Shown here: positions 1-62,858 of the stretch, piece after piece
Position numbering within the stretch: position 1 is the stretch's first letter
Layout: every line of letters begins with the position of its first letter
IMG/VR virus record: IMGVR_UViG_3300031974_002723
Location: 1 to 62,858 of that record
From: a virus
Lineage: Duplodnaviria > Caudoviricetes
Direction: 5' to 3' (one strand)
DNA: 62,858 nucleotides
The notes under the pieces: model-generated
What the model saw: only the letters and a program-made list of their open reading frames with translations
What the model was told of the DNA's origin: nothing
Database searches by the model: none
Translations under genes and position numbers: made by a program

Positions 1-81
1 GTGAGTGTTTAAATGTTTGTACCCCCAAGAGGAATCGAACCTCTATCTGCGGTTTAGGAAACCGATGCTCTATCCGTTGAG
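1..81. repeat. Direct terminal repeat, copy 1 (circular assembly overlap)
   Basis: Bases 1-81 are identical to 62778-62858. Confidence 0.97.
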
Positions 82-91
82 CTATGGGGGT
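20..91 (-). tRNA. tRNA-Arg(CCU)
   Basis: Reverse complement ACCCCCA TAGCTCAACGGATAGAGC A TCGGT TTCCTAA ACCG... GGTTCGATTCC... TGGGGGT A; anticodon CCT; CCA not encoded. Confidence 0.93.
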
Positions 92-172
92 AGGGCGGGA
101 GAGAACCCTAAAAACTCTCCCTTGCATACTTAGATTACAGACACAAAGCGGGTATGCCAGCCGCCCACAAGT

Positions 173-730
173 TTACTCCCACTCGTCCATGGGGTCCGTC
201 CCCTTCTCGGATGCCCATCCGAGTTCTTGGAACAGCATCGCTGCATCAGGCACGTCTTCGCGGTTGCTTTCCGCCTCGTCCTGTGGCTGAGGGGTGCGAC
301 CCTCTGCATCGAGGTAGATGCGCTTGTTCTCTTGGTTGCGACCGAACTCCATGATGCTCGACGGGCATTGCACTTCGTCGTTCTCTGCCATGTCCAAGGC
401 ACGGCTCTTCATGTACTCGACACGGACCAGGTTCAGGTAGATGCACCCACGTCTGTGGTTGAAGGTCATCATGATGCCGTAGGTGGCGGGGTCTTGGTCG
501 TACCGCTCGGCGAGAGCCTGAGCCTCGCGCAGTTCGCCAGCCCAGTACGAGTACGCACCCTCAGGGTCCGTGGGTGAGATGACGGTGGCCTCTGCGTCAT
601 TGGCGTAGTAGTAGAAGCCGTAGGATTGCGGGTTGAGCAGAGCGTCACAGGTGACGATGGACTGCCCGTGGCAGATGGCGCGACCGAGAGACTCGGCGAA
701 GGCGCGGGTGTTGGTGTTATCGTTCAGCAT
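173..730 (-). CDS. Hypothetical early protein with acidic C-terminus
   Basis: 185-aa ORF, ATG after AGAC leader, colinear with the early arm. Confidence 0.75.
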   Translation of the reverse strand: MLNDNTNTRAFAESLGRAICHGQSIVTCDALLNPQSYGFYYYANDAEATVISPTDPEGAYSYWAGELREAQALAERYDQDPATYGIMMTFNHRRGCIYLNLVRVEYMKSRALDMAENDEVQCPSSIMEFGRNQENKRIYLDAEGRTPQPQDEAESNREDVPDAAMLFQELGWASEKGTDPMDEWE

Positions 731-740
731 GTCTATTCAA

Positions 741-1013
741 TTAGAGGTTCTGGGTGATGGTGTCGTAGTTCAGGTGCGGATTCCATTCCTTCATGTCATC
801 CACGATTTCTTGGGCCTTCATCCGAGCGTAGTCACGCTTCTGGGTTTCGGTTCCTGCCCGCTGTGGGGAGGGGATACGGATGAAGCGGGTGAAGGGACCC
901 TCTTCGTCTTCCATGGCTACGGCGTAGGAACCCTCGTCGTTGAGGATAGCGCGAGTGACGCTGTTGATGTAGCCCTCGACGACATCGAGGTAGGTGATGA
1001 GTTTGCGATTCAT
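741..1013 (-). CDS. Hypothetical early protein (MNRKLIT...)
   Basis: Start moved to the ATG at 1013, downstream of the promoter at 1040-1071 and an AC-rich leader. Confidence 0.7.
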   Translation of the reverse strand: MNRKLITYLDVVEGYINSVTRAILNDEGSYAVAMEDEEGPFTRFIRIPSPQRAGTETQKRDYARMKAQEIVDDMKEWNPHLNYDTITQNL

Positions 1014-1039
1014 GTGTTGTGAGGTTTTGAATTCGTGGA

Positions 1040-1071
1040 CAAAGTTACAACGATTGTTTCTTATTTCCAAA
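1040..1071 (-). promoter_or_regulatory. Bacteroidota sigma-A-type early promoter
   Basis: Minus strand TTTG-20 nt-TAACTTTG matches the -33/-7 consensus. Confidence 0.85.
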
Positions 1072-1072
1072 T

Positions 1073-1318
1073 TTATTTTGCCTCCTCTTTAGAGGAGAGT
1101 TCTTGTGCGTTCATGTTTGCTTGTGCGAGGATCCGTTCCATGTCATACACGGAGTAGTCAGCCTCCCTAATGTTCTCAAGCTGGGCGGCTACAGCGTACC
1201 ACATCCGTGCGTGAAGCGGGTCGGATACGTCCTTCCAATTCTGGATGCACATGTCGATGAGTTGCTCGACCATGGCTTTGTGTGTGCGGTTCACGTCCGC
1301 TTCTGTGTACTTGTTCAT
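1073..1318 (-). CDS. Hypothetical early protein (MNKYTEAD...)
   Basis: In-frame ATG at 1318 just after the stop of the upstream ORF. Confidence 0.7.
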   Translation of the reverse strand: MNKYTEADVNRTHKAMVEQLIDMCIQNWKDVSDPLHARMWYAVAAQLENIREADYSVYDMERILAQANMNAQELSSKEEAK

Positions 1319-1323
1319 GTCTT

Positions 1324-2025
1324 TCAGATTTCGGTGGTGATGCTTCCCTCGCGGTTGTACACGAGGCGCTTGCAATTTTGTACAGGGAAGTAGTGGGTGC
1401 AAGAGTCGTCGAGGTCCACCATCGTGTCTTGAGGCCACTCAAGGCTACGCACCACATCTGCAAGGCAGTCGTAGCAGTAGATGAGGCTGTCAGTGTACAC
1501 TCGGTCCCAGCCTCCGTGGTTGGTCACGTCGTACCACTTGGCCTTGATGCGCTCCACCTCAAGGGAGATACCCTCCTCTGCCATGCGGATGGCGGTGGAC
1601 TTGTGTGTGATGGTGCGGACCATGTCGTCCATCTGGTCGTAGACCACGACCCCGTCACCGAGCATCACCCCGTCATACACTTGGATGAAGAGGGTGTGGA
1701 AGCCCCAATCGTCGATGTCTTCGGGGTCGATGGTGTCGCTGAACTTAGGGGTCAGTCTGACCCACGCACCATGCGGGTGCTCCTCGATGTCGTAGCGAAC
1801 GAGGTCTCTCTCTGTACGCTCGGTCATGTTTTCGATTCGCTCGGTGTAGTACTCCAAGCGGTCGTGTGCCCACTGGTCGATGTACTCCTCGACCATGGCC
1901 TTGGCGAGTTCAGGGGCGGCTACGTCCTCGACACGGCGGCAGGTGGTTTCGGAGTAGCCCTCGTTCATGCCACCGATGGAGTCGATGACGAAGTAGTGGG
2001 GTGCGGTACGCAGGTTAGTGTTCAT
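1324..2025 (-). CDS. Hypothetical acidic early protein
   Basis: 233-aa ORF directly after the promoter at 2066-2097 and an AC-rich leader. Confidence 0.8.
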   Translation of the reverse strand: MNTNLRTAPHYFVIDSIGGMNEGYSETTCRRVEDVAAPELAKAMVEEYIDQWAHDRLEYYTERIENMTERTERDLVRYDIEEHPHGAWVRLTPKFSDTIDPEDIDDWGFHTLFIQVYDGVMLGDGVVVYDQMDDMVRTITHKSTAIRMAEEGISLEVERIKAKWYDVTNHGGWDRVYTDSLIYCYDCLADVVRSLEWPQDTMVDLDDSCTHYFPVQNCKRLVYNREGSITTEI

Positions 2026-2065
2026 GGGTGTGAGTTTTGAATGTTGTTGGCTGAATTGCCGTGGA

Positions 2066-2097
2066 CAAAGTTAAGGCAAATGTTCCTATCTACCAAA
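2066..2097 (-). promoter_or_regulatory. Bacteroidota sigma-A-type early promoter
   Basis: TTTG-20 nt-TAACTTTG, followed by TCCAC as in the 1040 promoter. Confidence 0.85.
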
Positions 2098-2120
2098 TTT
2101 ATTTTCTAAGTGGCTGACTT

Positions 2121-2396
2121 TCAGCACTCTTTGCTTCGGGTGAGCAGGTCGTTGAACCTGTCGTCCTCGCCGTCCGTGCGCTCAAGCGCCCAGTCAAGGA
2201 CAGCATCGAACCCGTGGATGGTTTGGTTCGGGCGGCGGTGACGCTCAAGGTCAGACTCACGCACCCACCGCTCTACACGGATGGGACGGCCAAGGTCCAT
2301 GGCGTGGTCGAGGTGGTCCGCGAGGTCATCGAGGATGTTGCTATCGTTGCGCTGATAGATGTCGCCGTTGGCGGCGTGGATGAGGTAGGTACACAT
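2121..2396 (-). CDS. Hypothetical early protein
   Basis: 91-aa ORF coupled to the upstream ORF by TGATG. Confidence 0.7.
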   Translation of the reverse strand: MCTYLIHAANGDIYQRNDSNILDDLADHLDHAMDLGRPIRVERWVRESDLERHRRPNQTIHGFDAVLDWALERTDGEDDRFNDLLTRSKEC

Positions 2397-2548
2397 CAGT
2401 CCGTGTATTTGAGGGTGGTTGCGATTGCATCGCCCAGCACCTTGCCGAGCGGGTTGATTTCTGAGCCTTCAGAGGCAGGTACGGCGAGGAAGAACATCTC
2501 CGCCAGCATCAGTGCCTGTTGCACCTTTTGGATTTCGTCTTGTGTCAT
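2396..2548 (-). CDS. Small hypothetical protein (50 aa, MTQDEIQKV...)
   Basis: Translated by hand; AC-rich leader; stop overlaps the next ATG. Confidence 0.65.
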   Translation of the reverse strand: MTQDEIQKVQQALMLAEMFFLAVPASEGSEINPLGKVLGDAIATTLKYTD

Positions 2549-2563
2549 GTGTTTGTGTGTGTT

Positions 2564-2647
2564 TCAGTCGGCGATGAGAACGAATACGAGGAGGCCCATC
2601 ATAATGAGCGGCCCGCAAAAGGCCTGAAGGAATCCGATTTCTTCCAT
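2564..2647 (-). CDS. 27-aa membrane peptide (MEEIGFLQAFCGPLIMMGLLVFVLIAD)
   Basis: ACAGACATG leader, one hydrophobic helix, fills the gap between genes. Confidence 0.5.
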   Translation of the reverse strand: MEEIGFLQAFCGPLIMMGLLVFVLIAD

Positions 2648-2654
2648 GTCTGTG

Positions 2655-2936
2655 TCAGTCGAAGCTGTATCCGCACTCAGGGCAGAAGGGGTGAACGTCA
2701 GTGTATTCAGGACTTGCATCGCAGTCAGGGCAATCGACCTCGTACACGCACACAAGATCCGTGAACTTTGTGGGGCCGCGCTTGTCTGACTCGTCCGTGG
2801 GGAGGAACTCGTCGAGGGTCTGCATGACCGAATCAACGGCGGTGTGCAGGGAGTCATCGGCCTTGTATCCGAGGCGGCGGAGGATGCGGACAGCGAGGTC
2901 ACGCTTGAAGTCTTCGTAGTTCTGTGTGTTCTTCAT
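2655..2936 (-). CDS. Zinc-ribbon protein
   Basis: C-terminal CPDC...CPECG. Confidence 0.75.
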   Translation of the reverse strand: MKNTQNYEDFKRDLAVRILRRLGYKADDSLHTAVDSVMQTLDEFLPTDESDKRGPTKFTDLVCVYEVDCPDCDASPEYTDVHPFCPECGYSFD

Positions 2937-2947
2937 GTCTGTCTGTA

Positions 2948-3448
2948 TTAGAGGGTGATTTCCTTGCTGTTTTCAATGCTGTAGATGGCCTTCTCTCCGC
3001 GCTCCCTACCGAGTGCCTTTGCCACGGAGATGTCCTCCACGAGGGTGGTCACGTCGAAGACGATGTCCTCGCCATCCACCCAAGTGCCGACACACAGGGG
3101 GTGCTGTGGCATCCATCCGTGTTCGTAGGCGGCGGCCCAAGTCTTCTCGAAAGCCCGCTTGAACTCCCTGAACAGGACTTGTGGGTGCTTAGAGTCGAGG
3201 TAGCCCTCGGCGATGTCTTCCCGAAGCTCCACCATGGACAGGCGGACTTCAGGCACACAGCCACCGACTGCGTGACCCCAACAGGGGCGCCAAGGGTCGG
3301 TCGGGAGGTCATTGTAGTTCAGGGTTCCAGCCATGTAGGTGTACACCATGTGGCCTGGTGTGAGCAGGATGGTGTCTCCGCCGTCAGCGAGGGTGCGGCC
3401 ATAGGACTCAGCGATGAGGCTGAAGTGGGGGTATTCGAAAGTCTTCAT
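2948..3448 (-). CDS. Putative SAM lyase-like (T3 SAMase/Svi3-3-like) early protein
   Basis: GTWVD..IVFDVT..VAKALGRERGEKAIY pattern; aligns by eye with a domain inside the 3222-aa protein; family assignment from recall. Confidence 0.5.
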   Translation of the reverse strand: MKTFEYPHFSLIAESYGRTLADGGDTILLTPGHMVYTYMAGTLNYNDLPTDPWRPCWGHAVGGCVPEVRLSMVELREDIAEGYLDSKHPQVLFREFKRAFEKTWAAAYEHGWMPQHPLCVGTWVDGEDIVFDVTTLVEDISVAKALGRERGEKAIYSIENSKEITL

Positions 3449-3497
3449 GTGTGTGAGTGTTTTGAATGTTCGACTGAGGTGGTGTCGAATCGGACCG

Positions 3498-3530
3498 CTA
3501 AGTTAAGCACATCGACTCCACATTTCCAAA
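3498..3530 (-). promoter_or_regulatory. Bacteroidota-type early promoter
   Basis: TTTG-21 nt-TAACTTAG. Confidence 0.7.
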
Positions 3531-3539
3531 TCTAATTTC

Positions 3540-3722
3540 TTACCCTTTAGGGTAGATTGCTTCGAAGGCCTCTTGTTGGCGGGCCATCTGTTCCACTTCC
3601 GTGTCTGTGTACACCACGCAGTCGCCACACGGGAGGCGGAACACGGACGAGCCGAGGGAGGTGAACAGGGGTTCTGCGCTGAGGTAGGCCGCCGCCTTCA
3701 GGATGTCAATCATCATGTGCAA
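3540..3722 (-). CDS. Small hypothetical protein
   Basis: ORF of up to 60 aa in the early arm; start uncertain. Confidence 0.55.
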   Translation of the reverse strand: MHMMIDILKAAAYLSAEPLFTSLGSSVFRLPCGDCVVYTDTEVEQMARQQEAFEAIYPKG

Positions 3723-3743
3723 TCGATCTTGTGTGTGTGTGTG

Positions 3744-4070
3744 TCAGTCGCGAGGCTTCGTCCACCATGTGGTGTCCATGCCTGTCCAAGGGAAGTAGGT
3801 CCCAAGTTGGAGGATGGGGGTTGACGCGGCTGTGTCTGTGAGCCACTTCCAATCCTGCATCCACTGCTCCCGAAGGGAGTCTTCCGTGTCTGTGTCTGCG
3901 GGTGAGGCCTTGTAGACCTTGTAGCGACCCCATCCGTCTGCGTAGACGTTCCATCCCCTGTGCATGACAAGGTGGATGATGGCCTGTTCGAGATTCCACG
4001 AAGTGGTGGGGACGATGAGCCAAGCGGTGGCTTCCTGTTGGGTGGTGAGTGTGTCTGTCATGTCTGTCAT
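3744..4070 (-). CDS. Trp-rich hypothetical protein
   Basis: 108-aa ORF after an ACACAAACAC leader. Confidence 0.7.
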   Translation of the reverse strand: MTDMTDTLTTQQEATAWLIVPTTSWNLEQAIIHLVMHRGWNVYADGWGRYKVYKASPADTDTEDSLREQWMQDWKWLTDTAASTPILQLGTYFPWTGMDTTWWTKPRD

Positions 4071-4085
4071 GTGTTTGTGTGTTTG

Positions 4086-4127
4086 AGCGCAGGGTGGAAT
4101 CGAACCACCCCAAGCACCATGTGCGCT
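4086..4127 (-). ncRNA. Armless tRNA-like element (acceptor stem plus T-arm)
   Basis: AGCGCA-CATGGTGCTTG-GGGTGG TTCGATT CCACCC-TGCGCT then CAA; intergenic. Confidence 0.45.
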
Positions 4128-4137
4128 TGTCTGTGTG

Positions 4138-4452
4138 TCACGCCTTGACGTGGCGGTTGAATGCAGGGTCCATCGTACTGGACAGTGTGTGTGGATACAC
4201 CTCCACGGCGTAGCTAAGCATGGCGTTCAAGACCTTCCGCATTTCCCACAGCTCTGCCTGTGTGTTCCATCGGGCGCCAATCGTCCTGTCTGTGAGGCGT
4301 TGCTTCCGTTCGAGTTGCTCCACCTTGTCTGCGGCAAGCCTAATGCAGGCACCGCACAGGAAGGGGTCTTCGTGAAAGATGCCGTAGAGGTAGTCAGCGG
4401 CCTTGGACGTGAACTCCATAGGAGTCGGGGAGGGGAGAGAAAAATTCATCAT
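4138..4452 (-). CDS. Hypothetical early protein (MMNFSLP...)
   Basis: ATG after a GAAACACACAGACAC leader. Confidence 0.7.
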   Translation of the reverse strand: MMNFSLPSPTPMEFTSKAADYLYGIFHEDPFLCGACIRLAADKVEQLERKQRLTDRTIGARWNTQAELWEMRKVLNAMLSYAVEVYPHTLSSTMDPAFNRHVKA

Positions 4453-4465
4453 GTGTCTGTGTGTT

Positions 4466-4612
4466 TCAGTGTGTGTTTGCGAGTTCCTTGTAGTACTCGA
4501 TGTTTTCTTTTGCAATCTGCTTTGCAGCCTCTGTGCGTGAGTGTTGCAGGAGTTGCTCGTGGAGGCGAATCTGCTTGTGGCAGTAGTCCCGAAGGGAGAG
4601 CTTAGCTTTCAT
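4466..4612 (-). CDS. Small hypothetical protein (MKAKLSL..., 48 aa)
   Basis: Same GAAACACACAGACAC leader as the neighbouring gene. Confidence 0.65.
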   Translation of the reverse strand: MKAKLSLRDYCHKQIRLHEQLLQHSRTEAAKQIAKENIEYYKELANTH

Positions 4613-4637
4613 GTGTCTGTGTGTTTCTGTGTGTGAA

Positions 4638-5261
4638 TCAGAGGCAATCGTCGAGGCTGATTTCGTCAGCGGCAACGCCGTATCCGTCCTGCAGAGCGGC
4701 CCACCGAACAGCGTCCTCAAGCTCCAACCCCGCAGGAACTTCGGAGAAGTCGCACCAGGTCTTGCGGATGACGTGAGCCTTGGCAGGGTTCTTGACCTCG
4801 ACCTCGACCTCCTTGCGGCGGTTGGTGGCCTCATCCCAAACCACGTCAACCTTGGGGGCGGTTTTCGCGGCTCGCTTCTGTGTGTTGGCCATGGACTGCT
4901 TCTGAGCCTGAGCCTCCAACTTGCCGTTGCTGTCCTTCGGACCTTTGCGGGCCTTACGCTTGAGGGACTTGGCGGCGACGGACTCCGTCTTGACCTCCAT
5001 CGGCTTTGCCGCCATGCGGATGACAGGCTTGGTGTGTGTCTGTGACACGGAGTCGTAGACAGCTTGGATGGCGGCGGCCTTCAGCTTGTCGGCCTTCTTT
5101 GCCACCTTGGTGGCCTTGCGAGGCTTCTTAGCCTCCCACACAGACAAGGCCTTGCGGTCGGCCTTCTCAGCGGCCCAAAGAGCCTTGTTAGCGGCCTTAC
5201 GGCCTTCGAGGGTGAGCGTCAGCTTCTGAGAAGCGGTGAGGGTGTAGGTCATGTTTGCCAT
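4638..5261 (-). CDS. Lys/Ala-rich basic protein with acidic tail, first gene of the early arm
   Basis: KAANKA/KKPRKATKVAKKA composition; ATG at 5261 follows the promoter at 5303-5336. Confidence 0.75.
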   Translation of the reverse strand: MANMTYTLTASQKLTLTLEGRKAANKALWAAEKADRKALSVWEAKKPRKATKVAKKADKLKAAAIQAVYDSVSQTHTKPVIRMAAKPMEVKTESVAAKSLKRKARKGPKDSNGKLEAQAQKQSMANTQKRAAKTAPKVDVVWDEATNRRKEVEVEVKNPAKAHVIRKTWCDFSEVPAGLELEDAVRWAALQDGYGVAADEISLDDCL

Positions 5262-5302
5262 GAGGTGAGTGTTTGAAGCCTCAGCGACGTTGCCGAGGAC
5301 CA

Positions 5303-5336
5303 CAAAGGTAGTGGATAGCTTGGGATAAATCGCAAA
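5303..5336 (-). promoter_or_regulatory. Early promoter
   Basis: TTTG-22 nt-TACCTTTG. Confidence 0.65.
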
Positions 5337-6036
5337 TTTGAAGGGGGAGAATCTTCCTGCGCGATTTCTGCGCCCGCATTATGCGCATGGAAACAGGCGC
5401 TGAAGATTGGCGTGATGCACGCATGATGCAGACACACACACAGGAGGCCTTGGTTCTGCCGTTTGGTGGATGGGATGAACGTGAATCGACGAAGCCCTAG
5501 CGAAGCGAAGCTTGGTGCGCAAAACCATGTGTGATTCGGCGTGTATAATGCAAGCGGAATGGAGTACGGTTTCGTGTGTGGAGGATTGGGGGTGGGATTG
5601 TCTCCCCTGTCGCTACTGCTATCGGCTACAGATTCGCTTCAATCAGTACTCCATCTGAACAGCTACAACGCATTGGCTACCAGCAAGATAGCAAAACGCT
5701 GAATGTTTTGGCGACGGTGCGCATTATGCGTAGGGTCGGGGTGCGGGAATGCGTTTGGGTGTGTGCGCGCGAGCGTCACGTAGTACGTATAATCCCCCAG
5801 ATCTGTATTACTCCACTCATTTTTAAGCGGGTAATCTGTTCTAACACAACAAATTAGCTTGGATGCGTTAGAATCTTACTCAAAGACTTGCATATGTCAA
5901 AAATCCGCTGTAACTTCGCCTAGCAGCTCAGCGCTATGATGGACAGTCGAGTTGCGATAAGCTTCTGAGAAGGTTTTTTGGAGTTGGAGAGGGAGTCAGA
6001 AGCTGTTTTGCTGTGCAGGCGCAAGGACTATCTTGT
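5337..6036. other. Non-coding strand-switch region, candidate origin or packaging site
   Basis: About 700 nt with no credible ORF between the divergent arms; CGCATTATGCG at 5375 and 5720. Confidence 0.5.
5887..5918 (+). promoter_or_regulatory. Putative rightward promoter
   Basis: CTTG-20 nt-TAACTTCG. Confidence 0.5.
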
Positions 6037-6044
6037 TATATTTG
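6037..6044 (+). promoter_or_regulatory. -7 element TATATTTG, 4 nt before ATG
   Basis: Same N4 spacing at 7239, 9208, 30256 and 36147. Confidence 0.7.
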
Positions 6045-6048
6045 CGCT

Positions 6049-6648
6049 ATGAGACCCAAGAAAAGGACTGGCAGGCGGCTTCGTCGCGAAGCGTTGGAGA
6101 TGTTTCCAGCTCTGAAGGCTTTGGGGAGGGTTACGGTAAAGGCTGATCCTGGATTTACGAGGGAGGCTACTGGAATAGGTGACATAGAGTACTTCGGTCC
6201 TGGTCAGAGGGTGGTCCGCTACCCCAGTGGGGCGGAGTTCAAGCACCCAGGTCCAGATAGGAGGCATGCTGTTCTCTTCAACCCAGAGACAAACAATGCT
6301 CAAGCTGTTGCTTTGGATATGCTTCACGGGATGTCAGAGGCTGACCCTAAGTTCAGGGGTATGCTGCAGGAGTTTGGGGAGGCCCTTGGAGAAGATGACG
6401 TGAGGTATTGGTATGAACAGGATCTGAAAGAGGGGTATGCTGGTGATGGGTATGAGCAGTACCGCCAGAACTACATTGACGGGAAGCTTCGTAATCTATT
6501 GTTTGAGGGGAGTGAAGAGGACTTCGCAAGATCACGCTATAACCCAAGAGAAAGACAGGATATGCGAGAGTACAACCCCAGGGCATACCAGGCTTTCGAG
6601 GATATACAGAGATATTTGAAAAGCAATGCTGATCAAGAAAGGAGATAA
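6049..6648 (+). CDS. Hypothetical protein (MRPKKR...)
   Basis: ATG directly after the -7 element; 199 aa. Confidence 0.75.
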   Translation: MRPKKRTGRRLRREALEMFPALKALGRVTVKADPGFTREATGIGDIEYFGPGQRVVRYPSGAEFKHPGPDRRHAVLFNPETNNAQAVALDMLHGMSEADPKFRGMLQEFGEALGEDDVRYWYEQDLKEGYAGDGYEQYRQNYIDGKLRNLLFEGSEEDFARSRYNPRERQDMREYNPRAYQAFEDIQRYLKSNADQERR

Positions 6649-6754
6649 GTGGATTGTGTACGACTCTAAAGGGCAGAAGCGCTTGGGGGAGCACAGCAGC
6701 AGGAAGAAGGCGCTGGCACAGCTTCGTGCTATAGAAATCAATAAGAAGAAATAA
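6626..6754 (+). CDS. Small basic protein (MLIKKGDKW...QLRAIEINKKK)
   Basis: 42-aa ORF translated by hand, bridging two genes; resembles a common small phage protein. Confidence 0.65.
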   Translation: MLIKKGDKWIVYDSKGQKRLGEHSSRKKALAQLRAIEINKKK

Positions 6755-6755
6755 G

Positions 6756-7238
6756 ATGAGACCGATAAAGAACGGTGGGGACCCGATAGACCCAAAGCGC
6801 CTGAAGAAAGGGTTGGGGTATGTAGAGAGCAGGAACAACCCTGCCGCTATGAACCCGAATAGCTCAGCTACGGGAATGTACCAGATGCTGTACAGCTTGA
6901 TTAAGAACGAGCCAGAGATGAGTGGGGTAAGCAGGGACAGCCTTTCTAGAGCACCGCACCTCCAGGAGATCCTGATGGACAGGAGAATTACAGAAGGTAT
7001 TGGGGGCCCTAGCCTTGAAAGGAATGCTGTTGATCTTGAGAGAGAGTATAAAGAACAGCTTGGAGACAAGTGGGTGTTTAGGCCTGATGAAGTGGCTGCC
7101 CTTACGCACTTCTTGGGGAGGCAGGGAACCAGAGAATACTTTGCTTCTATCAGGGACAATACAGAGTTCAAGGTTCCAGGGGTAAATAAGACTCCAGAAG
7201 ACTATTTGAGGGACTATAACAGAGGTTTGAATAATTAA
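6756..7238 (+). CDS. Lytic transglycosylase / lysozyme-like protein
   Basis: ES..N...SSATGMYQ motifs of the SLT fold. Confidence 0.75.
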   Translation: MRPIKNGGDPIDPKRLKKGLGYVESRNNPAAMNPNSSATGMYQMLYSLIKNEPEMSGVSRDSLSRAPHLQEILMDRRITEGIGGPSLERNAVDLEREYKEQLGDKWVFRPDEVAALTHFLGRQGTREYFASIRDNTEFKVPGVNKTPEDYLRDYNRGLNN

Positions 7239-7250
7239 TATATTTGCGTC

Positions 7251-7373
7251 ATGGTGAAAGCAAAGAAGTCCTACAAGCGCGGTGGTAAAGTCGTTGCTCA
7301 GGGAGCAGATAAAAAAGACGTCCGTCGCGAGAAGAAGATGGACAGAATGATGCTTAAAAAGAAAAAGGCATGA
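7251..7373 (+). CDS. Small basic protein (MVKAKKSYKRGGKV...)
   Basis: 40-aa ORF after TATATTTG-N4; ATGA overlap with the next gene. Confidence 0.65.
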   Translation: MVKAKKSYKRGGKVVAQGADKKDVRREKKMDRMMLKKKKA

Positions 7374-8077
7374 TGAACTCTGGTACCATGTCCGATCGCC
7401 TGAGAGAGGCGATGGAAGAGAAAGGAAGGGAGGAGAACGGAACCTTGATCGGTCAGTTCGCCTCCACCGTTCGTAGGGAGCAATCCGACAGCGGTGAGAT
7501 GAGAGAGTTTGTCTGGGTCAACAAGGGCGAGGAGCTCGATTACGACGCCCCTGACGAGCAGTGGGAGAACACTCCTGGATCTTTTAAGGTGTATGGCAAC
7601 TGGAACGAGTACGCTCAGGGTCAAGATGAAGAAGGGAATATGTTCCTTCCTGACGAAGACTTCCCGTACATCAAGAATGCTGAGGGGCAGTATGTCCTTG
7701 ACGAGTCTACTTTTGAAGGTCGCTCCAGAAGCGATGAGATGGGAAGGCAGGAGCTCGGAGGTCAGGGTGCCTCACCGATGGAGGACCTGATGGAGAAGCT
7801 CAGCCAGATGCGCGGACAAGGTGGTGCCCCAGCTCCTGGAATGATGATGGGGGGCGGCAAGATCTACGCTGGTGGCGGTAAAATCGCAAGACAATCCAGA
7901 AAAGAAGACAGGTACGCAGCTCGTAACAGGATGCTCCCTGATCCCAGGACCAGCGAACAGAAAGCAGAAGCTTACAGAAAGCGCAGGAACCAGAGGATGC
8001 TGAAAGGCCTTATGGGGTTGGTTACTGGCGCTGTCGTAGGCGGTGGTGAGTACAACGTCAGACAACGCAAGTCGTGA
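7370..8077 (+). CDS. Hypothetical protein with acidic domain and GGGKI repeats
   Basis: 235-aa ORF, translationally coupled to neighbours. Confidence 0.75.
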   Translation: MMNSGTMSDRLREAMEEKGREENGTLIGQFASTVRREQSDSGEMREFVWVNKGEELDYDAPDEQWENTPGSFKVYGNWNEYAQGQDEEGNMFLPDEDFPYIKNAEGQYVLDESTFEGRSRSDEMGRQELGGQGASPMEDLMEKLSQMRGQGGAPAPGMMMGGGKIYAGGGKIARQSRKEDRYAARNRMLPDPRTSEQKAEAYRKRRNQRMLKGLMGLVTGAVVGGGEYNVRQRKS

Positions 8078-8277
8078 TAGGCGGAGACGATAAAAAGAAG
8101 CAGCGTGGTGCAGCCGCACCGTCTCAGGCTGGACTCTATGGGGGTACGCTGCGCCCTCGCCCAGCCAAAGCAAAGAAGAAAAAGAAGCCCAAGACCATCA
8201 ACTACGGGAAGTGTCGTGGCATGTTGAGTGTTGGGTTTGGTAAGGGGAGAAAGACCTCTGCTTCTTGTCGCAACTGA
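8074..8277 (+). CDS. Small basic protein
   Basis: 67-aa Lys-rich ORF with GTGA overlap. Confidence 0.55.
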   Translation: MIGGDDKKKQRGAAAPSQAGLYGGTLRPRPAKAKKKKKPKTINYGKCRGMLSVGFGKGRKTSASCRN

Positions 8278-8337
8278 TGGGTAGCAAGGGTTACTTTAAC
8301 CCCCGAATGAAATTAAAAGACTTCAATAAGAAGAGAA

Positions 8338-8799
8338 ATGCGTTTGTCCAAAAACCTGACCCTACAAGAGTGTACAAAAAGCCTGACGGCAAAGCGACTT
8401 GGTTTAGAAAATCAGCCTGACGACCCTCAGATCACAAACCTAAAGCTTGTAGCAGAGCATGTCTTTCAACCTCTCAGAGATCACTTTGGAGTCCCGATCT
8501 ACGTCTCATCAGGATACAGGTCGCCGAAACTCAATTCTTCAATCGGTGGGAGTGCTACTTCTCAGCATTGCCAAGGCCGCGCTTTGGACCTGGATGCTGA
8601 TGTCTTCGGTGGGGTAAGCAATGCAGAGATTTTCCACTATATCAAAGACTGCTTGGATTTCGATCAGCTCATATGGGAGTTTGGTGATGACACCAATCCC
8701 TCATGGGTTCATGTCAGTTACAACTCCCCCACTGAGAACAGAGGGAGAGTCATGCGGGCTGCCAAGGATGGCGTCGGAACATATTACAAACTCTGGTAA
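8338..8799 (+). CDS. Peptidase M15A family endolysin
   Basis: SGYRS, SQH..G.ALD and WVHVS zinc-peptidase motifs. Confidence 0.88.
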   Translation: MRLSKNLTLQECTKSLTAKRLGLENQPDDPQITNLKLVAEHVFQPLRDHFGVPIYVSSGYRSPKLNSSIGGSATSQHCQGRALDLDADVFGGVSNAEIFHYIKDCLDFDQLIWEFGDDTNPSWVHVSYNSPTENRGRVMRAAKDGVGTYYKLW

Positions 8800-9200
8800 A
8801 AGCGCTGGACGAGGAGCCTAGCCCTTTGCGTAAGCGCGTACCTAACTCTATAGTTGTACTTGGTCTCTTCTCTGAAGAGGTGATCATCGAGCGATTGTGA
8901 CGGCGTTAGCCTTTCGAAGTGCTTGTACAGGAGTTCCTCTGACTGCAAGGGGTATATGATCCTGTTCGCCATGTTGCTGCGGTTATACTGATACTGTTCA
9001 GCGGCATGGTCTATGGTAAAGAATTCTAGGTCGTAAGCCCACAGGAGGAACTCCAAGTGCTTCCAGTCAATATCATGGTGCTCGCAGAAGTCCTTCCTAA
9101 CAGAATGTAGATTCTTGAGGTAATTGTTGTTGATGTACTTCTCTTTCAGTTTAGAGAAGTCCCTGAACATGCGCTTCTTGGACACTTTTGACTTAGGCAT
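8784..9200 (-). CDS. Putative winged-helix DNA-binding protein
   Basis: 138 aa; LEFLLW...YALTQRAR wing-like ending; lone antisense gene in the late arm. Confidence 0.55.
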   Translation of the reverse strand: MPKSKVSKKRMFRDFSKLKEKYINNNYLKNLHSVRKDFCEHHDIDWKHLEFLLWAYDLEFFTIDHAAEQYQYNRSNMANRIIYPLQSEELLYKHFERLTPSQSLDDHLFREETKYNYRVRYALTQRARLLVQRFYQSL

Positions 9201-9219
9201 GATTACTTATCTTTGATCT

Positions 9220-9525
9220 ATGAATTCAAAGGACAAGGAGTTTATCGCTGAAGCTTACTCCCTTATCGTTCAAATCGAGGAACTCATCAGAAGTTACGGA
9301 TACGAAGATAAGGTGATGTCGGCCATGATGCTCGGTGTCATCGATATTTCCCCAGACGACGACGTCCAAGAGGGGGACGAAGTACAGTTGAAGAGTGTGT
9401 TCAGCTACAACCTGGACAGTAAGCTTGAGCTGGAGATGGTGAAGGAAATCATGTCTCAGCAGTTCGATGATCCTGACGACGATATAGACAAACTCCTTGG
9501 AGACCTTGGTATATCACTGAACTGA
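9220..9525 (+). CDS. Acidic hypothetical protein
   Basis: 101 aa after TATCTTTG-N4. Confidence 0.75.
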   Translation: MNSKDKEFIAEAYSLIVQIEELIRSYGYEDKVMSAMMLGVIDISPDDDVQEGDEVQLKSVFSYNLDSKLELEMVKEIMSQQFDDPDDDIDKLLGDLGISLN

Positions 9526-9761
9526 TGGATGGATTGATTAGAAAACTTGTGATCGGCAAAGACCCGAAAAACGGGATGGCATACTTTGTCGGGATGAAGG
9601 CTGGGCGAGGCCACGTCTCTGCCATTATACAGGACGAGTCCTACTTGCACAAGTTTGGTAAGTGCCGATACCTGGTATATATAGAAGGGCCAGAAGGAAC
9701 TGAGCTCTGGAAGGCGGTTGACGACATGCCGTGCCTACTTGAATTTGATCTAGACTTTTAA
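9525..9761 (+). CDS. Hypothetical protein (IRKLVIGKDPK..MAYFVG)
   Basis: 78 aa, TGATG coupling, directly upstream of the GroES-like gene. Confidence 0.75.
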   Translation: MDGLIRKLVIGKDPKNGMAYFVGMKAGRGHVSAIIQDESYLHKFGKCRYLVYIEGPEGTELWKAVDDMPCLLEFDLDF

Positions 9762-9765
9762 TACA

Positions 9766-10341
9766 ATGAAGACGCTCGACAAGTTTATCGTACAAATCGA
9801 AAAAGAACTACAAGACACCATAACCACAGACTCTGGACTAGAGCTCTACATAGACACCAAATACAATGAGTTTGAACACCGAACTACAGAAGGCGAAATC
9901 CTGGCTTATCCGCTCAAGTATGACACTGGTGCGGAAGCTGGAGATACTCTTTACTTCCATCATCACGTGGTTATCAATGGCGGTTCGCCACTGGTCAAGG
10001 AAGACAATCATTACATTGTCCAGTATGATGACGTCCATGCAGCTGCGAATCAAGCAATTGCGTACAAAAATCAGGACGGCATACACCCAATCAAGGGTTG
10101 GTGTCTGCTTGAGCCTGTTGAGGAAGATGACCCTGGACATTCTGGACTCGTTGAAGTGGTCACTCTCAAAGAGAAAGAAGTAACCCAAGGTGTGGTATCC
10201 TTTGACACATCAGAGCTTGAAGAGCTCGGAGTATCCCATGGGGACGTGGTTGGCTTCAAAAAGAACAGAGACTACAGGATTAAAATTGATGGCAAGGAAT
10301 ACTACAGGGTCGCGGTCACGGAGCTCCTCTACAAGCTTTGA
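9766..10341 (+). CDS. GroES-like co-chaperonin with two GroES-like halves
   Basis: TDSGLEL mobile-loop-like segment; GDTLYF and GDVVGF...IDGKEYY patterns. Confidence 0.7.
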   Translation: MKTLDKFIVQIEKELQDTITTDSGLELYIDTKYNEFEHRTTEGEILAYPLKYDTGAEAGDTLYFHHHVVINGGSPLVKEDNHYIVQYDDVHAAANQAIAYKNQDGIHPIKGWCLLEPVEEDDPGHSGLVEVVTLKEKEVTQGVVSFDTSELEELGVSHGDVVGFKKNRDYRIKIDGKEYYRVAVTELLYKL

Positions 10342-10612
10342 TACCCTTAAAGCCGCAGAAAAGCTGATGCAGGCTATGGCCATTGCCATTGACAATATGA
10401 TCGAAGAGGTGAAGAAGCCTGTCGATCAGGACATCAATGGTAGCGCCAGGAAAGCCGAACTTCAGTCAGTAAAACAAACCGCCATAGATTGCAAGGAGCT
10501 GCTTCGTGAGAGGCAATCCTTGGAGCAGATGGTTAAAGAACTTAGAGAAAATGGAGAAGTCCAAGAAGACAAAGACTACTCAGGCGGATTCGCAGAGAAG
10601 TTCAGCAAGTGA
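10289..10612 (+). CDS. Helical protein, possible terminase small subunit
   Basis: Coiled-coil ORF upstream of terL; ATG at 10289 is in frame; function inferred from position. Confidence 0.45.
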   Translation: MARNTTGSRSRSSSTSFDTLKAAEKLMQAMAIAIDNMIEEVKKPVDQDINGSARKAELQSVKQTAIDCKELLRERQSLEQMVKELRENGEVQEDKDYSGGFAEKFSK

Positions 10613-10692
10613 TCATACCTTGAGGACGGGGGATTTTGATTGGCAGCGTCATGAAACCATGCTGAATAAGAGAATGAATATTATCGGCAGCA

Positions 10693-11988
10693 ATGGAAAT
10701 GACGGGTATCACTACTGGGAGGACAGTTGGAACGAAGAGTAAAGGAGTTCTACTTGCTCTTTATATTGGTCTTTCTCTTGGCTCTGCGGCTCAGTGTGAC
10801 CTTGAGCTTGTAGGTGTAGACCTTATCGAAGGGACGGTAACGGTATCGTTCAACAACACTGAGAACTGTGGTGGCACAGGCGGACCCGACGGAATTTCTG
10901 AGATCCAGTTCGGGTTTCAGGCTTTAGACGAGAACTGCAACGCCATGAATGTCGGGTGGGACTTCCCGTCTGGCGTTTCTATTCCTGACGACTCGAATCA
11001 TCCTGGATGGGTGTACTCTGCTACTACTACGGAGACACCTAGCAACTGGACAAACCTGTATGGCGATGATATTGATCCCCCGTATTATACTGGTGAGGTT
11101 ATAGACTTCCCTATCTACAATGTGTACCAATCTTCATCTGGAGGTTTGTGGTACCAGATGGAGGATATCCTTGGATATTGGATTGACGAGGGGTATAGCA
11201 TACAAGTTGTTATTTGGCAGATCAGCTATGGCCCCACCATGTATGCTGAAGACGGTGGGTGGGCTGAGGTAGGACCCAACGGAGACGGGAGCAGCTGGGG
11301 GAGCGGGGTCTATGACGACGAGAACTTCCTTGACAACTGGGTTGTGATTGGTCCTTGTGGGGAGTGTGTCCCAGAGGTTGTAACGGATACGGTTTACGTA
11401 GACCTCCCTGCAGATACAGTAACCGTCTTTGAATCAGATACGATCATTCAGTATGATACCACATACACTTACATAACGGACACGTTGTACCTCGTCGATG
11501 TGGACACTTCATATATCACTTTAATCGACACCGTCTATCTTACTGATTATCAAACTGATACCGTCATTGTCGTTGACATAGACACTTCATATATTAGTTT
11601 AACTGACACCATATACGTTACTGAGTATCAAATAGATACAACGAGTGTATATGAATATGACATGGTTGAAGTTGACTGCAGTACAGGTCAGCCATGTGTC
11701 AGTCCGTTCTCTGATTGCTCTATATACATACCGAACTCTTTTACCCCTAACAACGATGGGGTGAACGATGTATGGGGAGCCGAGACGGACTCTTTTTGTT
11801 GGGCGAGCTGGAGAATGAAGGTGTTCTCAAGGACTGGCGAACTGGTATGGGAGAGTTACGATCCAGATGATATTTGGCTTGGTGGAGACGAGTACTATGT
11901 CCCTAACGACATGTATATTTACAGAGTGGAATGTGAGGGATACGGGGAGTCATACATCATAAACGGTCACGTGACCATTATCAGATAA
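10693..11988 (+). CDS. Secreted protein with gliding-motility-associated (type B T9SS) C-terminal domain
   Basis: Signal peptide ending SAA/Q; DT-repeat stalk; IYIPNSFTPNNDGVND..VFSRTGELVW..W.G..YIY..GHVTIIR. Confidence 0.85.
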   Translation: MEMTGITTGRTVGTKSKGVLLALYIGLSLGSAAQCDLELVGVDLIEGTVTVSFNNTENCGGTGGPDGISEIQFGFQALDENCNAMNVGWDFPSGVSIPDDSNHPGWVYSATTTETPSNWTNLYGDDIDPPYYTGEVIDFPIYNVYQSSSGGLWYQMEDILGYWIDEGYSIQVVIWQISYGPTMYAEDGGWAEVGPNGDGSSWGSGVYDDENFLDNWVVIGPCGECVPEVVTDTVYVDLPADTVTVFESDTIIQYDTTYTYITDTLYLVDVDTSYITLIDTVYLTDYQTDTVIVVDIDTSYISLTDTIYVTEYQIDTTSVYEYDMVEVDCSTGQPCVSPFSDCSIYIPNSFTPNNDGVNDVWGAETDSFCWASWRMKVFSRTGELVWESYDPDDIWLGGDEYYVPNDMYIYRVECEGYGESYIINGHVTIIR

Positions 11989-12203
11989 TGAAAAGAGACT
12001 ATGACAAAGAGTACAGGAAGTACGGTAAGAGTGAGAAAGCTAAGAAGTACAGAGCTGCCCTCAATAAGTATAACCGTAAGAAAGGGACGTATGGTAACGG
12101 TGACGGGCTGGACGCCGCTCACGAGAGTGGGGTGATCAGAAGGTTTGTCAAAGCCTCCGTAAACAGAGCAAACAACAGGCCCAAGAAAAGGGCGAGTAAA
12201 TAA
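11988..12203 (+). CDS. Small HNH-like basic protein
   Basis: RDYDKEY...DGLDAAH...NRANN. Confidence 0.6.
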   Translation: MKRDYDKEYRKYGKSEKAKKYRAALNKYNRKKGTYGNGDGLDAAHESGVIRRFVKASVNRANNRPKKRASK

Positions 12204-12247
12204 ATTTTCGACGAGACGGCCCCCTACGCAAATGGGGTTGATCAAAC

Positions 12248-12321
12248 TGGGGCGTAGTTCAGTTGGTTAGAGCGTCTGTCTTATACACAGAAGGTCGAGG
12301 GTTCGAACCCCTCCGCCCCAA
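12248..12321 (+). tRNA. tRNA-Ile(UAU)
   Basis: TGGGGCG/CGCCCCA acceptor stem; TCTGT-CTTATAC-ACAGA anticodon arm; GGTTCGAACCC T-arm. Confidence 0.9.
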
Positions 12322-12333
12322 CAATTCAATACA

Positions 12334-12465
12334 ATGGCAAAACAAAACAGCACTTACAGCGAAAAGAAGAAGGTCAGCAGGCCTGGCGTGCATGCCAAAA
12401 CCAAATCGTCGAAAAACAAGACTTCCCAAAACTACAGGAAGGCTTACAGGGGACAGGGGAGGTAA
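12334..12465 (+). CDS. Small basic protein ending YRGQGR
   Basis: 43-aa ORF translated by hand between the two tRNAs. Confidence 0.7.
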   Translation: MAKQNSTYSEKKKVSRPGVHAKTKSSKNKTSQNYRKAYRGQGR

Positions 12466-12480
12466 TTTTCCCTTACCTTT

Positions 12481-12554
12481 GCTCCTGTAGCTCAGCTGGA
12501 TAGAGCATCTGCCTTCTAAGCAGACGGTCCCAGGTTCGAATCCTGGCAGGGGTA
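12481..12554 (+). tRNA. tRNA-Arg(UCU)
   Basis: GCTCCTG/CAGGGGT acceptor stem; TCTGC-CTTCTAA-GCAGA anticodon arm; GGTTCGAATCC. Confidence 0.93.
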
Positions 12555-12568
12555 CAATTGAATTCATC

Positions 12569-12751
12569 ATGAGTAAGTACAAGTGCGAGTGCGGCAAAAC
12601 CGCAGAACATACTGGAAGCGTATCCATCAAGGTGATCAACGGAGAAGTTCGTCACGATGTGAAGTGTGAATGCGGGAAGTACATGGAACTGGCCGAGAAG
12701 AAGGTCGGCGTCCCCTCATTCAAAAGCAATCGGTATGGACAGGTCCGATGA
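12569..12751 (+). CDS. Small zinc-ribbon protein
   Basis: Two CECG motifs. Confidence 0.7.
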   Translation: MSKYKCECGKTAEHTGSVSIKVINGEVRHDVKCECGKYMELAEKKVGVPSFKSNRYGQVR

Positions 12752-14846
12752 GATTATTCGGTTGGACAGCGCAGGTGAGCCTGGTGAGGTTATTTCGATC
12801 CACGGTCTTGACATTGCTCTTCCGAAAGTTCCAAAGAAGTCAGACATCCTCTTCCACGACCTCCCAAAGAAGTTGCAGATGTGGAAGCGCACCGATGTGC
12901 CACAGGAACTGTCGCGGGTTAGAAGTATGGATGAGTGGTTCGAGAAGCCTGCCGAGTTTCGACGCGCCTTTTCTCCTTACATCGAGCAGGAGTTTGAGCG
13001 CAGGCGCAACGGTGTTTGGTTTTACAACAATGGTGTGCCTACGTACATTACGGGAAGGCACTACATGTTTCTCCAATGGAGCAAAATCGATATCGGATAT
13101 CCTTCGTATCTTGCCTTCCAGCGTGAGATCTTTCTTCACATGGCTGCGTGCGAGGCTGATCCCCGTTGTATCGGTCAGCTATATACTAAGTGTCGCCGTT
13201 CTGGCTATACTAATATCTGTGCCGCTGTACTTGTTGACGAAGCTACGCAAGTAAAAGACAAGCTCCTTGGTATCCAGTCCAAGACTGGTAAAGACTCCCA
13301 GGAGAACATATTCATGAAGAAAGTGGTACCGATGTTCAAGTCGTACCCATTCTTCTTTAAACCTATTCAGGATGGCACGACGAACCCACGTATGGAACTC
13401 GCTTTTCGGGAACCATCAAAACGAATCACGAAGAAGAACAAGACGTCGCAGAAGGGCGATGCTCTCAACACAATCATCAACTGGAAGAACACCACAAACA
13501 ACGCCTACGACGGAGAAAAGCTCCATATGCTCTACCTCGACGAGGCTGGGAAGTGGGAGAAGCCAGTTGACATCAGAGAAGCCTGGCGAATTGAGCGGAC
13601 TTGTCTCATCGTTGGTAAGAAAATAATTGGTAAGGCCCTGGTGGGGTCTACCGTAAACCCAATGGATAAAGGTGGGGAAGAGTACAAAGCGCTTTGGGAA
13701 GATTCAGACCCTGCTGAACGCAATGCCAACGGAAGGACCAGGAGCGGTCTTTACCGTATTTTTATACCTGCTGATCACGCTCTTGAAGGGTTTTTTGATC
13801 GCTACGGCAACCCTGTTGTGGATGATCCTGATGCTCCGATAGAGGGTGTTGATGGCGAACCAGTCGATCAGGGCAGCAACACTTACCTCAAGAACGAGCG
13901 GGACAGCCTCAAGCATGACCCGTCAGAACTGAACGAGATTATTAGGCAGTTCCCGTTGACTGAAGATGAGGCGTTCAGGGATAGTATCGAGGGGAGTCTA
14001 TTCAACATCGGTAAGATCTACCAGCAGATAGACTGGAACAACAATCTCTACCCAAACCCAATTGTAAGAGGCAACTTCATTTGGAAGGAGAAAGACAAAG
14101 AGGTCATCTTCTCTCCAGACCCTAGGGGTAGGTTCAGGGTAGCATGGCAGCCACCAGCAGAAATGCGGAACAAGATTCATGAGGTTAGGGGCAAGAAGGT
14201 ACCACCTTATTCACAATTCGGTGTTGGTGGAGTAGACTCCTATGACTTGGACCAAACAGTGGATGGCAGAGGATCTAAAGGAGCTATGCACCTGTTCAAT
14301 AAGTTCAACATGAACGACAAGGTCCCTAGCAACATGTTTGTGTTGGAGTATGCCTCTAGGCCAGACTTAGCAAGCATATTCTACGAGGACGTACTGATGG
14401 CTGCGTTCTATTATGGTTACCCGCTTTTGATCGAGAACAATAAGTACGGTATCGTAAGGTATTTTGAATCAAGGGGTTACGACGGATATGTGATGGACAG
14501 GCCTGATCACTTGAAGACAGGTAATTCTAAAGTGAGTGTCAGAACGAAGGGCATCCCGTCGAACTCTCAAGACGTGATCCAGGCTCACGCTCATGCTATT
14601 GAGGCCTATATCCACAACCACGTAGGGATAAAGCCAGAAACAGACGACTTCGGGAATATGTATTTTAATGATACGCTAGAAGACTGGATCGGGTATAAAA
14701 TCACCAATAGAACCAAATACGACCTTACGATTAGCTCTGGTCTGGCACTGCTTGGGGCTCAGAAGGTTAAGGACAATAGGCCGAAGTCTAACCTATCCGA
14801 AAAGACCTTTTTCAGGAAGTCTAAGATAAAAGAGTGGCATCGCTAA
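12735..14846 (+). CDS. terL: Terminase large subunit
   Basis: KCRRSGYT Walker A-like, LYLDEAGKW Walker B, GSTVN, GVDSYD nuclease motif; directly before the portal. Confidence 0.9.
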   Translation: MDRSDEIIRLDSAGEPGEVISIHGLDIALPKVPKKSDILFHDLPKKLQMWKRTDVPQELSRVRSMDEWFEKPAEFRRAFSPYIEQEFERRRNGVWFYNNGVPTYITGRHYMFLQWSKIDIGYPSYLAFQREIFLHMAACEADPRCIGQLYTKCRRSGYTNICAAVLVDEATQVKDKLLGIQSKTGKDSQENIFMKKVVPMFKSYPFFFKPIQDGTTNPRMELAFREPSKRITKKNKTSQKGDALNTIINWKNTTNNAYDGEKLHMLYLDEAGKWEKPVDIREAWRIERTCLIVGKKIIGKALVGSTVNPMDKGGEEYKALWEDSDPAERNANGRTRSGLYRIFIPADHALEGFFDRYGNPVVDDPDAPIEGVDGEPVDQGSNTYLKNERDSLKHDPSELNEIIRQFPLTEDEAFRDSIEGSLFNIGKIYQQIDWNNNLYPNPIVRGNFIWKEKDKEVIFSPDPRGRFRVAWQPPAEMRNKIHEVRGKKVPPYSQFGVGGVDSYDLDQTVDGRGSKGAMHLFNKFNMNDKVPSNMFVLEYASRPDLASIFYEDVLMAAFYYGYPLLIENNKYGIVRYFESRGYDGYVMDRPDHLKTGNSKVSVRTKGIPSNSQDVIQAHAHAIEAYIHNHVGIKPETDDFGNMYFNDTLEDWIGYKITNRTKYDLTISSGLALLGAQKVKDNRPKSNLSEKTFFRKSKIKEWHR

Positions 14847-14860
14847 CTTTGCTATATTTG
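14844..14860 (+). promoter_or_regulatory. Tandem -7 elements before the portal gene
   Basis: TAACTTTG-C-TATATTTG, 7 nt before ATG. Confidence 0.6.
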
Positions 14861-14867
14861 CCGATAG

Positions 14868-17342
14868 ATGTACGGCAGCAAAGGAAATAAAAGCGTAAAC
14901 TTTCCTGACCCCTTGGCTCCCTCTGAAAAAAAGAAGGGGAAGGCCTATGGTCTTCAGTACGCCAAATCGATAGCTGCTCAGTGGGGCACTGTCGCTCAGG
15001 ACAACTCTCTGATGAAGAAGAGGAGGGTGGTTTTTGACAGGAACAGAAAGTACGCCAACGGAACCCAGGACACCTCGATATACAGGCAGCTTTTGACGAG
15101 CCTGGACCCGTCTAACGGGGACGGAAGCTTCCTGAACCTTGACTTCACTCCTGTCCCCATCCTCCCGAAGTTCGTGAGGATCGTGGTCAACAAGATTCTT
15201 TCTAGCGAACCATATCCGAACCTGGAGGCTGTGGATCCGCTCTCTTCTAGTGAGAAGGATCTGGAGAGAAAGAAAGTGGAGATGGCTGTAGCAAACAAGA
15301 AGAAGCTGCAGGCCATTCAAGAAAAGACAGGGGTGAACATCTCTGAGATGGATGAGATTCCTGACACTCTTGAGGAGGCAGAGATCTTCATCGGGAATAA
15401 CATCAAGTCTTCTTCTGAGATTGCCGCTCAGGTGGCGACCAACATGACCCTGAAGTGGAACGACTTCAGTGATTCTACTTACAGGAGGTGCGTCAATGAC
15501 CTTACCACCTGTGGTATGGCTGTCACCAAGCGCAGCAACGACCCCAACCAAGGGATTAAGGTTGAGTACGTCGATCCAGCGGAGTTCATACACAGCTACA
15601 CCAACGACCCCAACTTCGGGGACATTGTGTATGCTGGTCACGTGAAAATGATTCCGATCCACGAACTCAAGAGGATCGCTGGTGATCAGTTCACAGAAGA
15701 CGAATACAAGGAGATCGCTCAAGCCGCAGCAAAGAAGTATGGATATGATACCTCCAGGTTTGGTCAGTCCAGGTACGACGACTATCTGAAGAGACACAAG
15801 TTTGGGTATGACGAGTATATGGTTGAGGTTCTGGACTTTGAGTTCATTTCCATAGACCCGATATACTTTGAGGAGAAGGAGAGCAAGTACGGCAACGTAG
15901 GGTTCTATAAGAAAGGCGAGAACTACAAGGCTCCGTCCAACTCTGTTTACAAGAGGTCTGTTAGCAGGCTGGATAACTCCACTGTGTACGGCGGCACGTA
16001 CATCATGGGGTGCGACAAGATCTTCAACTACGGCCTGAAGACGAACATCCCGAAGAACATGCACGACCTGACCAGGGCGAACATGTCTTACTCCGTGGTG
16101 GCAACCAACATGGAGGACATGATCCCTAAGTCCATGGTGGATAGCTGCATTGGATTCGCGGACCAGCTTCAGCTTACACACCTGAAGATCCAGCAGGCAA
16201 TCGCAAAAGCAAAACCCGATGGCATCATCATTGATATCGAGGGTTTGGAGAATGTTCAGCTCGGAAAAGGAGGTGAACTCCAGCCGCTCGAACTGCACGA
16301 CATCTATGAGCAAACTGGCGTCTTCTACTACAGGAGTAAGAACCCTGAAGGCGGCTTCCAGAACCCTCCCATCAGGGAGATCAATAACAGTGTACGGAAC
16401 ATCAACGAGTTCATCGCGCTGTACAACCACTACCTGAGAATGATTCGTGATGCTACGGGCATCAACGAGGCTATGGACGGGACCACTCCGAAGGGCGAGC
16501 AGCTTGTTGGGGTTCGTCAGCAAGCCATTGCTGCAGGAAACAACGCTATCTACGACATCACGAACTCCTCCATGGTTTTGTTCAAAAAGGTGTGCTCAGA
16601 CATTGTCAAGTGCCTGCAGATCATCCCAAGGAACAGCATCCTGTTCAGGGCTTATGAAACCGCCATTGGAAAGGAGAACATGAGGATGATCAACACCTTC
16701 TCTAATCTGTCTATGTACAACTTCGGGGTCACCGTAGTTAAAGAGATGGAGGAGGTTGAAAAGCAGTATCTGGAACAAAACATCCAGGTGTCATTGGCTC
16801 AGAAAGAGCTCGACATCGAAGACGCCATCGCGATCAGGCAACTCAAGGACATCAACCAAGCTGAGAGACTGCTTGTGGTTAGGCGCAAGAAGCGCATGGC
16901 CGCAAACCAGCAGATAGCTCAGCAGAATGTTCAAATGCAAGCTCAGGCCCAGGCTCAGTCTGCACAGGCTGCAAGCCAGGCTAAGATGCAAGAGATGCAG
17001 ATGAAGGCTCAGATCGATTCGCAGATGGAGCAGATGAAGGCCCAACTGGAGGCCCAGATGGAGTCTCTCAAGCATGAGCACAGAAAGGAGATCGAAATGA
17101 TCAAGGCTCAGGCTACGCTTGGATTCAAGGAGGACGAGAAGAACTTCAGGGAAAAGCTCGAAGTCTTGAAAGAAGACAGAAAGGACGACAGAGTGAAGAA
17201 GCAGGCCACTGAGCAGAGCAAGCTCATTTCACAGAGGCAAGGCGAGCGCGGCGAACTTGCTGAGCAAGAGGAGGTTACCGAGGATACCGCACCGCAGGAC
17301 ATTATAAATCAGATCATACAAAATGGCACAAGTCAATCTTGA
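14868..17342 (+). CDS. Portal protein
   Basis: 824 aa after terL; DFTPVPILPKFV motif; Gln/Met-rich C-terminal coiled-coil barrel. Confidence 0.85.
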   Translation: MYGSKGNKSVNFPDPLAPSEKKKGKAYGLQYAKSIAAQWGTVAQDNSLMKKRRVVFDRNRKYANGTQDTSIYRQLLTSLDPSNGDGSFLNLDFTPVPILPKFVRIVVNKILSSEPYPNLEAVDPLSSSEKDLERKKVEMAVANKKKLQAIQEKTGVNISEMDEIPDTLEEAEIFIGNNIKSSSEIAAQVATNMTLKWNDFSDSTYRRCVNDLTTCGMAVTKRSNDPNQGIKVEYVDPAEFIHSYTNDPNFGDIVYAGHVKMIPIHELKRIAGDQFTEDEYKEIAQAAAKKYGYDTSRFGQSRYDDYLKRHKFGYDEYMVEVLDFEFISIDPIYFEEKESKYGNVGFYKKGENYKAPSNSVYKRSVSRLDNSTVYGGTYIMGCDKIFNYGLKTNIPKNMHDLTRANMSYSVVATNMEDMIPKSMVDSCIGFADQLQLTHLKIQQAIAKAKPDGIIIDIEGLENVQLGKGGELQPLELHDIYEQTGVFYYRSKNPEGGFQNPPIREINNSVRNINEFIALYNHYLRMIRDATGINEAMDGTTPKGEQLVGVRQQAIAAGNNAIYDITNSSMVLFKKVCSDIVKCLQIIPRNSILFRAYETAIGKENMRMINTFSNLSMYNFGVTVVKEMEEVEKQYLEQNIQVSLAQKELDIEDAIAIRQLKDINQAERLLVVRRKKRMAANQQIAQQNVQMQAQAQAQSAQAASQAKMQEMQMKAQIDSQMEQMKAQLEAQMESLKHEHRKEIEMIKAQATLGFKEDEKNFREKLEVLKEDRKDDRVKKQATEQSKLISQRQGERGELAEQEEVTEDTAPQDIINQIIQNGTSQS

Positions 17343-17712
17343 TACGGCATCTAGGCTCGATATAATCTGCAGAAAAGGAGATTCATTTCAGATCGGAGTT
17401 GACTTCGGTATTGAGATGCCAGACCCTGATGCTGCTGGGGTTACTTACAGGATGGAAGTCAGGGACAGTGATACATCCAGCACAATCAGGTTGGCTGCAT
17501 CTGACTTCACGTTCACGAGGGGTGACGGAGCGTCTGTAACGAATGCGAAAATCACAATAGAGGCCCCAGATAGTGCTATGGACTTCAGCGGTCTGTTTGT
17601 GTATGACTTCCAGATTGAAGACAGCGGAACTCAGATCGGGTCTGAAAATAAAGTAAAGACCTATCTCTACGGAACCTTTAAGGCGGTAGAAGACATAACT
17701 GAGTCTGCATAA
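17323..17712 (+). CDS. Putative virion adaptor (Ig/BppU-like)
   Basis: LDIICRKGDSF...YDFQ..YLYGTF beta-rich pattern. Confidence 0.55.
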   Translation: MAQVNLDTASRLDIICRKGDSFQIGVDFGIEMPDPDAAGVTYRMEVRDSDTSSTIRLAASDFTFTRGDGASVTNAKITIEAPDSAMDFSGLFVYDFQIEDSGTQIGSENKVKTYLYGTFKAVEDITESA

Positions 17713-20006
17713 TGGCTGTTATCGTTGTAAATACAGGGCAGACAGTTACGATAAGCGCACCTACGGTCAATGACATATCCGTAGAGGTGCCCACTGTAAA
17801 CACTGTATCTGCAATCATATACCAGGGCCCAAAGGGAGATCAGGGCCCTGCTGGAGCAGGAAGCAATCTTACTGGAGAAGTAACTTCTGACGAAAGCTCT
17901 GTAGCCACAATATCTGACAATGTCGTAGACGAGGCCAACCTTAAAGTCTCTAATGCTCCGACGAACGGGTATGTACTGAGTGCAAACGACGCTGTTGATG
18001 GTGGCCTTCAATGGGTTGCTGCAACCGACGCGGCTCTTCAGACTGAAGTCGACGCAATTGAAACCTCTCTTGGTCTTGATTCTGACGGCACTCCGCCCGT
18101 AAGCGATGCGGGAGATTTTTTGATTTCTGACGGAACGAATTTCGGGGTTTCGGTTTATTCTCTCCCAACCCTAGACGGTGATGACGGTCAAGTTCTGACG
18201 ACTGATGGTGCTGGAAGCGTTTCTTTTGCGTACCCCAAAACCATTTCTGAAGACGTAAAAAACGTGAGTGGCGGAATCCTGTACAAGGGTACCCCAGTAC
18301 ACGTTACTGGGTCTGTTGGCAATTTGGCCGAAGTCATTGCCGCTGATGCTGCCACCAATTACCCAGCTCATTTTGTTCTTGACCAGGATCTTGCAGACGA
18401 GGGTGAGGGTCAAGGAATCGCTCTTGGATTCATCAACAATGTTGATGTACCAGACGCATCTATATACACTGAGGGACAGACGGTGTACCTTGGAGCTTCT
18501 GGTGGTTGGACCACCGTGAAGCCGACTGGAACAAACGCTATTCAGAACCTTGGTGTCATCATCAAGGTTAATGTTTCTGGCAATAAGATTTCTGGCATCA
18601 TCATGGGCGCTGGAAGGGCGAACGATGTCCCTAACATCCAGAACGGGTACTTCTGGCTTGGAAATGCAAGTGGGGTCGCTACACCAACAGACTTTGATAC
18701 TTCTGTGTCTAGCAATAGCGCTGTAGCCGCCAACACAGCTAAAGTTACCTTCCCTGGATTTGGAACGACAGCTGGAACAGCTCTTGAGGGTAACACAGCG
18801 CTTTTCGATGGCGATTACACGAGCTTGACGAACGTTCCGCTCACGTTTGCCCCGTCTGCTCATACGCACTCTCTAGCAGACATTACGGACTCTGGAACTT
18901 CTGCCGCCTTGGATGTGGCTGCTACTGGAGACGCTGCTGCTGGAGAGGTCGTGAAGGGCGACGACAGTAGGCTTACGGATGCACGTACACCTACTTCGCA
19001 CACACATTCAGCTGGAGATATAACCGACTTCGATACTGAGGTCTCGAACAACACGGACGTAACGGCGAATACAGCAAAGATCTCAAGTAAGATCTCTACC
19101 ACGAGCACAGCCCCAACATCTGCATCTGACTTTACGATAGGCGGGGTGGAGTTTGATATGCTGTTCGATGAGTCTGCGACTGGAACTGCGGCGTATTTGT
19201 ATGGGTTGAACTCTGCATCTACAGCCATATATAGGTGGAGTGGAACAAGAAGCACGATATTGACTTTGGACGTACAGAACTTTGCACTTCAGGATTCTGC
19301 TGGTAGCTCTATAAGCACTGGAACTACGTATGAGATAGGAGCAGATACAAGTCAGTGGAAGTCTGACTGCCAAGGATTCAATGCCACGTACAACAACGTG
19401 TCTGGCGGAACACTGTCTGGGACCAACCAGATATCTGTCTCGAACAGGAGTTCGTCTCAAACCTGGGGCTCTACTGCTCTCACCATTGATACGTCTGACC
19501 TTACTGGTACAGCCCCGAATCAAACGCTCGTTGACTTTAGGGATGGAGCTACAGCAGCGGACTTTGATGTCTACTACCCAACCGACGCTACGTGGGATTC
19601 AGCCGCGAGGAAGTCTCTTGGGTTCTCGTTGACGGCGAATGACGGGAGCACATCGGATACTGCGTCTCTCACGTATTATTTCAAGAACAGGGTGTTTTAC
19701 GGGGCAAGCAGCAATAGCTCACTGACGTCTGCTCAGATCATTGCTCTGGCAAACAGCCCGTTTACTGGGTCTGACTATACGCTTAGCAGCACTTCAATAT
19801 CCACCACTGGAACTCAATACGTTTACTACTGCTACCCAAGCAGATTTTCTGGAACTCCTGCGTTTTGGCTTGGTGGATTCGAGACCACTTTCACTGAGCT
19901 CACTGACGTCAGTGTGACCAACTCCAGCGGATATACGGAGACGTACAAAGTATACCAAAGTCCAAACCAATATACAGACGCAACCTTTACACTTGAAGTA
20001 CTCTAA
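17712..20006 (+). CDS. Tail fibre-like protein
   Basis: Collagen-like GPKGDQGPAG, HTH(S) fibre repeats, Thr/Ser/Gly-rich. Confidence 0.75.
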   Translation: MAVIVVNTGQTVTISAPTVNDISVEVPTVNTVSAIIYQGPKGDQGPAGAGSNLTGEVTSDESSVATISDNVVDEANLKVSNAPTNGYVLSANDAVDGGLQWVAATDAALQTEVDAIETSLGLDSDGTPPVSDAGDFLISDGTNFGVSVYSLPTLDGDDGQVLTTDGAGSVSFAYPKTISEDVKNVSGGILYKGTPVHVTGSVGNLAEVIAADAATNYPAHFVLDQDLADEGEGQGIALGFINNVDVPDASIYTEGQTVYLGASGGWTTVKPTGTNAIQNLGVIIKVNVSGNKISGIIMGAGRANDVPNIQNGYFWLGNASGVATPTDFDTSVSSNSAVAANTAKVTFPGFGTTAGTALEGNTALFDGDYTSLTNVPLTFAPSAHTHSLADITDSGTSAALDVAATGDAAAGEVVKGDDSRLTDARTPTSHTHSAGDITDFDTEVSNNTDVTANTAKISSKISTTSTAPTSASDFTIGGVEFDMLFDESATGTAAYLYGLNSASTAIYRWSGTRSTILTLDVQNFALQDSAGSSISTGTTYEIGADTSQWKSDCQGFNATYNNVSGGTLSGTNQISVSNRSSSQTWGSTALTIDTSDLTGTAPNQTLVDFRDGATAADFDVYYPTDATWDSAARKSLGFSLTANDGSTSDTASLTYYFKNRVFYGASSNSSLTSAQIIALANSPFTGSDYTLSSTSISTTGTQYVYYCYPSRFSGTPAFWLGGFETTFTELTDVSVTNSSGYTETYKVYQSPNQYTDATFTLEVL

Positions 20007-20008
20007 CC

Positions 20009-22633
20009 ATGGCAGTTAAACTAGGAGATATAGTAAGTCAGCTTGGAGCGTTAGACACATACAAGCTTGTAAAGGGTAAGGACGTTGACCTTACTGATGC
20101 TGACGCCATGAGCGCTGACCTGGCTGACGAAGACCTCGTTCTTATTGACGACGGTGCTCTTGGAACCCAGGCCTCCACAAAGAAATCAGCGCTAAGCCGA
20201 TTTTGGACTTACATCGTTGGCAAGCTGTCCGCAGTCACTGACGTTAGCACTTACAGCTGGGTTATAGCCGAGGACAATCTTGTTTCTGACTCTGACACGA
20301 AAGTCCCCACTCAGGGCTCAGTAAAGGCGTATGTAGATGCCCAGGTTTCTGGTAGTGGAAGCATGAGCAGTTTTACTGTATCTGCAACCACGGACACCAC
20401 GCCTACGACCATAACGAATGGAGAGGATCTTTTCTTCGCCGACGGAGACCGAATCAACTGTGAGACTACTGCAGACGGGACCGTAACTATAAGTACCACA
20501 GCTACAACAAATCAGACAGACTCGTACCTGTTGGATAGAGCTAACCATACTGGTACTCAAACGGCTGCTACGATCAGCAACTTCGATACCGAGGTGGCCA
20601 ACAACTCCGCCGTTACCGCAAACACTGCCAAGGTGAGCGCGGATGGTCTGGTGACGACTCACAGCGATGTGACGAGTGCTGGTAGTGGCGCCATCATCAC
20701 ATCGGCGGAGCGCACGAAGCTGAATGGAATAGAGGCTTTGGCAGACGTTACCGACGCCGCAAATGTCACCTCTTCTTTGGTTGCCGCCACAACCATATCA
20801 GCACAGGATAAGACAACTATACAAAGCAACCTAAATGTAGATCCAGCAGGAACTGATAATTCATCCCCTACAAATATCACAATCACTGAAAACGCTTCTA
20901 CGGTGACCGTGGACTCATCAACAGGAAGCAGTGATGACATTCAAGCGGCCACCACAACCCTTGCTGGTGTAATGTCGGCTACCGATAAGACCAAGCTTAA
21001 TGGAATAGAGGCCTCAGCAGACGTTACTGACGCTGACAACGTGGCCGCTGCTGGCGCTGTAATGGAGTCTGACTTCACGTTAAACGGACAGCTTGTGATT
21101 GGTGGTACTAGCGGGACCGCTATTGCTACACTTACACAGGGCTCAAATGTCACGATTACGAATGGTGACGGATCCATTACGATCGCTTCTAGCCACCCTA
21201 CTATTTCCGCTGCTTCTAGCTCAGACAACAGTGGGAGAACATATATTCAAGACATAATTTTGGATAGCAACGGCCACGTAACTGGCATTGCTACAGCTAC
21301 TGAAACTGTCGTCAATACTGATACGACGTACAGTGCGGGTGATGGACTTGATCTGACTGGAACGACGTTCTCTGCTGACCTGAAGGCTAACGGTGGAATC
21401 GTTATTGAGGGGGTTGGTAATGAACTTGCTTTAGACCTTGGAGCCACTTCAATCACTGGAACTCTTTCAGTTGCGGATGGAGGAACCAATGCAACCAGCT
21501 TCGCCGACAAGTCTGTTGTCATCACTCAAGACACTGGTACAGATACCCTGTCTGCTGTTCCGATGACTACAAACGGTCAGCTCCTGATTGGAGGTACTAG
21601 CGGCCCTGCAGCGGCTACTCTAACTCAGGGTTCAAACGTAACGATTACAAACGCTGACGGGTCTATCACGATTGCGTCTAGTCACCCAACCATTTCAGCC
21701 GCCTCCAGCTCTGATAACAGTGGTAGAACCTACATTCAAGACATTATCCTTGATTCAAATGGTCACGTCACTGGATTGACTACAGCTACTGAGACGGTCA
21801 CGAATACGGACACTAAGATCAACGACGTTAGGGACAACGATACCCTTACTACAATTTCTGGTGTATACTCACTGAGGTTCACTGGGGATCTGGTCGCTGC
21901 TACTGGAACAACTGGAATCGCCACTGTTACGGTCGGCGGAAACATAGATAGGCTTGACGACGTAGACGAGACGATCACCCCAGCAGCTGGAGACGTATTG
22001 ATTTACAACGCGACTTCTGGGAAGTACGAAGCTCAAAACCTTACTGCTGGATCTAATGTTTCAATCACCAATGGAGACGGATCCATCACGATTTCAGCCA
22101 CTCAGCTTACGGAGGATCAGGTAGAAGACTACGTCGGCGGATTGATTGTTGGGGGGACGGACATCACCGCAACGTACAACGATACAGCTGGTACTCTGAC
22201 TATAGACGCAGATGACAAAACGAGCTACTACCCGACGACATCTGGTATTAGCTCCAATGGAGACGCATCTGGTGAAATTGTTTACCTCGGAAGCACTGAG
22301 GGACTGACGGCTGGAAATATCTACTATTACAACAGTTCTGGTGTTTGGACCGCCGCAGACGCAGATGCTGTATCAAGCGCAAGCGGCTTCCTTGGTATGG
22401 CTCTTGGAAGTGCATCTGCAACGGATGGGATGCTACTTCGTGGGTTTGGTAAAGTGAACTCAAACCTTGCCACTGTCGGAAGTGTTGTTTATCTGTCTAC
22501 TACTGCTGGAGCGGGGACCGAAACGGCCCCATCTGGTCCTGGAGACGTCGTGAGGGTCCTCGGTTACACTGTGAACGCCACCACGGACATCATGTACTTT
22601 AACCCGTCACCAGACTGGATTGAGCTTAGCTAA
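20009..22633 (+). CDS. Long fibre protein with internal repeats
   Basis: RANHTGTQ, two KLNGIEA.ADVTDA, duplicated 81-aa module, FNPSPDWIEL end. Confidence 0.78.
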   Translation: MAVKLGDIVSQLGALDTYKLVKGKDVDLTDADAMSADLADEDLVLIDDGALGTQASTKKSALSRFWTYIVGKLSAVTDVSTYSWVIAEDNLVSDSDTKVPTQGSVKAYVDAQVSGSGSMSSFTVSATTDTTPTTITNGEDLFFADGDRINCETTADGTVTISTTATTNQTDSYLLDRANHTGTQTAATISNFDTEVANNSAVTANTAKVSADGLVTTHSDVTSAGSGAIITSAERTKLNGIEALADVTDAANVTSSLVAATTISAQDKTTIQSNLNVDPAGTDNSSPTNITITENASTVTVDSSTGSSDDIQAATTTLAGVMSATDKTKLNGIEASADVTDADNVAAAGAVMESDFTLNGQLVIGGTSGTAIATLTQGSNVTITNGDGSITIASSHPTISAASSSDNSGRTYIQDIILDSNGHVTGIATATETVVNTDTTYSAGDGLDLTGTTFSADLKANGGIVIEGVGNELALDLGATSITGTLSVADGGTNATSFADKSVVITQDTGTDTLSAVPMTTNGQLLIGGTSGPAAATLTQGSNVTITNADGSITIASSHPTISAASSSDNSGRTYIQDIILDSNGHVTGLTTATETVTNTDTKINDVRDNDTLTTISGVYSLRFTGDLVAATGTTGIATVTVGGNIDRLDDVDETITPAAGDVLIYNATSGKYEAQNLTAGSNVSITNGDGSITISATQLTEDQVEDYVGGLIVGGTDITATYNDTAGTLTIDADDKTSYYPTTSGISSNGDASGEIVYLGSTEGLTAGNIYYYNSSGVWTAADADAVSSASGFLGMALGSASATDGMLLRGFGKVNSNLATVGSVVYLSTTAGAGTETAPSGPGDVVRVLGYTVNATTDIMYFNPSPDWIELS
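21083..21814 (+). repeat. Duplicated 81-codon module (21083-21325 and 21572-21814)
   Basis: 74 of 81 aa identical by manual comparison; codons heavily diverged. Confidence 0.9.
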
Positions 22634-23445
22634 TGCCTATCAATGAGATAAACGGGGTCGGATGGGCCAGTATAAATGAGATCGATGGAGTTTCAGCAGC
22701 CAACATCGCTGATGTAAGCGGTGTGGATGCCCCATCGTCTGGAGTGATTACGACGAATCTCATTCAGCACTGGGACTTCGGGAACACGAGCTTCTACCCA
22801 GGTAGCGGTACTACAATAACCGATTTGTCTGATCCGACTAAGACTGGATCACTGGTAAACGGAACGGTGGTGACTACATCTGGATCTGCGACATACGCTG
22901 ACTATGACGGTGTAAATGACTACGTAGAGTGCTCCATTGTAAATACGTTTGGTCAAAACCACACCTGCGAGATGTGGGCGAGGTTCCCTAATTTATCTGA
23001 CATTAAACGACTTCTATGGGTTAGAAACTATCAGAGTAACTGTGTTACTACCAATGGAGGATACTCCATGCAGTTTGATGCGGTCAACAAAAAGATATGG
23101 TTTACCGTTATGAATAACCTAAGTATACCTAGATATGAAAGTAGTGCTGTAACAGCTAGTACGAATACATGGTACCACATGGTAGCATCTATTAATGGTA
23201 GTTCGTTGAAGTTTTATTGGAACGGATCTTTGGTGAGCACACATACATCTACGACAAATAGGTTCCCTCCGTGCCAGACGGGTCTTGTATGCAGGACCAG
23301 TGCAGTAACCAGAAATAACGGAACTGTAAACACTTCCTTCTGCACTGAGCACGACATCGCGGAGCTTCGGATATACACTACGAATCTGTCTGCCACTGAT
23401 GTAACGACGAACTTCGACGCAACAAAGAGTAAGTATGGGTACTGA
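22633..23445 (+). CDS. LamG/ConA-like lectin-domain virion protein
   Basis: SFYPGSGTTITDLS, YDGVNDY, TWYHMV..LKFYWNG, IAELRIY..LSA. Confidence 0.8.
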   Translation: MPINEINGVGWASINEIDGVSAANIADVSGVDAPSSGVITTNLIQHWDFGNTSFYPGSGTTITDLSDPTKTGSLVNGTVVTTSGSATYADYDGVNDYVECSIVNTFGQNHTCEMWARFPNLSDIKRLLWVRNYQSNCVTTNGGYSMQFDAVNKKIWFTVMNNLSIPRYESSAVTASTNTWYHMVASINGSSLKFYWNGSLVSTHTSTTNRFPPCQTGLVCRTSAVTRNNGTVNTSFCTEHDIAELRIYTTNLSATDVTTNFDATKSKYGY

Positions 23446-23656
23446 CGATTACTACAAGATCATATTGGTTACTGATCTAAAAAACTACAGCCAGTATGAA
23501 TACTATGAGCTTAGGACTAGCCTCGACGGAAGGGAGGTGATCCTTGAGTTCCCAGACCCAACAGGTATATCAGAAATTCAAACGTTGGCTCAAGTTCACG
23601 CATATATGTATGGCAACAACTCTAATTGGGTGGACTATACTGAAGAGCCAGACTGA
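23435..23656 (+). CDS. Hypothetical protein, possible fibre chaperone
   Basis: 73 aa with LRTSLDG, following the lectin gene. Confidence 0.6.
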   Translation: MGTDDYYKIILVTDLKNYSQYEYYELRTSLDGREVILEFPDPTGISEIQTLAQVHAYMYGNNSNWVDYTEEPD

Positions 23657-23683
23657 ACATTTATTGTTGTTATATTTGTAGTC

Positions 23684-23977
23684 ATGTCTGACAACAGGGT
23701 TAAGAATCTTCTTAAAAAACACAGACTCGCTGGTGTGAACAAGCCTAAAAGGACGCCTTCACATCCGAAGAAGTCTCATATGGTGCTGGCTAAGGTGGGG
23801 GACAAGGTTCGGTTGATCCGCTTCGGTGAGCAGGGTGCCAGTACCGCTGGCAAGCCAAAATCAGGGGAGAGCGACAGGATGAAAAAGAAGAGATCAAGCT
23901 TTAAGGCCAGACACGGTAAAAACATAGCTAAAGGCAAGATGAGCGCAGCATACTGGGCAGACAAAGTAAAGTGGTAA
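23684..23977 (+). CDS. Basic phage protein (NKPKRTPSHPKKSH...YWADKVKW)
   Basis: 97 aa after TATATTTG-N5. Confidence 0.8.
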   Translation: MSDNRVKNLLKKHRLAGVNKPKRTPSHPKKSHMVLAKVGDKVRLIRFGEQGASTAGKPKSGESDRMKKKRSSFKARHGKNIAKGKMSAAYWADKVKW

Positions 23978-23979
23978 TC

Positions 23980-24186
23980 ATGGACGCATTGACACAATTT
24001 GAAATTTTTGCTGTAGCTGGCTCGTTGATCGGGATGTGGCTCAAGTTTCAGAACGACTACACAACCCTAAAAGCTAGGGTTAGGTCTCTTGAGAACGATA
24101 ACGGAGAGCTCAAGCAGAACCTGAAACAGCTTCTTGAAGACATACAGGAGATCAAGCTTCTCCTTGCTAAAAACAAAGTAACATGA
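23980..24186 (+). CDS. Membrane-anchored coiled-coil protein
   Basis: N-terminal hydrophobic helix followed by heptad repeats. Confidence 0.65.
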   Translation: MDALTQFEIFAVAGSLIGMWLKFQNDYTTLKARVRSLENDNGELKQNLKQLLEDIQEIKLLLAKNKVT

Positions 24187-24527
24187 AATATCACGACGAC
24201 GTATCATTTGGTCAGATTGGCTGCGCGTACACTACCGCTTCCAGTGACGCTATCAAGGCCCCAACTGGAAAGGTCTTTGTTGCCATCACCATGGTAGCAG
24301 ACTGCACGTTTGATGCCGCTGGTGGCCTCGTTGCAGAGGACGCCGAGGCCTTCTTCAACACCGAAACTGCAGCCCACGACAAAGCCGATGGTTCTGAAAC
24401 TGAGGACTACGGTAGTGGCGGCCAGGTTGTTGACGCTGTCTCCTTCCCTAAGGGAATGACCATCTACGGAAGGTGGACTGAAGTTGATGTTGACACGGGC
24501 AGCTGCGTAGCTTACATCGGTCACTGA
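24183..24527 (+). CDS. Putative head-spike base / minor capsid protein
   Basis: 114 aa, beta-rich, FPKGMTIYGRWT; close to the MIGLGLG fibre gene. Confidence 0.5.
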   Translation: MKYHDDVSFGQIGCAYTTASSDAIKAPTGKVFVAITMVADCTFDAAGGLVAEDAEAFFNTETAAHDKADGSETEDYGSGGQVVDAVSFPKGMTIYGRWTEVDVDTGSCVAYIGH

Positions 24528-24706
24528 TGAAGGCCGTAAAGGGCAAGGCTAAACTCAAGGTCTCCACCAAGAAAGTTGGTGTTGAGGCCCCTAGTGGATA
24601 TCACTGGATGGAAGAGTCTGGTAGGTACTACTTGATGGCTGGTGACTACAAGGCGCATCCTGGGGCTGTAGAGAAAGCTCAGTTTAAACTTGTAAACCAC
24701 AGCTAA
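24527..24706 (+). CDS. Small protein (MKAVKGK...APSGYHWM)
   Basis: 59-aa ORF translated by hand, coupled at both ends. Confidence 0.7.
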   Translation: MKAVKGKAKLKVSTKKVGVEAPSGYHWMEESGRYYLMAGDYKAHPGAVEKAQFKLVNHS

Positions 24707-25554
24707 TGATCGGACTTGGATTAGGTGTTGATCGGGGATTCGATGGCGGGGCGAATGGCGCTGCTTCTTTGTTGTTGGACGACTACAGTGGGGCTGCAGC
24801 TGCGTACTCTGTTCGCAAGCTGAGTGGCACTTACACGGGTAGCGCGATGAGGATTCGAAGGGACAACGACGACGCGGAGCTCGACATCGGGTTCGACGGC
24901 GATGGCAACCTTGATACCGCTGCTATTGCTACTCACTGCGATGTTAACAACGGGTATGTGAGCAAGTGGTATGATCAGAGCGGCAACAGCAATGACGCAG
25001 CACAAGCTGGATTCGGTAGTCAACCGCAAATCTACAACGGTGCGGCGGTGGTTACTGAGAACGGGAAGCCTGCGGTAAAGTTTAATGATGATGACCTAGT
25101 GATGGTCACCGCTGTTTCCGCTGTCACAATGAGCATTGTAGTAAAAGTTGATGCGAACACAACAAGTAGCAACTCCTACTTGTGGAGTGACACACCGTAC
25201 AACGCAGGCAGTGGTTTTCACGGTGGTGGCGCGTCACCTTCGCGTACGGGTTACGGAGTGCAAATTATAACGCCAACTATAGAAGGCTTTCAGGGCACGA
25301 CAGAAGACTTTGACCAGCATTTGGTGACATACCACGATGGAGCTACGGACACCTTATTTCAGGACGGAAGTAGTTACGCAACTGGTAGCTTATCGAATAC
25401 TCCGAGCGTGCAAAGGTTGGGCTCTCGCGGCAGCTATCAGTTGGCACTTGATGGTAAAATTCAAGAGCTTGTTTTGTGGGACACCTCAACCCAACAAAGC
25501 AACCGAACCGCCATCGAAACCGACCTCAACAACTACTTCTCCATCTACACCTAA
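24706..25554 (+). CDS. Head-fibre-like lectin (ConA/arabinofuranosidase-B-like) protein
   Basis: MIGLGLG N-terminus; AAAYSVRKL..Y.G...WYDQSGN..GKIQELVLW. Confidence 0.7.
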   Translation: MIGLGLGVDRGFDGGANGAASLLLDDYSGAAAAYSVRKLSGTYTGSAMRIRRDNDDAELDIGFDGDGNLDTAAIATHCDVNNGYVSKWYDQSGNSNDAAQAGFGSQPQIYNGAAVVTENGKPAVKFNDDDLVMVTAVSAVTMSIVVKVDANTTSSNSYLWSDTPYNAGSGFHGGGASPSRTGYGVQIITPTIEGFQGTTEDFDQHLVTYHDGATDTLFQDGSSYATGSLSNTPSVQRLGSRGSYQLALDGKIQELVLWDTSTQQSNRTAIETDLNNYFSIYT

Positions 25555-25964
25555 TGGCTACTATATATCTCCCCGTAGAGCCTCAGCTCGGAATGACATC
25601 TGCTGAACGCGCAAAGGCAATTAACGCTGAAGTATGGAGCTTACGCCGACCAGACTCTGTAAAGTCTCCTAATGACGTGACTCTCTACTATTACAGTACA
25701 GTCACACACCCGACTACAAGTCAAATGGCTATCATCGGTGATGATGAAGAACAGATTAAGGTTCACCCTTCCGTAGACTTAACTCAACTTATTGATTTAA
25801 TGCCTGAGGTACCGCAGGCCGAGAAGGATCAGCTTGTAGCGTACATAGAGGCAAACAAAGGCGGAACTGTTCCGTTTGCCGCACTCATCCCGTCTAGCTC
25901 TACTAAGCTCACTGAGGCTGAAGCTGACGCTGCTGGATGGTTTCCTGACCCTGACACTCCGTAA
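25554..25964 (+). CDS. Hypothetical protein (MATIYLP...)
   Basis: TAATG coupling with the upstream gene. Confidence 0.7.
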   Translation: MATIYLPVEPQLGMTSAERAKAINAEVWSLRRPDSVKSPNDVTLYYYSTVTHPTTSQMAIIGDDEEQIKVHPSVDLTQLIDLMPEVPQAEKDQLVAYIEANKGGTVPFAALIPSSSTKLTEAEADAAGWFPDPDTP

Positions 25965-25966
25965 TC

Positions 25967-26155
25967 ATGAGAGCGAAGAAATCAAAATCTAGAGTGAATG
26001 AGGCGGGCAACTACACAAAGCCTAGCCTTCGGAAGCGCATATTCAACAGGATAAAGGCTGGAAATAAAGGAGGGGATGCTGGTCAGTGGTCTGCCAGAAA
26101 AGCTCAGATGCTGGCTAGAGAATACAAAGCCGCTGGAGGTGGATACAAGAACTAA
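25967..26155 (+). CDS. Small basic protein (NYTKP..GQWSARKAQ..GGGY)
   Basis: 62 aa, MRAKK start; typically paired with the next gene. Confidence 0.8.
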   Translation: MRAKKSKSRVNEAGNYTKPSLRKRIFNRIKAGNKGGDAGQWSARKAQMLAREYKAAGGGYKN

Positions 26156-26394
26156 TGGGGCTCGCTAAATCACAAAGGAGTTTGAAGAAGTGGACCGCTC
26201 AGAAGTGGCGGACCTCCAGCGGAAAGAAGTCCGAAGGTAAGCGCAGGTATTTGCCTGATGCTGCATGGAACGCTCTTTCACCCGCCGAGAAAGCAGCCAC
26301 CAATAGAGCCAAGGCAGAAGGAGATAAGAAAGGGAAGCAGTTCGTCCGCCAACCCAAGAAGATAGCTAAGAAGGTGGCCAGATATCGTAAGTAA
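26155..26394 (+). CDS. Small basic protein (SLKKWTAQKWRT..RYLP)
   Basis: 79 aa, coupled to the upstream gene. Confidence 0.8.
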   Translation: MGLAKSQRSLKKWTAQKWRTSSGKKSEGKRRYLPDAAWNALSPAEKAATNRAKAEGDKKGKQFVRQPKKIAKKVARYRK

Positions 26395-26424
26395 TTCACA
26401 CTTATATTTGCTAAAATTTAATTC

Positions 26425-27498
26425 ATGGAAGATCAACAAGTTAACCCTGCCGAGGGTCAGGAGTCTAGCGGCTTCACCTTCGTAGACGAGTCCGAGGTTG
26501 CAGCTGCAATGGCAGCTCAGCAAGAGGAACCGCAGGTTGAACAAGTACAAGAGCCTGTTGCCCCTGCCCCGCAGGAAGAACAGACTCAAAACATCGAGAC
26601 TTCAACGGAAGATACTCAGACTGAATATACAAGCCAATACTCTCAAGAAGACGTAGAAGGTGCGGTCTTGGAATACCTGAGCGAAAGGCTGGGTACTGAG
26701 ATTCAATCTCTCGACGACTTCATGGGGGTTCAGCAACAAGAGAGCGTGCTTGACGAGCGCATTGCGGCTATAGCGCAATTCGTAGAAGACACTGGCAGGG
26801 CTCCTCAAGATTGGTTCATTTACCAGCAGCTCAACCCTTCCGAAATGGATGACATGACTGCTATCCAGGTGCAAATGGCATCTGACTACCCGAACCTGTC
26901 ACAAGAAGAGGTCGCCACGCTGATGTCCAGTAAGTACAAGCTCGATCCTAATCTGCACACAGAGGATGAGGTGAAACTCTCGCAGTTGCAACTGAAAATC
27001 GACGCTCAGAATGCGCGTCAGGCCATCGACAAACTGAGAGATCAGTATGCCGCGCCTGAGGTGCAGGAGAGGGTTGACGACAGTTCTCCTTTCGACGAAA
27101 GCTGGTACAGCTCAATGCGGACTGAAACGGAAGCCCTTGATGGGGTCGAATTTGACCTTGGGAACGGGAATACTTTCACGTTTGGATTGAACAGCCAGTA
27201 CCGCAATGAGTTGATGGAGAAGAACACTCGCCTTGACGAGTTCTTTGATCCTTACGTCCAACGGGATGGGAGCTGGGACTACGACAAGCTGAATGTTCAC
27301 AGAGCCGTGCTCGACAATATGGAACAGATAGTTCAATCTGTCTACCGCCAAGGTATGGCAGACGGTCAGAAAGGCATTGTGAACCAGGCAGCTAACGTAA
27401 GCGTCCAGACCCCGAATCAAGGTGGGCAACCTCAGGAAGATAGCCTTGCAGCTCAGCTTCGGCAGGCGCTGGGAGGGGACTCTACCTGGTCTTTTTAA
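26425..27498 (+). CDS. Putative capsid scaffolding protein
   Basis: Acidic helical 357 aa immediately before the major capsid gene; TATATTTG at 26403. Confidence 0.65.
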   Translation: MEDQQVNPAEGQESSGFTFVDESEVAAAMAAQQEEPQVEQVQEPVAPAPQEEQTQNIETSTEDTQTEYTSQYSQEDVEGAVLEYLSERLGTEIQSLDDFMGVQQQESVLDERIAAIAQFVEDTGRAPQDWFIYQQLNPSEMDDMTAIQVQMASDYPNLSQEEVATLMSSKYKLDPNLHTEDEVKLSQLQLKIDAQNARQAIDKLRDQYAAPEVQERVDDSSPFDESWYSSMRTETEALDGVEFDLGNGNTFTFGLNSQYRNELMEKNTRLDEFFDPYVQRDGSWDYDKLNVHRAVLDNMEQIVQSVYRQGMADGQKGIVNQAANVSVQTPNQGGQPQEDSLAAQLRQALGGDSTWSF

Positions 27499-27532
27499 AC
27501 AACAACAACAACACTCTTTATACTAAGAAATT

Positions 27533-28927
27533 ATGTCTGCAATTGCTGCAAGTAAAGCAGGTGGTGTGACTCTGAGCGGTCATGCTGCCTCTCTGAAAAC
27601 CGCTCCCGACAAGTACATCTCGTTGGGAGATCTCCTTGATCCGACCAAGCCCGACAACAGGGACCTTTTGGTGAACACCTACGGTGACCAGGGCATCACT
27701 GGATTCCTCCAGCTGACTGGCGCTGTCCGTAACGGTGGTACCGCCGATGAGGTTCAGTGGTGGGAAGAAGGTCGTCTCCACAAGACGGCTTCCATCACCC
27801 TCGCTGCTGGTTCGGCTACTGGTCAAGGAACACTGACCACTTCTGACACGCTCCGTGCTAACGACGTCCTCCTGACTCAAGCTGGCGACCGCCTGGTTGT
27901 GATCGACCCGACGTCCGCAAGCACTGACAACGTCAAGACCCTGGACGGAACCGCTGTGAACGCCATCACTGTCGCTGAAGACGTTGCCATCATCGGTAAC
28001 ATCTACGCTCAGGGTACGTCTCAGCCGAGCTCCTTCTACCAGACGGAGGTCAACAAGATGATCAACCCGTACTTCATCACCAAGGAAACCTACCACGTGA
28101 CTGGTTCCCAAGCCACGAACATTGGCTGGATCAACGTTGGTAACGGTGACTACAGGTGGTACGTGAAGGGCGAGATGGACACTCGTAAGCGTTTCATGAA
28201 CCAGCGTGAGATGATGATGCTGTTGGGTCAGAACCCCGTCAACCCGATCGGTGGTACTCTCGACTCCACTGCTGACCTCACCCTGACGGACGGCACGACG
28301 AACCTCGGCAGCATTGCTGGTTCTGAGGGCTACTTCCAAGCTGTTGAGCGCAGAGGTATCACGACGACGGGCACGTTTGGTGACGGTGCTGGATTCGCTG
28401 ACATTGACGAGATCATCTTCGAGCTCGACAAGCAAGGCGCTCCTGCTGAGTACGCCATGTACGTTGACACGGCTACGTCCCTCGCTATCGACGACATGCT
28501 TGCTGCTGGTATCGCTACCCAGACCACTGCTGGTCTGCCTGGTCAGTTCGGAGCCTTCCAGAACAGTGCCGACATGGCCGTTCAGCTTGGCTTCAAGAGC
28601 TTCTCCAGAGGTAGCTACACCTTCCACAAGCACGGTTGGAAGCTCCTGAGCGACCCGACCCTCCTCGGTGCGTTCACGAACAAGCCGTACAAAGGTGCTA
28701 TGGTTCCGATGACGCAGGTTGCTGACGCCAAGACTGGTGTTAAGTCCCCTGCTCTGGAGATGAACTACAAGGAAGTGAACGGCTACGGTCGTGAGCTTGA
28801 GCACTGGGTGGAAGGCGGTGGCGTCCTCGGATTCGCTACCAACGACCAGGACGTGGCTAAGTTCCACTACCGTTCTGAGGCCAACCTCGTGACCCGCGCT
28901 GCTAACCAGCACGTGGTGCTCACCTGA
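27533..28927 (+). CDS. Major capsid protein
   Basis: 464 aa, strongest codon bias, YGDQGITGFL and VQWWEEGRLH motifs, followed by a hairpin. Confidence 0.85.
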   Translation: MSAIAASKAGGVTLSGHAASLKTAPDKYISLGDLLDPTKPDNRDLLVNTYGDQGITGFLQLTGAVRNGGTADEVQWWEEGRLHKTASITLAAGSATGQGTLTTSDTLRANDVLLTQAGDRLVVIDPTSASTDNVKTLDGTAVNAITVAEDVAIIGNIYAQGTSQPSSFYQTEVNKMINPYFITKETYHVTGSQATNIGWINVGNGDYRWYVKGEMDTRKRFMNQREMMMLLGQNPVNPIGGTLDSTADLTLTDGTTNLGSIAGSEGYFQAVERRGITTTGTFGDGAGFADIDEIIFELDKQGAPAEYAMYVDTATSLAIDDMLAAGIATQTTAGLPGQFGAFQNSADMAVQLGFKSFSRGSYTFHKHGWKLLSDPTLLGAFTNKPYKGAMVPMTQVADAKTGVKSPALEMNYKEVNGYGRELEHWVEGGGVLGFATNDQDVAKFHYRSEANLVTRAANQHVVLT

Positions 28928-28940
28928 TAAATCTGAAGTG

Positions 28941-28967
28941 AGGGGAGGGGGTTTCGGCCCTCTCCCT
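28941..28967 (+). terminator. Hairpin after the major capsid gene
   Basis: AGGGGAGGG...CCCTCTCCCT; weak U-tract. Confidence 0.6.
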
Positions 28968-28989
28968 AATCTTCTCAATACAGAGAGAT

Positions 28990-29322
28990 ATGGCTGATAT
29001 GATTTTCCCCCTTTACTTCGACGCGGATCCAGTGGTGCTTACTGAGGCGCAGACTTCTTATGTCCCTACCACTAGCTCTGTTGAGCTGGATGCGTCGTTG
29101 GGTACGTTCGACGTCGCTCTTCAAGACGCCGAAAAAGTCGGTACCATGGTCTACTTCATGTGTACGACTGGTAATGCTCCGACGGTTACTTTTGCCACCT
29201 CAGCTGGTGGTGCAGACAGAGACAAGATCACTTTCACTAATGCCACTGCAGCAGCTTGTTTGTGGACTGAAAGCGGATGGAGAGCTGTAAGCGTTTATGG
29301 ACCTGAAACCATAGTTGCTTGA
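28990..29322 (+). CDS. Putative capsid decoration protein
   Basis: 110 aa, beta-rich, after the major capsid gene. Confidence 0.55.
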   Translation: MADMIFPLYFDADPVVLTEAQTSYVPTTSSVELDASLGTFDVALQDAEKVGTMVYFMCTTGNAPTVTFATSAGGADRDKITFTNATAAACLWTESGWRAVSVYGPETIVA

Positions 29323-29337
29323 TAATCACTGGTAATT

Positions 29338-29370
29338 GAGTGGGGGCTGCGGCCCCTACTCTCTTACTTT
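29338..29370 (+). terminator. Intrinsic terminator-like hairpin
   Basis: GAGTGGGGGC-TGCG-GCCCCTACTC then a T-rich tail. Confidence 0.65.
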
Positions 29371-29390
29371 CACTTTTAAATTTTAATTCA

Positions 29391-30203
29391 ATGACTACTA
29401 CAACTAAGCGGGGCCCAGGCCGTCCCCCGACTAAAAAGGCCGAAACGAAGACTGCAGCACCTACGAGAAAGGTGTCAGTTAAAAGAGATGTGGCTACCGA
29501 CACCATCAAGGAGTTTAAGACCTTGAAGCCCAGTGGAGCCACGTTCATGATGCAACAGAAGGGCATCACCGTATATGACAAAGAACTGAATCAGATCAGG
29601 GAGATTAGATACTGTCCTAATGAGCCTAGCATCTGGAGGGACGAGCAGTCCGACAACGCAAGGCGAGAAAGCATTGTGTTTATCGACGGAAGGAAGTTCG
29701 TGCGTCCCGATCAACCAAATTTGCTTGCTTTCATGGAAGCTCACCCAGGCAACTCCGCTAACGGAGGTAAGCTGTTTGAGGTGGTGAACAAAGAGAAGAA
29801 GGCTGAGGTTGAGGTGGAGAAGGAGTTCCTTGTGGCTGACGCAATCATGCTGATTCGCAACAAGGACCTTGATGATCTGCTCAGCGTTGCCGTGGCTTTG
29901 GCCATTGACGTAGACAGGCCTGTTAACGAGATTAAGCACGACCTCTTGGTTTTCGCTAAGAAGAGTCCTCAGAGGTTCATTGAGTCCTTCGACAACCCTG
30001 TCGTTGAGATGAAGACGAAGATCAAGATGGCAGAGAAGTATCAAGTCATTAAGCTTGCTGCTGACGGTGTGAAGTGGTTTGACACGAACAAGCTCATCGT
30101 CTCTGTCCCAGCTGGAAAGGATCCGCTGGATGTTTTTGTTAGGTATTGTATGACTGAAGCCGCTGTCCCCATCGTTGAGGAGATGGAGAAACAGATTCAG
30201 TAA
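29391..30203 (+). CDS. Conserved hypothetical protein (REIRYCPNEPSIW.DEQ)
   Basis: ATG at 29391 after the terminator; lies between capsid and tail genes. Confidence 0.75.
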   Translation: MTTTTKRGPGRPPTKKAETKTAAPTRKVSVKRDVATDTIKEFKTLKPSGATFMMQQKGITVYDKELNQIREIRYCPNEPSIWRDEQSDNARRESIVFIDGRKFVRPDQPNLLAFMEAHPGNSANGGKLFEVVNKEKKAEVEVEKEFLVADAIMLIRNKDLDDLLSVAVALAIDVDRPVNEIKHDLLVFAKKSPQRFIESFDNPVVEMKTKIKMAEKYQVIKLAADGVKWFDTNKLIVSVPAGKDPLDVFVRYCMTEAAVPIVEEMEKQIQ

Positions 30204-30223
30204 GAACGACTAGAACCTTACGG

Positions 30224-30253
30224 AAAGGCCGCCTTCGGGCGGCTTTTTCTTTT
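30224..30253 (+). terminator. Intrinsic terminator
   Basis: GCCGCC-TTCG-GGCGGC-TTTTTCTTTT. Confidence 0.88.
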
Positions 30254-30267
30254 CGTATATTTGTCTC

Positions 30268-31014
30268 ATGGCAGCAAGTGTAGCCGCAGCATACAGGACC
30301 CTGAAGGATCTGGCCAATAAGGATCAAAACGGATTTGTTACACCCACAGTGTTCAACAACTTCGCTCAGATCGCTCAGCTCAGAATTTTCAATCGTCTGT
30401 TCGATGAACTCAAGGATGCCAAGAGGCTGTCTCGCGCTCAGTTCAACCCTGGCAGAGACAAATCTAGGTTCAAGAGAATCGAAGAAGACTTGAGTTACTT
30501 TGCTAAGACGGCAATAATCAACAAGGCGAATGGCGTCTTTGACAAGACTACTGCGGCTGACGATGTCGCACGTATCATAAGCCTTACAACGAACGGAAGC
30601 GTCATTCTCGGTCAGTCTACTAGGACGGCCATTGACATGTGCTACGACGAGGATAAGATCGAAAGAATCTTGATCAGCGACCTGAGCAAGCCTACGGAGA
30701 ATGCTCCTGTAGCTCTGGTCAGCGAGAATATTGAGGTCTTTCCTGACAGCATAAACTCCATCCGAATGAGGTACTACAAGTATCCTCAGGGTGTGACCAG
30801 CGCTGGAGCCAGGACTGCAACTCCCCCTACCGTGGTGGTGGATGCTAACGATACGCCGCTGGCTACTTCTACGGACTTTGAGCTTCCCGACCACTACCTC
30901 AATGATATCGTGATGGAGATGGCTCAGCTCATCGGAATCAACCTCAGGGACCAGTTCGCTGCCGCAGCTGCTCAAGGAGAACAGACTGAGCGCAAACAAG
31001 AAAGTACATTCTGA
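30268..31014 (+). CDS. Tail ring / tubular protein
   Basis: LANKDQNGFVTP..FN..AQ and DFELP patterns of Bacteroidota podophage ring proteins. Confidence 0.65.
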   Translation: MAASVAAAYRTLKDLANKDQNGFVTPTVFNNFAQIAQLRIFNRLFDELKDAKRLSRAQFNPGRDKSRFKRIEEDLSYFAKTAIINKANGVFDKTTAADDVARIISLTTNGSVILGQSTRTAIDMCYDEDKIERILISDLSKPTENAPVALVSENIEVFPDSINSIRMRYYKYPQGVTSAGARTATPPTVVVDANDTPLATSTDFELPDHYLNDIVMEMAQLIGINLRDQFAAAAAQGEQTERKQESTF

Positions 31015-31832
31015 TGGCTAGGAACTACGTAACACTCGAACAGGTCGTAAATGACTTCATACTCACCCTAGACACGGATGACTATGCAAGCAGCGCTTCT
31101 GATTTCGCGATCAGAAGTTTTGCTCTTAGGGGGGTTCGTGAGATGGGGTTTGATCTTCTCAAGGTCATCAGGTCTTTGAAGCTGTCCGTTGACGCTAACA
31201 ATACTTCCACTCTCCCTGACGATTATGTGGATTGGTCTAAGATCGGTCTTGTGGGTAGTGATGGGTTGGTCTACGTACTTGGCGAGAACAAGAACATCAA
31301 TTATTCTCAGAAGTACTCTACTTCCAATGGGAATACTTACGATACGGACGGTGATGGACTTCTGGATAGGGAGGACGACAAGACGGCTACTTCTGGTGCT
31401 GGCAATGTCAACGATCTCGGAGACGGCATGGAGTCCTATATCTTCAGGAACTACATCTACGAAAACGATCACGGTCGTCTCTACGGAATTGGTGGGGGTC
31501 AATATCACGGCGAGTTCAGGGTAAACCTGGATCAGAACAGAATCGAACTCAAGACCAATACAAACGTGTCTGAGATCGTTATTGAATACGTGGCAGACGA
31601 AGGAAGGGCAACCAACCCTCAGGTTCACGTTTATGCAGAGGAAGCCTTGAGGGCTTATATCTACTACAAGATCATTGAGCGGAAGTCTTCTGTTCCCGCA
31701 AGCGAGAAGGCCAGGGCCAGACAGGAGTACTACAACGAGCGCAGGAAAGCCAATGCTCGCATGAAGTCCTTTACGAAGGAGGAGGCCCTCAAGACGATTC
31801 GTAAGAACTACAAGCAAGCACCTAAGGGCTAA
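31014..31832 (+). CDS. Tail ring / adaptor protein
   Basis: LPDDYVDW..IEYVAD..VHVYAEEALRAYI. Confidence 0.65.
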   Translation: MARNYVTLEQVVNDFILTLDTDDYASSASDFAIRSFALRGVREMGFDLLKVIRSLKLSVDANNTSTLPDDYVDWSKIGLVGSDGLVYVLGENKNINYSQKYSTSNGNTYDTDGDGLLDREDDKTATSGAGNVNDLGDGMESYIFRNYIYENDHGRLYGIGGGQYHGEFRVNLDQNRIELKTNTNVSEIVIEYVADEGRATNPQVHVYAEEALRAYIYYKIIERKSSVPASEKARARQEYYNERRKANARMKSFTKEEALKTIRKNYKQAPKG

Positions 31833-34800
31833 TGATCGATAAGACTTTCCCGAACAGACTACAGACTGATACCGATCAGAAGTATGTGCGCCCAGAGGTG
31901 GGGGAGATGGTGGACGCTCAAAACGTCACTATCTCTGAAGGGGGTACGAACTCTGGTGGAGTCATTAAGAACGTTAGGGGTACGACAGCAGCCACTGCAA
32001 CGGCAGAGAATAGGATTGTAGACGGAGACGCCTTTACAGTTATCGGTAGCGTCTCAGATCCTCAGCGTGGATACATATACTGGTTTGTTTCCGACGATAG
32101 CGGGAACACAGAGGACGCCATTTACAGGCAGGATGTAAGCGACAACACTTACGAGATTGTCATTAAGAGCACTGCTCTGAACTTCAGGTCTACTGATTTC
32201 GTCAAGGCTGACGTTGTAAATGCAGCGTTCCAGCAGGACGATGTTGTGCAAACAGCACTGTTCTTTACGGACAACTACAACCCACCTAGAAAAATCAACG
32301 TCGATAGAGCCATCAATGGTGACTACGACGGCATTACACTGAACAGTCAGGTTCACAACCTTGGTGACGCCATCTCCACGGTCAAAGCGGCTGAAACCAG
32401 GAACCCGACCTTCTACTTCTCTACAGACGAAGACATCCAGGGGAATAAGTTCGTCAATGCTGCATATCAGTTTGCTACGCAATATGTGTATCGGGATGGC
32501 GAGGTTTCTGCTATCTCTCCATACTCCCCATTGGCCGTCTCCGCTGCAGCGGCACTAAGGAATCAAGAGGGCGATGACTCTGCGTCTCTCGCCCCGTACA
32601 CTCAAAATGTATGTGAGGTAACCCTGAATGTAAACCCTGTTTTGCCAGATATGGCTGAGGTTAGGCTTTTGGCTAGAGAGGGGAATAATGGGGCTTTCTT
32701 TATCGTTGATCAGTTTGATCCGTCTCAGGACATTTCAAGAAACGTCTACGGCACGAACAAAGACGTCTTCAATGCCGCTACGCAGATATATAGGTTCTAT
32801 AATGACAGGAACGGAGCCCTGATATCTCAGGTTGAGGTCAACAAGCTGTACGATAACGTTCCTTTCCTTGCTGCTGGACAAACAGTGGCAAGCAGCAGGC
32901 TTATGTACTCCAACTACACGGAGGGTAGAGCCAACATAGACATTTCAAACCCAGCTACGTTTACTGTAAACTACTCTGAAGCGTCTGTAGCTGGAAGGGA
33001 AGTGATGAATACTGCTGATCACTCTGCGGACACGCTGACTCAGCAGGCACTTACAGATATAGACGTACTCATAGACCTTCTTGCTGCAAGCGGTCCTATG
33101 GACGGGCTCTTGACTTCGGGGACTGCAGTTTCTACGACCCCAGTCCCGATCGGCACTCTACTCAACATCGGGTTTGATTTCGCTCCTACGCTGACCTTGT
33201 CTAGGTCTACGGCTACCGACCTGTGCTCTGTAGATGTGACTCAAATCGACGACTCTACTGGAGTTCAAACCAATGGGACCCTGAACTTCGATGAGCTTGT
33301 GCTTGACACAATTGCTGCTGAATCGACTAGCCATTCGGTTCTCATCAACATTACTACTGGAACCGCCACTACTGTATCTGGTTTGGCTTCGCTGATAATA
33401 GATGAGCTCGAAGAAATCCAGGACGTACCCGTTGTTTACGACCTTTCTTCTACTCAGGCAAGTAGCGTAGTCGGGGGTGTTTCGTCACTTTCGACCATTT
33501 CTGGAAACGTCACTGTATACTACAATTTCGAGGAGTTCGACCAGACCGAGGGGAACTCGACGGTGTCTATAAAACCAGTTGTTAGTAGAATAGACTTTAG
33601 TGAGTGTTTCTATGATACTGGAGGGGACTCCACGATGTTTGGTAGCACCGAGGATGAAGTCAACGTACTTATTGGGACCCCCACTCAGGCTCAGTTTTCG
33701 TTCACCAGCGTGGGTGCCACCTACCTGACTGAAAAGAGGACAGAGATGTCCATAGTGAACGTCAATGGATCGTTCAAGGCTGGATGCTCTCACTCCTTCG
33801 GGATTGTATTCTACGACAGATTCAATAGGTCTGGTAACGTCCAGGAGCTTGGTAGCGTATATGTAGACGCGCTCCCAGAGAGGTCGAGTGGATATGGACC
33901 AGCGTCTATAACCATTGACTTTGCTAACGCCTTTGCCAGTGCTGTACCAGACTGGGCTGTTAGGTACCAGATCGTGTACCCTGGAAGGTCTTCTATCGGG
34001 GATTTCACACAGTACACAGTGGGGGGTGGATACAGGGCCCTCAAAAAAGACACTGACGGAGACTACACTGGAACGGCTGCAGATAGCAATTCGAAAAGGA
34101 TATACGTATCCTTAAAGAATCTTGACCTCTACCAAGAGGAGAAAGGCGCGACCAGGGAATACTCTTTCACTGAGGGCGATAAGCTCAGGGTCATAAAGGG
34201 AAGAGACGCAACAGACTCAGCAGACGAGTACTACACTGCAAGCGATTCAACAATCATTGAATTTGATGTCGTTGGCGTAGAAATTCTGAGTGGTACGATC
34301 GGCGACAACCCAATAGAAGCTACAGCAATAGGGTCTGAACACAAAGGAACCTTTATTGTCTTGGAGTGCCCCGCAATCAATTCTGGGGCCAACGGGACGG
34401 ACGGGAATCCGCTGACATACACTGGCTTCGATTGGGACGATATGGCCACCAACAACTACTGGGATAGAAACATAGTTGTTGAAATCTACTCTCCGAAGTC
34501 AGAACAAGAGAATAAGGTCTATTATGAGATTGGTCATGGCGGTAGAGTTGGAGCCAGAAAAGACCCTCTTGTAAACGAGCTTGGAGACGAGATAACCGTT
34601 ACAAACGGCGATATTTTTGTCAGGCCAATATCTTGTAAATCAGTTCATTACTCGGCTGGATGGAAATCTGACGTGCCTGAAGACTGGCCTTACGAAACGC
34701 TACCTCTTGAGAGCTCTTCTTGGACTGATGCAAAGTCTGTAACCGACTGGCACAGAGGCAGGGCTCACGTCATCTTTGAGGAGGCCGCAGAAGTGAGGAG

Positions 34801-36145
34801 ACGCAACGGAATCACATACAGCGACGCATACGCTGAGGACGTCGAGGTATTTTCACTATCATCATTCAACGCTAGTCTCGGAAACTTCTTTAGCCTTGAT
34901 GCTGCCAATGGAGCATGCAACTACATCGGCGGCATGAGAGACGGATATCTGGCGGCCCTGCAAGAGAACAGTGTGGCCAGGGTCCCTCTCGGAAAGGACA
35001 TTATCACATCTCCAAACCAGAGCGGGATTGTGTCATTGAGCACAAGAGTACTTGGTGAGCCATTCTACTATATTGGTGACTTCGGATGTGGCGACAATCC
35101 TGAGTCTGTTCTTATCCGCGATGGAGGGTTGTTCTTTGTCGATACGTCTAGAAAAAAGGTCGTTAGGCTTACAGGTGAGGGGTTGTCTCCGATTTCTGAG
35201 AACGGTATAGACTCGCTCTTCAAAGACCAGTACGATCTGTTTAACGCTCAGGGCGGAACTAGGATCGTTAGCGGGTATGACCCAGAGGATAATCAGTACT
35301 ATGTGACCCTTCGGGCAGTAGGCACGTATGGCGGTATTACTCTCGGATACAGCGTTGGAAACAACACTTGGCAGAGCAGGTATACGTTCTATCCAGACAT
35401 GTATGCCGACCAGAATAGCACGATGTACAGCGCTTTCTACGTGGATCCAGTTGGAGACGACAACGCCATCATCTTCCACTCCCACGACAACGAAACAGAC
35501 TACAACACGTTCTATGGGACTGCAGCGACGTCTATCGTCAAGGTCGTAAGCAATTACAATCCTAGTATGGTCAAGGTGTTCAATGCAGTATCTCTTGAAA
35601 CAGACAGCGATACGTGGGGCGTTACGAGGATTGAGTCCAGCGAAGGGGCATACTCTGCGAGCACGAACCTCACTGAGATCGAGGGGTCTTTGTATGGGAA
35701 TATCGCGATGGACGAGTCGGGTGATTCTACGAGACACATCATACCGATTGGTGCAGTAGCTACTGGGTATACCCCGAATATTGCAACCGTTCCGTTTGAC
35801 AATAGGGTCAATGTACTTTCTCTTCCTGTGGGGGCTACTGTTATGGAGGTCGAGCTTGACGGAACGCTGGTCAATATCGGGACTCCCATCGGTGGCAACC
35901 CAACCGTAAGGACTCTTGGCAGCGTAAGTGGGATCAGGGAGATCACGCTCAATGCCGCTACTTCTGTCGACCTTGATGGAAAGAACCTGGTTCTTGTTAC
36001 AGACCAGTCTCAAAACGGAGACCCAATACGTGGCCATTGGGCCGAAATAACACTAACAAATGCTCAGACTACTCAGTTCGAGTTGTTCTGCGTAAACACT
36101 CACTTTGTGGATTCCAAGCAAAACCACGCATTAGGACAGCAATAA
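31832..36145 (+). CDS. Tail stabilisation / muzzle protein
   Basis: 1437 aa; DAQNV, LFFTDNYNPPRKIN, GYDPE, W.SRY.FYP beta-propeller motifs. Confidence 0.75.
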   Translation: MIDKTFPNRLQTDTDQKYVRPEVGEMVDAQNVTISEGGTNSGGVIKNVRGTTAATATAENRIVDGDAFTVIGSVSDPQRGYIYWFVSDDSGNTEDAIYRQDVSDNTYEIVIKSTALNFRSTDFVKADVVNAAFQQDDVVQTALFFTDNYNPPRKINVDRAINGDYDGITLNSQVHNLGDAISTVKAAETRNPTFYFSTDEDIQGNKFVNAAYQFATQYVYRDGEVSAISPYSPLAVSAAAALRNQEGDDSASLAPYTQNVCEVTLNVNPVLPDMAEVRLLAREGNNGAFFIVDQFDPSQDISRNVYGTNKDVFNAATQIYRFYNDRNGALISQVEVNKLYDNVPFLAAGQTVASSRLMYSNYTEGRANIDISNPATFTVNYSEASVAGREVMNTADHSADTLTQQALTDIDVLIDLLAASGPMDGLLTSGTAVSTTPVPIGTLLNIGFDFAPTLTLSRSTATDLCSVDVTQIDDSTGVQTNGTLNFDELVLDTIAAESTSHSVLINITTGTATTVSGLASLIIDELEEIQDVPVVYDLSSTQASSVVGGVSSLSTISGNVTVYYNFEEFDQTEGNSTVSIKPVVSRIDFSECFYDTGGDSTMFGSTEDEVNVLIGTPTQAQFSFTSVGATYLTEKRTEMSIVNVNGSFKAGCSHSFGIVFYDRFNRSGNVQELGSVYVDALPERSSGYGPASITIDFANAFASAVPDWAVRYQIVYPGRSSIGDFTQYTVGGGYRALKKDTDGDYTGTAADSNSKRIYVSLKNLDLYQEEKGATREYSFTEGDKLRVIKGRDATDSADEYYTASDSTIIEFDVVGVEILSGTIGDNPIEATAIGSEHKGTFIVLECPAINSGANGTDGNPLTYTGFDWDDMATNNYWDRNIVVEIYSPKSEQENKVYYEIGHGGRVGARKDPLVNELGDEITVTNGDIFVRPISCKSVHYSAGWKSDVPEDWPYETLPLESSSWTDAKSVTDWHRGRAHVIFEEAAEVRRRNGITYSDAYAEDVEVFSLSSFNASLGNFFSLDAANGACNYIGGMRDGYLAALQENSVARVPLGKDIITSPNQSGIVSLSTRVLGEPFYYIGDFGCGDNPESVLIRDGGLFFVDTSRKKVVRLTGEGLSPISENGIDSLFKDQYDLFNAQGGTRIVSGYDPEDNQYYVTLRAVGTYGGITLGYSVGNNTWQSRYTFYPDMYADQNSTMYSAFYVDPVGDDNAIIFHSHDNETDYNTFYGTAATSIVKVVSNYNPSMVKVFNAVSLETDSDTWGVTRIESSEGAYSASTNLTEIEGSLYGNIAMDESGDSTRHIIPIGAVATGYTPNIATVPFDNRVNVLSLPVGATVMEVELDGTLVNIGTPIGGNPTVRTLGSVSGIREITLNAATSVDLDGKNLVLVTDQSQNGDPIRGHWAEITLTNAQTTQFELFCVNTHFVDSKQNHALGQQ

Positions 36146-36158
36146 CTATATTTGTATC

Positions 36159-37079
36159 ATGCCAGCACCAGCTATACTTCCTTTTCTTCCCCTTATTGGT
36201 CAGGCCGTTGGGCAGGGCATAAGGGCTATTGGTGGTGCCAGAAGGGCCAAGGCTGAAGAAGGGTTTTACAAAGACCTTCAAACTTCTGGTGAGCAGCAAG
36301 CAAAAGAACTGACTCAAAAAAGAGAAGGGCTCTACGAGGTGGGCCCTACGATGCGTAAGTATCTGCAGTACGCTATGCAGGACCCAGCTGCAGATCTAGA
36401 GCGACAAGAAGCCCAGCGTCAGTCTGGAATGGCCGTTGGAGCTCTGAAGGCAGGTGGTGCTAGGGCGATCCTTGGCGGTCTCGGAGCGCAGCAGCAGCAA
36501 GCAGCAACGAACATGGCTCGAATCGCTGCTGACGAGCAGGCAAGAAAAACTGGGGCTCTGTCTACTTATGGACGGGTTGAGGAGAATCTTAGGGGTAGGC
36601 AGTTGTCTGACGTCGGGGCTGACCTTGATACGGCAAGAGAGCAAGCCGCTTCTGGCTTGAGGGGGGCATTCATGGCGGACCAATACAGAAGAAGCATGGG
36701 TACTGAGGCTCTCGCTGGACTGGCTGGTCTTGCAGGGCAGGCTGCTGGAATGGGTGCGTTTGGAGACGGAACTGGAGGCGGATCTGCCGCAGAAAACTTC
36801 AATAACGCTGACCCCGCAACTCAGGCTTGGTTTATGGACCCTGAAAATCAGGCTATGCTTAATGCGGCTAGGTTCGCGTTTGAAAGAGGAGGTAAAGTGA
36901 AGAAGACCCCTGGTGAGTTCTCTCACGCTACCAATCCAATCAGCGTCATGAAGGACGGAGCTAAGATCGGGGAGCTGACTGGAGGTGAATACGTCCTGAA
37001 TCCTGAGCAGGCCAAGGCGATTGCCAAGCAAAGCGACATCGCCCGCAGGTTGTTTAAGAAGTTTGATAGAGAAGCCTGA
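36159..37079 (+). CDS. Internal virion / ejection protein
   Basis: Gly/Ala/Gln-rich with hydrophobic segments; C-terminal GGEYVLNP. Confidence 0.6.
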   Translation: MPAPAILPFLPLIGQAVGQGIRAIGGARRAKAEEGFYKDLQTSGEQQAKELTQKREGLYEVGPTMRKYLQYAMQDPAADLERQEAQRQSGMAVGALKAGGARAILGGLGAQQQQAATNMARIAADEQARKTGALSTYGRVEENLRGRQLSDVGADLDTAREQAASGLRGAFMADQYRRSMGTEALAGLAGLAGQAAGMGAFGDGTGGGSAAENFNNADPATQAWFMDPENQAMLNAARFAFERGGKVKKTPGEFSHATNPISVMKDGAKIGELTGGEYVLNPEQAKAIAKQSDIARRLFKKFDREA

Positions 37080-38371
37080 TGCTATACGGAGCCATAGACG
37101 TAACGCCAACAAGGAAGGCCCCAGACTACTTCGGTAAAGTCACGGAGGACCTGAAGGCAATGCAGTTTGCCCAGGAGGCCGAGAAGAAAGTCAAAGAGGC
37201 TACTGAAAAAGCATCTAAGGCGGCCATGGGTGACCCAACGGAGGCCAGCCTCCTGACCACGTGGGATGCTCACGGTGGTGCCGCTCAGCAAGCTGCAGAG
37301 CAGCTCATGGGCATGAAAGACGACTTGATGAAGACTGAGGAGGGAAGGGCTCAATGGCAGACCTACCTCAATGAGCTTGATCAATTCATAAAATACGCAG
37401 AACAAGACTACAAGGTCACAAGCCCTATTGCTCAGAATAACATGAACAATATCATGAGCGGCCTTGAATACGAAGGTCGCATGCACGACACTCGTGGTAT
37501 TGGTGAGTACGAGAGTATGATGGATGATGATGACAATCGGAATCGGTATACTGTTCGCTTTGAAGGCGGCCATATGGTTGTCGATGATGGAACTGAAGCC
37601 ATGCGCGTGAACGACCCTAGGCTCTTCCAGCTTAACCGTTATGACGCGAAGTTGGAAAGGCTCCCCCCTCTCGATCCAGATGTCTTCTACAGAAATAAGG
37701 TTCCTAATAGGCAGAGCATTCAAACCTCTGAACAGGCAAAACAGGCTGTAAGAGATCAGATCAGCATGAACAACAGGAATCTTGAGGATGCTGTTGAATG
37801 GTGGGTTAGAAACACCGACGAAGGCAAGAATTCTGGTATGTCTGCGAAAGAAGTCATCAGCGATAACCAAGGACTGCTTTCGGACGCATTGGATGCTTAT
37901 GTCAACGCATCTGTAGAGAATTGGGCCAAGACAGACATATCAAGTAAAAGCAAGAAGCCCACTGCAGAAAGCCTCAGGAATACTGCATTTAACGACAGTC
38001 TTGACGATATAGGCTTATCTCAAAAAGACGATATTTTTGTTGATCCAGAGACTGGAGATCAAGCATACGATGCTATCAATGTTGCCGATTACAGCTTCCC
38101 AGGTGAATACAATCCAACTATTGACACGTCCTCTTTTCCAGAAGAATCTAGGATAGAAGACGAAGACGGCCTTCCAGTCCAAATCCAGGGGACCAATATA
38201 ATAATGACCCGTGGGCAAATTCCTGTTTTGGTGGGGTCGAATATTACTGAGCCTGTTGAGCTTGTCGGACCTGTAGAGACTAGTGTTAAAAGACAGATAG
38301 ACAGGATATACGGAGACGGTAGCTACGAAAAAATAATCACTAAGCTGACAGATCAGGCTTACAGTGACTAA
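37079..38371 (+). CDS. Putative internal virion protein
   Basis: 430 aa between two ejection-like genes. Confidence 0.55.
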   Translation: MLYGAIDVTPTRKAPDYFGKVTEDLKAMQFAQEAEKKVKEATEKASKAAMGDPTEASLLTTWDAHGGAAQQAAEQLMGMKDDLMKTEEGRAQWQTYLNELDQFIKYAEQDYKVTSPIAQNNMNNIMSGLEYEGRMHDTRGIGEYESMMDDDDNRNRYTVRFEGGHMVVDDGTEAMRVNDPRLFQLNRYDAKLERLPPLDPDVFYRNKVPNRQSIQTSEQAKQAVRDQISMNNRNLEDAVEWWVRNTDEGKNSGMSAKEVISDNQGLLSDALDAYVNASVENWAKTDISSKSKKPTAESLRNTAFNDSLDDIGLSQKDDIFVDPETGDQAYDAINVADYSFPGEYNPTIDTSSFPEESRIEDEDGLPVQIQGTNIIMTRGQIPVLVGSNITEPVELVGPVETSVKRQIDRIYGDGSYEKIITKLTDQAYSD

Positions 38372-38410
38372 CGCCCTATTTCATTATCTTTGTTTGATTA
38401 AGCAGAGGTA

Positions 38411-41400
38411 ATGGAAGAAGATTACAATCAGGTAATAGAAAGACTTAGGTCTCGCGGAAAGACTGACGACTTCATTGTAAATACCCTGGTTTATGACCCT
38501 AGGTATGGGGTTGATCGAGCCAGAGCGAAAGTTTTGGTTGGAGTTTTCGATAAAAAAAAAGACTCGCAAGAAATCACTGGCATTTCGGCTTCACAGCCTT
38601 CGGGTATCGCTTTGGACTCTTCTTTGGAAGAGGGCCAGAAAGTTGAGGCTGCATATGCCAATCCTAGCATAGACGAAACCAAGCTCGACCCTGCGCTCAG
38701 CCAGTGGCGTAGCTACCACCTCGCGACGGGCATGACTCCTGGAGACAGGGATGTCAACATGTACGACGAGGAAGACATGAGGATGTCATACGTTACTGAC
38801 GCTGTAGACTGGTCGATAAGTAACGGTAAGTTTGAAGAAGGGATTACCAGAGAAGATATCCTTGGAAACAACAAGGACAAGAAGTTCGACCCTGAGAAAG
38901 CCACTATTGCTAAGGAGGCGTTTGACGATTTCTGGTCTAACGTTCCTGATGAGGTAAAAGAATATCAGGCAGACGAAGAACAGATTAAGCAGAGAGTTGC
39001 GGCGTCTAGATCCCTCTCTATTATCAAGGAGTACTCAAAGAGGATGGAGCAAGACTTTAAGTCTGCTCACAACGAGCTTATGGCCTCTAACAAGGAGTAC
39101 AAGGATAAGGTAGAGCACTTTCAGAAAAGGGCAGCGAAAGGAGAGATCTCTGAGATAGACGCTACCAAGGAGATAAACAGGTACTTCAACATATACTCCT
39201 CGGATTTCTTCAAGGACAGGCTCGATGCATATAGAGACGAGATCATAAGCTCTCTACCTGAGGAGATGGCCAACGACAATGACTTCCTTGAGGATCTGTC
39301 TGAGGACATTTACGACAGGACCAACGGTCAGATGAAGCTGAACCTGGACAGGGATGGGGTATACAACGAAGATACTTGGGGTATCACGTCCATGTTCTAC
39401 GGCATGGCCGCAAATACGATGGATCTGTTGGCTGGACCTTTGTCATACGTGGGTAGTTCAAACGCTCCGTTCTTTGGGTACGATAGTATGGAGGACATGG
39501 GCCTTGATATCTACGGAACATTTAAAGAAGCGAGCAACAAGCTCAGAGGAGAGCAGAGAGAATACTCTGACCTGTTCGAAGATGATTGGAGGGGGTGGAA
39601 TGTGTTCAACAAGCTGGGACATCTTGGATTGGAACTTGTTGATTCTGGCGGAGAGATGGTCCCGTACCTTTTTGCAGGTAGCCTTCCTGGCGCATTGTTC
39701 TTGACGGGAACAATGAACACGTACATTGACAGCAAGTACCAAGACAGAGACAAAATAGAGAGGGGATTTGCCCCTGTTTTTGGATACAATGAAGTAGGCG
39801 GAGAGGCTGCAAGGCTAATAATGTCTCTTTCTGTTGGTGCTGTACAAGAGTACTCTAAAGGCATATTGCAAAGGGTTGGCGGTAGATTTTTAGGCAAAGG
39901 AACTGCCGCTGCATCTGATAGGTACATCTCTAAACTTCTCGGCGGAACTGCTGGGGAAGTGACCAAGGGACGTGCTTTCTCGGCGTACCTTCTTGGTCAA
40001 GGAGTTGACGCTCTCAAAGAAGGTGGACAGGAAGTCATTGAGAACGCGATACAGAGAGCGGCTGAGGTGGGGCTTGGAAACAGCGATCTCACCATGTCTG
40101 AGTTCTTGGCTGAATCACAGATGTCCTTTGTTGAGGGTGTTAAAGGAACCGTAGGTATTGCTGGTGGCGGTGCTGTACTGAATAGAAAAGGTGCCCTTCA
40201 GTCTGGTGAGAGGATTCTCGGTATTGACTCAAGCATTCTGACTGGACCTGCGGCAGCTACAAATTCCATCGCAGACCCTAGTTCAGTAGACGCTGAGGAA
40301 GGATCTGACGCTCCAGTCCTGTCGAACATTGACAGAGAAACTTACGGGAAGACCCCTGAGGAGATTAGGAAACACAAGCTGAAAAACGAGGAGAGATACA
40401 GAGTCATCAAGCTTCGTCACCCGCAGTCTTTTGAGAGTATTCAGAAGATGGACGAAAGGCTGATGGTTCTTGCCCATACAGCAGAAGCGATATACGCAAA
40501 GGCAGAAGACAGAAATGTACTCGACCCGAAAGAAGTGGAGAGACTGGAGGCTGCTCAAAGGGAGTTCAAGTCTCTCATTGAGGCACGCCACAGGCTGTTT
40601 ACTTCATTTGATAATGAGCCTACTGCCCTTACTGAAGCTGAAGCCATTGCCGTTGAGAGGGCTCATGTCGCAAAAGCGATGAATGAGATGGACCTCGACA
40701 TCAGGCAGACAAGGGAGGAGATGCAGAAGATGAAGGAAGAGGAAGGAACCCTCTTCTATGATGCCGATGCATACGCAGAAGCAGAAAACAGACTCGAAAG
40801 TCTGAAGAGACGTCAGGCCACTGCAAGGAAACTCATCGGGGAACTGGAGGTCGCCCACAAAGCGGACGCTGAGGCCAGAGCCCAAAGCAACATCAAGACA
40901 AAAGATGGTAGGGACCCTATAGCTGAGAGGACTTCTGACGCTGTTCTTTCTGCTCAGAACTCCCTTCTTGATTTCATGGGGATCAAGAATCAAGAGTTCG
41001 ACCCTGAAGCTCCTGCTCAAACCTCTTCTACGTGGTCGGCTGAAACCCAATCTAAAAATCACTACGAAGACGAAGCGAGCAAGGGTAGTACTTACACTTT
41101 GGACGGGGTCAACCAAGCTGGAAAGCCCAAGGCAAGCGTCAGCATATTTAATGAGAGGAGCGAGGTTGTCGATGGTGAGATGACCCAAGAGGAGATGACT
41201 CAGAAGCTCCAAGAGTTCTACGAGAATAACAAGGATATTCTGGAGGGCAACGAAGACATCTTGGCGATCGGCACCTTCTACGACGCTGAAAGCGGAAAGA
41301 CCTATATCGACATCTCTTCTGTTCTGGATAAGGACATTGCAGCTAGACTCGGAAAAGAGTACAATCAGATCTCAGTGTGGGATTTGGAGCTGATGAAAGA

Positions 41401-44400
41401 GATCAAGACTGGCGGTGACGGGACGGTTAAAGGCAAGATGAAGCCTGAAGCCGACAGGATTGCTGACATCAGGAATATCTTGGAGGAAGAGACCCAGCGT
41501 CAAAAAGAATCTCAAGTCGAGGCCGAAGGCGCTGAAGCTACGAACCAGGCCGTCGACACGGAGTCTGCTCGCGCTGATCGTGGAATCAGGGGTCAGTACA
41601 AGGACTACGGCGCCAATAAAGATGGAAGTGTTGGGGTCGTGGCAGAAGGCCCGTTGACCAGGCAGATGGCAAAATGGATTAACTCCAGGCTGCCTAGAAC
41701 CATTAAGAATATCCTTGGGGAGGGCAAGAAACTGACCATTAGGGTTCACAATACGGCTGAGTCTGGACACTTCTCGAATGGTAAGGGAGATGGCGAGATC
41801 AACGGATACTACGTTGAAGTAAACGGAAAGGACATCACGATTCACGTCAACCCTGAGTACATATCAAAGAAGATGGACAAGACTGGCAAGACTCTGGAGG
41901 CGGTTATGCTTGAGGAGTTGCAGCACGTGATGATCGGGCCTGTCCTCAATAAGATATACTTGGAGAACCCAGCCTTGGCTCAAAAAATGCTGGCCGAGAT
42001 GTTCGAGCTTGCTAAGCTCCATCCTGACGGAAAGCTTGTGGAGCAGATCAAGCAGAAGGAAAAGGATTACAAGGCATACTACAAGGGTTTTGATAAAGAC
42101 GGGAAGCCGCTCGATAAGGACTTGACGGATGAGCAAAGGGCTATTGTTTTTGAAGAAATGGTCCTTGAACTCACTTCTGAGCTTGGTTTGGTTTGGGATG
42201 GAGTCAACCCAGAGCAGAAGAAGTCTTTCTTCGACAAGCTCAGGGTCTGGTTCAACAAAGTGTTCCAGGCGGCTGGAGCTAACGAGTTTGTAATCAAGGA
42301 TGTAACCAGCGTAGAGCAGCTCGTTGAAGCCATGGCTGCTATTCATAGCAGAGGTGCAGGGGTATCACTTGACGCGAGAGTAAAGAACAGACTCAACAAC
42401 AACGAGCGCGGTGCGTACTCAAAGGCCAGACCCGTGAGGGTTCAGTCTCTTCCAGACGAAGGTTCATTTACGGTAAGGTTTATGATGCCGAGATACGGCA
42501 GGGGCTCAACCGAGATGTCTGGAGTGTACACAGAATCTGTTCTTGCTTCTATGGATTTCAACGGGAAGTGGCACTTCGTAAACTGGTGGAAGACGGCTAC
42601 TAGGATGGGCCAAGACCGCCACGGAGGATGGGAGATAAAAATGGAGGGTGAAACGGAGTTCAAGCCGCTTGATGCAGATGCAATGAAGCGGTGGAAGATG
42701 AGCCCTCCGAGGCGCAAAATGACTTACACCGAGCAAGTAGCACAAGAGTCTCGAAGAAAGCAAGAAGAAGCCTCTTCCATCAGGGAGCTCCAGGATGAGT
42801 TTGCGGAAGGAAAGGACACCTACGAAAAGCAAAAGCATAGAGACAGGGCCATTCTGAAGGCCGCCGAGGAGGTGTTTGGCGAAGAAGAAGTCCAGAACAG
42901 AATGGAAGAGAGCAACAGGGGTGGCAAGTATTTCTCTACTACCAAGTACACCTCTGAAGAGCTGACTCAGATCCGATTGAAGCTGGAGGAGAACTACGGG
43001 TTGAGAAAGCCTGAAGATGGAGACGATGTGATGGTTGAGCGTGCGAGCGGAAGCTTTTACGTGAACGATATGAGGAGGCGCCAGAATCAAACCAATCAAG
43101 AAAGGTTGGATGAGATGGAAGAGGCGGCCAAGAGAATTGTGTGTGGAGGAGTAGCCTTTAACTGTCCCATTGGTAATGAAGCGTTGGCAAGGCTGGACAT
43201 GATGAGGATTGTGTCTGAGTCATTGTATGGCAAGGATCCGACGCCAGAAAACATGGCTCAGGGACTCGCTACTCTTGCTGAATGGTCTCACTTGAAGCGA
43301 CTGGAAAGAACTGGAAGAGACATCAGAACTATCGACGAGGAAATCAAGTCTGTCTTCGATCAGGTCTCGGACTTTGTTGAGGAGATTCACCCGCCGTCCA
43401 TGCTTCCTGCTAATCACAGGGATCACTTTGGCGTGTTCGTCGCAATCTTGGCCGCTACGTCTAACGGGGTGTACTCACCCAACAACGTTCGTGTAGCGAT
43501 TCTGATTTACGACAAGTACCTCTCTGGAATTGCAGGGGGAAGGCTTCCTTCTAAGGCTCTCGACGGTGAGTACATAAAGAAGATTAGAGAGGCAAACCCA
43601 GATGTTCTGGTCGACAAGGATGACATAAATAAGCAGAGGGCTGGAAGCATAGCCAACGCGCTTCAAGGGATACTGGCAGACGCAGACGATTACTACGACC
43701 CTAAGACTGGAAGGTTTGACTCCGAGAAAATGGCTAAGCGCTACGGAACAAAGAGACGTGGAAAGCCTGGGCCAGGAGGTAGAAGCATACTTGGAATCGA
43801 CGCAGAGAAGACTGGGGAGCACGCTGCAGGTATGATGGGGTATGGTAAGCACGCACACCTCGCAAATGAAAAACACAACAGGAGGGTTCACCATGCACTC
43901 CAAGGGAAACTGGCCCTCCCTGTTGAAGACCTGGTGATATCACAAGATGCGATAAAGGCAGCCGAGTCTCTTGCGGAGCTTCATGAAGTGACCGATGCAG
44001 AGATAAACGCACAGCTTAAAAAATTCAACAAAGCAGAAGGTGGCCCCCTTACCGAGTCGGATCACGGATGGAATGATCCAGCTGTTCGTGCTATTGCCGC
44101 AATGTATGCCATAAGGAATCGCAAGCCAGGGACAAAGATTTATAGGGATGCATCTTCTATGTTGCACACCCTTCTCAAGAGGTCCAGTGCTTATGACGGA
44201 GGTAGCTCACGGCTTGATGTGGATGAAACCAAAACTAGGCTAGTGCAAGAAAAGGCCGCCAATGAGCTGAACAAAAGATTCCATAATGACGGTGTCGATG
44301 CGGAGTTTACTGCATACCATGTCCAGCAGCTGATGTTCGAAACCATGACGGCTGAGATGGCCGCATATAAAGAGGGTGAACTGAAAGACTACTCATACGC

Positions 44401-47400
44401 GGCTGTACTGGACGAGGCTATCCAAAGCATGAGGGACGGCAATGAAGGGCTTGATGCTGATATGGGGGCAAGTGAGATGGTGACCGCTCTAGACAACATG
44501 GGGAATATCACCAGAGAGCGTGCTCAGATGTCCTTTGACTTCCCGTCAACTGGAAGGGTTGACAATGAGGTTCTTGCCCACGACCATCCTCTGTACAGAA
44601 ACAGGGAGATGAAGGATGTCGGAATGGTCAAGCAAGGAGACAGCTTCGTTGTTATGTCTGACGCACTGGTTAGCGAGGCCCTCCAGTCTGACAAGAGGTC
44701 CATGCAGATCATGGATGAAAACAACCCTGTCGAGAAGGGACAGAAGGTTGCGATTAGGCTGAACCTGAACGTAAAGAAGAATACTGGCGTTCCTGTTCAA
44801 ACGGTTCACGACAAGACTGCCACTGGAAAGGCTCTCAGGTACTCTGGCGCAGTCACCTTGAGGAATGTCGAACTTGCTGTAAATCAAGACGCTAGAGAGA
44901 AGATTGTCACCTTCCAAGAGAACAAGTTCCCTATGGCCGCAGTGCAGGGTGAATACGTTTCTGAAGGAGTGGAGTCAAGTCAGCTTGACGGAGTGAAGGC
45001 TGTGTTCAATCCGTTCAGGGAGCACCTGTTCGTTGACGCTTCGGGCAGGGCCATTAAGTCTGCTGAAGAAGCGACCGTGATTGGTAACACTGTTGTCCTT
45101 CGTGGTAAGATCGAATACTTTAAGATGGATGACCCGATCCTTCAGAGGGGTAAGGTTGAAAGCGACAAGGGTAAGGCTAGGCGTATCCTTCGCGGAGATA
45201 AGTACGAGAAGCAACTCAAGAGGTTCCAGGCTTACGCAGAGGGCGCTCTGGGCATGACGTTCAATAACAGGGCTGAGCTCGAAGCCGCGTATGACAGCAT
45301 GCAGGTTGGTTCTAAGGTTGCATTGTCTGAGTCTGATGTGGCTGAAAACATGGAAGTCGCCAGAGAGCGGGCCAGTATCGGTGGATTCATCAAGCAAGGC
45401 AAGATGAGGCAGACGGCACGTAAGCAGGCTGGGTCCTTCTTGAGCACCACGAGGGAGGCCATCATCGCGAACCCTGAGAACTACATCGCGCCTCAGAGCA
45501 TCAAGAAGATCAAGTCTGAGCTTGAGGACATGACGGACCAAGAACTGGTTCAACACCTTACCGACGAATCTGTTGGTAGGTTGTCTGAGAGAAACGACGA
45601 CATCGGAGTTCTCGCTGGTGCCGAGATGATCAGGCGCGCCATTGCTAGAGGCGAAGTAGACAGAATCCCCGCCATTGTTGCGGAACTGGCTGCAATCGGA
45701 ACCACGGCAGGTAGAATCCTTCGTCACTTCAGGGAGCTCAAGGCCAGCACCCCAAAGGGTCTGGCATCGATCATCGAGTCTGCTGTAACCAATAACGGAA
45801 ACCAACTTTCTGACGCTCAAAAGGCTGAGCTCAAGCAGATTACAGAGCAACTCTTCGTGGAGCAGTCAAAGGTTGAAGACCTCACGAGAAGGGCTGTGGC
45901 AGGAGAGAAGGTGGATGCAGAGCTTGAGGCGGCCATAGACGCCATGAAGGACACTGAAAGAAAGCTGGATACGTTCACCACCAAGTACGTTGAGAAAGGA
46001 TGGGGTACGTTGTTCGGTCAGTTGGTTCAGGGTAACCTCCTCACCACCATTTCTCAGATGTTCAACATCGGGGCTAACATGGTGAACGCTGTCGGCTATG
46101 TGGCCGTTGACCTCGTGTCCCTCCCGTTCGAGGCCGCTATGATGAAGATCGGAAAGGCCATGGGTAAGAACATTGAGGATCGCCGCAAGGCCAGCCTCAT
46201 GGCTTATATGTACGGGTTCAGAAAGTTCGGAAGAGGATTTATTGAGGCGGCGGACCAAGTGATTACTGGTCAAGACAGGGAGCTTTCTGAGTGGAGAATG
46301 GCGAGAGGACTGGCACCGTTCAGGTCGTTGAAGGCGGCATTCGAAAAGGATCTGCCCCTTGGTCCTGACGGAAAAGGTAGTCTGTCTCAGAGGTCTAAGC
46401 TGTTTGTGCAGGGTACGTTCGGTATCCCCGCAGAGGTGATGTTCAGGCTCTTGTCTCTTGGTGACGTTCCGTTCAGGAGGTTCGCTGAGGGTGTTGATTT
46501 GTACCAGTCGGCCAAGTCCATGGGTCTGGAGGGCGAGGCGTTGCAACGCTACCTCAAGTACCCAAGCAAGAGAGACTTGCAGAGGGCGCAAAGAGAGGGC
46601 AGGAAGCTGACGTTCCAGGAAGAGACGGCGGCTAGTAAGAACGTAAACAACGTTCTCTCATCCCTTGAGGGTATCGTGGCAAGAGGTCTTGATTCAATCG
46701 GCATTAACGGACAGGAGTTCGCTAAGGCCCTGTTCAAGACCATGCTCCCGTACCGCTCCACCCCTGCAAACATTCTGTACGAGACGTTCACGTGGGTTAA
46801 CCCTTACGTGGGTACGATCAGGATGGCTACCCAGCTCAGGAATGGCGACGTTGAGGAGAGCTCCAAGACTCTCGCTAAGATGATGCTTGGTGCGGTCACC
46901 ATGGAGGCGGCCCTCATGCTTATCTCTGAAGGCGTCATCTCTGGCCCTGTCATGTGGGATGAAGATGAGGAGAAGAACATGGCGTATGACGTGTTCCCTC
47001 CGAGCAGCATCAACATCTCTGCGCTTCGCAGGTTGGTCAACGGAGAGGACCCAGCTCATCAGGCTGACGACTACTTCTTCAAGTACGATAAGCTTGGAAT
47101 GTTCGGGGCGATCATGTCCACCGCAGTCCAGAGTACTGACCCTGAGAAGCTCAAGCAGAGAGACTACAGCTCTCCGATTCAGTTTGCTTCGAACACAGTG
47201 TCCGACTTCTTCGGTGCGGGTTCGTTCTCTGCTATCTCCGCGATGATGGAGCAGAGCTTTGTGCAGGGATTGAACGGGTTCATCAAAGTCCTGATCGGAG
47301 ACAACGTCGAGCGGGACCTGGAGAACTTCCTGACCACGATGTTCAAGGCGGGCAGCGCAGCAGTTCTCCCGAACCAGCTTAACGCATTCTACAGGGCTGA

Positions 47401-48079
47401 AAGAGGTTATCTCCCTGACAGCAGGCTGAGCAGAGGCGTTGGCGAACAGGGTGGAATCTCAGGCCTCGCAGAGCGTCTCATCAAGAAGTTCGAGTATACG
47501 ATTAGGGACAGGACGTTCGGTCTCTCTGACTTCCCAGTTAGGGTGAACTGGAAGGGCGAGGATATCACTCAGACTCCGAGGGGTGCAAACCAGATTGCAT
47601 ATCAGCTGTTCGACATCACGAAGTCAAGGCAAGGCAGTGCTGACCCGCTCTCCAATGAGATCTGGAGGTTGTACGAACAGACTGAGGAATTCACTGGTGT
47701 GTGCGGCACTCCGACCTACGCAAGTAGCAGGAAGCTCAGCGTACCGAACATCACCTCTAAGAAGGACATCAAGATGGTGAAGGACCTTGGCAGGGGGTAT
47801 ACATGGGTTAACGACGAGGAGTTCATGGCCGAGAAGGTGTACTTGACTACAGAGCAAATCAACAAGCTCATGAAGGTTAGCGGTCAGGCCAGATACAAAG
47901 AGGCAATGGAACTGATTCAAACCAAGAAGTATCAGGACGCTAACGACCAGGACAGGATTGAGATGCTGAACGAAGTCGCAGACAACTACAACAGCTCGAA
48001 GGAGTACGGGCCTAACGGATACAGGCGGCACACGATCCTTCTCTTCGACATGCTTCAAGAGATTTACGATGGCAGATAA
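38411..48079 (+). CDS. Giant multidomain (polyvalent) internal virion protein, 3222 aa
   Basis: Uninterrupted ORF after the ejection genes; embedded modules; no RNA polymerase DxDGD motif seen. Confidence 0.8.
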   Translation: MEEDYNQVIERLRSRGKTDDFIVNTLVYDPRYGVDRARAKVLVGVFDKKKDSQEITGISASQPSGIALDSSLEEGQKVEAAYANPSIDETKLDPALSQWRSYHLATGMTPGDRDVNMYDEEDMRMSYVTDAVDWSISNGKFEEGITREDILGNNKDKKFDPEKATIAKEAFDDFWSNVPDEVKEYQADEEQIKQRVAASRSLSIIKEYSKRMEQDFKSAHNELMASNKEYKDKVEHFQKRAAKGEISEIDATKEINRYFNIYSSDFFKDRLDAYRDEIISSLPEEMANDNDFLEDLSEDIYDRTNGQMKLNLDRDGVYNEDTWGITSMFYGMAANTMDLLAGPLSYVGSSNAPFFGYDSMEDMGLDIYGTFKEASNKLRGEQREYSDLFEDDWRGWNVFNKLGHLGLELVDSGGEMVPYLFAGSLPGALFLTGTMNTYIDSKYQDRDKIERGFAPVFGYNEVGGEAARLIMSLSVGAVQEYSKGILQRVGGRFLGKGTAAASDRYISKLLGGTAGEVTKGRAFSAYLLGQGVDALKEGGQEVIENAIQRAAEVGLGNSDLTMSEFLAESQMSFVEGVKGTVGIAGGGAVLNRKGALQSGERILGIDSSILTGPAAATNSIADPSSVDAEEGSDAPVLSNIDRETYGKTPEEIRKHKLKNEERYRVIKLRHPQSFESIQKMDERLMVLAHTAEAIYAKAEDRNVLDPKEVERLEAAQREFKSLIEARHRLFTSFDNEPTALTEAEAIAVERAHVAKAMNEMDLDIRQTREEMQKMKEEEGTLFYDADAYAEAENRLESLKRRQATARKLIGELEVAHKADAEARAQSNIKTKDGRDPIAERTSDAVLSAQNSLLDFMGIKNQEFDPEAPAQTSSTWSAETQSKNHYEDEASKGSTYTLDGVNQAGKPKASVSIFNERSEVVDGEMTQEEMTQKLQEFYENNKDILEGNEDILAIGTFYDAESGKTYIDISSVLDKDIAARLGKEYNQISVWDLELMKEIKTGGDGTVKGKMKPEADRIADIRNILEEETQRQKESQVEAEGAEATNQAVDTESARADRGIRGQYKDYGANKDGSVGVVAEGPLTRQMAKWINSRLPRTIKNILGEGKKLTIRVHNTAESGHFSNGKGDGEINGYYVEVNGKDITIHVNPEYISKKMDKTGKTLEAVMLEELQHVMIGPVLNKIYLENPALAQKMLAEMFELAKLHPDGKLVEQIKQKEKDYKAYYKGFDKDGKPLDKDLTDEQRAIVFEEMVLELTSELGLVWDGVNPEQKKSFFDKLRVWFNKVFQAAGANEFVIKDVTSVEQLVEAMAAIHSRGAGVSLDARVKNRLNNNERGAYSKARPVRVQSLPDEGSFTVRFMMPRYGRGSTEMSGVYTESVLASMDFNGKWHFVNWWKTATRMGQDRHGGWEIKMEGETEFKPLDADAMKRWKMSPPRRKMTYTEQVAQESRRKQEEASSIRELQDEFAEGKDTYEKQKHRDRAILKAAEEVFGEEEVQNRMEESNRGGKYFSTTKYTSEELTQIRLKLEENYGLRKPEDGDDVMVERASGSFYVNDMRRRQNQTNQERLDEMEEAAKRIVCGGVAFNCPIGNEALARLDMMRIVSESLYGKDPTPENMAQGLATLAEWSHLKRLERTGRDIRTIDEEIKSVFDQVSDFVEEIHPPSMLPANHRDHFGVFVAILAATSNGVYSPNNVRVAILIYDKYLSGIAGGRLPSKALDGEYIKKIREANPDVLVDKDDINKQRAGSIANALQGILADADDYYDPKTGRFDSEKMAKRYGTKRRGKPGPGGRSILGIDAEKTGEHAAGMMGYGKHAHLANEKHNRRVHHALQGKLALPVEDLVISQDAIKAAESLAELHEVTDAEINAQLKKFNKAEGGPLTESDHGWNDPAVRAIAAMYAIRNRKPGTKIYRDASSMLHTLLKRSSAYDGGSSRLDVDETKTRLVQEKAANELNKRFHNDGVDAEFTAYHVQQLMFETMTAEMAAYKEGELKDYSYAAVLDEAIQSMRDGNEGLDADMGASEMVTALDNMGNITRERAQMSFDFPSTGRVDNEVLAHDHPLYRNREMKDVGMVKQGDSFVVMSDALVSEALQSDKRSMQIMDENNPVEKGQKVAIRLNLNVKKNTGVPVQTVHDKTATGKALRYSGAVTLRNVELAVNQDAREKIVTFQENKFPMAAVQGEYVSEGVESSQLDGVKAVFNPFREHLFVDASGRAIKSAEEATVIGNTVVLRGKIEYFKMDDPILQRGKVESDKGKARRILRGDKYEKQLKRFQAYAEGALGMTFNNRAELEAAYDSMQVGSKVALSESDVAENMEVARERASIGGFIKQGKMRQTARKQAGSFLSTTREAIIANPENYIAPQSIKKIKSELEDMTDQELVQHLTDESVGRLSERNDDIGVLAGAEMIRRAIARGEVDRIPAIVAELAAIGTTAGRILRHFRELKASTPKGLASIIESAVTNNGNQLSDAQKAELKQITEQLFVEQSKVEDLTRRAVAGEKVDAELEAAIDAMKDTERKLDTFTTKYVEKGWGTLFGQLVQGNLLTTISQMFNIGANMVNAVGYVAVDLVSLPFEAAMMKIGKAMGKNIEDRRKASLMAYMYGFRKFGRGFIEAADQVITGQDRELSEWRMARGLAPFRSLKAAFEKDLPLGPDGKGSLSQRSKLFVQGTFGIPAEVMFRLLSLGDVPFRRFAEGVDLYQSAKSMGLEGEALQRYLKYPSKRDLQRAQREGRKLTFQEETAASKNVNNVLSSLEGIVARGLDSIGINGQEFAKALFKTMLPYRSTPANILYETFTWVNPYVGTIRMATQLRNGDVEESSKTLAKMMLGAVTMEAALMLISEGVISGPVMWDEDEEKNMAYDVFPPSSINISALRRLVNGEDPAHQADDYFFKYDKLGMFGAIMSTAVQSTDPEKLKQRDYSSPIQFASNTVSDFFGAGSFSAISAMMEQSFVQGLNGFIKVLIGDNVERDLENFLTTMFKAGSAAVLPNQLNAFYRAERGYLPDSRLSRGVGEQGGISGLAERLIKKFEYTIRDRTFGLSDFPVRVNWKGEDITQTPRGANQIAYQLFDITKSRQGSADPLSNEIWRLYEQTEEFTGVCGTPTYASSRKLSVPNITSKKDIKMVKDLGRGYTWVNDEEFMAEKVYLTTEQINKLMKVSGQARYKEAMELIQTKKYQDANDQDRIEMLNEVADNYNSSKEYGPNGYRRHTILLFDMLQEIYDGR

Positions 48080-48512
48080 AAAGTTTACAGACACAGCCGC
48101 TGGCAAGTGGCTTACGGAAAAGCTCCCAGAGATAGCTTCTAAGTTCACCAACGTGCTCCCAGACCAGGGGGCGCTTGGTGTTGTCAAAAGAATCGTGGAC
48201 GGAAGCCCAGAGTTGAGCGCGGCTGAGAAGATGGAGTTTGAGAGACTGGCGGCTGAGCAGGAGATCAGCGCTCAGGAGCAAGTCACCCGTAGATGGGAGG
48301 CTGATGCTAAGGGTGATGTCAAGCTTGCTAAGTACATCAGGCCAGTGACCCTGATCGTTCTCACTGTGTTCTTCATGACTGTCATGGTTTGGGATGGACT
48401 AGACCAAACATTTATGCCCCCAGAAAACTACATCAATCTGTTGGAGATCATAATGCTTACGGTGTTCGGAGCATACTTCGCTGGGCGGACTATAGAAAAA
48501 GTAAAAAGGTGA
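48069..48512 (+). CDS. Holin-like protein (GTA 3TM holin-like)
   Basis: RWEADAK...IRPVTL followed by two TM helices and AYFAGRTIEK. Confidence 0.7.
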   Translation: MADKKFTDTAAGKWLTEKLPEIASKFTNVLPDQGALGVVKRIVDGSPELSAAEKMEFERLAAEQEISAQEQVTRRWEADAKGDVKLAKYIRPVTLIVLTVFFMTVMVWDGLDQTFMPPENYINLLEIIMLTVFGAYFAGRTIEKVKR

Positions 48513-48535
48513 CCACAATAAGAATAGTAATAATT

Positions 48536-49858
48536 ATGATTGGACTCGGACTTGGAAGATGCTACCCAACTTACATGGGGGCATTATGTACAGACCTTGT
48601 GGTGGAGTGGCCTGAATCACAGCAGAATACTGATAGCGTTTTCTCGAATACTGGGGAAACGACAGAAACGGGGCAATCTATTGGTGGAGTTGATGACGCA
48701 ATAAAGATCACATTAAATGCCGATGCCACTTATCTACTTATTTCAGTAGGCTCCGACGTGATAACAGACCCTCACGTGTCTGCAACCATGTCTATTGATG
48801 TGTACACCGCCTCCTCTGGAATTCACGTTGATTACATTTATCTAAGAGGGTTTAACCTAGTTACTGATACTACTAGTGAGGGTTTGATTAGCGTCACACC
48901 AAACCAATGGAACACGCTGACGTACACTGTTGATTATAACGATTTGTATAGCGCACAATCGAGAGATAATCACAGGATCGCGTTCAACGTGAGGCCCTCC
49001 AGTGATCCAGCGGACCCAGAAATTCCTTCCGCCAATCCGATATACCTTAAAAATCTTAGCTTCAGCTACCATTGTGAAGAGCCAGTATATGTTCCAGAAA
49101 CTCTGAGCTACATAGATGTAGCCTCATGTTCTTATGATACATCTACGCTCACGGCGTCTTGCGTTTTTGAGGACTTCAGTAGCGCATATACTTCTACGTC
49201 GATTCCATTCTCGTATAGCTATGGTGGGTTCACACTGGATCTCCAAAGTGGAAATAGCCAATTTCAGCTTTTCTCACAGCTGCAAAGCGGAGAAGTAAGC
49301 GTTGTCTCTTTTGGGGGTAAGGATAATGTGCTCAAAGTATTGATGGGCACTACTGGTTTTGCCGATGGTTTTAGCCAGATTAGACTTGATCTGAACTTCC
49401 AGAGTGTCTTGAAAGACAGTAGCGGCAACTTGATACCGTTCAACACCATAGGGTGGCCTGATTATACTCATGTAATTGAGTACGAATATTATTTTGACAT
49501 CAACCCTACAGAAGACGACAATTCAGAAAACTTTGCGTACCACCGTTCCAATACTGTCTATGCTACAGGAGGATCAGCAACCCATACACTTTCAACTCAG
49601 ACACATACAGCGGATCTAGACGGAGGGCACAGAAAATGGAATACGGTAAGTTTGGTGCTGTGCGATCAGTACGTAGATAATGACCCAACCAAGATTAGGC
49701 AGCTTGATGTTTCTGGTTCTGGAAGTAATGGAGGGGCCAGGGCTTTGCATATACCCCCTGGACTTACAGCAACCGATCCTCAAGACGTCTCAAACCTCTA
49801 CGGCCCATCTGTGATTTACATATCAAAGTTCATACACAAAGTGTATCCGAGAACATAA
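48536..49858 (+). CDS. Second head-fibre-like protein
   Basis: MIGLGLG start at 48536; AT-richer sequence; beta-rich domains. Confidence 0.6.
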   Translation: MIGLGLGRCYPTYMGALCTDLVVEWPESQQNTDSVFSNTGETTETGQSIGGVDDAIKITLNADATYLLISVGSDVITDPHVSATMSIDVYTASSGIHVDYIYLRGFNLVTDTTSEGLISVTPNQWNTLTYTVDYNDLYSAQSRDNHRIAFNVRPSSDPADPEIPSANPIYLKNLSFSYHCEEPVYVPETLSYIDVASCSYDTSTLTASCVFEDFSSAYTSTSIPFSYSYGGFTLDLQSGNSQFQLFSQLQSGEVSVVSFGGKDNVLKVLMGTTGFADGFSQIRLDLNFQSVLKDSSGNLIPFNTIGWPDYTHVIEYEYYFDINPTEDDNSENFAYHRSNTVYATGGSATHTLSTQTHTADLDGGHRKWNTVSLVLCDQYVDNDPTKIRQLDVSGSGSNGGARALHIPPGLTATDPQDVSNLYGPSVIYISKFIHKVYPRT

Positions 49859-49886
49859 CATCAAACAAAAGAACAATACCTTCGCC

Positions 49887-50186
49887 ATGAAAGAAATACT
49901 AGAACAGATTGGGATCAACGTCGGTATCAGCGTGGCTGGACTATTTGGGTCCTTGCTCATGATCGGAAAGACGGCAACCACAAATCTCAAGACCACATTC
50001 TTTTCCCTCGTTTCTGGAGTGGCGTCTGCTAACTATATTACACCCATCGTACTGGATATCAGCGGTGTGGCCGATAAGTATCAGCTCTCTATCGGATTCA
50101 TTCTTGGCTTTCTTGGGCTGAAGGGGGTCGAGATCATAAGCAGCAGACTGCTGAATGAAGACGTAATCAAGAATAACAATGACTGA
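49887..50186 (+). CDS. Membrane protein (holin-like)
   Basis: Three hydrophobic helices; GFILGFLGLKGVE. Confidence 0.65.
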   Translation: MKEILEQIGINVGISVAGLFGSLLMIGKTATTNLKTTFFSLVSGVASANYITPIVLDISGVADKYQLSIGFILGFLGLKGVEIISSRLLNEDVIKNNND

Positions 50187-50469
50187 AATAAACCTCATTT
50201 GCAACATCATCATCGCTGGATCCATGTCCGCGTTTATCGTGTTTGCTTTCGGTAGAAGTAACTCTAGGCTTTATAGGCTCCCTGTGTACGAGCAATACCT
50301 TGTTAAGGCTGGGCTCTCATTGATTTCTGCTGGGGCTATGTTCAACGCTTTCACGCTTTCTACTCCTCCGTGGACTGAGGTTCTTCTGAATATTGGGTTG
50401 GCACTCACGTTTGTGTGGGCAGCCGTGTTTCACTACAACCACTTCGTAAAGAAAGCTAACGAAGAATGA
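50179..50469 (+). CDS. Membrane protein
   Basis: Three hydrophobic helices, 96 aa. Confidence 0.7.
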   Translation: MTEINLICNIIIAGSMSAFIVFAFGRSNSRLYRLPVYEQYLVKAGLSLISAGAMFNAFTLSTPPWTEVLLNIGLALTFVWAAVFHYNHFVKKANEE

Positions 50470-52454
50470 GAGCGAAAAAAAGCTGGCCTCCAGGAAACGA
50501 AATCTATGATCGTGACCAACAGATCGCTTATGCTAACATGCTACATCAGCTGGCTGCAGAATATGACGCAGCACAGGCTAGGCTCGATCAAGGTGAGATA
50601 CGCCCATCCCCGACATACCCAAACCTTTCCCCTTACCCGACGATTCAAGCTACAGAGCGTAGCCCTGAGTTGAGAGAAGAAAGGGGAAGGGCTAATCCAG
50701 CGTTTCAGTTGCTGGATAACTTTACTCCTATTGGTGATGTAAACGTCATTGCTGAGGGGCTTGGGTCTTTGCTGGAAAGAGACTGGGTTGGTGGTGGTGT
50801 TTCCCTCGGCGCTGGGCTTATATCCCTGCTTGGGCCTGGGAGCATAAGAACGGGTAAAGGGAGTCAGCGTCTGTTAGATCAATCTGGAAAGAAAGGGGTT
50901 TCTGTAAAGGCCATTAAGCAAGCAGCCCAAGGTGGTGACGTATCCAAGTCTGAAAAGGCTTTCCTGGGGATGCTGGCGACTAGAGCCGAGAACGCTGGCA
51001 TGACTCACGTAGACCCAGGAAACATGGGGACTGGAGGCTTGCGGTCAGTTAACGAGGAGGGCACCTCTTGGATGGACAACTGGGGGGTCGATCGGATAAT
51101 GGGCATCAACGAACTTGAAGCAGACGAGATTGCCGAGGCTGTTCAGTCAGGTAGGACTGCTGACCTGTGGGAGAGTGACATTGTGTTTAACGAACTCTCC
51201 GAACCAGGAGCGGTTGACGTGATTAAGCTGAAGGGAGATCAAGCAGTGTACGGACCCGCCAGCAGGAAGCACTTCCATGATGGAACACCAGGCCACGGCG
51301 GTATACATGCTCACGTTAGGGCTGTGCAAGACCCAAGCGAGCTTGTCAAAAGGCAGGAGGGAAAATGGAGTGACGGAAGGAACGTGTACACCATGCTTGA
51401 AATACAGAGCGATGCATTTCAAGCGGCTCACACGTCTAGATACTCCAATGTACTTGGTGACCCAAGTCACGATGTAATTCATGGGTCCAGCGCGTTAACT
51501 AGGATGGCCGCTGAAACGCCAGATAAGTTGACGTCTGTAATAGATAACATCGACGAGGTGTCAGACGCCATCATCGAAGCGATGGAGAAAGAAGGATTTG
51601 CACCGAACATGGAGACGGGCAAAATGCCAAAGGATTTGTATGACCAGTTTGGAAGCAGTTTGAGCGCCAAGAAGCCAGGAAACAGAGGTGGATTCCAGGG
51701 CATGATGGAAAGGCTTATCCAAAGCGGTCGTGTAACTCAAGAGCAGGTGGATGACTTTATCGTTGCTCAGCAAAGAGAGTTTGGGGAAGGCAGCTACTAT
51801 GACTTCAGGTTCGCGGAAGGAATCACAGAGCGAGAAGCGTTTGGTAGAAGGACTGGGATATACGACGAGTGGGATGAGGCTATTGACTACCACGAACCTT
51901 ATGAGATGCACCCGTGGGTTAGAGACGCCCTCGAAGTAAAGAAAAGCAACAAAGCATACAGAGAAGACATAGCTAGTCAGGAGTTTCTCAGCCATGCAGA
52001 ACTTGTAGGAAAGGGCCTGAAGGAGAAGTCCCCTATGAAGAAGACGTGGGTCAGGGAGGCGCTGGCCGCGTACTTTGAAAAAGGAGCCAGTAAAGGGGCC
52101 GAGGCGTTCAGGATCCCGACAAGGGAGACCGTAAACAAGATCCAAAACTACGACGAGTTCCTTAGGCAGTCAGATGTTACACGTAGAAGCCTCGTTAACC
52201 CTGAAGATGCCGAAGGCCTTCTGACCAAAGAAAAGGTTGAAGTCATCCTGAAGAGATACGACGATCTTCCAGAAGAGCTGAAGAAGATGGGGGTGGACGT
52301 AAGCAAGATCGAGACAGTAACTGACAGGTTTGGAAACACGTGGCTTGAGATCCCTCGCGATGCTGTTCCGTCCTCTGTTAAGGTGTTCCGTGATGGCGGT
52401 AGAATCAAGCCCGTTAAGGCGAGGACTTCTGGCGTCAGGGCAAAGAAGTGGTAA
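50466..52454 (+). CDS. Hypothetical protein with EIQSD motif
   Basis: 662 aa; starts MRAKK and ends VRAKKW; HVR..LEIQSD..TW..A..GA. Confidence 0.75.
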   Translation: MRAKKSWPPGNEIYDRDQQIAYANMLHQLAAEYDAAQARLDQGEIRPSPTYPNLSPYPTIQATERSPELREERGRANPAFQLLDNFTPIGDVNVIAEGLGSLLERDWVGGGVSLGAGLISLLGPGSIRTGKGSQRLLDQSGKKGVSVKAIKQAAQGGDVSKSEKAFLGMLATRAENAGMTHVDPGNMGTGGLRSVNEEGTSWMDNWGVDRIMGINELEADEIAEAVQSGRTADLWESDIVFNELSEPGAVDVIKLKGDQAVYGPASRKHFHDGTPGHGGIHAHVRAVQDPSELVKRQEGKWSDGRNVYTMLEIQSDAFQAAHTSRYSNVLGDPSHDVIHGSSALTRMAAETPDKLTSVIDNIDEVSDAIIEAMEKEGFAPNMETGKMPKDLYDQFGSSLSAKKPGNRGGFQGMMERLIQSGRVTQEQVDDFIVAQQREFGEGSYYDFRFAEGITEREAFGRRTGIYDEWDEAIDYHEPYEMHPWVRDALEVKKSNKAYREDIASQEFLSHAELVGKGLKEKSPMKKTWVREALAAYFEKGASKGAEAFRIPTRETVNKIQNYDEFLRQSDVTRRSLVNPEDAEGLLTKEKVEVILKRYDDLPEELKKMGVDVSKIETVTDRFGNTWLEIPRDAVPSSVKVFRDGGRIKPVKARTSGVRAKKW

Positions 52455-52482
52455 AGAAAGAGGGGACCCGAAGGCCCCCTCT
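52453..52482. terminator. Terminator between the convergent arms
   Basis: AGAGGGGACC-CGAA-GGCCCCCTCT; U-tract on the minus strand. Confidence 0.8.
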
Positions 52483-52560
52483 CTAAGGTTAGCGAAATTA
52501 CCCCGCACTAAGTCGGTGTAACGGTGCTAAGATAGTACAACTGGCTTATCCAGCATTCGC

Positions 52561-54453
52561 TTATCGGACGGGACATGCTCCAGTATCGCAGTTGTCGATC
52601 TCGACTTCTTCGAGCGAAACGCTGTCCAAGGACGTGATCGGGGTGACACTAGCTTTCATCTCCTCGTACTGCTCTTTCGTAATCTCTTCCAGCGGAGCCT
52701 GATCGAAACCATGATCGCTGTGGAGGAGGAAGGAAACAGACTTGGTGTTGTGGTAGTTGTCGTGCAACCACCAGCGAATAGCCTCCAGCTCTTCCTTGCG
52801 GTAGTAGATGGTTACGCTAACGCTGTTGTCGCTCCACTCCAGTTGCAGGCGCTTGATGACCTCCAGCTGATCGATAGCAGACATGTCCGTACCGAACTGC
52901 GTGCCCTCAGGGAAGGAACACGGGAAGCTGACCACCACGGTGCTGTGGTCCTCGGTCCCGTCGAAGTTACGGACGTACTCTACGTGGTACCCATTGCTCC
53001 GAGCAACTCGTGCAAGCTCGCTATCTGTAGCCATTCGGATTCTCCTAATGTAGTATTGGGAGTATCCAGGGTGAGCCCCTGGTGTAACACCAGCAAGTAG
53101 AGACAGCGTTCCAGAGGGCTTAACTGTAGTAAGTTTAATGGAAGGAGGGAAACCATGGAGTTTCGAGTATTCTTCGTCGTACTTGCGAATATACGTATAG
53201 GCTTTATCCAACCAAGACTTTTGTTCTTCAGTAGCCTGCAGGTAGCCCGTCACACCAATCCCCATCCTCATGTTCTTGTGGACGATGTCCTCGGTCTCCT
53301 TGAGGGAGCATGGGATGGCGAGGCTGTGCTTGTTCACCCTGTACAGATAGCGCAACACCTTCCTCAACTCCTCATAGTTCTCGATGTTCGGGAGGTACAC
53401 CTCAGCCAAACAGCAGGTCTCGAAGTTGGCGAGGCTCTGCTCAGCACAGGGGTTGTATCCCATGACATCGGGGTCGGGGTATTGAACGTCACCCGTCCTG
53501 CCCTGCCTACGTGAAGCGGTCAGGTTGATCAACCCGTAAGGCTCTCCGTTACCCTTGTATCCATCCCAGAACTCCTCAGGAAGCTTCCCGATGTCGTCGC
53601 AGATGACGGAGTTATTGGACATGGCCCTCCAGTTCGGGATGTTGCCCAAGTCCCAACGCTTAGCACGCAGGAACTCGATGTCGTCATGATCACCCAGCGC
53701 GATTTGAGCGGATCGGCGGACGTTACCAGCCACCACGATCTTACCGATGATGTTCATGATATCGAGGCAATCCACGCTGGACAGGCGGCGGCCAGCCTTG
53801 GCGTTCAGGATCTTGTTGATCTCCAGCATACCCCAGACCAGGTCCTCGCTACCGCTGGCGGTACCACCGAAGCCCTTGATCTTTGCGCCCTTCGGACGGA
53901 TGAGGTGAGTGGCAAAGCGGAATCCTTCTCCAGTCTCGAAGCTTGCACGGAGGACCTTGTCCAACAGCTTCACCCATCCCTCACGAGAATCAGGGACAAT
54001 GAAGTCGGCGTCGTTGGAGTCGTCGCGTTCCACCTGAACCTTCGACTTCACCTTCGGGAGCTGGTACACGTGCTCGCGCTGGATGTTGAATCCCACCCCG
54101 CTTCCGAGCATAAGCATCTCGAAGGCCCAAGTGAACGGGCGGATAGGCTCATCTACCACAACGAAAGAACAGTTTTGCAAGGACGGGAGACCAAGGCGAT
54201 CGACGGTCTTGGTGCCGAGTTGCCACAGGAATCGTCCAGCCACGGTGCCTTTCAGCTCCAGCATGATGTTCCTGAGCTCCTCCTGCTCATACTCTTGGAA
54301 GTTGCATCCGAGCTGTTCGTTGCACGCCTGTACGACGCGCTCAACGGTATCGGGCCACTCCTCAGTCTTTCCGTCTTCGGTAGGTCGAGAGTACGTTCGC
54401 TTGAACGTGGGGTATCCTACCTCACCCCATGGGATAAGTTTTTCTGTCTTCAT
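52561..54453 (-). CDS. nrdJ: Adenosylcobalamin-dependent (class II) ribonucleotide reductase
   Basis: GRFLW, NC, VAGNVRRSA, NPCAEQ, TVKPSGT, C-terminal C..GACP; no beta-subunit gene. Confidence 0.92.
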   Translation of the reverse strand: MKTEKLIPWGEVGYPTFKRTYSRPTEDGKTEEWPDTVERVVQACNEQLGCNFQEYEQEELRNIMLELKGTVAGRFLWQLGTKTVDRLGLPSLQNCSFVVVDEPIRPFTWAFEMLMLGSGVGFNIQREHVYQLPKVKSKVQVERDDSNDADFIVPDSREGWVKLLDKVLRASFETGEGFRFATHLIRPKGAKIKGFGGTASGSEDLVWGMLEINKILNAKAGRRLSSVDCLDIMNIIGKIVVAGNVRRSAQIALGDHDDIEFLRAKRWDLGNIPNWRAMSNNSVICDDIGKLPEEFWDGYKGNGEPYGLINLTASRRQGRTGDVQYPDPDVMGYNPCAEQSLANFETCCLAEVYLPNIENYEELRKVLRYLYRVNKHSLAIPCSLKETEDIVHKNMRMGIGVTGYLQATEEQKSWLDKAYTYIRKYDEEYSKLHGFPPSIKLTTVKPSGTLSLLAGVTPGAHPGYSQYYIRRIRMATDSELARVARSNGYHVEYVRNFDGTEDHSTVVVSFPCSFPEGTQFGTDMSAIDQLEVIKRLQLEWSDNSVSVTIYYRKEELEAIRWWLHDNYHNTKSVSFLLHSDHGFDQAPLEEITKEQYEEMKASVTPITSLDSVSLEEVEIDNCDTGACPVR

Positions 54454-54481
54454 TTTTTAAAAGGAAAGGCTTGCAAGATAG

Positions 54482-54982
54482 TCAGAATTCTCTTGAGTAC
54501 CGCCATACTCGGTAGGTACTTAAAGTCCTGAGGTCGTGCAAGTTAAGTTTGGTTATCAGATCCTGGCGGTCCTTCCTGCGGTACTTCTGCTTGTAGGCAT
54601 CCCTCTTGTTGGAGACGATCGTTGCGTCCCTGAGTTCGTCCTCAGTGTAGTGCAGAAGTTCCACCCGATCCACGATTGAGAATCCTCCTTCCTCTGGCAT
54701 ATCGAAGGCGATGATCTTTGCACCACCGTACAGCCAGCCAGGATTCCCTCTTACGTTCATTAACTCCACCCAAATCTCGTCGGGCAGGTTGTTACCCTTT
54801 ACGTCCACTCCCCACTTACCCATGTTGTTATGGGCAAGCCAGTAGTCTACATGCTCGTGTATGTCCTCAGTATGCGAGGACTTCTTTACGTCCAGACCTA
54901 ACTCCTCAGCCGCTCTCACAAACCGAACCTCAGCTACCCTTCCCGTCGAGCCCGAATAGGCCCTCCGCTTTTGGCTCACCAT
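54482..54982 (-). CDS. PD-(D/E)XK nuclease-like protein
   Basis: EHVD..VDVKG..WVE..GWLYG. Confidence 0.6.
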   Translation of the reverse strand: MVSQKRRAYSGSTGRVAEVRFVRAAEELGLDVKKSSHTEDIHEHVDYWLAHNNMGKWGVDVKGNNLPDEIWVELMNVRGNPGWLYGGAKIIAFDMPEEGGFSIVDRVELLHYTEDELRDATIVSNKRDAYKQKYRRKDRQDLITKLNLHDLRTLSTYRVWRYSREF

Positions 54983-55193
54983 GAGCTTCGTAGAATTGGT
55001 TAGAGGCTTCGCGAACGAGGTCCAGCTCGTAGTTGATCTGTTGCCGAACCTTTTGGGTCAGCTCGATCACGTATCCTGGGTGCCGCTTTGGATCACCCTC
55101 GCGGTTGTAGAGGTCTTCATAGAAGTTCGCTATCAGGCGGTGCATCCTCTCGCATGCTATTCCGTAGCTTCTTCCCACGTCTTCCTTTGTCAT
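54930..55193 (-). CDS. Hypothetical protein
   Basis: 87-aa ORF within the replication operon. Confidence 0.6.
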   Translation of the reverse strand: MTKEDVGRSYGIACERMHRLIANFYEDLYNREGDPKRHPGYVIELTQKVRQQINYELDLVREASNQFYEAHGEPKAEGLFGLDGKGS

Positions 55194-55644
55194 GTGGTAT
55201 GTTGTCTTTGATTATACTTATCGCTTGTTCGACCTGCTGTCGATTCTTACAAATGAACAGCATAGGTAGCGGTTTTCCAAGTTCGGTTAAGTATTTCATA
55301 AACAGCTTCCAGCGCATAGGGAAGTCGTGGTGAGAATGAAGGAAGCCCTTCGTCTCTATGATCCAGCTCTCGTCCTTCGCAACGAAGTCGGGCTTGTAAC
55401 GTATCGGGAGCGCAACACTGTTGCTCCGATCGGTCATCTCCTTCTTCTTGGAGGTCATCTTCCAGTACGTTCCTTCGTATCGGAATCTGTCCATGAGCGT
55501 ATACTCATGTTCCTCGTAGGAAAAAGGTATCCCCGATTCAGCAAGAAGGTCAGCGCAAGTCTTCTCAAGACCACTCTTATACCTTCCTAACTCCCTCTTC
55601 TTGGCAGATTTCCTTCTGGAAGTCTGTCCTCTTTTTCGCTTCAC
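55117..55644 (-). CDS. T7 endonuclease I-like Holliday junction resolvase
   Basis: YKSGLE, YE, YKPDF, IIETKG. Confidence 0.82.
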   Translation of the reverse strand: MKRKRGQTSRRKSAKKRELGRYKSGLEKTCADLLAESGIPFSYEEHEYTLMDRFRYEGTYWKMTSKKKEMTDRSNSVALPIRYKPDFVAKDESWIIETKGFLHSHHDFPMRWKLFMKYLTELGKPLPMLFICKNRQQVEQAISIIKDNIPHDKGRRGKKLRNSMREDAPPDSELL

Positions 55645-55660
55645 ATGGGGAAGTTACAGC

Positions 55661-57466
55661 TTAAATCGATGCGAACGTCTCATTTGGGGACATCTTAAAA
55701 GTTTTGTAGTTGTTGAATTCATTTCCAATGGGTTGGAACAGCTTCTCCTGTGTATAATTCGACCTGAAGGCCGTCATTGAGGTGTCCATAGTGAAGGTCA
55801 AAGGCTCGTCAATCGACGTTGGCATACCTCCAGTCTCGACATCGCGAACCTTCCTGACATGAAGTTCGGTGGTTTTCTTGATGTTGTTGTCTGGCGCCTG
55901 GACCTTGCGGTGGATCGTAAGGAAGCAGTCGGCTCGGTTCACGAACTTGCCGCCACCCTCGGTATCCTCAGCATACGGGGCCACAGGCAATCCGTCGTCA
56001 CCCTTGCGGCGTTGCGCTTCGGTAACAGCGTGCATGTTCAACCAGACCGCTACGTCATTGGCGTTGGAGAACGTAAGGAACTCCGAAGCCGCTTGGTAGT
56101 GGTAGTCGTGGCTGTTGCCCTGACCGCTAAGCTCAAGCTTGAGGCTGTTGTACGGGTCAACCAGAACAGCATCGAACTTCTCTTGACGGTAAATCTTCTC
56201 AAGGAAGACAATGATGTCGGTGTAGCTGTACACTTGGTTGTTGCTGATGACGGTGAAGTGGTCGTTCACCCACTTGTATGCGGTCTTACGCTGATCGTAG
56301 GTCATGTCCCCAATCTTGCGGTTCGTCGCAAACTGCATGAGCGTCATCTTGAGCGAAGCAGTCCTGTTCTCCGAGGAGTACACCACCCACTTCCAGTTGT
56401 GTCGCCGTGCGGCGTTCACCATCAGGTAGAGCATCATGGTCGTCTTGCCGACGTTGCTGTGGCCGTTGATGATAGTGAACTCCTTCTTGTATCGGAAGTG
56501 TTGGTCCAGCTTGGCATCACCCGTGTCGAGCCCAACTTGAATCCGACCGTTGGCGTAGTCGTCAATCCATCGGAAGTCTTCGTCGTCAGATGAGATGAAG
56601 GACATGTCCCCGTCATTGATGAGGAGCTCACGCTGGGCGTTCTGCTCGGCACCGATGACATCCTTGATGGGGTCGTTCTTACCTCTCTCCAATCCTTCTC
56701 GGATGGTCTTGAGGGCGTGCTCTTCGCTGTCGATGTCGCGCTTGGTAATCTCGCGCATCAGGATCCTGACGGCCTCTTCTTCCTCGATACGTCCAGCACC
56801 GACAAATCCACCCAGCAGTCGGGCGGCACGCAGGAGGGTGTTGTGCTTCTCCCCGTCATCGCACTGGCGAATCATGCGGCAGGCGAGGTTGAGCTTCATG
56901 TAGTCCGTGAACTCCCCCTTCTTGGCCTCTTGCACCTGCTCGCTACGCTCAGAGGCAAATGCCCCGAACTTCTGCGCCCCAGGATTGAGGATGAGGTCAG
57001 GGTCGTAGGACTCGAAGCAAGCGCGAGACTCGTTGACACCAGACTCGTCAACCTCAAGGTCGTACTGCTTGTGGAAGTAGTTCTTGAGTGCTCGGAAGTG
57101 ATCGCGGTGCCGCTCAGGGTTGGTTACCCGAACCAGCGCCTTGAGCCCGTCGCCCGACGGAGAAACCCAACAGGAGTAGACGTAAGCGTCAGTAGCCAGG
57201 ATCGACTTGGATTTCTCAACGTCAATGTGATCGAAGTCCAGTACAATGAGTCCGCTGTGATCGAACAGACCCTCGTCACTGCGGTCTGAGAACTCGCCGC
57301 TAAAGCAGACAATCGGAAGCTGTTTCTTTGCGTCTTTGTCGCCATCACGAACAGACTCAATCGTGGTTTTCGACTGGCCCTCGCGGATCCTCCCAAGGGC
57401 AGTATGGATATCCACATGGTGTGGGTTGTCCTTGTCGTACAGGTTCTTGAAGAACGTTACTTTCAT
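55661..57466 (-). CDS. Primase-helicase (BT4734/VirE-N-like domain plus SF4 helicase)
   Basis: KKQLP..SGLIVLDFDH..SPSGDGLK; GHSNVGKT; VDPYN; KVR. Confidence 0.85.
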   Translation of the reverse strand: MKVTFFKNLYDKDNPHHVDIHTALGRIREGQSKTTIESVRDGDKDAKKQLPIVCFSGEFSDRSDEGLFDHSGLIVLDFDHIDVEKSKSILATDAYVYSCWVSPSGDGLKALVRVTNPERHRDHFRALKNYFHKQYDLEVDESGVNESRACFESYDPDLILNPGAQKFGAFASERSEQVQEAKKGEFTDYMKLNLACRMIRQCDDGEKHNTLLRAARLLGGFVGAGRIEEEEAVRILMREITKRDIDSEEHALKTIREGLERGKNDPIKDVIGAEQNAQRELLINDGDMSFISSDDEDFRWIDDYANGRIQVGLDTGDAKLDQHFRYKKEFTIINGHSNVGKTTMMLYLMVNAARRHNWKWVVYSSENRTASLKMTLMQFATNRKIGDMTYDQRKTAYKWVNDHFTVISNNQVYSYTDIIVFLEKIYRQEKFDAVLVDPYNSLKLELSGQGNSHDYHYQAASEFLTFSNANDVAVWLNMHAVTEAQRRKGDDGLPVAPYAEDTEGGGKFVNRADCFLTIHRKVQAPDNNIKKTTELHVRKVRDVETGGMPTSIDEPLTFTMDTSMTAFRSNYTQEKLFQPIGNEFNNYKTFKMSPNETFASI

Positions 57467-57641
57467 TGTATTCGTGTTCTAGAATGAGTTGTAGGTAGTG
57501 GATGGCTTTCTTGATGTCGTCTGCCCCACCCTTTTTAGCATGACGACTTACGTACTTGACAACGTTGCCCTCCATGAATGAGAGCTCGTTGCGGTTGATG
57601 TATTCGATGGGCTCAATGGCCATCTTGTAATGCTTGCTCAT
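57357..57641 (-). CDS. DUF3310-like protein
   Basis: HY..IEPI..GNVVKYVSR..KGG..DIKKAIHYL. Confidence 0.8.
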   Translation of the reverse strand: MSKHYKMAIEPIEYINRNELSFMEGNVVKYVSRHAKKGGADDIKKAIHYLQLILEHEYNESNVLQEPVRQGQPTPCGYPYCPWEDPRGPVENHD

Positions 57642-57895
57642 ATCGCGTTGCTGTTTACATGTCCGTGTGTCTTGACATCTCTGACACCTCTGATGATGAT
57701 GCGCTTCTCACCCTTGAAGGTCTTGCCGTAGCATTCACGCTTCAGCCTCTCCATGGTGCGAGGGCAGTTCTTCATCAGCTCACTTGGGGTGCAGTACCTA
57801 GACACCGCCCACGATTCTTTATTGATCGTGCTCTTGTTCTTCTTGTACGCTACGTCCAGCGTCATCGAGTATATCTGGGGCTTTGAGGTTTGCAT
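57638..57895 (-). CDS. Hypothetical protein
   Basis: 85 aa, coupled to the next gene. Confidence 0.6.
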   Translation of the reverse strand: MQTSKPQIYSMTLDVAYKKNKSTINKESWAVSRYCTPSELMKNCPRTMERLKRECYGKTFKGEKRIIIRGVRDVKTHGHVNSNAI

Positions 57896-58172
57896 TCCAC
57901 TTGCGCTTTAGTTTCTTCGATATCCAGACCATATCTACCCGCTGTCCAATCTTCTCCCATGTATCTGGGCGAGTCAGGACGACGCAGTTGTCCCCCTCTT
58001 TGTTCGGGATGAACAGGAGCAGAAAGTCAGCGTCGAATTTAGGTACGGATACAGTGAAGTCTTTGTCGTAGTTCTCTGCGTGAACGTGAAAGGACATTCG
58101 CTTCCCGTTCTTACTGGCAGAGAAAGTTTGGGGGCTGAGAAACTCGATGTCTCTCAACCCCCATTCGATCAT
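57819..58172 (-). CDS. Hypothetical protein (MIEWG...)
   Basis: In-frame ATG downstream of the SSB-like gene. Confidence 0.55.
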   Translation of the reverse strand: MIEWGLRDIEFLSPQTFSASKNGKRMSFHVHAENYDKDFTVSVPKFDADFLLLFIPNKEGDNCVVLTRPDTWEKIGQRVDMVWISKKLKRKWNANLKAPDILDDAGRSVQEEQEHDQ

Positions 58173-58191
58173 GGCGTATATGCCGAATCCT

Positions 58192-58497
58192 TTAGAAAGG
58201 AAGGTCATCTTGGGCCACTTGATGGCTGGCCGCCTTAGCCTCACGCTTCTCCTTAGCGGCTTCGCTATTCGGGTTGAAGACACGGGCGCAGGCCTTGCCA
58301 TTCTTGCTCATGAACAACGTCACGTAGACATTGCCACCACGACCTTGCTCGTCACGGCGGGTGACGTATTGGTCGAGCATGTCTTTCAGCTCGTTGTCTT
58401 TGAGACGAACAGACCAGCTCATCAGCTCGTTGTTGTCATTGAACTTGGGTTCGTCGGCCCACCCGACGAGAACGGAGTCGTACTTAGTATCGCTCAT
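58192..58497 (-). CDS. SSB-like protein
   Basis: C-terminal DDLPF; next to recombination genes. Confidence 0.7.
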   Translation of the reverse strand: MSDTKYDSVLVGWADEPKFNDNNELMSWSVRLKDNELKDMLDQYVTRRDEQGRGGNVYVTLFMSKNGKACARVFNPNSEAAKEKREAKAASHQVAQDDLPF

Positions 58498-58603
58498 TTG
58501 TTTATTGGATTATGGGTAAAGAATTAATTGGATTAGTGTGATGACGACAGTCAAGGCCAGTGTGTATGCCATGACCATCGAAAGCCCGTAGGCAAGGTAC
58601 GCT

Positions 58604-59392
58604 TTATACTTTGAATCGAAGGTAATCTTGAACTGGTGTACGTCCCTCTCTAAGGAACTTTTCAATTCTCTCAATGGCATCGTTGAACTTCATTTCGCCA
58701 GCAAAGAGAGTCTCTTCTGAGCACTCCACGATCGCTGGCAGGTAAGGAAACGTCTTCTCTTGCACGAGCCAGTAGAACTCGCTTACACCGAAGACCTTGG
58801 TGTAGATGTACGCTTGGATGTCGTAACTGAAATCCCGAACGCTGTACCTGAACTTGGATACGGACTTGGTAGACTTGGAGTCCACAATGAATCCGTCACC
58901 GAGGCAGTCGAGGAATCCCTTGACCTTGATGGGTCCGAGCATCTCGTTGAACTCAACTTGGTACTTGGCACTCGACAGGTACTGATCGGCAAGCCCGCAT
59001 TCTTCGAGCCTGTCAATCATGTCGTTCGCCATCTTCCAATCCTCAGGGGACACCAGCTTCTTGTCATTGGACTCAGCCTCCGCAATCATCTCTGCCTTGA
59101 GCTTCTTGAACTCAGCAGACATACTTGGGCGCTTCATCTTCCTGACTGCATCAGAGCACAGGTCCAGGATCCTGTCGTCAGATACGACGGTGTACAGGTT
59201 CATCGCCTTATCGCGCTCGAAGAGGAGCATGTCGTAGAGAGTACCGAAGTCCAGTGCAGGAGACTCGAACTTCAGTTCTTTCTTCATGTACAGGTCGAAC
59301 TTGGCCATGTCGTCAAGCGCAACCTTGAGAGAGGAGTACGACAAGTGTGACTTGCCGTACCTCTCTTCGAGGGCTTTAGGGATATCAATCAT
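58604..59392 (-). CDS. RecE/ExoVIII-like PD-(D/E)XK exonuclease
   Basis: LSYSSLK, FGT, KGFLD..VDSKST, Y.IQA.IY. Confidence 0.82.
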   Translation of the reverse strand: MIDIPKALEERYGKSHLSYSSLKVALDDMAKFDLYMKKELKFESPALDFGTLYDMLLFERDKAMNLYTVVSDDRILDLCSDAVRKMKRPSMSAEFKKLKAEMIAEAESNDKKLVSPEDWKMANDMIDRLEECGLADQYLSSAKYQVEFNEMLGPIKVKGFLDCLGDGFIVDSKSTKSVSKFRYSVRDFSYDIQAYIYTKVFGVSEFYWLVQEKTFPYLPAIVECSEETLFAGEMKFNDAIERIEKFLREGRTPVQDYLRFKV

Positions 59393-59931
59393 CGAACAAA
59401 CTTCTTGAGACCAGCTTTCTGCTTGTCGGACAACTCGTCACCGTACTTACCGATGATGCTGTCGTATGCCTTCTGCTTGTCAGTTTGACCCTTGATGTAG
59501 TTCACGGCCTTGTCCATGATCGAGGTCTCGGACTTGGGCTCACGCTTCGGGGCGGAATTGGCGGGTGCTGAGTCCTGCTGAGCAATCGCATCTTGGACCT
59601 CATTCGCAGAAGCGATAGACACGTCAATACCGATACCAAGCATAGCCAGAGCACGCCCTACTGCAGAGGTTTCGCAGTTCTCGACGTAGCTCGTCTTGTT
59701 GATGTTGCTTGCGGTCTTCACCTCGTGGGCGTGTCCCACTGCAACAATGCTACCCTGGGGGTCGGTGATGGAAGCGCGGCAAAGGCACTCGGCATCGGTG
59801 AGCATGGGAAACTCAGTATGGATGCCCCAGTTCTTGTACTGCTCTTCTTGACGAAAAAACTTGATACGCTCGTTAACTTCAACGTACTGCTTGCCACGGA
59901 TGTTCGTGGTCTTGAACTTGTAATTACTCAT
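59389..59931 (-). CDS. Putative single-strand annealing protein
   Basis: GKQYVEVNERI...ENCETSAVGRAL; sits beside the exonuclease and SSB-like genes. Confidence 0.65.
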   Translation of the reverse strand: MSNYKFKTTNIRGKQYVEVNERIKFFRQEEQYKNWGIHTEFPMLTDAECLCRASITDPQGSIVAVGHAHEVKTASNINKTSYVENCETSAVGRALAMLGIGIDVSIASANEVQDAIAQQDSAPANSAPKREPKSETSIMDKAVNYIKGQTDKQKAYDSIIGKYGDELSDKQKAGLKKFVR

Positions 59932-60128
59932 TTCAATTCTGATTTCATTTGATTAGCCATCTCCTTTGCTCCAAGAGCGTCTTTGGGGGCGTATTTCGGA
60001 TTGTACCATACGTACTCTCCATCTTCGTTAATGGTGTACTTTATCTTTCCTTCCAACACCCAGGCCTTCAGCCTTTCTTCAATGTCGGCCTCAGTGATGT
60101 CTCCGAATGGATTCTTAAATAAACTCAT
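59928..60128 (-). CDS. Hypothetical protein
   Basis: 66 aa with ATGA overlaps. Confidence 0.6.
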   Translation of the reverse strand: MSLFKNPFGDITEADIEERLKAWVLEGKIKYTINEDGEYVWYNPKYAPKDALGAKEMANQMKSELK

Positions 60129-60547
60129 TTGTCTTCAGTTTGCGGGATTGGGATTGAGTCGAGTTCGTTGCGGAGGATAGCACACTCCTGTTCTAAAATG
60201 TAGATTTGATTCGTGAGGTTAGCGAGGCGGTCTGCCTTGCTGGTCGCAGAAAGTCGATTGTCTACAATGAGCTTCGCTTTCTCATACAGGTCTTCATATC
60301 CTTTCCAGAATTGAAGGTTGTCAGCATGGTTGATGGTCATGTGCGCTACGGTCGATCGATCTCGTCCGAGCACCTCTGCAACCTCTTGCTGATTGTCTGC
60401 CCAGTGGGACAGGGCTACGCCGATGGCGTTGCGTGCTTTGACTTGGTCGGCACGCCGACTGTTGTCTGGGATAACGCCGATGGCGGCGTAATAGGTCTCT
60501 ACTGCTGAGAGCATTAGCAACCTACGATTGTGTGGATTGAATTTCAT
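60125..60547 (-). CDS. HTH protein (DnaA C-terminal-like)
   Basis: SRR..V.AR...VAEVLGRDRSTVAH. Confidence 0.7.
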   Translation of the reverse strand: MKFNPHNRRLLMLSAVETYYAAIGVIPDNSRRADQVKARNAIGVALSHWADNQQEVAEVLGRDRSTVAHMTINHADNLQFWKGYEDLYEKAKLIVDNRLSATSKADRLANLTNQIYILEQECAILRNELDSIPIPQTEDK

Positions 60548-60588
60548 TTGGGATGTGAATTTAGTGTGTTCATGTCAAATCCGCAAGG

Positions 60589-60660
60589 AAAAGGCGGACT
60601 TTGTTTCTTCGGGCTACTCACGGCCTGTCACGGGCTCTCCCCGCGCACCATGCGTCCGCC
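60589..60660 (-). ncRNA. Candidate structured RNA / attenuator
   Basis: GGCGGAC/GTCCGCC closing stem plus TTTT, enclosing two inner hairpins; intergenic. Confidence 0.4.
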
Positions 60661-60665
60661 CTGGG

Positions 60666-61007
60666 TCAGCGTTCTGACTCCATCTCCTTGGTGATTGCTT
60701 CGTGGATAGCTACATACTTGATCATGGATACCATGACGCTTTCGAGCTTGTCACGAAGGTTGTGCATTTCGATTTTGACACCACTGTCGTATCCAAAGAT
60801 ATCGCAACGCTCATCGATGAACTTCCCAGCAATGCTGTTGTTGTGTTCAATGAACTGACTCAAGTGAGCGGCAATGGGCAGGGATGCCCACAGCGTCACG
60901 TCGTCTTCGAGGATGTCCTCGCAAGCGAAGACCTTGGCTACAACGTCCTCCTTGGTGTTGTCCGATGTCATCTCTGCAACAATGCGGATGGCTCGCTCAT
61001 TCGTCAT
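60666..61007 (-). CDS. Hypothetical protein
   Basis: 113-aa ORF. Confidence 0.7.
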   Translation of the reverse strand: MTNERAIRIVAEMTSDNTKEDVVAKVFACEDILEDDVTLWASLPIAAHLSQFIEHNNSIAGKFIDERCDIFGYDSGVKIEMHNLRDKLESVMVSMIKYVAIHEAITKEMESER

Positions 61008-61142
61008 GGGGGCGGTGGTGGATTAGGACGGGGTCACCTGCACCGCGCTTGTCGGCCAGTTCCCAGTCGGGGGTTACACAAATTTCTCCAGTGCCGAGCT
61101 TGTATGCCCAGATGCACTCGTCTTGGGGGTCAATCACTATCA

Positions 61143-61289
61143 TCATCCGATTGTTTTTCCGTAAATCTTTTCTTTGAGGTCGTCTACATACCCGCCCAGG
61201 ACCACTGCCTTTGAGTAGTCGTGCCTACGCAGTTCGTTGAGGCACTTGTCCATGAGCGAGAAGATTTCAAATTCATGTCTCTGCTTCAT
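61143..61289 (-). CDS. Small hypothetical protein (MKQRHEF...)
   Basis: 48-aa ORF translated by hand; one of about three short ORFs in 60997-61420. Confidence 0.5.
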   Translation of the reverse strand: MKQRHEFEIFSLMDKCLNELRRHDYSKAVVLGGYVDDLKEKIYGKTIG

Positions 61290-61433
61290 CTTGCATCTTG
61301 AGTTTAAGTTTCGCTTCGTAGCTGTTGACCATGGCTTCCAGCATGATGACGTACCTGCGGTCGCCAGTCTCTTCGAGACGATCCGTCAGGTGCTCAATCA
61401 TGGCAAGCATGTCGTTCATGTACTCGTCTGTTA

Positions 61434-62081
61434 TCACGCTTCAATGCTTTCGATGGTGAATGCACCCCACAGGAATGTGCGGCGAGTGGTCCTGACCTTG
61501 GTCGTCGTGACCTTAGCCTCTGGGGTATTTACTTTGACCCAAGTCTTACCATCCCACTGGTAGTCAGCCTTAAGGTGCTTCAGCCATCGCCTGTTCATGG
61601 CGACCTTTGTTCGCCCAGGGAGTAAGTCATTTTGATTCAGGTTAACCCACAGAATAGAGCCGTCCCACCTCGTGTTGTTCATAACGAAATCAACGAGGTT
61701 AGCGTCTTCTTCTGCGGTCCACCCCGTCTTCGATTCAGTGGACGAAATCCCATTGACTCGTTTGTACCTGTCGATTGCAGTCCGAACAGACTGGTGCGAG
61801 ATTCCAAAATCTTTCCCAATCTGCCGAGTGGTGCATCCATTCGTGTGCGCCTCGTAGATTGCTTTGTAATCAATCTTGTGAGAAATCATGCGGGCTGACC
61901 CAATGGTCTTGATGTTCCAGTCTCGCTCCAGCTTGCGCCTGTGTGACCTAATATCCCTGCCCCCGATCAACTCTTTCTTCTTCACCTTGTAGGCAAGGAA
62001 GTTCCCTTCTTCGTCAGAGTACTTGTCGTACAACTCAACAAGTTGTTCTTCTTCTTCTGTGGTCCAGTATTTACGTCTCAT
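61434..62081 (-). CDS. Myb/SANT-like plus HTH DNA-binding protein
   Basis: YWTTEEEEQL and GWTAEEDANL..LPGRT..RW flanking TTRQIGKDFGISHQSVR. Confidence 0.65.
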   Translation of the reverse strand: MRRKYWTTEEEEQLVELYDKYSDEEGNFLAYKVKKKELIGGRDIRSHRRKLERDWNIKTIGSARMISHKIDYKAIYEAHTNGCTTRQIGKDFGISHQSVRTAIDRYKRVNGISSTESKTGWTAEEDANLVDFVMNNTRWDGSILWVNLNQNDLLPGRTKVAMNRRWLKHLKADYQWDGKTWVKVNTPEAKVTTTKVRTTRRTFLWGAFTIESIEA

Positions 62082-62091
62082 GTCTTTGTGT

Positions 62092-62424
62092 TTATCGATT
62101 GTCTTGCGCGGCGTGGATTCTGTTGATGTAGGAGTCGCGCTCTCTCCTGAGTTGTTCGTTTACTGCTGTAAGAGACTTGACCTCTTCTTTCCACTCGTCG
62201 ATAGCGGCGAGGGCCTCGACGTAGCGGGCATGCAGGGAGTTGCATGAGGAGGTGATGGCGGCCATCTCGTCACCCACGCTGTCGAGGAAGACGGCGATGT
62301 ATTCGAGGTCGTTAGCCACGTCAAAATCCGTGAGCGACTCAATGACCTTGGTGATGCGCTTCTGTGCGCCTTCGATAGTTGTTTCCATAACGTAGATGTT
62401 TTTGTTTTCGTGTCCTTCAATCAT
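62092..62424 (-). CDS. Coiled-coil protein
   Basis: In-frame ATG at 62424; heptad pattern. Confidence 0.65.
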   Translation of the reverse strand: MIEGHENKNIYVMETTIEGAQKRITKVIESLTDFDVANDLEYIAVFLDSVGDEMAAITSSCNSLHARYVEALAAIDEWKEEVKSLTAVNEQLRRERDSYINRIHAAQDNR

Positions 62425-62524
62425 GTCATTACGTCTGAGAGGATGTGTACAAAGCTTGCGGCCCCCAACACGATTGCCGTGTAGATGAGCAGTTGCCAAA
62501 AGGTGGCGGATTTAAATACGTCTT

Positions 62525-62773
62525 TCATTGGTTCTTGTATCGTTGGATGAGTTCTTTCTTCGGGTCTCCGTAGAGTTCGTCGTACAACTCCATTTCGTTG
62601 AAGCTGTCTCCGTCACGCAGGTGATTAGCGAGTTCGTCCAGCCAGTCACGCTCGTACTCCAATACCCACTTGTCGAACCGAAGGTCGAGGATGAGATAGG
62701 CGATTTCCGCAGGGGTCTTGCGTGAGATTTCATGCATCACTTTGTCGATGCGTTCTTGCTTAAATGTGCTCAT
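62525..62773 (-). CDS. Hypothetical protein (MSTFKQ...)
   Basis: 82 aa downstream of tRNA-Arg(CCU) across the circular junction; AC-rich leader. Confidence 0.7.
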   Translation of the reverse strand: MSTFKQERIDKVMHEISRKTPAEIAYLILDLRFDKWVLEYERDWLDELANHLRDGDSFNEMELYDELYGDPKKELIQRYKNQ

Positions 62774-62777
62774 GTCT

Positions 62778-62858
62778 GTGAGTGTTTAAATGTTTGTACC
62801 CCCAAGAGGAATCGAACCTCTATCTGCGGTTTAGGAAACCGATGCTCTATCCGTTGAG
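62778..62858. repeat. Direct terminal repeat, copy 2 (contains a partial tRNA-Arg)
   Basis: Identical to 1-81. Confidence 0.97.

Follow-up and report, generated by a model that had tools for sequence, protein, structure and literature searches.

RESULTS

A phage gene for a putative secreted protein upstream of the terminase

The DNA analyzed here (the window, 62,858 nucleotides) is a viral record that corresponds to a complete 62.9-kb phage genome with terminal repeats. An open reading frame (ORF) on the plus strand encodes a 431-aa protein, P0001, with the features of a type IX secretion system (T9SS) substrate; we refer to it below as the T9 gene. It lies in a variable slot, and the genes considered here are as follows.

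8338-8799, +: endolysin, 1.9 kb upstream of the T9 gene and on the same strand
10190..10612, +: conserved upstream gene, of no family and with an uncertain start; left border of the variable slot
10693..11988, +: whole T9 gene, encoding P0001, with signal peptide, head, DT stalk, Cys cluster and type B T9SS C-terminal domain (CTD) (ORF, HMM)
11988..12203, +: 71-aa gene, phrog_6437, function unassigned
12666..14846, +: terminase large subunit; right border of the variable slot

The phrog_6437 gene is located 3' of the T9 gene in this phage and 5' of it in the closest relatives. Just 5' of the plus-strand run that includes the T9 gene, the sequence at 9187..9215 (+) matches the Bacteroidetes-type promoter consensus and is a candidate promoter; a scan for promoters of the sigma-70 type is uninformative for Bacteroidota. 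Two 151-nt contigs from RNA library X20 were identical to 11196-11493, at a depth of 2, and were not counted as transcription because such libraries can contain DNA.

The nearest matches of the phage terminase were from Flavobacterium and Cellulophaga phages, with further relatives in Tenacibaculum and Maribacter phages, and the nearest cellular CTDs came from Flavobacteriales MAGs, with identities of up to 45%. The host is probably a Bacteroidota bacterium belonging to the Flavobacteriales. No integrase was detected among the 43 ORFs scanned in the record, and a lytic lifestyle is plausible.

Signal peptide and head of P0001

P0001 can be divided into five consecutive parts, all of them encoded on the plus strand.

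10693..10791, +: Sec/SPI signal peptide, aa 1-33, cleavage SAA/Q (sequence inspection, conservation)
10792..11376, +: head, aa 34-228 (conserved motifs, composition, AlphaFold2 model)
11377..11673, +: stalk, aa 229-327 (DT units, composition, AlphaFold2 model)
11674..11724, +: Cys cluster VDCSTGQPCVSPFSDC (C329, C335, C342), which joins the stalk to the CTD
11725..11985, +: type B T9SS CTD, aa 345-431, at the extreme C-terminus (TIGR04131, PF13585, model)

The preliminary description, made from the sequence alone, had proposed this same order of parts, beginning with a Sec signal that ends in SAA/Q. Such a signal is present: R10, K15 and K17 precede the hydrophobic stretch VLLALYIGLSLG, which is followed by SAA/QC, and the AlphaFold2 model has a helix spanning residues 15-31. 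Cleavage is predicted to make Gln34 the mature N-terminus, in keeping with the Bacteroidota Q-rule, and among family proteins with at least 12 aa ahead of the motif the +1 position was Gln in 115 of 115, with Ala (77), Gly (25) or Ser (13) at -1. The T9 gene is the sole real gene of the phage with a clear signal peptide. A lipoprotein reading of the 'QC' was considered and rejected, given that Gln at -1 is unfit for a lipobox and is invariant.

The head corresponds to the acidic, Trp-rich domain of about 190 aa that had been noticed initially; at residues 34-228 it contains 9 Trp in 195 aa and has a net charge of -32. Conserved motifs within it are NHPGW, WTN, DPPYY, VIWQISYGPTMYA, GGWAEVG and DNW, and the model shows an Ig-like beta-sandwich with one helix. 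Sequence searches placed the head in no known family: 12 members compared with Pfam at E <= 10 returned a sole row (DUF6404, 2 members, E 0.0072), and PHROGs returned no family. Profile comparison with PDB sequences gave matches to a chitinase at E 0.026 and to an agarase at E 0.15, both weak and within background. The head model likewise found nothing in the PDB at E <= 0.001 with Foldseek. When VIA-align compared it with 48,161 chains, the highest Z was 5.9, and no chain was distinct among the 25 that had Z >= 5. In the ESM Atlas all scores for the head were below 0.8, with weak Ig-like rows, the one useful row being a viral CHU_C cluster (TM 0.68). Cellular relatives of the head were sought by a pattern scan of 185,579 GTDB species genomes, a method that may miss distant relatives, and none of its 19 pattern matches was confirmed. 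The head was also found in none of 50,697 phage records, cultured phages included, where matches were at the level of the CTD only and occurred in 2 uncultured huge phages.

A stalk of O-glycosylation sequons

Between the head and the Cys cluster, 11 DT units occupy aa 232-317 (nt 11386-11643), in the order DTV, DTV, DTI, DTT, DTL, DTS, DTV, DTV, DTS, DTI and DTT. The Bacteroidota O-glycosylation motif, D-(S/T)-(A/I/L/V/M/T), fits 9 of the 11, and all nine sequons fall within aa 232-317; our recount reproduced exactly the number and position of units, and the 9 of 11 fit, that had been given for this stretch at the outset. Shuffling the stalk composition produced a mean of 2.5 sequons and a maximum of 8 (0 of 5,000 shuffles reached 9), and shuffling the whole mature protein gave 2.6 on average and never more than 9. 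Lys and Arg are absent from the P0001 stalk, which has a net charge of -20, and make up 0.1% of stalk residues family-wide. AlphaFold2 modeled the stalk without secondary structure and at a pLDDT of 28-36 (below 50), values that can reflect flexibility or merely the poor alignment of repeats.

Across 113 family proteins, the stalk carried a median of 10 sequons (range 6-20), compared with 1 in the head and 0 in the CTD. The residue after DT was V, I, T, L, S or A in 1,251 of 1,263 units, and the hydroxyl residue was nearly always Thr (1,221 DT versus 8 DS). Spacing between DT units was most often 8 (423 times), 9 (237) or 10 residues (164), with the consensus (Y/T/P)DT(V/I/T/L)Y(V/I)(T/Y/E)(L/E) and a composition rich in T (18%), V (14%), Y (13%), D (12%) and I (10%). 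Tandem Repeats Finder detected no DNA-level repeat in the stalk. Comparison of the stalk with proteins of 756-2155 aa gave no match at E <= 0.001, which is weak evidence. The sequon-rich stalk is far above chance and is kept as a feature of the family.

In the Bacteroidota, this motif is reported to be nearly fully occupied in non-cytoplasmic proteins, and engineered motifs become glycosylated, also across species (PMC12871550). From its sequence, the P0001 stalk would be expected to be glycosylated. It is possible, with a probability well short of even, that the DT repeats form a structural, beta-rich spacer instead, perhaps with cation-binding Asp residues, and that glycosylation is absent or incidental. 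The regular period of 8-10 residues and the fixed consensus fit such a spacer, and so does the near-exclusive use of Thr, given that the glycoproteomes described in PMC12871550 slightly prefer Ser; together with a composition (T, V, Y, I, L) that favors beta-strands, this means that the DT units may be structural. However, the AlphaFold2 model contains no strands in the stalk, and the third position of the DT unit is nearly always a residue that the glycosylation motif permits. Accessible motifs in exported proteins, moreover, tend to be occupied according to the same source (PMC12871550), and in the ORFs found at the 79 bacterial loci with the nearest type B CTDs, only 0-4 sequons were present in the 120 aa before the CTD.

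Cys cluster, type B CTD and the missing carrier gene

The Cys cluster expected after the stalk was found there, and P0001 has two further Cys residues, at 369 and 414. In 99 sequences C329 and C335 do not vary, and in 28 the same is true of C342 and C369; these conserved Cys residues fit an oxidizing compartment.

The assignment of the C-terminus to the type B CTDs, for which a TIGR04131 search had been suggested as a check, passed the curated cut-offs of two models. PF13585 (CHU_C) scored 43.9 against a cut-off of 27, and TIGR04131 scored 37.0 bits against a cut-off of 35, aligning aa 345-431 of 431 with profile positions 2-85 of 85. The TIGR04131 margin in the protein scan is small (2 bits); the six-frame search with the same model gave 40.3 bits. 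AlphaFold2 modeled the CTD as a beta-sandwich with a pLDDT of 81-94, and Foldseek matched this model to 8glk_D, which is the CTD of NucA inside the translocon (E 2.3e-3; TM by target 0.57), and to PorZ (5m11), PorU (6za2) and RgpB (4ief), structures that are type A or related CTDs.

Type B CTD proteins are described as binding PorP-like proteins (PMC9143113), and their secretion as needing five conserved motifs, A-E (PMC12618676). PF11751 (PorP/SprF) had no match in the phage record at E <= 1, which agrees with the earlier statement that no partner is encoded here. A single host shuttle is reported to serve three type B substrates of F. johnsoniae that are 'orphan', with no adjoining carrier (PMC12618676). 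As read from the sequence, the overall architecture given in the preliminary description is supported.

The T9 gene as an accessory cassette of the variable slot

Proteins of the P0001 family formed at least 190 clusters, all on viral or metagenomic contigs, and type B CTD relatives were encoded by at least 183 viral stretches; these scans were pattern-based and covered at most 80 loci. The T9 gene is an accessory ('moron') cassette in the variable slot upstream of the terminase. It occupied the slot in only 2 of 63 close relatives, and a type B CTD was found in 0 of 5 near-complete relatives, while the positive-control carriers were recovered in 5 of 5. In other relatives the slot was filled by genes for GT1, GT2 and GT4 glycosyltransferases, for a sugar aminotransferase and formyltransferase, or for a predicted lipoprotein. 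Glycosyltransferases, sugar genes and lipoproteins are classes typical of surface modification and exclusion genes.

Between phages, the T9 protein was 47-62% identical where the terminase was 72-90% identical. The head and the CTD/anchor assort independently between phages, with CTD identities of 38-41% versus 83% between phages that shared a terminase identity of at least 84%. In one slot variant, L035 (1 of 71 examined loci), the head is missing while the stalk and CTD are retained. In another lineage, locus L057 and nine similar loci encode a 299-aa relative that follows a 63-aa membrane ORF, a homolog of M15 endolysins and a 79-aa ORF; this relative, the last gene of a holin/endolysin-like cluster, has only 2 sequons, which hints at another role.

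DISCUSSION

Relation to known systems

Like P0001, type B T9SS substrates (SprB with SprF, PG1035 with PorP and the orphans served by Fjoh_1677) combine a Sec signal with a terminal TIGR04131/PF13585 domain. The absence of an adjacent carrier gene is shared with the three orphan substrates of F. johnsoniae (PMC12618676), and anchoring through a PorP-like protein, described for type B substrates (PMC9143113), would be expected for P0001 as well. In contrast to cellular substrates, P0001 is phage-encoded and has a head for which the GTDB pattern scan of 185,579 species genomes yielded no cellular relative, and at 431 aa it is small compared with the gliding adhesins. At the 79 bacterial loci whose type B CTDs are nearest, PKD-like domains usually precede the CTD, whereas in P0001 this position is taken by the sequon-array stalk; the head motif was found in none of the ORFs at those loci, many of which were cut by the 3-kb flank. 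The CTD profile matched one solved chain only, 9flp_A (E 6.7e-8, at residues 5816-5884 of 5898), which is the grappling-hook protein GhpA from Aureispira. GhpA is a bacterial surface appendage protein of 5,898 aa with the same kind of C-terminal tag, and its likeness to P0001 is confined to the CTD.

Phage-encoded T9SS cargo of type A was already published in 2020, and P0001 is a type B, stalked form of such cargo. The 'Cryophage' genes in that Nat Commun study encode phage proteins with a host T9SS sorting domain that, as with P0001, vary between phage variants, and its authors suggest an alteration of the host surface or a role in superinfection (PMC7468147). The Cryophage CTDs are of type A and sit on known enzymes or domains (endoglucanase, GH39, PA14; PMC7468147), whereas the P0001 CTD is of type B and would therefore imply a different carrier and mode of anchoring. 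P0001 further differs from this cargo in its head, which belongs to no known family, and in its stalk of repeated sequons, and while the Cryophage case is termed a unique occurrence in that report (PMC7468147), type B CTD relatives were present here on at least 183 viral stretches.

General O-glycoproteins of the Bacteroidota are non-cytoplasmic and carry the D-S/T-A/I/L/V/M/T motif (PMC12871550), as is predicted for P0001 with its 9 motifs. The P0001 family departs from them in its tandem array of 6-20 sites, nearly all Thr, within one stalk. In an unsystematic comparison with bacterial proteins, we found no described counterpart of this sequon array.

The T5 Llp and Cor lipoproteins are phage surface proteins that act in superinfection exclusion and receptor masking. 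P0001 resembles them in principle only, as a small, optional phage protein that would be exported by the host to the outer membrane and is proposed to block receptors, and the slot of sister phages holds a predicted lipoprotein. P0001 has no relation to Llp or Cor in sequence or fold, and its predicted export is by the T9SS and not by the lipoprotein pathway.

Proposed route to the surface and its purpose

From its sequence features, P0001 likely follows a route from Sec through O-glycosylation and the T9SS to a host carrier. Host Sec would export P0001 to the periplasm, where signal peptidase I would cleave after SAA and the exposed Gln34 would be cyclized by host glutaminyl cyclase. The head would fold as a disulfide-stabilized Ig-like beta-sandwich, while the extended stalk, free of basic residues, would offer its 9 D-T-(V/I/L/T) sequons to the general O-glycosylation system of the host and become a glycan-coated spacer. 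The type B CTD would then carry P0001 through the host T9SS, after which a PorP/SprF-like outer-membrane carrier, not encoded by the phage, would hold it at the surface, so that the infected cell displays a stalked glycoprotein.

The altered surface of the infected cell may in turn be adsorbed less well by other phages, possibly through masking of, or competition with, T9SS-delivered adhesins that serve as phage receptors; alternatively, the gain could be that progeny are spared from sticking to debris. In cultured Flavobacterium, mutations affecting the T9SS and gliding are reported as the main route to phage resistance, which is broad, and phages are believed to use the T9SS-secreted adhesins SprB and RemA as receptors (PMC9804748). 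By association only, the slot shared with glycosyltransferase and lipoprotein cassettes, together with the mosaicism, favors surface alteration or exclusion over jamming or sticking. On this genomic association, exclusion or masking is the most likely of the purposes considered, but tentative and well under an even chance, and the route and this purpose taken together are about evenly balanced between right and wrong.

Rather than excluding phages, the displayed head could act as an adhesin or lectin for polysaccharide, particles or neighboring cells, keeping the infected cell near new hosts or aggregated with them, with the same export route. This we consider unlikely. The Ig/FN3-like beta-sandwich is a fold common in adhesins and carbohydrate-binding modules, conserved aromatic residues are abundant in the head, and a stalk that lifts a head above the surface is a typical adhesin trait. 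Among the tied, weak VIA-align matches were two adhesin repeat domains (8f9l_B, Z 5.8; 4mkm_A, Z 5.5) and one agarose-binding CBM (8wac_A, Z 5.3), besides the chitinase and agarase sequence matches given above. However, all these structural and sequence matches were within background, no ligand site was identified, and the gain would be less direct for a phage that is soon to lyse the cell.

Less probable still is interference with the T9SS or gliding, in which P0001 would occupy PorP/SprF-like carriers or the translocon so that gliding and adhesin secretion stop, an effect that overlaps with receptor removal. Type B cargo is reported to need specific carriers, with motif swaps failing to transfer specificity (PMC12618676), and SprF to be tied to the moving GldK track (PMC12635249); the CTD classes, too, are swapped among close phages as if fitted to differing host carriers. 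For interference alone, a long stalk and a head that is elaborate and conserved would be unnecessary, yet both have been kept, and the headless L035 variant, which is compatible with jamming, is rare.

A role as an accessory of lysis or release, acting on the outer membrane or cell surface as infection ends, is very improbable. The 299-aa relative at L057-type loci follows an M15 endolysin homolog, and in the phage itself the endolysin lies upstream on the same strand; but five genes, one of them on the opposite strand, separate it from the T9 gene, the T9 gene is optional as an essential lysis function would not be, and type B cargo ends outside the outer membrane. A spanin-like role was rejected on the same location of the cargo. 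Most improbable is that P0001 is a virion part with a CTD-like domain borrowed as a fiber-tip fold. The generic nature of the CTD beta-sandwich would allow this, whereas the cleavable signal peptide with its invariant Gln, the lack of a PHROG structural family for P0001 at E <= 1, and the position of the gene in an accessory slot outside the structural module, absent from most close relatives, all speak against assembly into particles.

Returning to exclusion and masking, we speculate that marine Flavobacteriales phages may carry modular, fast-swapping surface 'flags' that make up a T9SS-based system of superinfection exclusion or receptor masking. In such flags the Ig-like head would perhaps be variable, the stalk an array of sequons and the type B CTD classes interchangeable. 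The flags might hijack together three pathways specific to Bacteroidota, namely Sec export under the Q-rule, the general system of O-glycosylation, and the T9SS along with the PorP/SprF carriers of the gliding track. The CTD class could conceivably be matched to the host carrier, and the head to a receptor or a competitor phage. If this were so, which we put forward with reserve, the flags would be a Bacteroidota counterpart of the lipoprotein-based exclusion of enterobacterial phages.

If the proposed route is right, a widespread phage gene sends its product through the T9SS, which would then be used from within and not merely be a target. P0001 would in that case be a natural, small type B cargo for the study of carrier specificity, and its stalk a natural tandem O-glycosylation array for the study of that system. 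Should P0001 exclude other phages, this would be relevant to how viruses compete in the ocean and to phage therapy directed at fish-pathogenic flavobacteria. Flavobacteriia are major marine degraders of algal organic matter, and their phages shape the turnover of blooms. The present phage is common in marine samples: DNA of the region 9700-13000 occurred in 20 sequencing runs from 12 studies, and near-identical DNA (at least half of the sampled words) was present in 17 runs, mostly labeled as seawater or marine metagenomes.

A phage-encoded protein with a type B secretion tag

The ORF at 10693-11988 (+), here the T9 gene, is open and encodes a 431-aa product (the T9 protein), in which every feature listed in the preliminary description was found at its position. 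The signal has basic residues (R10, K15, and K17) and a hydrophobic core (VLLALYIGLSLG), followed by SAA/QC. At the predicted cleavage site, +1 was Gln in 115/115 relatives, preceded by Ala (77), Gly (25), or Ser (13), and the mature start QCDL was invariant in the family alignment. Gln at +1 follows the Bacteroidetes Q-rule, which holds for substrates of signal peptidase I (SPI) (PMC5837995, PMC10653852), and Q-rule-obeying proteins were noted earlier in Porphyromonas gingivalis phages (PMC10367356). Nucleotides 11196-11493 were identical to two 151-nt contigs of depth 2 from an oligo-dT RNA library (sediment metagenome), which are insufficient to call transcription of the T9 gene.

A Cys cluster (C329, C335, and C342, with further Cys at 369 and 414) precedes a T9SS (type IX secretion system) C-terminal domain (CTD) of type B, and the Cys residues and CTD were conserved in the family alignment. 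Failure of the CTD against the TIGR04131 HMM had been named as grounds for rejecting the assignment; the last 87 residues scored narrowly above the cut-off (37.0 bits versus 35), so that objection falls away. A six-frame TIGR04131 search of the record gave 40.3 bits, and PF13585 (CHU_C) matched the CTD at 43.9 bits against a cut-off of 27. In the full model the CTD matched T9SS CTD structures (8glk_D, the NucA CTD in the translocon; PorZ; PorU; RgpB), and its sequence profile matched the C-terminus of Aureispira GhpA (E 6.7e-8).

The acidic, Trp-rich head was also borne out (aa 34-228; 9 Trp in 195 residues; net charge -32). It was strongly conserved in the family alignment, with motifs NHPGW, WTN, DPPYY, VIWQISYGPTMYA, GGWAEVG, and DNW. 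Modelled alone (mean pLDDT 78, pTM 0.78), it formed a beta-sandwich plus one helix, residues 148-172 of the 193-aa construct (about aa 181-205) being an ill-defined loop. At E <= 0.001 Foldseek matched nothing in the PDB, and Ig or FN3 domains made up its weak rows. The best Z in a wide VIA-align search was 5.9, with ties at Z 5-6 among FlaF, adhesin repeat domains, GH2 Ig-like domains, and an agarose-binding CBM; by the calibration of that search, such scores indicate a common arrangement and no more. Because these matches were weak and tied, we describe the modelled head as an Ig-like beta-sandwich with no specific structural match, and name no function for it.

The DT stalk

Between head and Cys cluster, the 11 DT units reported previously were present at aa 232-317 (nt 11386-11643), 9 of them fitting the O-glycosylation motif (sequon) D-[ST]-[AILVMT]. 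Shuffling the stalk's own residues gave a mean of 2.5 sequons and reached 9 in 0/5000 trials; with the whole mature protein shuffled, the mean was 2.6 and the highest count 9. Across 113 family proteins, stalks were 85-324 residues long, varying by whole DT units, and carried 6-20 sequons each (median 10), while family-wide medians were 1 in the head and 0 in the CTD. DT-to-DT spacing was mostly 8, 9, or 10 residues (6-11 covers 84%), the unit consensus was (Y/T/P)DT(V/I/T/L)Y(V/I)(T/Y/E)(L/E), and the residue after DT was V, I, T, L, S, or A in 1251/1263 cases. Lys plus Arg made up 0.1% of stalk residues family-wide and Gly 0.7%. Bacterial type B CTDs differed: in the ORFs recovered from the 79 nearest loci, just 0-4 sequons lay in the 120 residues ahead of the CTD, a stretch usually made up of PKD-like domains.

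According to a 2025 review, the motif marks non-cytoplasmic proteins, its sites are close to fully occupied, engineered motifs acquire glycosylation, and proteins are cross-glycosylated between species (PMC12871550). A live alternative is that the stalk is a structural repeat rather than purely a sequon array. Thr is near-exclusive in the family (DT 1221, DS 8), whereas glycoproteomes slightly prefer Ser (PMC12871550), and the stalk's composition favours beta-strands; we therefore keep this alternative, for the glycosylation step only. AlphaFold2 with 99 sequences placed residues 230-324 at pLDDT 28-36 with no secondary structure, in a model whose head and CTD were confident.

A large phage-only family with mosaic members

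Residues 30-345 matched at least 190 protein clusters at E <= 0.001, and PF13585 was present in 119 of the 120 listed, the exception being a 243-aa fragment. Full-length relatives (47-62% identity) occurred at 29 IMG/VR loci, with one further fragment at 71%. A head-only profile found just 24 proteins among 1.84 billion representatives at E <= 0.001; CHU_C was present in 9 of 10 scanned matches of at least 400 aa, the tenth being truncated at its C-terminus. A viral structure library held two relatives, one annotated 'Gliding motility-associated C-terminal domain-containing protein [Virus NIOZ-UU157]'. Public collections were scanned by pattern and with a cap, which makes the counts lower bounds; in one genome from each of 185,579 species, such a pattern scan confirmed no cellular head relative. 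The family is large and, in these scans, phage-only.

Six longer proteins (P0122, P0125, P0133, P0138, P0140, and P0142) had extra modules between head and stalk, namely Cys-rich GCTDPxAxNYDPxAxxDDGSC modules and CARDB-like domains, with no Pfam family at E <= 0.01 for the inserts; P0125 had two heads. In another phage lineage, locus L057 (1527-3306) encoded a 63-aa membrane ORF, an M15 endolysin homolog, a 79-aa ORF, and then directly a 299-aa relative with a signal, a QCDMEL head, a type B CTD, and 2 sequons. This order suggests the final part of a lysis cassette, and loci L056, L059-L061, L064, L091, L093, and L101 are similar.

Head and CTD identities were uncorrelated (Spearman -0.21, p 0.14; 50 rows, 11 being the same contig fetched twice). 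At terminase identity >= 84%, one group had 59% head and 83% CTD identity and another 64-69% and 38-41%; in more distant phages (terminase 72-75%), head identity reached 73% and CTD identity 74%. Both main CTD classes occurred with both head subtypes; this independent swapping of CTD classes may reflect adaptation to different host carriers. Divergent heads also occupied the genomic position of the T9 gene, the L063 type being homologous (hhalign probability 96%, E 1e-9); an L068-type head from another context scored 76%, and the L035 variant had no head. In eight of the 29 full-length loci the backbone did not closely match that of the window; three of these, L005, L006, and L029, had portals with just 31% identity to its own.

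An optional gene in a variable slot

In this phage group a small conserved gene and the terminase bound the region that holds the T9 gene.

Features of the window
19-91 (-), tRNA gene, Arg-CCT
1040-1071 (-), promoter consensus match
2066-2097 (-), promoter consensus match
8338-8799, M15 endolysin (PHROGs)
9187-9215 (+), promoter consensus match
9766-10341 (+), GroES-like protein (PHROGs), 191 aa, Cpn10 match at residues 106-188 only
10190-10612, conserved small gene
10693-11988 (+), T9 gene
12248-12322 (+), tRNA gene, Ile-TAT
12481-12555 (+), tRNA gene, Arg-TCT
12666-14846, terminase large subunit (PHROGs)
14868-17342, portal (PHROGs)

The interval 10613-12665 is an accessory island. We examined the best 80 of at least 599 terminase relatives (76-88% identity), of which 63 had enough upstream DNA; just 2 of these 63 carried a type B CTD ORF in the slot, as detected by motif in this non-exhaustive sample. 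Slots measured between 204 bp and about 4 kb, and some, of about 200 bp, were empty. TIGR04131 matched in 0/5 near-complete relatives, against 5/5 carriers with exactly one match each. The T9 gene is optional. In a related strain from a seawater metagenome, 10613 was joined directly to 12487, and the cassette is therefore replaced or absent there.

Among the slot loci considered (L192-L199, L201, L211-L214, L234, L246, and L258), occupants included GT1, GT2, and GT4 glycosyltransferases (L194, L211, L212, L234, L246, and L201), a DegT aminotransferase with a formyltransferase (L195), MazG, endonuclease VII, and HNH-like genes, and a 129-aa predicted lipoprotein with an LGAC lipobox, recognized by eye (L192, L193, L196, and L199). 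In L201 the T9 gene was followed by three glycosyltransferase genes. Two of the window's three tRNA genes lie inside the slot beside the T9 gene; the Arg-TCT gene had very high metagenome depth from other organisms.

The phage and its host

The IMG/VR record (62,858 bp) has direct terminal repeats and a completeness estimate of 100%. PHROGs also identified several virion proteins, a ribonucleotide reductase, a primase/helicase, and an exonuclease, with no integrase among the 43 ORFs scanned. The GroES-like gene was conserved in relatives; no separate Pfam family matched the N-terminal half of its product, and a PHROG co-chaperonin family spans the product's full length.

The terminase matched 106 phage records, each at <60% identity: Flavobacterium 68, Cellulophaga 15, uncultured 14, 'Bacteriophage' 3, Tenacibaculum 2, Azobacteroides 2, Caudoviricetes 1, and Maribacter 1. 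The Bacteroidetes-type promoter consensus is TTTG-N17-21-TAnnTTTG; the window had 3 matches versus 0.46 expected (2/100 shuffles reached 3), and that at 9187-9215 (+) immediately precedes the gene run that includes the T9 gene. A Bacteroidota host is well supported, and the host is probably a member of the Flavobacteriales. Near-identical DNA over 9700-13000 (at least half of sampled words) occurred in 17 sequencing runs, labelled mostly as seawater or marine metagenomes; the 20 runs holding this DNA came from 12 studies. The phage group is abundant and marine.

Proposed route and purpose

Read from its sequence, the T9 protein is consistent with a single predicted route. Sec would export it and SPI cleavage would expose Gln34; the head would fold oxidatively, the exposed stalk would be O-glycosylated in the periplasm, the host T9SS would recognize the type B CTD, and a host PorP/SprF-like carrier would keep the protein at the surface. 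Such carriers are bound by type B cargo (PMC9143113), and the window record encodes none, as had been stated. One host shuttle serves three F. johnsoniae cargo proteins that have no carrier gene beside them (PMC12618676), so the absence of a phage-encoded partner is no obstacle.

By association, surface masking or superinfection exclusion is a possible purpose, favoured because the gene evolves fast, is built of modules, and is optional, because its slot is common to lipoprotein and glycan-modifying cassettes, and because T9SS-delivered adhesins are suspected Flavobacterium phage receptors (PMC9804748). The protein might instead serve adhesion, interfere with the carrier or track, or have a lysis-linked role.

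Phage-encoded T9SS cargo is already in print: 'Cryophage' encodes three such proteins, for which roles at the surface or in superinfection have been put forward (PMC7468147). Their CTDs are type A, whereas the window protein's is type B, and the window record encodes no type A CTD. Searches of open-access PMC and bioRxiv turned up no paper about type B CTD proteins of phages, this head family, or sequon-array stalks; we therefore regard the T9 protein as a variation on a published theme, new in its tag class, head family, distinctive stalk, and clear cassette behaviour.

Other features of the record

The left arm (1-6000) had 0.55-0.56 G+C, versus 0.46-0.50 near the T9 gene, negative AT skew, and small minus-strand ORFs with almost no family matches. 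At 38411-48079 (+), a 3222-aa ORF had as its sole family match a Phage_L5_gp82/phrog_586 domain (residues 2108-2229). Between two plus-strand genes, 49941-50198 (-) encodes an 85-aa ORF beginning MRFISVIVILDYVFIQQSAA, whose signal- or anchor-like N-terminus could make it a small membrane protein.
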